From the NCBI GenBank assembly GCA_002269645.1, contig NIVC01000186.1, forward strand, positions 620,001 to 684,000: 64,000 nt of DNA. Reading direction: 5' to 3'. The position numbers were made by a program, and so were the translations under genes. The stretch is from Macrostomum lignano (taxonomy: Eukaryota). Below are positions 1-64,000 of the stretch, one piece after another. The notes under the pieces were generated by a model. The model was not told where the DNA came from, searched no databases, and saw only the letters and a list, made by a program, of their open reading frames with translations. The first letter of the stretch is position 1, and every line of letters starts with the position of its first letter.

Positions 1-1465
1 TGTACAATTATTCAATCATGAAAATCTATACCCAAAATGCATATTTAAAAATTCAACAATAGAGCCTTGAAATTCATCTGTTTGAGACCGAATGATACAT
101 CGGGCAGCTATCTAAATATTTCAAGCTTAGTAAACCACAAATGTGAGTTTAGGGTAACTTTGAAGCATAATGCATATGATTACGACGTCGTTATGCGTTT
201 TATCAACATTTCTTTGTTTTGGTCGCTGAATTGATCAGTAGTATGCGAAAGTAAAAATTTAAATTTTATTTCGCCCGTATTTTTACATTGTTCCTCTTCT
301 ATCAGTAGACTAGTATGTAATAAGTAGTATAATTGGACTGTTTTTATTCAAATAGAATTTTAAAGCTAGTTCTATATGCCTCCATTTTATGCATTTTTGT
401 GCTTTTATGCCTTTTGAATGCTTAGAATTTTTTTAGTATTGTGAATTGCATATTAGGCCTATCTTCGACTTCAATTAATGTCTTGGGAGCAATGGGAGGT
501 TGATTAGGCCCCAGGTAAATGTCTGCGATTACCAGCCTGTTTGCTATTAGAGTTAGAGTTAGAGTTAGCAGAGTTCTTAACACGTGTTGTGCAATGCTAT
601 TTTTATTTAGGCTTATGAGTTTATAAGTAAAGAAATTAGGAGTTATTATTCTATTAGAATGCTCACTAAAATACAACCTCACTAGGGTCTAGGCCTATTA
701 CTGTGTGTATAAATATAAATATATAGCATTGGCCTAGGCTAGGCCTATCCAATGGCAATAGATTAATTGCCAAAACTCATCCTTGCCTTTAGATTTTTAA
801 AACAATTAGCCAATAACCTGCCTAGGCCTAGACCCTATTTTAAAAAAATATTTATGTTACTGCAATTGGGCCCTGTTAGTTTCATTTTTGTTTAATTGTT
901 TTTAATTGTAATTATTTATATTAGGGCCTATATTCCAAACCAAAAGCCATTTCTAACTTCCATTTTTATATGAAGGAAGGGACCAATTTTTTAAATAGAT
1001 TTGCAATAAGTTTTTTGTTCAGGTTATAATATAATAAAATAAGACATTTTTTTAATTAATTGAAATCTAGCCATACTCTGGAAGGCATACATCATGCCAA
1101 AAAATTCTGGTGGGCATTTGGTTTGGCCTAAAAATTGTGGCATGCATTGGCATATATTTGGGTATTGCATGCCAAAAGTGGCATGTTGATGTGCTATAGA
1201 ATGATATAGCTAGCATAGAATATGGCCTGGCATGATAGTAGGTCATGTTTTGTTGAGACAAAAGTTTGTGAAAAGATATGGTCTTATAAAGACAAGAAGT
1301 TATACTTATTTTTATTGCAAAATGACAAGTAAATTTTAATGTGTCAAAAGCAATGTTATATACTTGCATGCTACAAAAGTTTTTAAAAATGTTAAAGACT
1401 TAGTTTTTTGAAGTGAATTTTTTAAACATACAAAGTTGCATGTTTTTTTTGTAACATTATTTTGG

Positions 1466-1562
1466 CATGCATTTGCTTTGCTTGGCATTGGCATGCATCT
1501 ACTTAGCACTAGTGTGTATCTACTTAGCATTGGCATGCATCTACTTGGCACTGGCATGCATT
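1466..1562. repeat. ~21-bp minisatellite
   Basis: TGGCATGCATCTACTTAGCAC-like units, about 4 copies. Confidence 0.75.
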
Positions 1563-2570
1563 GGTTCAGAGCATTTTAGCATGAATTCAACTAGAAATAT
1601 AGTAGGCTTGTATTATTTCAAATATTCCTTTTTATATTATATTTATAATCTAGCCTATTATTTCAGATTTTTGCTATTGCTATTTCTAATTTTTTATAGC
1701 CTTTTAGGCTTTTAATATTTGTATCTATCTAAGGGCCTATGCCCTGCTATAGCTTATTAATTTACTATCCCTCTTAGTGCCCCCTTTCAGGATAGCCAAG
1801 AAGCAAAGAAAAAAATTAAGGAATGAAGCCTTTTATCTATCAAAGTTTTTATGTATAAGCATTAGTTTTAATTTTTAATCCATTTTCAAAGCTAATATGT
1901 CAAAAGAGGTAATGTAAAAACAGAATAAATAGTCATTTATAATGCTTAGTTCAAGGTTATTAAGGTTATAAACATAGCAAAAATAGTCTATAGAAGCTTG
2001 ATAGTGCAATGTATTGAGCTTTTTATTCTATATGAATAGTAGTCACTATAAATTACAAAGTTTTAAATATAGATTAAAATTTATTGTATAGTGGACTAGA
2101 TCACAAACAATATTGCTTTAAATTAAAAAAATGAAAAGCCATTCAGCCCATGCTTATTTGCTTATATCCATTGTTATTGATATTATAGTTTTTATAAAAA
2201 AAGTTATTTTACTTTATATAGTTATATTTTTGACAATTTTTTGTGAAAAACTGTTGCAATAGCCACTAGCCAGTTACAATTCAGAATGCTGTGCATACAT
2301 ATAAAATTTATAATTTATTAGTTTATTTATCCTCAGTCTTGGCCTACTACTATGTAGTAGTAAGTCTAGTTTGTTAGAGTCTATAATTATTACTTTTACT
2401 TTTAAAATTAGATTAGTACTAGAGCGTTATGGACATTCAAGCATACAAACCTTAGAGATTTAGTATATTTAGATTGTCAACGTTTATTCATGCTTCTCTG
2501 CATTTAGCGTCTGCATAAAATACCTGGCTGCTCAATAACAAAGCATATAATATTAAAGAATACAAGCAAA

Positions 2571-5500
2571 ATGACAGACAGCAAGCCTCCTGTTTCGGGC
2601 ACTCGCACCCGGTCTGGTCGCCTGTCGCGCAAAGTCAAAGAGGACGTGCCGCTGGACACCCCAAAAGGCGTCGACAGCGAAGAAGACGACGAGGAAGAGG
2701 TTGTTGTTCGCGTTGGCCGGTCCAACGCCGCGGCCGCGGCCCTGTCAGCAGAAGAGGACTCAGATTATGAGCCGGACGCTTCGCCAAAGCATCCCGGACG
2801 CGGCGGCGCTTCGTCGGCAAGGCGGACTCCCGGCAGGCGCGGCGGCGGCAAGATCGGCCGACCAGCCAGCGCTCGGCGCAGCGCCGCTAATGGCTCCGGC
2901 GCCAGGGCCGACTTGTTCGAAGAGGACGAAGACGACGATGCCGTGGTTGGCGGAGCTAAGCGAGACATCTACGATTTCGATGCTCAGAGCATCATCTCCG
3001 AGGATCAGCGACGGACGCCGGCCTCCGGTCAGAAGCGACGCGGCCGTCCCCCCGGCGGCGGAGCTGCTTCGGGTCGTCGCGCCGCTACTGGCGGAGCCGG
3101 CGACGCGGCTGCAACGCCCGCGGCTGCGATGTCGGCTTCAACAACCGCCAAGTCCAGTTGGGGCTCCAATATTTACAGCAGCATCGCTACGGCGCTAAAA
3201 AGTCGAGCCGACCTGGACGTGTACACCAGTTTTCTAAAGAGTTCAGTGCGCAACGACGAGCTGGATGCTCTGTACACCGAAGTGTGCAAGCCTAGCAACA
3301 ATCACTCTTCTATATTTTACGGTCCAAGCGCCGCTCTGCAGAGCATGATGTCACGTATTAATAATCACGACAAGATTATTGAAATATTGCGCAACTTGAT
3401 GGCTCGCGACCTGGACGGTTTAGTTAATCGGGCGGTGTACATTGTGCCGATTGTTCAACAGCCGCTGCTCAGCGCCGAGTACCTGCCCCAGATTGGCCGG
3501 CATTCTGGCGATCAACAGCTCCGAGTTGACTGCGGCTACAGCCTCGAGTCGGACGTTAATCTGCTGTCGGCTCGATTCGATCTCGGTTACAAATCTGGCG
3601 GCATCTCAACTATAGTTGTTAGCGATGCATTTTTTCAACGCCTATTCAGCGCCATACAGAGCGGCGACGCGGATGAATGCCGGCTGTTAGTTGCTCTCAC
3701 CGAGGACAACCAGCTCGTGGCCATAGCTCTAGTCCGGCCGGACGAGTCTGCCGCGGTGCCCTACAAGCTCAAGAAGCCAATCTTTGAATCCTCCGTTGAC
3801 GTTGACGAGCAGCCGTCGGCCGCACCGATGCCGTCTACGCAGCCGCCGCTGTCGTCGGCCAGCTGGCCAGAGGCCGAATCGTCGGCTAAAAGTACAGCGG
3901 AATGGCTGAAGCAGGCCGACGCTATCGAGTCGGCGTTTAACTCGGCTCCAAGCAGCGACGGTGGTTCGCCGCTTCGCCTGCTAGACGCTGTCGTACTCAA
4001 GCCCAATGGTAAACGCGACGTACTGCTTCTGTTCACTGGGCGAAAGCCGGACGGGCAAATATTCTGCATTATCGACGAGCACCGGTTTATGTACCAGCGA
4101 TTCGGATTCTCCAAGGAGGTACCAATTAGCCTGGAGGGCATGGTGACCGCCTATCCGGAGGATCTGCTGTCCGAGAAGAGCCTACTAGTTGTACCGGACG
4201 CTGTATTCAAATCGTACAAGAAACTGCTATCTAAAAGTGTAGCCTCCGCTCCCGCCTCGGTGCAGTCCAAATTCGTACTGTTGGATTCGTTTAAAAAGAC
4301 TCCGCTTGGCGTTGTCATGACGGCTAATGCTACACTGCGCGTGCCCGAGATTGACGCGTCGGCTCCGTTGAGCCTAGTCTGCCTCAATGGCCTATTGTAC
4401 GCACTGCGCATAGATAATCTAGTCGTATCCAAGGCTGTGTCTATCCTGCCTCTGCGCTATTTCTTGCGCAGCTGGTCGCCCGGCATGGTCCAGCCTACCA
4501 TGGGTAGTTATTGGGAGGCCGAGGGTAAACAGGTGAGACAGTGTAGTTTAATAGATTCGTAACTTAGAACTGATTGGGGATGCTATTTAAGTGGCACCAC
4601 TGTCCAGATATTGTAGAGAATTTTTCCAGTAATGGAGGCAAAAGTCTTGCGATAATATTTTATTGTAATTTTGGCGCTTTAAGTCAAGATTATAGCGCCA
4701 AGATCAAGATTATAGTGCCAAAGTCAAGATTACAGCGCCAAGGTCAAGATTATAGCGCCAAAGTCAAGATTATAGCGCCAAAGTCAAGATTATAGTGCCA
4801 AAGTCAAGATTATAGTGCCAAAGTCAAGATTATAGTGCCAAGATCAAGATTATAGTGCCAAGATCAAGATTATAGTGCCAAAGTCAAGATTATAGCGCCA
4901 AAGTCAAGATTATAGCGCCAAGATCAAGATTATAGCGCCAAGATCAAGATTATAGCGCCAAAGTCAAGATTATAGCGCCAAAGTCAAGATTATAGTGCCA
5001 AAGTCAAGATTATAGTGCCAGAGTCAAGATTATAGTGCCAAAGTCAAGATTACAGCGCCAAGATCAAGATAACAGCGCCAAAGTCAAGATTACAGCGCCA
5101 AGATCAAGATTATAGCGCCAGGGTCACCTAATTTTGTTATTTTATCTTCCAAAGTAGCAAATAGTTTCTTTACTTTCTACTCAAATAGAATTACGAGTAG
5201 TATAAAATGATACTTTATTTTTTTCCTTTCACTTCAGGTGACCATCGAGATGGAAGGCGACCCGGCCATAGCCGGACAGTCCAGCCCAGCCGCGCTATAC
5301 GATCGGTACGCTTCCCACGAGTGGCAGCGCGCTCTAGACAGATTTGTAGACGACTTTCTACAGCGTAGCCTGGCCTCTCCAGTTGAGGTTAGCCTCTACG
5401 ATCAGGTGTTCCGCATGGCCCAGGCTAGCACACCGGAAGTTGTGGAAGTTCCTTCTTCATCAACTGGCCAATCGGCCGCAGCAGGGGCCGCTGCCGCAGC

Positions 5501-8500
5501 AGCCGCGGCTGCTTCAGCTACCGGTGCCGACGCCCCGGCTTCCGCCGCAGCCCAGATGGAACAATGGGGCGTCTGCAGCATCTGCGCTAAAGAATTGAAA
5601 GCTCTTAGCTCGCTATTCGATCACGAGATGCGGCACCTCGGCTGCAATAAATTCTCTTGCAGCGAGCATCCCGATTTTGTATTCCACGATCGCAAATCCT
5701 ACAAAGCCCACATGGACGAGGCGCACGCCGGCCAGAAGCTGCCAGACGAAGATTCGGACTTTGAAGAGGACGACATTGAACGACTTCGTCAGGCCATCGA
5801 TCCGAGGCAGTGCACCAGCTGTAAGGATTACTTTCCCAGCTCGCAGGCGTTCGATTTGCACAATAGTTCGTGCGACGGAGCCTCGTTCCAGACTCGGACG
5901 CCGCTGAATCGGGGCCTTGCTGGCCAGCGCAACAATCCCTATGTTGTTGTGTGCGGCATGTGCGGCTATTCTTTGTCGTCGCGAGATCGGCTTAAACGGC
6001 ATTTTATTAGCATGCACATGCAGTGCGCGATCTGCCAGGCTACGGCTGACACTATGGAGGGCATGTCGCAGCACTATAAATCTCATTCTGAGGCAGGCGT
6101 TACTGCGCCTGGGCCTAGGAAAATTTTTAACTGCGATCTGTGCGGCGATTTTTACGTGAGTAATATTCTTTGTTATTTATTCGGCTCAGTAACGGAGAAT
6201 TCTCAGCCTAGTGGTGGAATAATTCCTTTAACAGTAAAACGAATACTTCCCTATCAGTAACGAAAAATTCCCTTATCAGTAACAAATTATTCCCCATTCA
6301 GTAATGAAGAATTCTCTCCTCAGTAACCAATAATTCCCTTATCAGTAACAAATTATTCCCCATTCAGTAATGAAGAATTCTCTCCTCAGTAACCAATAAT
6401 TCCACGATCAGTAACAAATTATTCCCCATTCAGTAATGAAGAATTCTCTCCTCAGTAACCAATAATTCCACGATCAGTAACAAATTATTCCCCATTCAGT
6501 AATGAAGAATTCTCTCCTCAGTAAGCAATAATTCCACGATCAGTAACAAAGAATTTCCCATTCAGTAATGAAGACTTCTCTCCTCAGTAACCAATAATTC
6601 CACGATCAGTAACAAATTATTCCCCATTCAGTAATGAAGAATTCTCTCCTCAGTAACCAATAATTCCACGATCAGTAACAAATTATTCCCCATTCAGTAA
6701 TGAAGAATTCTCTCCTCAGTAACCAATAATTCCCTTATCAGTAACAAATTATTCCCCATTCAGTAATGAAGAATTCTCTCCTCAGTAAGCAATAATTCCA
6801 CGATCAGTAACAAAGAATTCCCCATTCAGTAATGAAGAATTCTCTCCTCAGTAACCAATAATTCCCTTATCAGTAACAAATTATTCCCCATTCAGTAATG
6901 AAGAATTCTCTCCTCAGTAACCAATAATTCCACGATCAGTAACAAATTATTCCCCATTCAGTAATAAAGAATTCTCTCCTCAGTAAGCAATAATTCCACG
7001 ATCAGTATAAAGGAATTTTCACATTCTATGCATAATTCTCCCATCAGTAACACAATATCGAATAAGTAACTCACTCTACTCACTAATAAAGAATACCTCC
7101 AATCAGTAGCAAAATAGCTGACGATTGGAAAAATAAAAAAAAAAACTACCTTAACTATGCTTTCCATATTATAAGTACGCGATTTATAATGCCGCACCAA
7201 CCGCAATGCTTCATTACTACTCGTCACCCCCCACCTCACAAACACAAATTGGCAGGGCACGAAGCACAACTTCTACTTTCACCAGTGGGCGGAGCACGGC
7301 ATCGCCCCCAGCGTCAAGGCCGATCTGGCCGGCGAGTCCGGCGTGAGCGGCGACAAGCACAGGAAACGGCGCAGCAAAGTTCAAGTGGCCAAAGACGAGC
7401 TGTCCTACCAGGCTACTGGCAATAAAAAGTTTAGCTGCAAATTCTGCAACACGGACGTACGCGTCACTGGTCAGGAGTACGTGAAACACCTGAGCACCAA
7501 GCACGGACTCAACGTTGATATTAATAATATCTGCCGTTGCTGCGGCGAGCTGTGCGAAAATACCGACCGTCTGTCCGAGCATCTTAGAGATGTACACGTG
7601 CCCGGCGGCGAGTACGTTAATGCCGGCATCCAGACCATCTTCCAGTGCGACGCCTGCCCGTTCTGGGGCTTCCTGCGCAGCGTGATGGATCATTCAAGGT
7701 TGGTTGGATTTGAGTTGCTAGAGTGCTATTCCTTTGCGGCTTCTGGGGTTCTATTTCTTCATCCTCAGTTGCTGGGCCAGCCCCCCCCCAGATCCTCAGT
7801 TGCTGGGCCAGCCTCCCAGATCCTCAGTTGCTAGGCCAGCCTCCCAGATCCTCAGTTGCTGGGCCAGCCTCCCAGATCCTCAGTTGCTGGGTCAGTCTCT
7901 CAGATCCTCAGTTGCTAGGCCAGCCTCCCAGATCCTCAGTTGCTGGGCCAGCCTCCCAGATCCTCAGTTGCTGGGTCAGTCTCTCAGATCCTCAGTTGCT
8001 AGGCCAGCCTCCCAGATCCTCAGTTGCTGGGCCAGCCTCCCAGATCCTCAGTTGCTGGGTCAGTCTCTCAGATCCTCAGTTGCTGGGCCAGCCTCCCAGA
8101 GTGTCAGTTGCTGGGCCAGCCTCCCAGAGTGTCAGTTGCTGGGCCAGCCTCCCAGAGTGTCAGTTGCTGGGCCAGCCTCCCACATCCTTGGGTTGGCTGT
8201 ACAACATATCAGAAACTCGCACACCTAATTACGCATACCATCCCTCCGACCCAGGATCGTGCACAAAGACACCAACCCGTCAGTGTACCAGTGTCACCAC
8301 TGCCAGGAGCGCTTCTCCGATCGCAAGCTGTGGCGCACCCATCTGGATAAGCACAACATGGCCATGTGTCATCAGTGCGACTACTGCGACAAGACCTTCC
8401 GGATGCGCACCTCTCTGCTGCAGCACGTGCGCAATCATCACAGCGCCGAGGAGGAGCCAGTCAACTGCGAATACTGCGGCCAGCAGTACCCGAAGCAGTC

Positions 8501-10168
8501 TGCCCTCAAGGCGCACATCTTTCGCATGCACTCGCTAGAAGGCCAGGAAATGAAATTCCAATGCGAAGTCTGCGAGCGACGTTTCCGACTCGAACCCGAA
8601 CTGCGCCGGCACATCAAAGAGATGCACAGTGGCCAGATTGAATGCGACATCTGCGGCAAGGAGTGCCCAAATCTGCGCTGCTACAGTCAGCACAGGCAAA
8701 AGCACTTCCGGACCAAGATATTCCAGTGCACTGACTGCCAGGCCACCTTCAAGTCCAAAATGGCCATGAAGCGGCATATCAGAGTTGAGCATCTCAATCT
8801 GGGGCCGGAGCGCTACGAGTGCCAGATCTGCGGCAAGGTCTGTCTGCTAGGGGACTGGGAGATGTTGTACTTGGGAGTTGTTCAAGCTAGGATTAGCGGC
8901 AGTTCACTGAGTGCATCGAGCTGGGATTAGCGGCAGGTCACTTAGTGGTTCGAGCTGGGATTAGCGGCAGTTCACTGAGTGGTTCAAGCAGGGATTAGCG
9001 GCAGGTCACTGAGTGGTTCAAGCTGGGATTAGCGGCAGGTCACTGAGTGGTTCGAGCTGGGATTAGCGGCAGGTCACTGAGTGGTTCGAGCTGGGATTAG
9101 CGGCAGTTCACTGAGTGCATCGAGCTGGGATTAGCGGCAGTTCACTGAGTGGTTCGAGCTGGGATTAGCGGCAGTTCACTGAGTGGTTCGAGCTGGGATT
9201 AGCGGCAGGTCACTGAGTGGTTCAAGCTGGGATTAGCGGCAGGTCACTGAGTGGTTCGAGCTGGGATTAGCGGCAGGTCACTGAGTGGTTCGAGCTGGGA
9301 TTAGCGGCAGTTCACTGAGTGCATCGAGCTGGGATTAGCGGCAGTTCACTGAGTGCATCGAGCTGGGATTAGCGGCAGGTCACTGAGTGTTTCGAGCTGG
9401 GATTAGCGGCAGTTCACTGAGTGGTTCAAGCGGGGATTAGCGGCAGGTCACTGAGTGGTTCGAGCTGGGATTAGCGGCAGTTCACTGAGTGATTCGAGCT
9501 GGGGTCAGCGGCAGGTCAGTGAGTTGTAATCAAGTACAATTTATTATTGTGCTACAGACAATAAATTATGATATCATCTCAACGCATCGCAACAGGTGGT
9601 AACGCAGATCGCTATGCACATGCTGACGCACAAGGAGGCGAAATACGAGTGCGAAGTGTGCGGCAAGCGGTTCACCAAGTCCACTTATTATAACGAGCAC
9701 GTGCGCATTCACAAAGGCGAGAAGCCGTTCATGTGCCACCTGTGCGGCCGCCGGTTCAACAAGAAATCCAACCTAAATGTGCACGTCCGGTTCCACGAGA
9801 AGCACCGCGACAAGGACGGCAATTATCTGGAACTGAAGAACCAGAACCGCGGCACCTATCCTACTATTGTTGTGCAGTCGCCGTCCGACGTGCCCAAAAC
9901 CGACGCCGTCACCGACACGCACGACGACGCCGACGCTCGTGCCATCCTAGGCCTCGAGGCCGGGGCCGCCTGCGACACGGCCGACTTGGCCGCCTTCGCC
10001 GACGATCCTGTTGGCGCCGCCGCTGCTGCCGGGCTCCGCGTGCTGACTCCGCGGGCCGCCACCGGCGAGCCAGTGTTCAAGAAGCCCAAAGTTGAGCCCA
10101 AACCGTCGGCTGCTGCCGCCGCCCCTGCCGCCGCCTCCGCTTCATCAACTGACGCTGGAAACAATTGA
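2571..10168 (+). CDS. AT-hook and multi-C2H2 zinc-finger protein (~1482 aa, 5 exons)
   Basis: Exons 2571-4532, 5238-6155, 7286-7698, 8255-8837, 9596-10168. All introns are GT-AG with matching phases (0,0,2,0). Splicing completes fingers across junctions (CDACPFWGFLRSVMDHSR|IVH; CQICGK|VVTQIAMHMLTH). AT-hook-like KRRGRPPG in exon 1. About 17 CxxC...H..H/C motifs, including a canonical HKGEKPF linker. Confidence 0.85.
4681..5121. repeat. 20-bp minisatellite, zinc-finger gene intron 1
   Basis: AAGTCAAGATTATAGCGCCA units, about 22 copies. Confidence 0.95.
6255..7005. repeat. 66-bp (3x22) higher-order minisatellite, intron 2
   Basis: CAGTAA-initiated 22-mers recurring with 66-bp period. Confidence 0.92.
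7768..8185. repeat. 28-bp minisatellite with 84-bp higher-order unit, intron 3
   Basis: CCTCCCAGATCCTCAGTTGCTGGGCCAG; variants recur every third unit. Confidence 0.92.
8884..9515. repeat. 34-bp minisatellite, intron 4
   Basis: GAGCTGGGATTAGCGGCAGGTCACTGAGTGGTTC, about 18 copies. Confidence 0.95.
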
Positions 10169-10269
10169 GATCTTGTCAGCATCGATTGACCTTTGACAGT
10201 TTCACATTTTTTCTGGTCTGACAGTTTTGTTCTAATGTTTATGAATGCCCACAGTTACTGTAATAATAA

Positions 10270-10540
10270 CTTAGTTGGGTCACTCGGCATATTTGCGTGT
10301 ATACTACTTTCGGTTTAGTAAAAAGTTCAATGGTGAAGCATTTTAATGTATCTTTTAATATCAATTATTGGGCGACCCCTCAGCCCCCGACACGCCGCCC
10401 AATTTTTATGCACCCAAAATGGCCGCACCAATAGCGAGCTGTTTTCATAAAATTGCTTACACATGCTTCTCTGCTACTGAACTGAAAGTAGGCAAACTGC
10501 TTTACCAAGCCAATATACGCCTGAGTGGCCCAAATAGTTA
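10270..10540. mobile_element. MITE family A, copy 1
   Basis: Imperfect long TIRs TTGGGTCACTCGGCATAT ... ATATACGCCTGAGTGGCCCAA; internal CTACTTTC..AGTA / TGCTACTGAACTGAAAGTAG inverted pair. Confidence 0.6.
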
Positions 10541-12109
10541 TTTAATAAATCCTTATCCTTACTCTATCCTTACTGTTGTAATCTGTTGTGTTTTCTCAAT
10601 AATATAATAATATTGATGTCGCTTTTTAACGCTTATTTAATTCGTGTCTCTCTAAGCTACTGTCAGTAGACCGCTAATCCAACTGAGAAAGCACTGATAT
10701 TTTTTTATTTTATCGTCCGACTTTTTCCGCTCTGTTTTAACTTGTCTCGCTTTTTTATTTAACAAATTTTCTGACCGCCAGCATATTAATGTCAATGAAA
10801 TTAATCCTGACTGTACTACTAATATTCACCTGTTATTCAGTAGTATATTAAATAGCACAACTGATCAAGCGAATTATTAAAAACTGATAGCACTTTTTCT
10901 ATACTTGTAGGACTCGACATTTTAAAACATTTTTTATCATTTCTTGTTACCGCTTGTTATGAATTTCTATGCTTGGCTTCACGCACCTTTGTCTGAGCAC
11001 GCTTGTTAAAGCGAAATGAATCATTTTTTGCAAATATAATAAAAAAATTAACTGAAAACATTTTATTGTCGCTTGCTATATAGCTGTGTGTGTTGTTTGT
11101 CATTTTGCACACTGCTTTGCTAATGCTTTGATATATGATAATATCCTATTTGAATGCACTTTTTTCTGTCTCCTCCGCCTCCCAATATCTAAGCAATTTT
11201 TTTTCAATTCGTTTTTTTCATCTCTAACTGTCTTGTTTAGTTTGCAAATTAGCAAAAAAATTGAGAATCAACATTGCACAGGTTATCCCAGTGTGTGTTT
11301 TTTTTATTTTAGCTTCGTTATGCGAGCCTGGTGTTTAATAATCTAGTTTATAATAGTTTAATAATCTGTAGTGATGCGTGTGTGCTGCATGGTAGTCCAC
11401 AGTCTAATTGTACTCTTTATAGTTAATGTTGTTCTATAAGCACCTTATTTAATTTGTCCCGTCTATGTGTATACGGTAGCAGTTTTATGCTGACTATATA
11501 TAATCACCCTATCGATAAGTAAAATATTTATTCGACGTCGAAAATTGACTGTTTATTTGCAACCATAATAATGTTACTAATAGTAGTAGTTCGTAAAATG
11601 ATAAAATATTGCAATAAATCAATCAATGGGATGGCTTCTAATTTATTATTAGAAGATGAGTTCAGCAATTGGAGATATGTTTTGTTCCAGCGTGTGTATT
11701 GCCGGTGCGTTTTAATAAAACAAAACAATAAACCCCGTGTTCCGTTTATTATACCAATTATTGCATAAACAAAAATGTGCTTCTTTATTTTGACTTCCTT
11801 ATTTATTAAAGAATTCGTTATATTTAACAGCGTGGAATACGATCAATAACTGGAGTCATTTAAGGTTAGAAAGAATTAAAAAGTAGGGTATTTGGGATTG
11901 CCAGCTCAAGGCTTGTATAGCCTCAAGTTACGAGGGTGTCCGGAAAGTTCTGATACTTTTAATCCCAGAGCAAAGCGGTAGCTGCTGAGAGCACAACTTT
12001 GGCGTCATTTTAAAGCGGCACATCTCTTCTTTCCAATGAATGCAAGTTCGAGCGTACACAAAACGGCTCTAATATACAGTGCATGCCACAGATACTAAAT
12101 TAAAGAACT

Positions 12110-12525
12110 AGATGGGGACCACTCTGGCATATATGCTTAGCAAAACAGCTTTCTACTTTCAGTTCAGTAGCAAAGAAGAATATATAAGCTATTTTATAAG
12201 AAGGCAGCTAAAACAACTTTGATAAGTTTACACTAGGAGCCAAGCTTGCAGGCACAAACAATTTGCTAATTGGTTCACCAATAATGTACATTAGCCAGTC
12301 CACTGAAATGTACATGGCAGCTTTAGGCTGAAATTCCGAGAAAGGCAATAAAAATTGGGGCGGGCCGGGGGTAGTGTGGAAAGGCGGTTGGAGGGTTTAG
12401 GCTGGGGGGTAAAAGCCAACAAATTAGCTTCAAAAATACAGTAAAATGCTTCTGTTTAACTTGCTACTGAACTGAAAGTAGTTTACACGCAAATGTGATG
12501 AGTGGCCCATCCAGTAACCAGTTAT
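12110..12525. mobile_element. MITE family A, copy 2 (inverted relative to copy 3)
   Basis: Shares TGCTACTGAACTGAAAGTAG and GAGTGGCCCA with copy 1; 12281-12375 is the reverse complement of about 14065-14162. Confidence 0.55.
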
Positions 12526-12909
12526 TCTAGTATCTGTGGTGCAGCACTCTCCGTCTACCTTTCTGTGTTGAGTATTTTATACACTCCGCCACTTGTAAGC
12601 AAATCTCACTATTTTGCGACTTGCGAAATTTCGTTTAGTCAAGCGTTTTGATTTTTGTGATTATTGATACCATCATGAGTGTGCAATCGAAAGAAGGCCA
12701 AAGGCACGGAATGCTCAAGCGATGGGAAAAGTGTGTTGCTACAGGTGGAGACGGTGAAGGCTGCCTTGAAGGTTGATGACGATGAATAATTAGTTAGTCA
12801 GTTAGCACACTAGTTGCGAGTAGTTAACAAGCAGTCATTCCCCATTCTGCCCATTCCACTGACCCCTGAGTGGGGTCCTGACTCACATCGTCAGCAAGAG
12901 CCCATTGCT

Positions 12910-13323
12910 GGGTCGCTTTCACAAGCGCTAATTTTCATAACCGCTAACGACATTGACTTTCACAAGCGCTAAACTTCATAATAGCTAAAAATTTGCCGCC
13001 TACTTTCACAAGCGCTAAACTTCACAAACGCTAAACTTCACAAACGCTAAACTTCACAATCCCCAAAACACGAATGTCGGCTTCTTTTACAAGCGCTAAA
13101 ATGTTAATATACTATATACACTAATATACTAATACTAATATACTATACTAATACACTAATATACTACTTTAGCGCTTGTGAAAGTAGGCGACATTTGTGT
13201 TTTAGCGGTTGTGAAGTTTAGCGTTTGTGGAAGTAGGTAGTGAATTTTAGCTATTATGAAGTTTAGCGCTTGTGAAAGTAAGTGAGTTAGCGGTTATGAA
13301 AATTAGAGCTTGTGAAGCCTCCC
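12910..13323. mobile_element. Foldback MITE with long modular inverted arms
   Basis: Arms of TTTCACAAGCGCTAA repeats mirrored across an (ATACTA)-like centre; flanked by CCCATTGCT direct repeats (8-9-bp TSD). Confidence 0.8.
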
Positions 13324-13539
13324 CCCATTGCTGTGCAGTGCATGAACCCCAAATTACTGACTGCTCGGACTGCGTGACCGCTTCTTCACATTCTTAGTGA
13401 CCTTTAATGTATCTGATTTCATCACTAGTTTAATATGTTATGTTTTTTTAAACAATATTTTACTGGAATCAGTGAACTATGCATTTATCAATCATCCGAG
13501 CTGCCTATTGAGAAAAATCTGAAAAACGGATGCGATAAC

Positions 13540-14290
13540 TTTATGAGCCACTCGGCATATTTCCGTGTAAGCTACTATCAGTTCAGAAGAATGTTCTGTA
13601 TGAAGCATTATAAATGTACTTTAGGGCAAGACTCATTTATTGACCTTTAAATTACATCGTCCTTAAAAGACAACCGCGTCTTTCCGCACAAAATGTCTAC
13701 CCCCGCCGCGCCGCCCAATTTTTATGGTCTTCCTCGATTTATCCAGGCAGCCCATCGCACCCGACTAGTCAAGTGGGTCCACCAGCTGAACTCAAATGCG
13801 TCTTTCCGCACAAAATCTCTACCCCCGCCCCGCCGCCCAATTTTTATGGTCTTCCTCGATTTATCCAGGCAGCCCATCGCACCCGACTAGTCAAGTGGGT
13901 CCACCAGCTGAACTCAAATGCGTCTTTCCGCACAAAATCTCTACCCCCGCCCCGCCGCCCAATTTTTATGGTCTTCCTCGATTTATCCAGGCAGCCCATC
14001 GCACCCGACTAGTCAAGTGGGTCCACCAGCTGAACTCAAATGCGTCTTTCCGCACAAAATCTCTACCCCCGCCCCGCCGCCCAATTTTTATTGCCTTCGT
14101 CGGTTTTCAAGCCTAAAGCGGCCATGTACATTTTCAGTGGCGCTGCTAATTAATGTACATTAGCGAGTTGTTTACATCTGCAAGTCATTCTAACTGGCTT
14201 TCTGTTCAAAAAAGGTTACGTATGCTTTCCTACTACTTAAAGTAGCGAAACTTTTATCAAGCCATGCCTAAGTGACCTATCTACTAGTTT
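13540..14290. mobile_element. MITE family A, copy 3, with an internal 122-bp tandem amplification
   Basis: Starts GCCACTCGGCATATTT, ends ATGCCTAAGTGACC; 13676-14095 is about 3.4 near-identical 122-bp units. Confidence 0.6.
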
Positions 14291-14741
14291 TATGGAACGT
14301 GTATCTGCGAAAAAGCAACAATTTAAGCAACAGTTTAAGTATCTAGTATATATATTTGAGAAGATCCTTTAACTTTGAACAATAAAAATTTTTACGATGC
14401 AGCAACTTTTTCGCACTGTAAGAATTAATTAATCATATTTCAATAATAAGTATTCGCCGCTAGTCAGCAAAAATGCACTTTTAGAGAGAGGCGGGAACAA
14501 ACAGCATTAAATTGGCAATGAAAACGGAACCTGTACGACCGCAACAAGTAATGAGCGCGAATATTCGACAGCTTATGTATACTGTAAGTCGAACCGGTGG
14601 GTCCACGCTGTCAGTTTGGAGCACACCCCAACTTGTTTGTCGTCGATGATTGGATTTATTTGTTCCATTATGATGGCTACACTTGCCGGGATGGCGACTG
14701 AAAACGGATAGGATATCGAATTGTGTATCAGGGTGAGCACT

Positions 14742-15690
14742 AGGATCCTCAGGTACTTATAGGTTTAGCGCGAGAGCACTATAGGATTCTCTGCAGGTAG
14801 TTATAGGCTAGCTAGAGCACTAGGATTCTCAGGTAGTTATAGGCTAGCGGGAGAGCACCAGGATTCTCAGGTAATTATAGGCTAGCGATAGCACTATATA
14901 GGATTCTCAGGTAATTATAGGCTAGCGATAGCACTATATAGGATTCTCAGGTAATTATATAGGCCAGCGAGAGCACTAGGATTCTCAGGTAATTATAGGC
15001 TAGCGATAGCACTATATAGGATTCTCAGGTAATTATAGGCCAGCGCGAGAGCACTAGGATTCTCAGGTAATTATAGGCTAGCGCGAGAGCACTAGGATTC
15101 TCAGGTAATTATAGGCTAGCGATAGCACTATATAGGATTCTCAGGTAATTATAGGCTAGCGATAGCACTATATAGGATTCTCAGGTAATTATAGGCTAGC
15201 GATAGCACTATATAGGATTCTCAGGTAATTATAGGCTAGCGCGAGAGCACTAGGATTCTCAGGTAATTATAGGCTAGTGATAGCACTATATAGGATTATC
15301 AGGTAATTATAGGCTAGCGATAGCACTATATAGGATTCTCAGGTAACTATAGGCTAGCGATAGCACTTTATAGGATTTTCAGGTAATTATAGGCTAGCAC
15401 GAGAGCACTAGGATTCTCAGGTAATTATAGGCTAGCGATAGCACTATATAGGATTCTCAGGTAACTATAGGCTATCGATAGCACTTTATAGGATTTTCAG
15501 GTAATTATAGGCTAGCACGAGAGCACTAGGATTCTCAGGTAATTATAGGCTAGTGATAGCACTTTATAGGATTTTCAGGTAATTATAGGCTAGCACGAGA
15601 GCACTAGGATTCTCAGGTAATTATAGGCTAGTGAGAGCACTATAGGATTCTCGGGTAATTATAGGCTAGCAAGGGCACTAGGATTCTCAG
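14742..15690. repeat. 36-40-bp minisatellite downstream of the kinase stop
   Basis: GGATTCTCAGGTAATTATAGGCTAGCGATAGCACTATATA and shorter variants. Confidence 0.95.
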
Positions 15691-15726
15691 TAAGACAGCA
15701 AGGACAATAGCATTGACAAGGAATTC

Positions 15727-28568
<12,842 letters not shown>

Positions 28569-29262
28569 CGGTAAACAGAGCGGCCCCGGCCGGTCGCCAA
28601 AGTTTCAAAGAGACAGACAGTAATGTCTCAATAATCGTTCCTTTTTCTTGGATCTTGAGAAAATGGTTCCTTGTAGCTGTTCTGCCTTTTGTCTACCGAA
28701 TTTTTAGTAAAGCTGAAACAGCGGAGACGGTCGGCATAATATAGCTTTATGCTATAGTTCCTCGATCTGCATGGTCGGAAACGGTGGCAAAAGGGGTTTT
28801 TTAGAGAGAGAGAGAGAGAGAGAGAGACCGGTCTTGGATTGCGCGCCCAGCCGACTGACTGAGGTGGGTCGTGGAAAATAGAGCGAGAGCGAGACAGAGA
28901 AAGAACAAAAAAGGAGTATAGAGAGGTACCTGAGCCACATGCGTCTAGCGCCTGTCTACGCCCTCTCCTCCGCGGGCCGGCTTATATTATATTAATATTA
29001 TAAGCTATAGCTACGGCTGAAGCCCCAGGCGGCGCCTCCTCCTTCTAGCCAACTGCACACTGCCTGTCCCCACCCTCCCGCTATGGCTACCAACCTCCGC
29101 CTACCAACCACCCCCCCCCACCCCCAGTGCCGGCCGCGCCTCCGCTTCCCATGTCGGGTCTCTCTGGACGGCCTCTCCCCTCATTCCACTCTCTGCCTTG
29201 GATTCTTCTCCGCCAGCCTGCCAATAGTAGCCCACAGCCCCGGACCGGCCTACACCACAACA

Positions 29263-29295
<33 letters not shown>

Positions 29296-29427
29296 AACCC
29301 CTCAATATTATTGAAAGCCAATTGGTGCAGCAGGAGCAACGGCTATTCAGTGCTTTGTTAATCCGGTCCCAATTCAATACTGAATGGCTTGCCCCTCTCT
29401 CGGAGCGTACAAGAGCAGTTCCATAGT

Positions 29428-29485
<58 letters not shown>

Positions 29486-29704
29486 TGGAAGGCAGAATTA
29501 CGTTTGAGTAGTATATAGAGAGTAGCAAGGCATATCGCAGTGAGTAGTATGGTTGGTAAATGACGCTTAAAAAGTCAAATCAAATTGTTTCAGATTGACA
29601 AGCAAAATTGTGGCAATAGCACTGACTCACAACTTTGTTATGACCAAATGGCATTTTTGCAATGTAGGAGTATCATAGTTGATTCCAAGACCTATATCGA
29701 TTTT

Positions 29705-29872
29705 ACATGACGAACGATGATTCTCTATGACCCAAAGCGTTCTCTATGACCCAAAGCGATTCTCTGTGACCCAAAGCGATTCTCTATGACCCAAAGCGTT
29801 CTCTATGACCCAAAGCAATTCTCTATGACCCAAAGCGTTCTCTATGACCCAAAGCGATTCTCTATATGACCC
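29705..29872. repeat. 19-20-bp minisatellite
   Basis: TCTCTATGACCCAAAGCGAT units. Confidence 0.88.
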
Positions 29873-30299
29873 TTACAACGGTTTTTCGTAATCCTTGTCT
29901 CCATGAAAGCATTTCATACTATTAATCGAATTCTTCCAAAAATTATCGTTCTAAAGAAGGAAGAAACAAAACCAAAAATTTGTATCGGTGAACAAATTTA
30001 TATTTGTCTATTAGCCATATAAAAGCAAAGCCGATCACCGTAGCCGCGAGTAAATGTTACCAGCGTAGCAATAGAGTCTACTAAATTCGAAGTTTAAAGC
30101 AAAATGTACGCTCGTATATTTAGCGTACATTTTGAAAGTGACTAATAAAGCAAATGAAGCATTATATTATACGTAATTTATTTATTATTACGACAGTAAT
30201 ATTGCCATTTGTAGAAAATTTGCGTATACAAAACACACTTGTCCGGAAAACTTGATTTATGATTTGAAAAATAATATCTGATTTATCATGCTGTTAACT

Positions 30300-30465
30300 T
30301 ACACAATCAACCAATTCACAACAGTCTGCCAATTCACACAGTCAGTAAATTCATGCAGTCAGTCAATTCACACAGTCAGTCAATTCACACAGTCTTCCAA
30401 TTCACGCAGTCTGCCAATTCGCACAGTCTGTCAATTCACACAGTCTGTCAATTCACACAGCCAAG
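30300..30465. repeat. 17-bp GTCAATTCACACAGTCT array 3' of aaNAT-like copy 1
   Basis: Same unit as at 36533-36702 and 38390-38560. Confidence 0.85.
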
Positions 30466-30476
30466 ACACGGTCAGT

Positions 30477-31945
30477 TCACTCGATCCGCTTAGCATAGAG
30501 CACAATCTCTCGCAGCTCTTCCGGATCCAGGCCGGCAAACGGCCGCTCGCCATCAACAGGGTCATTGTACTCGACCAGCAGCACCGAGTTGAGCCTGTCA
30601 AAGCCGAGACCCTCGAAGATTCGTCCAGCGTGCCGATGCGCAGCAACGACGTTTACAACTGGGACGCCACGAAGTTTGGCGAGTTCGAGAGAAAAATCGA
30701 TGAGGCGTTTGGCGATACTTCGACTGCGCATCGCTTCTAGGACGACTAGGTACTTGAAATCGACGACTGTGTCAACATTGTAGTGGCTGTACAGATCCAC
30801 AGGAGTTGTCAGATGGTCCAGAACTCGAGTCACGATGGCGTCCTTTGGATACCTAAAGTGAAGGGAGGCGAGTTCGAGGTTGCAGGGGTAATTCATTGTT
30901 GTTGGGTGCTACGAGCGGGTGGGTTTCATAAATGCGAAACTTCACAACTGCTTAAATTTTTGCACTGACTCTCATATACGGCAGTCTTTTTAGCGGTTGT
31001 GAGGTTTCGCGTTCGGGAAAGTAGGTAATTTAGCGGTTGTGAAAGCAACCCTTACGAGCGTATCGAGACCTTGACGATGATTAAAGTTGCGTGCGCCTCT
31101 AGAATTACCCATACCCATTCTTCTAATCTCCTTGGCAATTCGTCCATATCACCCGTGACTAGGAAATATTATTAAGTCGAAATAGATGGGTGCGCTTGAT
31201 ATTTTGGCATCCTGGAGACATTTGGTGGTAACGGTTTGGATCAAGGACGGTTTAAATTTACAAGAAATGTGCTGAACCGTCATGAACGAATTTTTAATAT
31301 CTCGACGACTCGGAAGTTGTTTTGCATATTTTTACGGATAAAAATGTCAAAATATGAAACTTAAATGATGGCAAACTTTGATAAGCCCTTGTGTTGATCC
31401 ATTTTGTGCCAATGGTGTCGCGTGATGGCATGTTCATGATAGTATGCGACATGACTCTGTACGTTTTTGAAAAATCTTCGCGATATTACGAGTAAATGGA
31501 CGGTATAATTACGGGAAAAGTCGACAACTACAAATACTGAACTGATAGTGAAGTAGATTAAATCCGGTACATGTAATTTAGTGAACTGATACGATAATGA
31601 GCTCATTAAAAATGCACACCTCGCCGCAAGCTGCTGGTCCAGCACCAACGGATGCCGTTTCGCGCTCTGCCTCGGCACCAGACTGGAGACTCGAGCTCCG
31701 ACCAGAGCTCCGCTACTCGGATCCTCCGTCACCACCGTCACTCCCTGACCCAGCAGACCGGGCGGTAGTGTCAGATCAATATTTAAATCCTCAGGGTTGA
31801 CCCCGCCAATGTGCTTATTTAGCGGCGTCTTCGGAAAGAAATCCTGCAGCATCAGCTTCCAGATGGCGTCGCGATCGTCTGGTCGAGCGACTCGATAGCG
31901 GAGGCCATCGATGACGCGTTCAGATGGCACCGAGTGGCTCTCCAT
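30477..31945 (-). CDS. GNAT acetyltransferase, insect arylalkylamine/dopamine N-acetyltransferase-like, copy 1 (233 aa, 2 exons)
   Basis: Exons 31945-31620 and 30852-30477 with a phase-2 GT-AG intron (LAAR|YPK). Motifs: YRVARPDDRD..LMLQDFF..PLN, LVGARVS, LVVLEAMRSRSIAKRLIDFSLELAK..G, RIFEGLGF. Confidence 0.8.
30917..31052. mobile_element. Short degenerate member of the 12910 foldback family, in the intron of aaNAT-like copy 1
   Basis: Ends GGGTGGGTTTC / GAAAGCAACCC; shares TTAGCGGTTGTGA units; flanks CTACGAGC / TTACGAGC (7/8). Confidence 0.6.
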
Positions 31946-33849
31946 GCTTCTGGTTTAGAAGTTTAGTACAGAATCTGGCCTTCAAAGATGTAGCTGTAGA
32001 GCCTCTGTTGTAGGAGCTGTCAGGTACAACGCTCTTTTTATCTGCTTTATTTGTGTGTTTGTGCGTGATGCAGTACAGAGAATAAGAAAAGGAGAGAGAT
32101 TTTCGGCTGCTCGGTTATCTGTTTGTTTGGTTCGACTCGAGCCGCACACAGACGTCTTTTGCGATTAGAATGGTCACTTTAATGAAAAGAGGGTGACGTT
32201 CATACCCCTTGACGTCTGCACGGAGTGTGCAGCGGCCCGCTCTCTGAACTGCTAGCCACCCCCGCCTAGAGGCCGGAATCAGGGTCGCGAACTGAGCGAG
32301 GGAGAGAAATGAAGGGGCGGACTGAATGCATATTGGACAAGTGATCTGCAAGATCATGGAACGGAGGGATGAGAGGAGAGAGAATGCCCTAGATTGGAGG
32401 GTGGGGCGCGACGACAGATTATATACCCAGCTCTCAGCAACTTTCCAACGCGCTGTGCTAATGCATGCCTTCCTGTTCTTCCTCCACTGCACATTGGGGC
32501 AGTTGCGACTGCTCCACATTTGCCACTCTTCCCAAAGTCTCCTCCCCTATTCTCCCCCATTCTTGGGGAGATTTCGCGAGGATTGGCTGGTCTCGCTGCA
32601 CTTCCCATTAATCCATTTCCCGTCTTTTAGGCGCGAGCAGCAAGCAGATTTTTCAATCCCTCAGTGCAGAGTGCAGTATGCATGCAGATGACATCCAGGG
32701 CAGTCATGCGACAGCTGTCACTGCCTGCCACATCGGATTGGGCCATCTCTCGAAATCGCATGATTTGACTTCACCCTTGACAAAATCTCGGTGCTCTTTC
32801 CCTTACAGTATAATATAAATAAATTTTTGGAGTAGAAAACAAATACCTGCATGCAATGCAACCAATGTGTCTACAATATTGAAACGTCTTATCTTGCATG
32901 ATTTTTGTCCTTTTCATTTCGAGCATGGGGGCAGCACAAACACTCCACTTTGCTGTTATAGCTAGTATAGAGAGGTCGAGGATCGCATAGGGTCAATAAA
33001 AGTTGGAAAAAAGTACATTTATAAACTTAGCAAGGTCTGGCATGTACGGAGCTAAATTATATCTGCAACGTGAGCACAACTGACTCCAGTATATCTAGCC
33101 GCATGTAGAAAGAAAATATGTCACCACAAACACAGCAGACCATGTGCAAGTGGCGGGTAAAGTTCTTTCCAAAGCTAACACATTATTCATCAGCGATAGA
33201 TCGGATCGAGGACAAAAGAAGGCAAGCAACTTTATTGCAATTTGCTATTTGGGAAACTTTAACTATTGCTAGCGAACAAAGTTATCCAAACTGCAAAATA
33301 TAAGTGTAGCTATGTGTGAGAAAATTTCAAAAAATTTCGAACAGCTGTTATGAAGCTCCATCTCGACATTCAATACGAACATCCTTAAACCTCGTAGCTA
33401 CCGAGGGCTATAGTTATAGATATCAAAGTAGCCATTTTTCGATATTCGATAGACATATCTATCGAGACCCATGAAAATCAGTTATCTATTTGGAAAAATG
33501 AATTAAAACTCATGGTGAGTGACCAGCACTGGTTTTACTCATATTGCATAAATAGCTAGTATCCAAAAATGCTTTCGTGTAGAAGGTCCTATCCCAGTAA
33601 ACAATTTTTATAATGCCTATTGAGCCTTTATCCACAAGGACAGGAATTCGCTGTATGTGCAGTCGGGGAAACAAGCTATGGCCGTCTTAATCCTAGCTAA
33701 AGGATTATAAGTAATCCTTCGAAAGTACTTGACGAACTTTCAATGTATTTAAACTGTGTAAGAACTGCATTCTTATTATTAAGTATAGAATCTACTTGTA
33801 TTAAATTCTACAAACTAATATATTGTACGTTGTATCGAGGTTACACAAG

Positions 33850-36300
33850 AGACCCCTTGCGCGCACGCGCTCGCAGACCAGACGGGAGGGGGGTCAGCGC
33901 TCAGCCAAGATCCTTTAGCCCAGGGTCCGGAGGCAGTGGCCCAGCAGCATCTGACGGCGTCGGCGCAGGGTAGCGCTCAGGGGCGGGGCTCCAGCGCGGG
34001 TCATCAGAACGTTGGTCGGCAGGCGCTCCGGCTAGTGCACGCCCAGCGCGTAGCGCAGCAGCGATCGGAAGAGCGCGTCCAGAGCCCGCTCTCGAGTCTC
34101 GGTCAGCGGCACAGCCTCCATGCCGTACAGGAGGATCGGCTCTACGGCCGCGCGGAACAGGCGCACCTTCAGGTCGTCTCCAGCAGCTGAATTGAAGACG
34201 TTCCTGAGGAGGTGCGCGGCGCGCCAGGCCTGAGTCCTCCTGTCGGAGACAATGACATCGAGGTTCATCACCAGGGCGCCGAGGTACCGGAAGTCCTCGC
34301 ACATCGCGATGCGGTCTCCATTTGGGGCCGTATTTGTGCCCACGTGCAGCGCCTCCGTCTTGCGAGCATTCACCAGCAGCCCAACACGGGCGCCCTCGTC
34401 GCAGAACCTTGTGAGAGCGTGCAACTGGATCGCGGCAGAGTAGCGCGATATCGTCAGCGTAAGCGAGATCGGGCAGCAAAATAGCAGGGTGTCTGGAGCT
34501 TCGGCGTGGGGCCAGCAAGTAGCTGTCATCCTCGCGGAGGTATCAAGGAAGCACGCAGTCCACAACCACGAGGAAGGGCAGAAGAGCCAGCGTGTCGCCC
34601 TGAAGGACACCTGTGCCGGCGCCGAAATTTTCTGTGGGGCCGTCGCTCGACATGACAAAAGTCCTGGAGTCGCGGTAGAGGTCCATCACCGCGCTCACCA
34701 GGATAGCAGGTAATGCCATAGTAAGATAGAAGCCACGCGATCGCAGGCCTGGACACGGAGTCAAATGCCTTGTAGAAGTCGACGAAGATGATTGACACGG
34801 AGCGCTGGCGGGTCTTGCAGGCCCCGATCACAGAGCGGATGGTGGCAACCTGCTCGGTGGTGGACCTGCCCGGGCGGAAGCCGCTTTGGGGGCTCAGCAG
34901 CAGCGGGTTGAGGCCGGGCAGGAGGCGGTTGTGCAGAACCGCGTTCAGCAGCTTCGGCGTTGTGCATTCTAGCTCGATGCCCCGCTAGTTGCCCAGGCTG
35001 GTGGAACCGCTTTCTTTGGGATGAAGACAATCGTAGAGGTGCACCATTGCTGAGGAGCTGAGGCGGCCTCGTTGCCTCCAAGGCTGCAGCCTGCAGTGCT
35101 TGTTCAGTAGGCTTGTAATGATTCGGGTGAGCTCAGCCAGCTTCAGGACCCTGGGAGGGATGGCGTCCACCTCAGCGGCGGCATCAGCTCGCATGGTCCT
35201 CAGTGCTCGGTCAACCTCGCCTGCAGTAATGGGGCCGGTGTTGAAGGCGTCTGGCTGGGCTGGAGCGAAGTCTGAGATTCGCAGAAGAGGCGCAGTTGGA
35301 GCGGGCGCGTTGAGCACCTCGCGGTAGCGGGTGGCCAGCAGAGCCTTGCGGTGCTCCGTGAAATCAGCGCCGACGATGGTGTTGGGCCTGGGCTTCCTGC
35401 CAGTCAGCTGGTTGGATGGCCCTCCAGGCAGAACTATGACGGCAGTTGTCAGTGGCGAGTTGGGAGCACTGGCCTTGGTCGCTGTCATGTCCATGGAGGG
35501 CAGCAGTGCTCTGCACATAACGCCTTGCATGCCTGGGAGATGATGAGATCGCAGTCCCACGGGCCTTTGGGTGGTTTGCCTGTCTCCGTTGGACAAGAGC
35601 TGCCGCATCCTCAACAGCGTGATGAAAAGACTCGAAGGACTCGACTGGAGCAAGGAGTTTCGGCAAACAGCTTGTGTAGGAAGGCCTGCCGCTTGTCCGG
35701 GTTTCTCAGGTCGGCCCAGTGTTGTGTAGTTGGTTTGCAGATATGTACATCTGCTATGTACATCTGTTTTCCGATATTGCTCTGTCGCAGCTAAATGAAT
35801 ATATAAGTATAAATACAGTATACCACTCGGTAGGCCAACTTGGGCTAAGTTCGTGTGTACCCCTAAATTCAGTCTGACTTTCTCAACACAACACCCAGAG
35901 CGGGTGAGGTGGCGCAGGCCAGAGATCTCTGGCCAGGATAAAACTGGATAGGAAAGGTGAGTTGGAATTGGGGATGCGACAGCTGTTCTTCGGCTGGCAA
36001 CGGCGAGCTGAAGTCACCAGCAGCAATGACAGAGTCCCGAGCAGAGATTGAATCAAGCATGCAGCCCAGAAAGTCGTAAAGGGCTTCTGTTTCACATGGA
36101 TCTTCGCTGGTCAGGGGGGGGGCGTTGGAGCATAGACGCAGATGATGTGAAGCCGCCTGTCTTTTCCGGCAAAGGAGGCGTGTCCCAGGCGCTCGCGGAT
36201 TGAAACCTGATGTCCAGCAGCGCCCGGAAGGCGAGAGGGGCAGGAAGCCGATGCCTCCAGTTCCCTGGGGAGTGGCCGGGGCAGCCCTGAATTGCCGGCC
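33850..36300 (-). mobile_element. Decayed non-LTR retrotransposon (APE + RT; RTE/RTEX-like by inference)
   Basis: Fragments in shifting frames: HIICVYAPT and VIAAGDFS (AP endonuclease); FVDFYKAFDSVSR, GVLQGDTLA, LAYADDIALL, GLLVNARKTE (reverse transcriptase). Multiple frameshifts. Confidence 0.85.
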
Positions 36301-36532
36301 AGAGCTAGAAATCTAAATAAAAAATATTTTGAAAGTCTAAAGCAAAAATCAGAGGGATCAAATGGATCCTTGAAACAGTTTTGTAGTTTTTGTTTAAAGA
36401 GAATAGAATGGTTCGGTATTACTCGTAACAGTATAAATAAGCCACATAATATACTACTTGTATATGTCACAGAATGTTTTCAAAATAGACGAATGAAATT
36501 GTAAGTTTGAGACGAGACGAAAGAAATATATC

Positions 36533-36702
36533 AGTCAATTCACACAATCTGTCAATTCACACAGTCAGTCAATTCACACAATCTGTCAATTCACACAGTC
36601 AGTCAATTCACACAGTCTGTCAATTCACACAGTCTGTCAATTCACACAGTCAGGCAATTCACACAGTCTGTCAATTCACACAGTCAGGCAATTCACACAG
36701 TC
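36533..36702. repeat. 17-bp array, distal piece beyond the Gypsy fragment
   Basis: GTCAATTCACACAGTCT units ending exactly at the putative LTR TG. Confidence 0.88.
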
Positions 36703-38260
36703 TGTTGTACTTTTCGTAGTAACGAAGACGAATGCAAGATGCCTAGTTAGGAAGAGATCGTAGATGCATGCAGCGCGTATCTTTTAGCAGCGAAGTAGCT
36801 GGCTGCTATACTTAAAATATGAATAAAGCTTCGCCCATAAACCATAGAACTAAAGTTCATACACGGCACCCCCACATTTTAGCAATTAACCTGGAGAGAA
36901 ATAAATGACTTTTTTCTGTTCGGTCCAACGATCAAAAAATAAGAAATAGGTCAGCCGATCAGGGCCGCTTTTCGGAGCCTCTGACTTCGACGAGAAACTT
37001 GGTACTCGGGACTTTGATCGCTGGTTGCCTCCACTTCAGCAGGAGTCGTAGTCTCCATTTCCTTCTCCATGATGCTGCCAACATTGGAAGGTCTAGGCGA
37101 GGTAATCTCTTGTGAGTTCTCTGTAGTCCTTGGCGTTGCATCAGATGCATGGACAACCCGTCCTTTGCTGTCCAAGTAGGTATTTGATCCATGAAGTCCT
37201 TGGATTTCTTCTGGGACCTTGTCTGACTTTCCTTCTACGTTGATGTAGACAGGAATTGGGGTCGTTAGCGGTTTGTCCAATTCTGTAAAGGTTGCAGTGA
37301 GGCGCGTTCTTGGGCGTTGCATAAACAGTTGTGCAGCAGGAATCGCTCCTTCGGAGTTCGGTGACAGCTGATGTACATCAATCCACCGAGAGAACGAGTC
37401 GCTGAGAAGTTTTTCTCCTTGAAATATGCTATGTCCTGATGAACACGTTCGAAGAAGAACTTTGCATCCTCCCATGAATGCAGATTTGCATTTGTTCGCT
37501 TTCTCGAATTTAGTTGGCAGGAAGGACACCTTTGAACGAAGCTATTGATCTGGGCGTCAATGTAAGGCCACCAGAAGTACTCTCGACCTAGTCTGATCAT
37601 GCGCACAATGCCCGGATGATTCTCGTGAAGAATTTGAAGAATTTATTTGCGCATGGACTTTGGAGGCACGATTCGGATCCCTTTGAACAGAATCCCGTTT
37701 TGAATGGAGTATTCCGCCTTGGATTTGGTGTACGGAAGCAGCTGTTTAGAAATGTAGCTTGGCCAACCTTGAGTAACAAACTTCTTGATAATATCAAGTT
37801 CAGGGTCTCTGGTGTTGGCGACACGCCGAAGAATTGTCCCAGAAGAAGAAAACTCTACGAGAGAGTTTACCTCCAGCAGATTGACATCAAAATTTGAAAA
37901 CGAAGTAGAAGCGTTTGTTGAAGGAATTCTTGACAGAGTACGAGCTATATGATGCAAGCATGGTGTCTCCCTTTGAGTAAGTGACAGTGTTGTAATAGGA
38001 TCTGAGCAGCAATGCCCATCTCTGGAGTCTCGCAGAAACTCGGTCAGGAACTTTCGTTGTTGAGAAGATGTACTGCAAAGGTCTGTGATCAGAGATGATG
38101 GTAAAATGACGGCATGCCAGAAATTGATGAAAATATTTTACACCCTCAATAATTGCAAGAGCCTCCCGCTCAATGTTGGCATAGTTGGCCTCAGCCTTGG
38201 TCAAAACTCGGCTTCCCAGCCATACAACTTCTTTTTGGTTCGTGTCGTGGGACAGCACAA
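36703..38260 (-). mobile_element. Gypsy/Ty3 LTR retrotransposon 3' fragment
   Basis: RNase H motifs (SRVLTKAEANYANIEREALAII..F..F.IISDHRPL) and integrase zinc finger (HENHPG..YFWWP..CPSCQ); integrase core largely missing. A putative short 3' LTR at 36703-36868 (TG...CA) is preceded on the minus strand by a G-rich tract. Confidence 0.85.
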
Positions 38261-38389
38261 ATCGATTCCACTCTGAGAAGCGTCGCAGGTTAGAAACAAC
38301 GGCCTTTTTATATCATAAGAAACGATTCGACCTTCAGTTACAGCAGCTTTCAGTGTGGAGAACACAATGGAGTGAACGACAGTCCATTT

Positions 38390-38560
38390 CCACTGAATTC
38401 ACACAATTCAATTCACACCGTCTGTCAATTCACACAGTCTGTCAATTATACAGTCTGTCAATTCACACAGTCTGTCAATTTACACAGTCAGTCAATTCAC
38501 ACAGTCAGTCAATTTACACAGTCCGTCAATCCACACAGTCCGTCAATTCACACAGCCAAG
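38390..38560. repeat. 17-bp array 3' of aaNAT-like copy 2
   Basis: GTCAATTCACACAGTC units. Confidence 0.85.
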
Positions 38561-38571
38561 ACACGGTCAGT

Positions 38572-40195
38572 TCACTCGATCCGCTTTGCATAGAGCACAA
38601 TCTCTCGCAGCTCTTCCGGATCCAGGCCGGCAAACGGCCGCTCGCCATCAACAGGGTCATTGTACTCGACCAGCAGCACCGAGTTGAGCCTGTCAAAGCC
38701 GAGCCCTTCGAAGATTCGTCCAGTGTGCCGATGCGCAGCAACGACGTTTACAACTGGGACGCCACGAAGTTTGGCGAGTTCGAGCGAAAAATCAATGAGG
38801 CGTTTGGCGATACTTCGACTGCGCATCGCTTCTAGGACGACTAGGTACTTGAAATCGACGACTGTGTCAACATTGTAGTGGCTGTACAGATCCACAGGAG
38901 TTGTCAGATGGTCCAGAACTCGAGTCACGATGGCGTTCTTTGGATACCTGAAGTGAAGGTAGGCGACTTTGAAGCCATGGTTGATCAGAGATTGTGGGGG
39001 TAGAGTGCTCAGTGATTAATTCGTCTGACTCTCACGCCGCATCCCTTGGTTCGATTCCGTGCGCGGCCACGAAAGTTAGCCGGGGGCTGTCGTGCGATTC
39101 ACACCAATGAGGGCCAACTCCAAAGGCGTAGAAATTGTACATCCCTGACGACTAGAATATCAGGGACACTGTACACCGCGTCCATGAATGCGTGCCTGCA
39201 TGCCTACGCTTTTTTTGTGCTTAGGAGTCAGCGGAATGGGCAGAATTAATTGATTGTGGGATGATTTTGCTGAACGCGTTGCTCTAGAGTGCCCGCAATC
39301 CTCCTCTTATATATATATATAATGTAATATAATTAAGATGTATTAAGATATATTAATTAAATGTTAAATTGATATGCATATCAGGTATTGTTGTTGAAAG
39401 CTGCCAACCCACTAAGACCATAGCTACATGTACACTGCCGAATCCTAAAGGTAGAACTATATCGATTCGTATTCGTCCGAAATCTTCGCCATTTTTGTTG
39501 AGTGGTTCCTAATTTCGGTCACGTCAATAATGGTTGTGACATCCTTTTATGACGATAGACACTAGTACGCACTCGCTTTTTAATAGCTAGTTAAGAGGTT
39601 TGTTGTGTTTTGTTTGGAGCGGGAACACTTTTTGTGAAATTTCCTATTATCTTAATGAACGAATAGCTGAATATCTCGACGACCCTGAAGGCATTTGTCG
39701 TTTATTCTTTGTGGATAAAATGATGGTGAATTATAACTGAATTGCTTCATTTCGGTCAATGATGTCACGTGATTGCATTTACATGCAAACTAGCTTTCTG
39801 TGTGTTTATGAGAAATATCACGTAGTTTAGTGAACTGATACGATAATGAGCTCATTCAAAAGTGCACACCTCGCCGCAAGCTGCTGGTCCAGCACCAACG
39901 GATGCCGTTTTGCGCTCTGCCTCGGCACCAGACTGGAGACTCGAGCTCCGACCAGAGCTCCGCTACTCGGATCCTCCGTCACCACCGTCACTCCCTGACC
40001 CAGCAGACCGGGCGGTAGTGTCAGATCAATATTTAAATCCTCAGGGTTGACCCCGCCAATGTGCTTATTTAGCGGCGTCTTCGGAAAGAAATCCTGCAGC
40101 ATCAGCTTCCAGGTGGCGTCGCGATCGTCTGGTCGAGCGACTCGATAGCGGAGGCCATCGATGACGCGTTCAGATGGCACCGATTGGCTCTCCAT
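38572..40195 (-). CDS. GNAT acetyltransferase, aaNAT-like, copy 2 (233 aa, 2 exons)
   Basis: Exons 40195-39870 and 38947-38572, the same lengths as copy 1 (326+376 nt). Four amino-acid differences seen (H/Q, I/T, D/N, A/T) plus several synonymous changes. Confidence 0.8.
38996..39320 (+). mobile_element. tRNA-headed SINE (family B) in the intron of aaNAT-like copy 2
   Basis: A-box-like TGCTCAGTGATTA and B box GGTTCGATTCC; body blocks shared with 50243-50510; (AT)n tail. Confidence 0.65.
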
Positions 40196-41360
40196 GCTTC
40201 TGGTTTAGAAATTTAGTAAAGAATCTGGCCTTCAAAGATGTAGCTGTAGAGCCTCTGTTGTAGGAGCTGTCAGGTACAACGCTCTTTTTATCTGCTTTAT
40301 TTGTGTGTTTGTGCGTGATGCAGTACAGAGAATAAGAAAAGGAGAGAGATTTTCGGCTGCTCGGTTATCTGTTTGTTTGGTTCGACTCGAGCCGCACACA
40401 GACGTCTTTTGCGATTAGAATGGTCACTTTAATGAAAAGAGGGTGACGTTCATACCCCTTGACGTCTGCACGGAGTGTGCAGCGGCCCGCTCTTTGAACT
40501 GCTAGCCACCCCCGCCTAGAGGCCGGAATCAGGGTCGCGAACTGAGCGTGGGAGAGAAATGAATTAGGGATAGACTGAGACGGAGCGCGAGAATTCGAGA
40601 TTATGGAACGGAGCTGGATCTGAGGAGTGAGAGGAGAGAGACCTACCATACACTGTAGATCGGATCTAGGTTGGGGCTGGAGTAGATCAGTAGAAGATCG
40701 ATTATTTATCCAGCTATCTCTCTCTTTCTTTTGCAGAGTTTTAGCAACTTCCCAACGCACCTTGCTAATGCATGCGTTCCTGTTCTTATTACTATGGCAG
40801 TTGCAATTGCAATTACTCCGCAGTTGCCACTCTTCCCAACTCCTCCAATTGTCCTTTTTCCTCCAAATTCTAAGATGTACGGGAGACTCACATTCCGCAA
40901 CTGCTGTGAGCAGAATCATAAAATTTGTTGAGTGCATTCATTTTCAAATAACTGCACGTTTTGTGCTGAGGAGGGTACGTGGTTAGAGATTAGAATGGGG
41001 TGACTTTGAACTTAAGCAGTGTTTCTCGAGACATTTAACCATAGAAATTCTGCTCAGCTCCAACACGTACCAGCCTATCCCTTAACATGGAGCCCGCAAA
41101 TTTCTATATTGTTACCCGGAATTTTCTTGCATGACCAAGCTAATGACAATCAAATTATTATAGGTCTTTGCCAGTAGTCAATATCTTTTTTTTCGGGCGA
41201 CTGCGTGCAGCCCTTAAAATTCGATAATGACTACTGCAAAGTTCTATAATGGTATATTGTCGTTATATAGTACTTTGTAATTTGTATATCATTTTGCACT
41301 CTAGCTTAGACTGCGAGCTTTTCATTTCGGAATTGAGTATTTGCCCATCAAGGCAGTGAC

Positions 41361-41406
41361 TGCTGCATCAAGGACTTCTAGACGTCTAGAAGTCCTTGTG
41401 CTGCAT
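41361..41406. other. 30-bp perfect palindrome flanked by 8-bp direct repeats (candidate transposon excision footprint)
   Basis: TGCTGCAT | CAAGGACTTCTAGACGTCTAGAAGTCCTTG | TGCTGCAT. Confidence 0.75.
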
Positions 41407-44400
41407 GTCCATGGCTTGACTGAAATAAAACAGTTCGGGCTTTTAATTCTCACAGCTGGCACCAATTTTGGCATATAGAACTTAAGTCTATGTTCAATCA
41501 TTGTTTCCGCCTTCAAAACAGAAGTTTTCCGTGGCAGAAAACTTCTTTGCCAAATATTGTGCCCGCTGTCAGAATTACGGGTCCCATGAACCTGTTAAAT
41601 TTCAACTCGCGACTTGCATGTCCATAGCCAGTTCGAAACGATGCGAGTTCAATACGTCCCTTGTAATTATTTTATTTACTTCAAACCATGCCAAAGTAAA
41701 TTTCGAAACTCGAACCTCTTTAACTCGAAATCGGTTGCGAAAAAAGGTAGATAGAATATTGTTTCGATTGAGCTACTTTGTTAAAATATACCAACGCTTT
41801 TTTGAATCCTGGGTTGTCAAAATTGATTTCTATGTTAAATTATTTCATGCTAACCAACTGCTATGCCTAGACCTGCGCCTGTAGTATCAAATATTCTATT
41901 TATGTACACCAATGTGCATCATCTATATGCAAATAACACAGATATAGGCCTATGCCCGATGCACCTACCAACGCTAGTGCGGCTAGTTGAACTTTCTTCG
42001 TGTACGCCAGTATGCCTATGTTGAATGTTGCCAACCTAACCTCTAGCTAGCTTTTTTCCCAGTGTTTCCAAAAGGGGCTACAAAATTCGTGTGTAATGCA
42101 CATATCCTATGAACTATAGTGCTAAAATAGTATTAGGTCTATATGGCCTATAAGCTGTAGGATTATTGTCTATAGCTTTGGACGTTTTGTATCCAATCCA
42201 AATTCCAATGTATGCTTGGACTTATTTTTGAACAATTTTTAGTAATTTAGAGCTTTTGCCTTTTATTTTATACCAGGCCTAATACAAAACTTCAAAATTC
42301 ATTGTTACTATGCCCTATTATTTTTTACAAACTTAATATTTAAATTTTAGAATTGATATAAGCCTATTATTAGACATAATCTATATTTAATAGACAGTCT
42401 AAAGTCAGGAAGGTGTCCAGTATATGCCAGAATGATGAATGAGAATTTTTTCTGTGCATGCCAATTTATACCAAAGTTCAGAACCCCAAAATAATTATGC
42501 GCAGGCTGCATGCCAAAGTTGAGAAAGTATTTCAAGATTCAAACTTAGTAGTAGTAGTAGTGGAGTACTAAGTTTGGCTTAGGCAAAAAGCCTGTTTGGC
42601 CAGTATAATTCAATGTATTTAATAGTAATTCAACAGGAAGCCAGGAGGGTACATTTAGTATAAGTAAGGCCTACAAGTTTTGAAAAAAATATTGTATTTG
42701 AAAGAGCAACTAAAAATTTCTACAAATCTTTTGAACAAACTTTAATGGCTAATGAAGTGAAAAAGTATGTAAATAAAGAATTATAAAACAAGTACTGTAC
42801 AAACTTGATGGAGAGCAATTCATCTAATAGGTAATTAAAATAAGTATATAGGTATTAATCAGTCAATATCAAATAATATAGGCCCTATTGGGCATTTAAG
42901 AATGAAATATATTTTAAAAAGGAAATAACCAAAAATATTGCATTTAAAACAAAGATTTAGATAGGCATAAATTGTTAGAAATTAAAGTATTTATAATATA
43001 CAAATAGACACATAATGGAATGCAATAGCAATTGCTTTGGTATTTATATATATAAATGGGCAGGAATATATAGAAAGGAGATGTAACAAAAGGGAATAAC
43101 ATGAAAGCTTCAAGAGGTCCAGCGCAATGGATTCGATTGGTCTTAGATAGGTAGTAACAGCATAATACACATGGCCATGGGGTTTGTCTAAGTTTTCATG
43201 TTGGTTGTAATAGAAGATTATTTTTGAGTTTATAAATCTTCTTTTTTCAAGATTCAAACTTTGTGAACTCATTCATATATTTAAAAAGGAAAAAAATATT
43301 ATAACAAAACAATTCTAATAATAGTATTTTTTATGAAATTGCTATACTATATAAAACGTGCCTATTTTAGTTTATTTTAAACTTTCTAATATCAATAAAT
43401 AAAAAAATGTTTACATGTTTGAACATAAGTTAAATAATGTTATATGTATATGTAGACTGTAGCTGGGAATTTGTATTTCCAAAAATTGTTTTGTATGCCA
43501 AATACAAATTATAATTTTGTTTTATACACAGTATGCCAAATGCAATTTTTTTAATATTCAAGCATGCCAACCATGCATGCCAAATGATCTATGAAGGGCT
43601 AATGCATGCTAGAATTTTCAAGTAAAAATGCCACATTCCTGACTATAGGAAATATATAGGAATTAATTATAAAATAATATAGAATACATATATAGACCTA
43701 GCTTAGTGTTTTTTTGACTTCTAAATTTTTGGGCAATTGTCAAGTTTTATTTGTTAAGTTATTTTGATTATGAAATTAATCTATGAACCATTTAAGTAAG
43801 AATAACTATTTTTAAAAGACAAAGCCTGGGTAAGCACTACTTCTGCACCCTGGATCATATAATATTCAGGCTTGCATTGGCCTTGCATTCCAAAAGTTAG
43901 ATATGCACAGTTGGCATACATGATTCCTAAGAAAATAGTATGTGCACACTTGATATGTATTTCATAGAATCACATGGAAGAGTTAGTGTTAAGTGGAAAA
44001 ATATTGAAAAGTTTTTTAAGCATAAATTTCAAGCTTTCTAGTTTTTGAGCTCATAATAAGGCATTTAAACAAATGTTTGTTTATGTTGATTTTCTATTTA
44101 AGATACTATAGTCAAGAAAGATAAATAAACAACCAAATTATCTACCAAGAAGGATTCTTTATGCAACACAAAAAGGTCATTTACTATTACAATGCAAAAA
44201 ATCATTTATTGTCGCAGTGCACACAGGCATAGATTTAAGAGTGTGGGCATACACTAAATTTTTTTGGTGTGCATTTGTAACTTCAATTTTCATTTGGGCA
44301 TGCACCAAGCATGATCTGGACTATGGCACTACTTTATATTTTAAAATGTGTTCCATTATATCTGATGTTAGAAAGCTGCAGTAGTCTGTGGCCAAAACAT

Positions 44401-44515
44401 TTAAATGTTTTTCAACTTGTATTAGTGCCCATACCATATACAATGATGATATGATACTATGTGATATATGTTTTCCAAATGTCTATGGTCTAGTCCAAAT
44501 ATCTATAGTCTAGAC

Positions 44516-44987
44516 CAAGAGTTGGCAAACTTTTTTAACCTCATGGGCCAGATAGAGAACATAGAGCATGATTGCAAGCCAGAGGAGGGGAGAGAAGAGA
44601 AGGAACAGAAATAAGATAAGGAGAGTCAAGAGAATTAAGAAGGGAAGGGAGAGGAGAGGGGAGAAAGCAATGAAGGGAGAGAAGAAGAAAGGGAAAAGAA
44701 GTGAGGAGAAGGGAGAAAAAGAAACAGAAAAAGAAAAGAGGAAAGGGCAGAGGAGAAAAAAGAAGAGAGAAAAGAGAGGATAAAGGAGAGAAGAAAAGAG
44801 GAGAAAGGAGAGGAGAGAAAAGAAAAGAGGACAAAGGATATCAGAGAGAAAGGAGCTGAGAAGATAAGAGGCCAAAAACCTTAAATAGGCTGGATTGCTA
44901 TTATGAAGGTTTTAAAGGACCCAAGGGCCAGATAGAAAGACTTTGCAGGCTGAATTTGGCCCGTGGGCTGGAGTTTGCCAACCTCTA
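44516..44987. mobile_element. hAT (Charlie/MER5-like) MITE with internal GA-rich expansion
   Basis: 8-bp TSD GTCTAGAC at 44508-44515 and 44988-44995. Imperfect TIRs CAAGAGTTGGCAAAC / GTTTGCCAACCTCTA. GGCCCGTGGGC subterminal motif. Confidence 0.75.
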
Positions 44988-45657
44988 GTCTAGACCATAG
45001 ATACTAAATACCCTAGATAGTTCACTCAGCAATATCTTAAGTGTCAGTTTGATTTGCTACTCTCTGTCTAGTGCCATAAGTGCATATTTGCTCTATTTTT
45101 TTTTGTTGAGAAAATGATAGGCTAGCTGCCCATATCACACGCATACTTTGCAGCTTTTAATTCTTTTATCTATGGCCAAGCTTGGCAGTAGATCAAAATT
45201 CTCAAGCATAAAACCCACTGTTAAAATCTGCCCCCACCCCAAAAAAGCATTGAGTTTTAGTCATAGACAGCTAAAGAAATAGATTGACTTTGTATTTAGC
45301 TAGCGGGACAAGATACAGAGTTTAAATAAAAGAGACAGGATGGAGAAAGGATAGATTTTATACTTTGCGCTTTGAGGCTTGCCAGCAAACAGAGCAAGAC
45401 TAACACAACACTAGCAATACCACAGAATACAGAATGCCCAATCAGCCCTCTCGTAGAAAAATCTGCTGCAAAAAGTTTTTGCAAATTTAGCTACTTGAAG
45501 AAAGTGAAGAAAGGTGAAGAAAGATAGCATTCACTTATTATACTTACGCATATGCGGCTTAGAGGGGTTGTGCCATAGACGACTGAGACTGCGTTATCAC
45601 ATGAATAAGACAGTGATTAGCAGCAACAAAGGCACCAACAAAGACAACTGTAACATT

Positions 45658-46640
45658 ATGACAGTATCAAGAAGGCAATGCGCTGCATATGGCTGCTAGA
45701 ACTATGCAAAAAATGTCCTGCACAAACGAGATTTCATCGATTCCCAGCAAACCGTGAAAGGTATATTCATGTAAATGTGTGACTTGCCTGCTATTGCTGC
45801 ACAGTCATTCACTGAAACCTAACAACTGTAGGTGTGAGGATTGGGCTTGTTGCATCCTCCGAGCAGAACTCTTGGGCAAGAAGAACAAAGCGAGATAGAA
45901 GAATGCTATTGTGTGCACCCACCATTTTCCCGAAAGCATGTACATGTGTCCTGACTCCTGACCAGAGACATGAGCCTGGCATCAGACTGATGCCCACAGC
46001 TTACCCGACACTCCAGCTGTACAAAGAAACAGCAGAACCTTACCGACGCTCCCGTCCGAGAGTAAGAGTGTCTCAACTTGCGAAGGAGAGGAAGCCGAGA
46101 GAAGGTTGCACTGAGGACGATATGTAGTGTTTTGATGGGGAACCAGTCATCTCAGCTGCAGATTCAGCAAAATTGAGAGGACGAAATATCAAGCTGTTCA
46201 AGCTTTTCAAGACTCAATGCCACTGTGAGGACTGTCGCTGCGACCTCACTTCAGCCTCTGTGGAAAGCAAGGCTTTTATTTATCTGAAAAGCTACGAAGA
46301 AGGCAGCCTAGTAGTGCCCAGTGATGCAGTGGTGGCGGCTGTTGCAGAAATAAAAGCGAGCTTTCTGGCAGTGCCGTCAGATAAATTCCACAAGCCGCAT
46401 GTTGGCGCCAGTGTTAGAGCTTTGTTTCTCAGTTCAGCTCGAAGTCTCATACGAACTCATTCTGAAGAGTACAGCGAATGCTGTACTATTGGTTTAGCAA
46501 TGCTGTACACCAATCTGAGGCTCCACCATTGGTGCAACAGTTGGCAAATTCTGGCGCTGAAGAGGAAAAGCAGAAAAGGGACTGCACTTGTACGAGTGCA
46601 GAGAAAGCTGAGGCAACTGAACACTGATTTAGGAATATAA
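45658..46640 (+). mobile_element. Decayed THAP-domain / P-element (THAP9)-like remnant
   Basis: THAP motifs with stops and frameshifts (CAAYGC, RFHRFP, RCEDW, VCTHHF, LMPTAYPTL), followed by a transposase C-terminal-like segment (CEDC..FIYLKSY..GSLVVPS..LRLHHWC). Confidence 0.65.
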
Positions 46641-47749
46641 TTGATTGGGAAAAGCATATATGTAATTTGAACTGGATCAGCGAATACATGTTGGAGTAAA
46701 TTGGTGAATTGTTAATAATAATAAATAAATTATGCTTCAAATATGTTATTTGTTTCAAATAAATGATTAGTGGCAACACCTATGGTTTTATTCCAATTTG
46801 GGCACTGCCAAACCCGCTAATTTTAAATTTTGAAGCAATATCTAAGTTTATAGAATCATACACAGTCTACATATATACATTATATATATACAGACATTGA
46901 ATTTTTATAACTACTGCTCCGCTTCACCACAAAAGTAGTTTGTTTGCATATTAATTTCCAAACATCACGCGACAGCCGATCGGGCATTCTGTCTATATTC
47001 TGTGAGCAATACTTTGTGCAATCACCACATTGGCATAGAATTCAGCTCAAAGCGCTGCTGTGCAGCCACCTGCACCATACAGTGCAATCTCTTACAGACA
47101 AAAGAGTGACTGTGCGAATGCACAGGTTTCTAGCAGACGACGGAGCGAATTGATGGCGGCAGATGCTGGAATTGACTTGGACATCGGAGCCATTTGCAAA
47201 GATACGACACTTTTGCAGTGGAATACCATTCCAGACAGGGAGCTGAATCTACTCCGCCTCATTGCACAACCTGACACATTTGGTTGTTTGCAATGACGAA
47301 GAGGCTGACAACCTGAACTGCAGCCATTCATGATTCAACAGCACTGATTGTGAGCCGCCACAGGCTGGAAAGCAGAAGGCAATGCAAATAGCCAACAGCT
47401 CCACCAACCAAGGTCATGCTGAACAATGAAGCAATAACAGAATTGCTCAGCTACACAGCACAATGGTTTTAATGACAGACCAGAGCTCAGCTCCTTCGTT
47501 GGTGCCCTGCTGTCCATGGCTGCCAGCAGCCTAGCCCAGCCTGACTCGACATCCCGCAACTGCAAAGATGACAACTGCAATGCTGCTATCATAGTAGCCT
47601 GTGCCCCCACCAGTGCCAGAGACTGCGTGACTACCAAAGCGGGTCCACCAAATTCAAGTAGTGTTGTACAAGTACACCAGGCACCACAGCAGCAGCTGGC
47701 TCCAAGAAAAGCTGGACTCCTTGCAGGCTGTTAGCAATGCCTCACTGAA

Positions 47750-48410
47750 AGCTGTTGAGTACATTGGCAGGTATGTGCTAAAGTGAAGCCAAGTTCTTCA
47801 CTGTCAGCTGTGTAACTCTGCTTATAACATCCGCACCTGTGGGCATTCACATCCAGCACAAGACCTACTCGCATGCATCATGTGGGTTAATTGAACCATC
47901 GCCAGTGGTACCTACTTGTTGCATTTATGAAGATGGAGGCCGCATTCGCAGCTCTGACACCAGCTTCATAATCCAGCCACATGTGGCAGCTCGGTTTGTG
48001 GAACACCTCCAGGCACAATTAGTAGCACTACCTGCCTGCAAACAGCATCACACGTGGGTGTATAATCAAGTTTTTAAAACTTTTGCTCACCTACACAGTG
48101 GCGCAACCAGGGGGAGGGGCGGGGGGGGGGCCCCCCCCCTTAGGCGGGGGACCGAAAAAAAATCAAAGGGGGGACCAAGCGAATTTTCGCCAAAAACAGA
48201 GCCACCCCTCCGCCCCCCCCCCCTCCCGGGACTTTACCCTCAGAATCTGCCCCCCCCCCTTGGAAAATTTCTGGTTGCGCTACTGCACCTACAGGTGCAC
48301 CATTGGTGCTGTTGGAAAATGAAGAATTATATGGGTGCAGTGGCTCAGAAAAAAAGCCACTTCAGAAAATCAATTTCAGAAAAACAGGATGTCAATTTGG
48401 CATAGGGGGT
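47750..48410 (+). mobile_element. Second decayed P-element-like transposase C-terminus, interrupted by a MITE
   Basis: YIGRYVLK..CQLC, KTY..CGLIEPS, CKQHH; removing the MITE and one TSD copy gives FAHLQVHHWC. Confidence 0.6.
48096..48285. mobile_element. hAT-type MITE (190 bp)
   Basis: TIRs CAGTGGCGCAACCAG / CTGGTTGCGCTACTG (14/15 match). Exact 8-bp TSD CACCTACA at 48088-48095 and 48286-48293. G/C homopolymer-rich interior. Confidence 0.9.
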
Positions 48411-49687
48411 CCAAATCCATGATACAGTAATGAAAGTCAGGATGCCATAGCATAGCACCCGTATACCAAAAAACCTAGGTATAAAGTAAGTAAGTTTGAA
48501 TGAATAAATTAAGCTTAAAATCAATGTAAATTGACTGCAAAAAACCACTGCAGTTCAACCTAGGTTGAATGGTAAGTAGTATATGAGTATAAAGGGAGCA
48601 TAAGAAAATTTATATCTAGAAGAGCTTAGTCCTTTGCCTATGCCATGCCCTAATAGCTTTATACCCTGTTAATTTTGATTGATTTAGCAATATCAAGACT
48701 TTGGTATTATAATAATCTTTTTATTATTGCAAAGTGCAACAATTTTTCTTGAAAACAAGTTGCTATTGTTGGTATCAGTAAGATTATTTTTGCCTATTAA
48801 TAATTAATAATGATATAATAAAACAATATTAATATTATTGCTGACTGTCAATGTTAATAATTAGGCCAACTAAAGCAGAAAAATCGTATGAGTTATGACC
48901 TTACTTATGCTAAATGTGCCTGTCAACAATTTATGCATATGAAATCGGTAACCATTTCAGTTTAGGTTTTGAGCACACAAAAATACAATTTAACAAAGAC
49001 TAATCTCGTGCAAGATCCAAATGCTTTTAGTTGCTACAGTTATTCTGGCCAGCTGTTTCCTAACAGCTAAGCTTTGGAAACGCCTGGCCAAGTATGTCAT
49101 GGACCTGTTCACTATGCGCAATATTATTGGCCCAGCTCAACTGCCATTGGTTGGCAATGCGCACCAATTTGAATACGGGGGCGCCGCTTTCTATCGGCAA
49201 ATCATGGAGCTTGGGCGGCAGTATCAAGACCATCCAATGTTCCGCATCTGGGTTGGCATCTATCCTATTGTTGTACTGCAGAAAGCGAAGTCTGTTGAAA
49301 GTATTCTATCTAGCAGTAAGCATATTACTAAGGCGTTTCAATATGACTTTCTGCACACCTGGCTTGGTACCGGTTTGCTAACCAGCGCAGGAGAGAAATG
49401 GCACTCCCGTAGGAAGATGCTGACGCCAGCTTTTCATTTTAGTATCCTACAGGATTTCTGTCCAGTGTTTAGCGAGCAGTCTCGAGTGCTGCTGCAGGTG
49501 CTGGATGATCAGCTGGATGCTGACGGTCAGGCTGAGCTGGATATCTTTCCCTATATGGGACGCTGCGCTCTGGATATTATCTGCGAGACTGCCATGGGCT
49601 GTCAGGTACTATTGATAGATACTGATAATATATTATCATATTATAGATGATAAATAGATAGATAAGATTCCTACAGATAGATAGAAA

Positions 49688-49992
49688 GGGGGTTGTAGCC
49701 TAGTGGTTAGAGTGTCGGACTCGCAACTTGAAGGTCGGGGGTTCGATTCTCGACCCACTCGGAACAATTTGTATCCTTGAGCAAGACACTTAACTCTGCA
49801 TTGCTTCAGTTCACCCAGCTGTAAAATGGATGCCAGCATTAGCTGGGGTAATTGAGGCTGTGTGGCGACCAACCAGTACTTGGACTGAACAGCCGTACGC
49901 AGCCTTCAGATGCGCCGCGCAATAGCTGCGGCTGAGCTGTCGGTTGCACATCTTCCCATTGGGGGCAGGTGTAGTCAATTATTATTATTAAT
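49688..49992 (+). mobile_element. tRNA-derived CORE-like SINE in CYP4 intron 1
   Basis: A box TAGCCTAGTGG and B box GGTTCGATTC. Body TCCTTGAGCAAGACACTTAAC..CAGTT..CTGTAAAATGG resembles the MIR CORE domain. (ATT)n tail. Confidence 0.7.
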
Positions 49993-50242
49993 ATCTAGAT
50001 AGAGCTTTGAAGTGGTGGAAGAATGACTATTTAATCAATCGCTTGATTATCCAGCATGTTTGAATCTGGAGAGCTAAGTATTTCAGGGATCTAGTAATGG
50101 GATGTGTTCGATTGTTTTGTAAAAATGTAATGCAAAGAGAGGTCTTTGGATAGGTTGAAACCGTTTAAGAACCATATGGATATTTAGAGTGACGTAGATA
50201 TCAGTAGCTTTATAAAGGCTTGTACACGAAAATTTGTCGTTG

Positions 50243-50510
50243 GGGAGTTGTCGTGCGATTCACAGTCCTAGGAGCCAGCCTCAAGCCAGCTCCCCCTCCC
50301 CTCAAGACAAGGCACATATAGAGAGTGTACATGCCTGACGATTAGAAAGTCGGGGCCGCTGTACACCCTGTGTGAGCGTGTGCCTGCGTACAGCATTGGC
50401 GCGCTTGTATTGTGCTCAGGAGTCAGCGGAATGGGCAGAATCGCTTTAGAGTTGGTAATGGCAAGGAGACAATGTCTCCGAAGGCGTTGCTCCAGAGTGC
50501 CCGCAACCCT
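50243..50510 (+). mobile_element. 5'-truncated SINE family B copy in CYP4 intron 1
   Basis: Shares TGTCGTGCGATTCACA, CCTGACGA, AGGAGTCAGCGGAATGGGCAGAAT (24-nt identity) and GCGTTGCTC.AGAGTGCCCGCAA with 38996-39320. Confidence 0.65.
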
Positions 50511-50982
50511 ACTGTAAATATTTAGTTTTTGTCTGCAGTAATCAACTTTTACATATCTATATATGTAGGTAAAGTAAGTCTCTAGATGTATCTATAGGTA
50601 TTCAGAGTGAAAAATGGGTAGGATTTTCTTGGAATCAGTAGATCTGGCACTAGAGTAGAATAAATATAATACTAGCTACTTAGTAAGTAGTATTAGCAGC
50701 AGTTTATTACAATAGCTCCGATCCGTCCGTTTCCCCAGGTTCACGCCCAAACTGAGCAGAACAGCGAGTACGTCACCTCCGTAGCCAACATGTCCGAGAT
50801 TGTGATGCGCCGTTTGAAAAATCCCCTATACTATTCGGAGTCGCTATTCGCTCGCAGCCGCTTGTCCGCCGAGCAGAATGCCTGTCTGGGCGTTATGCAC
50901 GCCTTCACCACCGGCGTCATTGCCGAGCGTCGGGCCGACTTTGCCGCGATGTCAGAGGAGGAGCGTCGCGATCAGATGGCGA

Positions 50983-53900
50983 CATAGTTGCCACCCCTGC
51001 TCAAATTTTGAGCAATTGCTCAAAAAAATTTAAGCTGCTCAAATGCTCAATTTTATTTGGTTCTGCTCAAAAAAGTAATTATTTTTTTGCTTGTCTATTT
51101 TTTACTTCTATTGCTAAAAAGTCATTCTAAATAAAGTAAGAAAGGTCAAAATGATTCTTGTTCCTTCTTTTTGGGTCATTAGTTTTGTAATTTTCTCTAT
51201 AAACTTATACGTATAAGTCTATGTATAAGTATATTATATGTATAAGTAGTGAAAGTACTAAAGTGGGAATCTAGGGAAGTAGTAGTTTAGGTACTACGCT
51301 CGTATAAAATTCAAGTCACATTTCAGCCACATTCTAATGCCCACTGATCGAAAAACGAAGTGGAATGCTACCTGGTTATCTGAACATGACCATTCTGGGG
51401 TCAAAATATCACGATGGTGCCAGAAAGACGACGACAATGACGATGAAGCCACATGTAGATTGTGCAACCGTGGAGTAAATTTTCGTCAACATGGCATTGC
51501 TGCTTTGCGACAACATGCTGATGGTGCAAAGCACAAGGCTCTTTCTCGGGCTATGGTTGCTGCTTACAGTCAGCAAAAAATCAATGCTTTTTTCCCAATC
51601 ACTCCATCTGAGAACCAACAACTAAAAAAAGTGGAGGCAGAGGCATCTTTGCCCCAACAGACCATGGCGGCGAGCCTACGATTCGGACTGCTTGTTGTTC
51701 GGAAAGACCTATCATTCAAAACTATGGACGAAATTTCTGAAACACTGCCTGTTGCTATTCCTGATAGCAGTGTTGCTCAGAACTTTTCATGTGGAAGAAC
51801 CAAGACAACGTACCTGGTCACTGATGCACTTGCCCCACATGCTAAGGAGGAAATGTTTAAGAGCCTTCGTGACTCTCCCTTTTCAATTCTGCTTGATGAG
51901 GGCACGAAACGTGACCGCTGCTGGCTGGTTTTACTGGCCCGCACTTTCTGCATTGAAAGGCAGAAGGTAATTCTTGTCTACATTGGTTCAGAGGAGCTTA
52001 AAAATTCATCGGCGTCAAATATGAAGGACACAGTTTTGTCGTTGCTATCCCAAGCCAAATTGCCTGCAAGGAATGTTATTTCCGTGATGACAGATTCCTG
52101 CAATGCAATGAGAGGTATGCGAGATAGCTTGATGAGTAATCCTTGTTGACAAAGATCCTGTCCCTAAAATAATTCACCTTTCACATTTCAGGCATCCACA
52201 ATGGACTTCTCACCAAGCTGAAAGATGCTATGCCGCAGCTTATTGATGTTGGAGGCTGCAGTCTCCATCATGTACATAATAGTGTTCAATATGCAACTAA
52301 GGCATTTGACAGCACTGGCGAGGCTGAAGGACTGATGGATGATGTCTATAACTATTTCCGATTTGTGAAAAGGCGCGGAGCATTCCATGAGGTATGAATT
52401 TAAACTTTGCTTAATCTTGAATGTGCTTTTCTTCCCTGACAAAAATTAAAATTTTTAGATTCAGGATGCACTGGACCTGGCTGAACACGTGTTCATCCGC
52501 CGAGTCGAAACTCGCTGGCTCCAGATTCTAAACGTCATTCGACGGATTCTAGAGCAATGGGAGGCCCTGAAGCTGCACTTTGAGAAAGCTAGTGCCTCAG
52601 AACTGGACAACATTCGGGCACGACGAATCAAGCTGGCCCTTACTGATGAGATGCTAGCCAAGCTCCAGTTCTTAAGCCAAGTGCTGCCAAGATGCGAAGC
52701 ATTCGAGAAAATTTTTCAGCGGGAGAGCACTCAGGTTCACCACTTGGCTTCTTCGCTGGAAAAGCTTTTTAGTGACATTCTTCTTTGCTTCATGCGGAGT
52801 GAAGTTGTTGAAAACAGCCGCTCTCTTTCAGACCTGGTTGACAGGGCTACTGATCGCAACAATCAACTAATGAACAAAGATCTAATCATCGGCTCGGCCA
52901 CCCGTGAGACTGTTGCACGGTTACGTCAGATGGAGCAGATTGGCTTTTTTAAGTCAGTTCGCTGCTTCTTTTCTGAAATTATTAGTCGACTGTTTGCCTA
53001 CTTACCTTTCAACAACAAGGTGCTTTCTGGCCTTCAGTTTGTGGATCCTGAATACATGTTGGGATCAGACTTCAACTTTGACAACAGCATTCTACGTGTT
53101 GGGCGTGCTATGAGCACAGTCATTTCTGCCGACTTGCTGGATGATATCCGGCTGGAAGCTACAAGGCTTCGACTGACCTGCCCAACTGAGAAAGCAAAGG
53201 AGACACCAGAGGCTTTTTGGGCACAGCTTTCTGTTGAAGATTATCCTCATCTTTCTAAACTAGGTCGTGCTGCCTGCTGCATACCGCACGGTAATGCAGA
53301 TAGTGAACGAGTTTTGAAATGGGTGGCCAACAACTTGACCAAGCAGCGCAATAGGCTAGGAGAAGTTACGCTGGACTCGATTTTGGCTGTGAAAGTTTGG
53401 ATGAAATGCAACAGCACTGGCCCAGCCAAGGTCACTATTGATTCTAACCTGCTGGACACAGCTTTTCAAGCCAAAAGCAAAGCCGATGAGCGACGACGAG
53501 CTAAGCAAAACGAAAAGGCCATGAAGCGACTTCAGCAAGCACTGGAGGAGCAGCGACGACTGGTTACTGAAAAGGAGAAAGAGCTCCAGCAGCAGAAGCA
53601 ACAAAAGCAGGCAGAGGCCCAAACAAAGATTGACGAAATGCGCAAGAAGGCTCAGGACATGCTCGCACTTGCTGATAAGGAGGAGCATGCCCTACGCAAG
53701 CGGCATGGTGACAGTGAAGAAGCAAAATCAAAGAAGAAGAAGAAATGACTATGTTTGTACATTTTATCAGCTTAAAATTTACTGAATGTTTGTAGTAACT
53801 ATAACTCTAAGCTTCATGCTGTAGTCTTTATTGTCTGAGGTGCTTCTTTTTATTTTTGTCTGCGCAACTTGAAACAATTTTCCTTGTACATGTAAACCAT

Positions 53901-54034
53901 TTTTGTTTTCGAATTTACTAAATGTCTGTCATAGTGAAAAGAAAAACTGGTTTGTGGGAAGGATGCGAGTTTTTGACCTGCGCTAAAAATTAGTCCTTGC
54001 GCTACTTTTCTTCAAAAACTGGGTGGCAACTATG
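50983..54034 (+). mobile_element. Full-length hAT DNA transposon (3052 bp)
   Basis: Perfect 14-bp TIRs CATAGTTGCCACCC / GGGTGGCAACTATG. Identical 8-bp TSD GATGGCGA at 50975-50982 and 54035-54042. Subterminal TGCTCAAA repeats at the left end. Confidence 0.95.
51337..53748 (+). CDS. hAT transposase, intact (755 aa, 3 exons)
   Basis: Exons 51337-52114, 52192-52391, 52459-53748 (77- and 67-bp GT-AG introns). BED-type zinc finger (W..CRLC..LRQHADGAKH), LLDEGT, VMTDSCNAM, CSLH (CxxH), TRW, NADSERV, basic C-terminus KSKKKKK. No stops or frameshifts after splicing. Confidence 0.88.
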
Positions 54035-54329
54035 GATGGCGATTAGGCGACGAAGGAAGCGCTTAACTTTTCTTGATCTGCTGCTATTCGAAAGCGAGAC
54101 TGGTGCCAAGCTAACCGATTCGGACATTCGGGAGGAGGTGGACACCTTCATGTTCGAGGGCCACGACACCACTGCCGCCGCTATGACCTGGTGCCTGTTC
54201 CTGCTGGGCCGGCATCCCGACGTCCAGGCCGAGGTGCACAAGGAAATCGACGCCATCTGGGAAGAGGTATCAGTCTGTCTGTGCTGTATTTCTCAGGTTC
54301 AACCAAAACTGTACTCCGTGATTACTTCA

Positions 54330-55145
54330 GATCCTCCGATAGGCTACCAGAACTCGCAGATCCTCAGGTTGGGCTACCAGAACTCTCAGATCCTCCAATT
54401 GGACTACCAGAACTCTCAGATCCTCCAATTGGACTACCAGAACTCTCAGATCCTCAGATTGGACTACCAGAACTCTCAGATCCTCATACTGGGCTACCAG
54501 AAGCCTTCAGATCCTCAGACTGAGCTACCAGGACTCTCAGATCCTCAGACTGAGCTACCAGAACTCTCAGATCCTCAAATTGGGCTACCAGAACTCTCAG
54601 ATCCTCAAATTGGGCTACCAGAACTCGCAGATCCTCAGGTTGGGCTACCAGAACTCTCAGATCCTCCAATTGGACTACCAGAACTCTCAGATCCTCCAAT
54701 TGGACTACCAGAACTCTCAGATCCTCCAATTGGACTACCAGAACTCTCAGATCCTCAGATTGGACTACCAGAACTCTCAGATCCTCATACTGGGCTACCA
54801 GAAGCCTTCAGATCCTCAGACTGAGCTACCAGGACTCTCAGATCCTCAGACTGAGCTACCAGAACTCTCAGATCCTCAAATTGGGCTACCAGAACTCTCA
54901 GATCCTCAAATTGGGCTACCAGAACCCGTAGATCCTCAAATTGGGCTACCAGAAGCCTTCAGATCCTCAGACTGAGCTACCAGAAGCCTTTAGATCCTCA
55001 GACTGAGCTACCAGAAGCCTTCAGATCCTCAGACTGAGCTACCAGAACTCTCAGATCCTCAAATTGGGCTACCAGAACTCTCAGATCCTCAAATTGGGCT
55101 ACCAGAAGCCTTCAGCTGCTCAGACTGAGCTACCAGAAGCCTTCA
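54330..55145. repeat. 29-30-bp minisatellite, CYP4 intron 2
   Basis: CTACCAGAACTCTCAGATCCTCAAATTGGG units with a duplicated block of variants. Confidence 0.93.
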
Positions 55146-55779
55146 TATCCTATATAAATAGTAGTTCTATAGCCAGAAAGCAACAAAACTCGCAGGGACG
55201 CCTCAGCCCCGAGGGCCACCTGACTTCCGAATGCCTGAACCAGCTGAGCCTGTTGGACCGCTGCGTCAAGGAGGCCCTCCGCATCTATCCGTCTGTGCCG
55301 TTCTTTGGCCGCGAAGCAGCTGAAGACATCGAAGTGGACGGCTACACAATCACCGCCGGCACCACGGTGCTGGCTCTGGCCACTCAGCTGCACCGCGATC
55401 CCGAATATTTCCCCGAGCCGGAGAAATTCAACCCGGACAGATTCCTGCCAGAGGCTGTGCGCGGACGCAATCCTTATGCCTATGTGCCTTTCTCTGCTGG
55501 GCCTCGCAACTGCATCGGCGCTAAGTTTGCCCAACTAGAAGAGAAAGCCGTGCTGTGCTGGTTTCTAAGGCACTATGACGTCACCAGCCTGCAGACTGAG
55601 GAGGAGGTTGACCCGGCCGGGGAGCTTATTCTGCGTCCGGCTCACGGTATTCGACTGCGGGTGCAGAGGAGGAACGTCTGATTCGAAATATTGATGTGTT
55701 GGAAGAACTGACAGATAACTTTGCGAGTTTCATGGGATTAATATGTTTGATTAAAAAAACCGGAGTGATACTTCGGAGT

Positions 55780-56716
55780 GTTTTTTCTCGTGTGATTCTA
55801 GCGAGTGATTCTTTAGAGTGATTTTAACGAGTGACTCTTTAGAGTGATCCCTTGCTTGTGTGACTCTTTGGAGTGATTCAAATGAGTGACTCTTCGGAGT
55901 GATTCTAGCAAGTGACTCTTCGGAGTGATTCTAGCGAGTGACTCTTCGGAGTGATTCTAGCAAGTGACTCTTCGGAGTGATTCTAGCGAGTGACTCTTCG
56001 GAGTGATTCAAATGAGTGACTCTTCGGAGTGATTCTAGCAAGTGACTCTTCGGAGTGATTCTAGCGAGTGACTCTTCGGAGTGATTCTAGTGAGTGACTC
56101 TTCGGAGATATTCTAGCGAGTGACTCTTCGGAGTGATTCTAGCGAGTGACTCTTCGGAGTGATTCAAATGAGTGACTCTTCGGAGTGATTCTAGCAAGTG
56201 ACTCTTCGGAGTGATTCTAGCGAGTGACTCTTCGGAGTGATTCTAGTGAGTGACTCTTCGGAGATATTCTAGCGAGTGACTCTTCGGAGTGATTCTAGCG
56301 AGTGACTCTTCGGAGTGATTCAAATGAGTGACTCTTCGGAGTGATTCTAGCAAGTGACTCTTCGGAGTGATTCTAGCGAGTGACTCTTCGGAGTGATTCT
56401 AGTGAGTGACTCTTCGGAGTGATTCTAGCGAGTGACTCTTCGGAGTGATTCTAGCGAGTGACTCTTCGGAGTAATTCAAATGGGTGACTCTTCGGAGTGA
56501 TTCTAGCGAGTGACTCTTCGGAGTAATTCAAATGGGTGACTCTTCGGAGTGATTCTAGCAAGTGACTCTTCGGAGTGATTCTAGCGAGTGACTCTTCGGA
56601 GATATTCTAGCGAGTGACTCTTCGGAGTGATTCAAATGAGTGACTCTTCGGAGTGATTCAAATGAGTGACTCTTCAGAGTGATTCTAGCGAGTGACTCTT
56701 CGGAGTGATTCTAGCG
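55780..56716. repeat. 26-bp satellite with 156-bp higher-order repeat
   Basis: GAGTGACTCTTCGGAGTGATTCTAGC; the CAAATG variant recurs at 56009, 56165 and 56321. Confidence 0.95.
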
Positions 56717-57420
56717 ATGGACCCTTTACACGTGACCTGTGTGCCATTTTTATTACTTTGCCAAATGATTTTTTCAGTAAATAGCTAATTTTTATAAATT
56801 TATCGTTCTCTTATTGTCTCGGCTCAAAAAGTTTTGTCATAGAATAATTCGATTCTATTTCGTCATATAATTAGTCATAGTAGATCATTATGCAAGTCAT
56901 GACCAGATTTTTTAATCCTATCCTTTTACATTTTTTATACGATTGGCTTGAGTATTGAGTCGTTGTCGCAGCACAGAATTATTTGCATCCATTCTAATCC
57001 TTTCTAATTCCGTATAGATCATGCGTTTGTTGTCCCCGATTTCAAACTTTTGTTCCAATTTTAAAATAAAATAAATCAATAAATTTTTATATATTGATTT
57101 TCATCTTGATGCAGATGTTGCTGTTGATCAGTGTTTACTTTTTATTTGAAAATTAACTCTTAGGCGACTCTTTGATGATTTTTGGCGATCGTGACATCTC
57201 GTCCTTTTTAGGGTCGTGTAGAGTCACTTCTTTCCTATTTCACCTGTGTTGCTTGCAATGACTCTGGATCGACGCAAGTTGCTCTTTGGCATTGGTACTG
57301 TTTTCATAACCCATGAAAACCCAAGATAACCCACCCCATTATCCTTAATATATCAATCCCGTAGTTAAATAGTGATTCTGCTGCTAATTGAGGTCCTACT
57401 TTGATGCTAATCCGGTTTCC

Positions 57421-58347
57421 ATGGCGGAGCGCTCGGCCGCCTATCAGCTTCATCATGTGCAGCATCAGCAGCAACAACAACAGCAGCATCTGCAGACTCG
57501 CGTTAGCGATCATGCCTTCTGGGAGCAGGAGATGCGCGCGATTCAAGCCATCCCATCGGAACTGTCTGCATTCAAAAGCGCGGAGTTGCCGTTGGCTCGA
57601 ATCAAAAAGATTATGAAATTAGATGACGATGTTAAGACTATGATGATCGCAGCCGAGGCCCCGCTATTGTTCTCCAAGGCGGCTGAGATCTTCATTCGCG
57701 AGCTCACCTATCGAGCCTGGATGCACACAGAGCGGGCCAGACGGCGGACTCTTCAGCGTAACGATATTGCGCTAAGCGTTGGCGATCCGGAAACTGATCA
57801 ATTCGACTTTCTTATCGACATTGTGCCGAGAGATACGCCGCCGCCGTCGCTTCCGCCTCATCAGCAGCATCAGATGGCGCATTATCAACAGCAAACAGCA
57901 ATTGCTGGGCATAACAGCGCCAGCGCCGGTAGCAGCAGCAAGAATAACAATAATCACAATACTAATAATAATATTAATAAGTCCACTTCATCCTCGGCCG
58001 GCTCCTCGGCATCATCAACAATGGCGGCTGTGATCAGCAGCGGCGGTGGCTCGGCGCCAGTTCAATACGTTATCCAATTGCCAGTTGGTGCGGCTGCTGG
58101 TGGCCAGCTGGTTGGAGGCAGTGCCGGCCTGCAAGTTCAGTCACAGTCTCAGCAGCAGCAGCCGATGCAGATCTTCATCAGTCATCAGGAGGCCGCTGCA
58201 GCTGCCGCCGCTGCCGCTCCTACATCCGTAACGGTTTCTACTAGCATCCAGCCGGTTGACGTTAAGCCAATCATTACAACCGCGACGATGGTCAGTTCCT
58301 CAGCGACATCATCTGCTGCTGGTCCACCTGCACATGCCCAACTGTAG
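57421..58347 (+). CDS. NFYC: Nuclear transcription factor Y subunit C, intronless CDS (308 aa)
   Basis: Histone-fold core [69 protein letters not shown], then a Q/A/S-rich tail. First ATG of the ORF at 57421. Confidence 0.92.
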
Positions 58348-58464
58348 CGAGGGTCATTGGCGTTATTGTTTTAGTGATTGTTTTGTTCAGGTATTTCTGG
58401 TTTAGCTCTGAATAGTACTACTTGGTACTAGGACAAATTTGTTTGAAGTATTATGATTCTGTAT

Positions 58465-58830
58465 TTCCCTTCCAGACTCTTATGTTTAGAACCCCGTGTT
58501 TCACGGTTTGGGTTCCCTGTCCAGACACTAAGTTTAGAACTCCATGTTTCACTGGTTGAGTTCCCTTCCTAGACTCTGGGTTTAGAACTCCATGTTTCAC
58601 TAGTTGAGTTCCCTTTCTAGACTCTGGGCTTAGAACTCCATGTTTCACTGGTTGATTTCCCTTTCCAGACTCTGGCTTTAGAACTCCATGTTTCACTGGT
58701 TGGGTTGCCTTTCCAAGCTCTGGGTTTAGAACTCCATGTTTCACTGGTTGAGTTCCCTTTCCAAACTATGGGTTTAGAACTCCGTGTTTCACTGATTGAG
58801 TTCCCTTTCCAGACTCTAGGTTTAGACCCT
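58465..58830. repeat. 48-bp minisatellite 3' of NF-YC
   Basis: TTCCCTTTCCAGACTCTGGGTTTAGAACTCCATGTTTCACTGGTTGAG, about 8 copies. Confidence 0.9.
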
Positions 58831-59334
58831 TGCTTGAGAACTTCGTATGCGTTCAACAAAGGTTAGTAATAAAAGTATATTAACAGATTTTCCTACCCTC
58901 TCGAGTGGGTTATGTCGAACTTTCCCAGTGTTAAAATTTTGCGTTTTTGGTTTGATATTCCTATTGTCCATTAAAATTAAGGTGATCTGTTGTTTATTTC
59001 AATTAGTAGTTAAGAAAAAAGTTATTCGAGCTGTTCAATCAGTTGGCACTGCGTTTTTTGTGAAATATTATATTTACTCTGCAAATTGTTTTTTTACTGT
59101 TTTCTGTAGCTTCTGCTTCCATAAGTAGTATGCAGAGTGTGCACCATTAATCAGTTGATTTGCTTGTGTTTTTATGAAAATACGCCTTACTGTCTTCCTT
59201 TGTTTCTGCTGATGCTAACGGAAAATATCCATCGATTTCTTGCATCTTAACTGAGGTGTTTTCTTTGAACAACTTCTCTTGTGTTGCTCAATTTGTTTTT
59301 TTATAGCTTCAATGTACGCATTGTGTCGACCAAA

Positions 59335-59710
59335 CTCCCCAGTGCACACTGCTCCGGACACAACCCCAATCCCGCCCATAAAACACCCCAGGGCACACTG
59401 CTCCCGACACAACCCCACCCATAAAACACCTCAGTGTACACTGCTCTCGACGTAGCCCACCCATAAAACACCCAGTGTACACTGCTCTCGACGTAGCCCA
59501 CCCATAAAACACCCAGTGTACACTGCTCTCGACGTAGCCCACCCATAAAACACCCAGTGTACACTGCTCTCGACACAACCCCACCCATAAAACACCCCAG
59601 TGTACACTGCTCCCGACACAACCCCACCCATAAAACACCCCAGTGCACACTGCTCCCGACACAACCCCACCCATAAAACACCCCAGTGTACACTGCTCCC
59701 GACACAACTC
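59335..59710. repeat. 42-43-bp minisatellite, block 1
   Basis: CATAAAACACCCCAGTGTACACTGCTCCCGACACAACCCCACC units. Confidence 0.92.
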
Positions 59711-60504
59711 CTTCCGATTCTGGCCTGTTGACACATAAAAATGCTTCCATTTGATGCAAGCAGGTTCATTTTTATTATTTGTTATTTGTCCTTCGAATTG
59801 GTGCCAATAAAAAGTTGAAGTGCGATCAAAGATAGAAAAGTTATTCAGCCAGTTTTTCAGGTTTTCAATTTTTCCTGTTTAAGCTTGCTTGTGGCCTTTC
59901 TGTGTACTCCTGTTTTCTTGTTTAAGCATTGCTGCGGGCATATAATGCAAACTGTTTAAGTTCATTCCAGTAGTTTTTATCGCTAATTGTTGTGTATGAG
60001 CGCAAAGCCATGCTTGTGCGTCAGTTGTTTTTATGTAGTGTATCATTATCGGCAGAATAGAAGCAAAATTATGGATATTATTTAATAAGCGGCAGCAGAT
60101 TTCACTGTTAGTATGATAACTGTTTGAGTGTCAGGTGAGCCTATTATTCATATTATCATTACTATTACTATTATCTTTATCACTACTGTTTCACTATTAT
60201 TATTCGAATTTAAGTTAATATTAATCGCAATAAACTGGCGAGTTCATTAAAACGATTATTTATTTTGCTTTTTGTCGTCCTAATTTTTAATAGTCTTTTA
60301 GTTCAAGATTATGGTAATATTTGGTTTTAGTTTGATTGCTTTACTCTCATTCTCGCGTAAGTTTCATGTTGCATCCTTGACAGTTTCAGCGCAACACTTC
60401 GTTTTAGGTGATTATTGTTTCGTTACCGAGGAATTCAAAACACTAGAAATTTCTAGACACCAAGTATTTAATTTATTATATATTGAATTAACAAAAGCTT
60501 ATTC

Positions 60505-61165
60505 CACAAACACCCCAGTGTAGGCTGCTCCCGACACAACCCCATCCATAAAACACCCCAGTGTACACTGCTCCCGACGCAACCCCATCCATAAAACACC
60601 CCAGTGTACACTGCTCCCGACGCAACCCCAGCCATAAAACACCCCAGTGTACACTGCTCCCGACACAACCCCAGCCATAAAACACACCAGTGCACACTGC
60701 TCCCGACACAACCCCATCCATAAAACACCCCAGTGTACACTGCTCCCGACGCAACCCCATCCATAAAACACCCCAGTGCACACTGCTCCCGACGCAACCC
60801 CATCCATAAAACACCCCAGTGCACACTGCTCCCGACGCAACCCCACCCATAAAACACCCCAGTGCACACTGCTCCCGACGCAACCCCAGCCATAAAACAC
60901 CCCAGTGTACACTGCTCCCGACACAACCCCACTCATAAAACACCCCAGTGCACACTGCTCCCGACGCAACCCCAGCCATAAAACACCCCAGTGCACACTG
61001 CTCCCGACGCAACCCCACCCATAAAACACCCCAGTGCACACTGCTCCCGACGCAACCCCAGCCATAAAACACCCCAGTGTACACTGCTTCCGACACAACC
61101 CCACTCATAAAACACCCCAGTGCACACTGCTCCCGACGCAACCCCACCCATAAAACACCCCAGTG
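60505..61165. repeat. 43-bp minisatellite, block 2
   Basis: Same unit as block 1, about 15 copies, ending about 70 bp before the ATMIN ATG. Confidence 0.93.
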
Positions 61166-61236
61166 CAGGCTGCTTTAAATTTCTGTTATTTCATGAAGTT
61201 GCCAACTGTGCAGCGAGTTAACAGACGCTGACTAGC

Positions 61237-62639
61237 ATGCTTCCCGGCCAGGGGGATGGTGATCAACAGCGGCAGCAGCCGGCTGTACTGAAAATCACTC
61301 CAACAAAAGCCGAGCTCATTAGAGAGTTCAGCTGTCCGGAATTTCCGCTAGTATGCACTCTGTGCAATTTGCCATTCCGTTCCACTAGCAATCTGCGCTT
61401 TCACATGGTCAAGACTCACCGCTGCTCTGATCCGAGCGCCGCTCTGGCCGCGGCCGTGTCAGCGGCTCCGGAAATCAAGCGCTACCATTGTCCGGAGATC
61501 AACTGTCCGTATAGCGAGTTGCGGGGAGAGTTTTTTACAACTCTGTCTAGAGTTAAACAGGTTAGATGTTTTTTATTTTCGGCTTCGTGTGAGATGAGTT
61601 ACAGAATCTCCACGGCAGTGTCAGCAGGGAATTCCCTGCAGTGTCAGCAGGGAATCCCCCTAGCAGTGTCAGCAGGGAATCCCCCCTAGCAGTGTCAGCA
61701 GGGAATCCCCCCTAGCAGTGTCAGCAGAAAATCCCCCAGAAGTTTCAGCAGGGAATCCCCCCTAGCAGTGTCAGCAGGGAATCCCCTAGCAGTATTAGCA
61801 GGGAATCCTCCTAGCAGTGTCAGCAGGAAATCCCTTAAACAATTTCCAAACGCTCAATCCTGCAGCACTACAGCTGGAAGCACGTGGAGAAGAAATCCCA
61901 GTGCCGCTACTGTTCCCGCCGCTTCCCATCCGACTCTCTGCTCGGCCTTCACCTGCGCGACTGCGGCAGATTCTTCAATTGTGAAGAGTGCTCCCGGTTC
62001 TATCGGGATTTGAAAAACTTGCGCAGCCACTTCAAGAAGACTGGCCACGGCGCTAACAGCATCTTCAATCAGCGCCAACGACGCAGGCCGCAGTGCCGCG
62101 GACTGAAGAATGAACAGCGGCGGACTGGCAACGCCGAAGACGTTGATCTGGACGATCGAGTTGTTCAGAGTCCCGCCGCAGCCAGCGGCTTCGGTGGCGA
62201 CGTCAGCGCGTCGCTCGCCAGTGCTCCGGCCGTCAGTGAGTCGCCAAAGCCAATGAACCTGGTGATTGTGCTCACCGGCCTTGGCGGCGGCGCTCCCTCA
62301 GCCTCGGTGATGTCCGTCTCAGCTGATGCGGCCGCCGCCGCGGCTAAAGCTACGGCTGCCAGCAGCGCTAACGCCAGCGCTAATGCTAACAATGCATCGG
62401 GCCCAACAAGCCGTTACCGGCCGCTGGTGCCCCGGCCGCTGCCAACTGAGACCCGAGCCTGCCAGACAGACTCGGCCCTGACTAATGAGTTTCACCCGCC
62501 GTCTTACCTGTACAGCCAGCAGCAGCCAATGCTGTACAGGGCGCATCATCACACTGGCCCAGTGATGGTGCACGATCATGCCAGCTTCCGGGGCTCCAGC
62601 TGTTCCAATTTTGCTGTTGTGTCATTTCAAGATTCCAAT

Positions 62640-62682
<43 letters not shown>

Positions 62683-63041
62683 GCACTATGCATACTCAGA
62701 CAGAGTACACTTCTCCTATTGCTACGGATGGTTACTCTGTTGGGGTCCAGTACTCTTATCAGCAGCAGCAGCAGCAACAGCAGGCGACTCAATCGTCTCA
62801 ATCCAACAATTCCGGCATAACTCAAGGCGTCTGCGTTGGCTCCGGCGCCTCACCGCCCATCACTCTGGGCATTCAGGCTGGCCCAGATCCGCTTGAGCAG
62901 CTGCTCGACATGGAGACTCAAACTAACGACGCGTTCGGCAGCGGCTTTGCCGGCTGCGAGATGGAAACTCAAACTTACGAAGAGTTCGACTGGGAGACCG
63001 TGTTCGGCATTGTTAATCGGCGCTCCACTGGTGTGGGATAA
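61237..63041 (+). CDS. ATMIN: ATM interactor / ASCIZ zinc-finger protein (~499 aa, 2 exons)
   Basis: Exons 61237-61560 and 61866-63041 (phase 0). Four N-terminal fingers in ATMIN order: C2H2, CP..C..KQH..KH, C2HC ending LHLRDC, and one ending SHFKKTGH. C-terminal TQT-type motifs (ACQTD, MHTQTE, METQTND, METQTYE). Confidence 0.85.
61610..61830. repeat. 23-26-bp minisatellite in the ATMIN intron
   Basis: GCAGTGTCAGCAGGGAATCCCCCTA units. Confidence 0.88.
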
Positions 63042-63234
63042 TTTTCCCATTGATTTCCAGTAACCCAGTGGCCGTATTGATAATTGATGATTGATAAATA
63101 TAAAGCACCAATTCGTTTGCTATTGATATCTTCTGTTCTATAATTATGTCTAACATTGATCCAGTACACAGTTACAAGACAAAAGCCTTAAGTGCTTCAG
63201 CGTCTATGGATCCAAGCCTACCAAATCTACAATA

Positions 63235-63650
63235 TCATTCAGGCTCGTCCTGAATCATTCAGGCTGGCCATCAATCATTCAGGCTCGTCCTGAATCATTC
63301 AGGCTCATCATGAATCATTCAGGCTGGCCATCAATCATTCAGGCTCGTCATGAATCATTCAGGCTCGTCAATGAATCATTCAGACTTGTCATGAATCATT
63401 CAGGCTCGTCAATGAATTATTCAGACTGGCCATCAATCATTCAGGCTCGTCATGAATCATTCAGGCTCGTCAATGAATCATTCAGACTTGTCATGAATCA
63501 TTCAGGCTCGTCATGAATCATTCAGGCTCGTCATGAATCATTCAGGCTGGCCATAAATCATTCAGGCTCGTCAATGAATTATTCAGACTTGTCATGAATC
63601 ATTCAGGCTCGTCATGAATCATTCAGATTCGTCATGAATCATTCAGGTTC
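63235..63650. repeat. ~20-bp minisatellite
   Basis: AATCATTCAGGCTCGTCATG units. Confidence 0.92.
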
Positions 63651-64000
63651 TTTACTAATCTTATCAAATCCTGAATGTTTGAAGAATGCTGCTTAAATCA
63701 ACCCATTATAATCTTAATCCTCAGGCTCCGTGAGCCTTTCGTGTTTAAATAATTATTTGCTTGATCAAATTTTACTAGATCGCCCGTTTCACTCTACTGT
63801 TAGTAACGCCCACTGCTTCTGCACTAATTGTTTAAAAAGATAATTTTACGGTTAAACCACACCTTGATACTTATTGCACTGTATCTGCCAACTGAGTGCC
63901 AACAAAATGTGATGTATTCGCGTGTGCCCTGTGTTTGCGGTCACAAACTCATCTATAATTCAGTAGGCTACTAAGTGCCGAGCCATTTGTAGTAGTTCTT

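Follow-up and report, generated by a model that had tools for sequence, protein, structure and literature searches.

Exon 2 of a cytochrome P450 gene of the flatworm Macrostomum lignano is interrupted on contig NIVC01000186.1 by 3052 bp of DNA, which raises the question of what this insertion is, whether it can still move, and what it has done to the gene. We analyzed the insertion within a stretch of 64,000 nucleotides (hereafter the window, whose numbering is used throughout), in which it occupies positions 50983-54034 (contig positions ~670983-674034) and lies in the same orientation as its host gene. The best explanation, which we regard as highly probable, is that it is a full-length hAT transposon of the autonomous type that recently inserted into one of three CYP4 homeologs and has probably kept its mobility to the present or until very recently.

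The ends of the insertion are those of a hAT element. As an earlier, sequence-only reading of this DNA had claimed, perfectly complementary terminal inverted repeats (TIRs) of 14 bp are bordered by identical 8-bp target-site duplications (TSDs), and even when two mismatches were permitted the window contained no further TIR matches. The TIRs of hAT elements are short (about 10-25 bp) and follow the consensus YARNG. Here A2 and G5 agree with it, and a T instead of a purine at position 3 deviates from it slightly. The usual hAT terminus is of the CAG/TAG type, whereas this TIR starts with CATAG, a departure that we counted against our explanation. The features of the element and of its host gene are collected in Table 1.

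Table 1. Coordinates of the hAT element and of the interrupted CYP4 gene in the window
Feature	Start	End	Strand	Remarks
CYP4 exon 1	49021	49605	+	residues 1-195; 98.3% identical to homeolog L002
CYP4 exon 2, 5' of insertion	50739	50982	+	read-through ...RRDQMAT, then TAG stop at 50986-50988 inside the element
Cryptic GT...AG interval	50951	54046	+	3096 nt, whole element inside; removing it keeps the frame and costs 12 aa
Left TSD copy, GATGGCGA	50975	50982	.	8 bp; identical to 54035-54042; single at empty sites L002 and L004
Left TIR, CATAGTTGCCACCC	50983	50996	+	14 bp; 100% complementary to 54021-54034; homology to L001 begins exactly here
Left subterminal repeats, TGCTCAA x6	50998	51071	+	direct at 50998, 51017, 51036, 51044 and 51064; inverted at 51007-51014
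TATAAAA box	51303	51309	+	~31 nt upstream of annotated 5' end of transposase CDS (51334)
Transposase exon 1	51337	52114	+	CCHH finger C40, C43, H60, H66; catalytic D187 and D253
Transposase exon 2	52192	52391	+	C282xxH285
Transposase exon 3	52459	53748	+	R345-W346, alpha-helical insertion domain, hAT dimerisation region, E609, tail; TGA stop at 53746-53748
Right subterminal motifs, TGCGCTA x2	53979	54004	+	at 53979 and 53998; only two copies, weak
Right TIR	54021	54034	-	exact reverse complement of CATAGTTGCCACCC
Right TSD copy, GATGGCGA	54035	54042	.	
CYP4 exon 2, 3' of insertion	54043	54266	+	I-helix motif
CYP4 exon 3	55196	55681	+	heme-binding motif PFSAGPRNCIG, stop codon

Searching by exact-protein look-up only, we found two copies of the element. 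The second, on NIVC01000302.1 (L001), is 100% identical to the first, with 0 differences in 3052 positions, a count possibly flattered slightly by assembly polishing of repeats. Since this identity spans exactly TIR to TIR, ending at the element limits save for one chance-matching flank base, the boundaries of the element are fixed independently. The flanks of the two copies are unrelated and the second has its own exact 8-bp TSD, GTGCGCTT, which contradicts the possibility that both lie inside a larger segmental duplication.

When the flanks of the insertion were joined with one TSD copy, they encoded a 512-aa P450 in three exons with GT-AG introns. The host gene thus carries no other lesion and is restored in frame by precise removal of the element, as had been proposed. 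The restored protein matched the Pfam p450 model at positions 3-458 of 462 (E 4.9e-112), and its FSAGPRNCIG segment fits FxxGxRxCxG. Over nearly its full length it shares about 46-50% identity with proteins annotated as CYP4V2 or CYP4V2-like in molluscs, echinoderms and vertebrates, and the CYP4 I-helix signature was found in the part of exon 2 downstream of the element. In P450 nomenclature, more than 40% identity to named members denotes the same family; on sequence similarity, we assign the host gene to the CYP4 family as a CYP4V-like member. It shares the I-helix signature and PFSAGPRNCIG with CYP4V and CYP4C P450s and differs from them by its interruption after residue 276. ARAGORN detected no tRNA in a tRNA-like stretch of CYP4 intron 1.

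Two homeologous loci, L002 and L004, have an empty site with a single GATGGCGA. An intact homeologous CYP4, for which a check had been advised, is present in the assembly as BOX15_Mlig026450g1, and the restored P450 is identical to it at 508 of 512 residues. The homeologous coding sequences differ by 1.75% (23 differences in codons with the amino acid unchanged and 4 with the amino acid changed), versus none of 3052 positions between the element copies. We rejected L004 as an empty allele of the window locus, because its intron 1 and exon 1 are of the L002 type and large indels distinguish it from the window. Around the insertion site, exon 2 of L004 is identical to the window.

The identical second copy and the clean empty sites in both homeologs indicate that the genome duplication of the species long preceded the insertion. 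The earlier view that it is very recent is therefore upheld. The description of the gene as a null allele holds in part: one of three homeologous copies is disrupted, but another is intact and the databases contain full-length proteins of both other allele types, so the lesion does not imply that the organism has lost the function.

GenBank gene models of M. lignano are derived from RNA (annotation method: PMC5730564). The model at the disrupted copy, BOX15_Mlig002785g1 (P0302), has 277 aa and is exactly the read-through product, with its stop 2 codons past the start of the element. Since this product has neither the I-helix nor the heme-binding cysteine, the disrupted copy could work only if splicing removes the element. 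UniProt A0A1I8HXQ1 (P0004) does treat 50951-54046 as an intron, and the window translated with the exons of that entry gives P0004 exactly. Because P0004 can be derived only from insert-bearing sequence, the insertion is apparently present in this second annotation too.

These two products bear on an alternative in which the insertion has created a hypomorph and not a knock-out. Here the element would be removed as an intron through the GT at 50951 and the AG at 54046, leaving an in-frame P450 that lacks 12 residues, SEEERRDQMAIR, upstream of the I-helix. A0A1I8HXQ1 is exactly this splice product, the recorded range of BOX15_Mlig002785g1 stops directly after the cryptic AG, at 54047, and in maize Ds and dSpm alleles transposons are spliced out of host transcripts. 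However, the RNA-derived GenBank product at the locus is the 277-aa read-through and not the spliced form. P0004 uses an odd alternative exon 1 donor that deletes 36 aa, which makes it look like an ab initio prediction, and nothing suggests that a P450 without these 12 residues would fold or work. We consider a hypomorph improbable and favor a knock-out of this copy.

The same gene models argue against an assembly artefact, in which a transposon copy was misjoined into the CYP4 locus of a repeat-rich assembly of three subgenomes. The M. lignano genome is indeed very repeat-rich (PMC5730564). However, the RNA-derived model runs from exon 2 into the element and the independent model P0004 also requires the insert. 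Furthermore, 8 bp of host sequence, present only once in each homeolog, are duplicated exactly at the junctions, as is characteristic of genuine integration. We regard such an artefact as very improbable.

Between its ends, the element carries a single transposase gene whose three exons encode 755 aa with no internal stop. Both introns are GT-AG, at 52115-52191 (77 nt) and 52392-52458 (67 nt), and the protein ends in a K/E/Q-rich tail of ~95 residues, the last of which are KKKKK. The claim of an uninterrupted, spliced 755-aa transposase was confirmed by the RNA-derived GenBank model BOX15_Mlig011045g2, a 5'-partial model with its CDS start at 51334, which is identical to our translation apart from one extra leading residue. 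This model does not tell which element copy is transcribed. The TATAAAA box upstream of the coding sequence is a possible internal promoter.

Pfam Dimer_Tnp_hAT (PF05699) matched residues 575-641 of the transposase with an E value of 1.5e-6 and 28.3 bits, against a gathering cutoff of 21.4, and also matched 41 of 60 members of the family. An alignment of these 60 members shows no variation at C40, C43, H60, H66, C282 or H285 and conservation of at least 90% at D187, D253, W346 and E609. A phmmer search of the PDB gave the Hermes transposase as the sole match (E 4e-8), with the CxxH, TRW and SER glutamate of the two proteins aligned (CSSH, TRW and SER in Hermes). The AlphaFold2 model of the transposase had a pLDDT of 94 and a pTM of 0.82. 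When it was compared with the PDB by Foldseek, the top 12 matches were all Hermes (E 1.7e-12 to 1.8e-9, target-normalised TM 0.58-0.68), and the next had an E value of 0.06. The DDE-type acidic residues and CxxH that had been recognized earlier thus correspond to D187/D253/E609 and C282xxH285, conserved across the family within a Hermes-like fold. Structure, empty sites, fold and annotated truncated product all agree with an intact hAT element that disrupts an otherwise intact CYP4 copy.

The N-terminal finger had been called a BED finger, which is accurate for its position and its CCHH pattern only. The pattern C40-x2-C43-x16-H60-x5-H66 is invariant in the 60 family members and takes the form of a beta-hairpin and a helix in the model. 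However, Pfam zf-BED matched neither the full transposase nor residues 1-86 alone, and a sequence search of the PDB with residues 1-86 returned no BED structure and nothing significant.

We also considered that the open reading frame might be a domesticated, hAT-derived host gene and not a transposon, given that it is annotated as an ordinary 'hypothetical protein' and is not repeat-masked. Against this, it is bounded by perfect TIRs and TSDs, occurs in identical copies at two unrelated loci, and lies inside the exon of another gene whose homeologous sites are empty. The TIRs and TSDs, together with the empty sites, refute this possibility, the least probable of all those weighed here.

The element is a new member of the known hAT superfamily, all of its features falling within the known hAT repertoire, and it is probably an active one. 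With Hermes of Musca domestica and other hAT elements (hobo, Ac, Tol2, TcBuster) it shares an 8-bp TSD, short TIRs, a single transposase gene, the PF05699 domain, a DDE triad with CxxH and Trp, and a large all-alpha insertion domain. It differs from them in the CATAG start of its TIR, the K/E/Q-rich tail and the subterminal TGCTCAA. Hermes, its only significant fold match in the PDB, shows 15-18% sequence identity over the structural alignments, and the Hermes finger is CCHC, in contrast to the CCHH finger without a zf-BED match found here.

The assignment within the superfamily is less clear-cut. Among the 60 family members, 16 match Pfam DUF4371, as do Buster-type hATs (TcBuster, and the lineage behind vertebrate ZBED5 and FAM200). 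One relative (P0123) has a precomputed weak match to PF27073, FAM200-ZBED5_RNase-like, but the window transposase itself matches neither DUF4371 nor PF27073. The TSDs, which number only two, do not fit the Ac-family consensus reportedly given as nTnnnnAn by Arensburger et al. in 2011, with A2 and G7 in GATGGCGA and T2 and T7 in GTGCGCTT. Nor do they fit the Buster consensus nnnTAnnn (PMC3499496), positions 4-5 being GG and CG, respectively; with two sites this is a weak comparison.

An exhaustive HMMER protein search gave 5414 matches, the best of which outside Macrostomum were at most 33% identical; a word-indexed protein search with the full or tail-trimmed transposase gave only 2-3. Nearly all relatives are unnamed metagenome or Logan proteins in the databases, along with 'hypothetical' tick and hagfish entries. 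Horizontal transfer was rejected, there being no close relative outside Macrostomum. One M. lignano relative (P0002) is 58% identical with a large internal gap, and a Logan fragment of 279 aa (P0132) is 56% identical; these two point to long residence rather than horizontal transfer.

M. lignano also carries a second hAT family (P0125; L005 and L006), whose transposase aligns over its full length with 33% identity. Two copies of it are likewise 100% identical, and TSDs of 8 bp and short TIRs are again present. It differs in its length of 3670 bp, an intronless ORF of 791 aa, the classic hAT terminus CAGTGTTCCCAC and subterminal motifs of the GCGGAA type.

Just inside the left TIR, TGCTCAAA occurs five times in positions 50998-51071 versus once in the rest of the 64 kb, and the first pair of left repeats, one direct and one inverted, forms the quasi-palindrome TGCTCAAATTTTGAGCA. 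These repeats are putative binding sites for the zinc finger of the transposase. The exact TGCTCAAA motif was not found at the right end of the element, in line with the sequence-only reading, which had taken this as a sign of asymmetric transposase binding. Such asymmetry is, however, a normal hAT trait and not a new one: Hermes has asymmetric subterminal repeats, including a quasi-palindromic pair just inside its left TIR, and the left repeats found here are analogous to its left-end STR1/STR2 (PMC10368747). The element thus resembles Hermes both in the quasi-palindromic left pair and in having a right end arranged differently from the left. The two TGCGCTA copies at the right end are spaced 19 bp apart, like the left repeats, and have the same absolute orientation; they might be a degenerate relative of TGCTCAA.

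By analogy with other hAT elements, the CCHH finger would bind the element ends through the TGCTCAA-type subterminal repeats, and the transposase would dimerise or oligomerise through its C-terminal hAT domain. The RNase-H-like site formed by D187, D253 and E609 would then excise the element, leaving hairpins on the flanking DNA, and reinsertion would follow through an 8-bp staggered cut. One such event has put the element into exon 2 of one of three CYP4V-like homeologs, and transcripts of the disrupted copy read two codons into the element before the stop, which yields the 277-aa product.

From the identical copy and the empty sites we judge it likely that the element can still move or lost this ability only very recently. 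The main alternative is that it is intact and recent but no longer mobile, either because of piRNA silencing or because of a subtle inactivating substitution. In that case the insertion would be a stable lesion that is fixed in the DV1 line. Two independent annotations, P0302 (GenBank Mlig_3_7) and P0004 (UniProt), seem to contain the insertion, as fits fixation in an inbred line, and only two copies were seen by exact-protein look-up. M. lignano is reported to silence transposons by PIWI/piRNA in both soma and germline (PMC4604429), and such silencing may keep the element quiet. On the other side, the conserved catalytic and zinc-binding residues are all intact, and the RNA-derived model implies that some copy is transcribed and correctly spliced. 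The two copies show no difference at all against the 1.75% of the homeologs, and the identical copies of the second hAT family suggest recent hAT activity in this genome generally. We regard loss of mobility as a serious possibility that is clearly less probable than not, and retain a mobile, or until very recently mobile, element as the preferred reading.

The earlier suggestion that the lesion could revert by precise excision was optimistic. Excision of hAT elements involves hairpins on the flanks and end-joining, a route from which small insertions or deletions normally result (PMC3499496), and clean reversion is therefore unlikely.

We found no published description of the element in the literature searched, and for transposon biology in general it is unsurprising. 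A wider claim, that it represents a deep-branching hAT lineage currently mobile in laboratory M. lignano alongside the second hAT family, we put forward tentatively, as only a little short of an even chance. The deep-branching part draws on the identity of at most 33% to the nearest transposase outside Macrostomum, the CATAG terminus, and a CCHH finger that zf-BED does not match. If true, the element and its transposase would be a native pair for transgenesis or insertional mutagenesis in the one flatworm that has stable transgenesis. In the DV1 and NL lines, moreover, spontaneous mutations would have in it a source that has gone unrecognised, and hAT-based vectors might be mobilised. Speculatively, the host may also remove the element from CYP4 RNA through the cryptic GT-AG sites or by SL trans-splicing at 54047.

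Minos gave no integration in M. lignano (PMC5730564), and piggyBac stands at proof of principle only (PMC8717057). As a candidate tool, the element is endogenous and intact, was apparently mobile very recently, and has defined ends (~100-250 bp) and a defined transposase for which catalytic-dead controls are obvious. It also carries a practical warning, in that active hAT elements could cause spontaneous mutations in inbred lines. Finally, the M. lignano genome is neopolyploid, with three subgenomes (PMC10733133), and the insertion provides a dated case of transposon-caused loss of a gene copy after polyploidy in such a genome.

The element, located in NIVC01000186.1:620001-684000 of assembly GCA_002269645.1, is 3052 bp long (G+C 43%) and ends in the TIR CATAGTTGCCACCC and its perfect complement, the only two matches to this sequence in the 64-kb window with up to 2 mismatches tolerated. 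The 8 flanking bases are GATGGCGA on both sides, in agreement with the perfect TIRs and identical TSD described in the sequence-only reading. On the left, TGCTCAA occurs six times within 90 bp of the terminus, five direct (spacings of 19, 19, 8 and 20 bp) and one inverted; the quasi-palindrome TGCTCAAATTTTGAGCA, directly inside the TIR, is made up of the first pair. The right end lacks an exact TGCTCAA and harbors two TGCGCTA motifs 19 bp apart and one TGCGCAA. The subterminal repeats are arranged as in Hermes, whose BED domains bind a quasi-palindromic repeat pair at left-end positions 11-27 and whose two ends differ in repeat arrangement (PMC10368747). The left repeats are thus not mirrored on the right, as had been noted, and the asymmetric transposase binding proposed from this is a reasonable idea by analogy, but would be standard hAT biology.

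Coordinates of features (window positions unless another locus is named)
Feature	Position	Remark
Element	50983-54034
TIRs	50983-50996; 54021-54034
TATAAAA	51303-51309
Transposase exons	51337-52114; 52192-52391; 52459-53748
Transposase introns	52115-52191; 52392-52458	GT-AG
CYP4 exon 1	49021-49605
CYP4 exon 2	50739-50982 + 54043-54266	in silico empty-site join
CYP4 exon 3	55196-55681
Stop with element in place	50986-50988
'Intron' of A0A1I8HXQ1	50951-54046	GT-AG
tRNA-like stretch	~49690-49770	CYP4 intron 1
Tandem array	54327-55138	30 bp, CYP4 intron 2
Downstream minisatellites	55792-56717; 61615-61834	26 bp
	58465-58826	48 bp
	59332-59708; 60508-61174	43 bp
	63234-63647	20 bp
Dispersed repeat	31570-32313; 39819-40563	745 bp
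Other coding regions	57388-58347; 8259-8930; 5238-6260; 61884-63041; 27786-28568 (-)
Second hAT family, L005	3438-7107	NIVC01000195.1
Second hAT family, L006	3438-7107	NIVC01000881.1

The long reading frame of the element is split by two short introns, and splicing yields 755 aa free of stops, the uninterrupted transposase that had been predicted; GenBank BOX15_Mlig011045g2 (Macrostomum lignano) is the same protein with one additional leading residue. Since gene models of this assembly were built from RNA-seq and transcriptome mappings, a spliced transposase mRNA exists, and since transcripts overlapping annotated repeats were taken out of them (PMC5730564), the element had escaped repeat annotation, consistent with a low copy number. 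A TATAAAA located ~31 nt before the annotated transposase CDS, a 5'-partial model beginning at 51334, may act as a promoter internal to the element; the 5' UTR would then be very short.

In a Pfam scan of the 755-aa protein, the one domain found was that for hAT C-terminal dimerisation (residues 575-641; E 1.5e-6, above threshold). In a PDB sequence search the sole match was the Hermes transposase (E 4e-8), with C282-H285 aligned to Hermes CSSH, TRW to TRW and SER to the catalytic glutamate motif. Exhaustive HMMER searching across 1.84 billion representative proteins gave 5414 relatives, the best outside Macrostomum being at most 33% identical over a full-length alignment; the few named ones are from M. 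lignano, ticks and one hagfish. In a 60-sequence alignment, C40, C43, H60, H66, C282 and H285 were invariant and D187, D253, W346 and E609 almost so, in line with the acidic DDE residues and CxxH reported earlier. An AlphaFold2 model built from this alignment was confident (pLDDT 94, pTM 0.82), and 12 Hermes chains were its only significant PDB fold matches (E 1.7e-12 to 1.8e-9, target-normalised TM 0.58-0.68; next match E 0.06). Collectively, the domain, the Hermes matches and the conserved residues indicate that the element carries those hallmarks of the hAT superfamily that could be examined at sequence level.

The GenBank transposase model is located not on the window's contig but on NIVC01000302.1 (L001), where a second copy sits between a CTNNBL-like and a MutS-family gene. 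The two loci have the element alone in common, with 100% identity over all 3052 bp (the match runs one chance base past the right TIR), and the second copy is flanked by an exact 8-bp duplication of a different sequence, GTGCGCTT. Being identical but placed at unrelated sites, each with a distinct duplication, the copies are the products of two separate integration events. CYP4 coding sequences of the window and the homeolog L002 differ at 27 of 1539 positions (1.75%), and SNP divergence among the three M. lignano subgenomes is 1.9-2.4% (PMC10733133); the absence of any difference between the element copies dates both insertions to long after the genome duplication, with the caveat that assembly polishing can homogenise repeats. 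With that caveat, the claim of a very recent insertion was upheld.

The N-terminal finger of the transposase is BED-like by position and pattern. Its earlier assignment as a BED finger stands to that extent, but Pfam zf-BED did not detect it and its sequence matched no solved BED structure; it is probably a BED-related CCHH finger. DUF4371, present in 16 of the 60 relatives, and a FAM200-ZBED5_RNase-like match in one (P0123) hint at the Buster side. Neither GATGGCGA nor GTGCGCTT fits the Buster target consensus nnnTAnnn (PMC3499496).

In silico removal of the element together with one copy of the duplication restored a three-exon gene encoding a 512-aa P450, whose match to Pfam p450 is almost complete (E 4.9e-112) and whose identity to proteins annotated CYP4V2-like is 46-50%. 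The window copy has no lesion other than the insertion, and the proposed in-frame restoration by precise removal was borne out in silico. Three homeologous CYP4 loci are present in the assembly, and in the other two, L002 (NIVC01002395.1) and L004 (NIVC01000432.1), the target is uninterrupted with a single GATGGCGA. An intact homeolog, which the earlier reading had proposed to look for, is found at L002 (512 aa, 508/512 identical to the restored protein). The 27 differences from L002 leave the amino acid unchanged in 23 codon cases and change it in 4, a pattern that indicates purifying selection on the window copy until the insertion.

At L004, a C-run in exon 3 (~8857-8860) is one base shorter than in the window (CCC vs CCCC), and the frame shifts to GRLSPRAT and a stop, giving the 365-aa annotated product; because UniProt has a full-length entry (P0304, 512 aa) for that allele type, an assembly error in the homopolymer is possible. 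Across exon 1 and intron 1, L004 resembles L002, with indels and F64/N166/A208 in common (window 49606-50738 vs L002 10586-12360), and in the part of exon 2 surrounding the insertion it is identical to the window. Such mosaic relatedness points to gene conversion or recombination between subgenomes, or to scaffold chimerism between them.

The array occupying most of CYP4 intron 2 has ~27 copies (TCAGATCCTCAAATTGGGCTACCAGAACTC) and a higher-order period of 301 bp, and its copy number differs in L002 and L004. All six downstream minisatellites recur in L002, the first beginning ~110 bp past the CYP4 stop codon. The tRNA-like stretch (…GGTTGTAGCCTAGTGGTTAGAG…GGTTCGATTC…) is conserved in all three homeologs and is possibly the head of a SINE; ARAGORN called no tRNA in it. 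Copies of the dispersed repeat are 98.5% identical. Among the remaining coding regions are a gene for a histone-fold (CBFD_NFYB_HMF) protein, with synteny conserved in all homeologs, several ORFs with C2H2 zinc fingers, and one ORF that has the first half of an SH3 domain at its end.

With the element in place, the CYP4 frame reads ...RRDQMAT and stops. The RNA-derived GenBank product BOX15_Mlig002785g1 (277 aa) is exactly this read-through truncation, and therefore the window copy is disrupted and evidently continues to be transcribed. The site is empty in two homeologs, which makes the insertion the loss of one CYP4 copy of three; the null allele claimed earlier thus holds for the window copy and not for the organism. 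UniProt A0A1I8HXQ1 equals a translation of the window in which a GT-AG 'intron' takes out the whole element in frame at a cost of 12 residues, which shows that the insertion is also present in the sequence behind this annotation. Were the element spliced out of CYP4 RNA in this way, the allele would be a hypomorph, but another odd splice in exon 1 suggests that the model is an ab initio prediction, and we consider a hypomorph improbable. In GenBank, the recorded range of BOX15_Mlig002785g1 extends to 54047, the base directly following the AG that A0A1I8HXQ1 uses as acceptor; one possibility is a trans-splice or transcript-cut site there, and the AG may be a cryptic site for splicing in cis or in trans. 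For the disrupted copy, precise exon restoration on excision would be possible, as the revertible allele of the earlier reading implied, but is not the expected outcome, since hAT excision proceeds through flanking-DNA hairpins and end-joining that typically leave small insertions or deletions (PMC3499496). Overall, a hAT element disrupting CYP4 was confirmed and the earlier interpretation supported, with caveats on the finger, the null and reversion.

A second M. lignano hAT family (3670 bp) is likewise represented by two 100% identical copies, with the TIR CAGTGTTCCCAC, 8-bp TSDs CTTGCATG and ATTCGGGC, and subterminal GCGGAA/TTCCGC motifs. Its transposase (P0125) is intronless, 791 aa long and 33% identical to that of the window. 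Recent hAT activity thus seems to be a property of the M. lignano genome. A full-text literature search found no paper on a hAT element in Macrostomum, and the element is an uncharacterised new member of a well-known superfamily, ordinary in kind. It is probably still mobile, or was until very recently. It is of practical value, M. lignano being a model organism still without a robust transposon tool.
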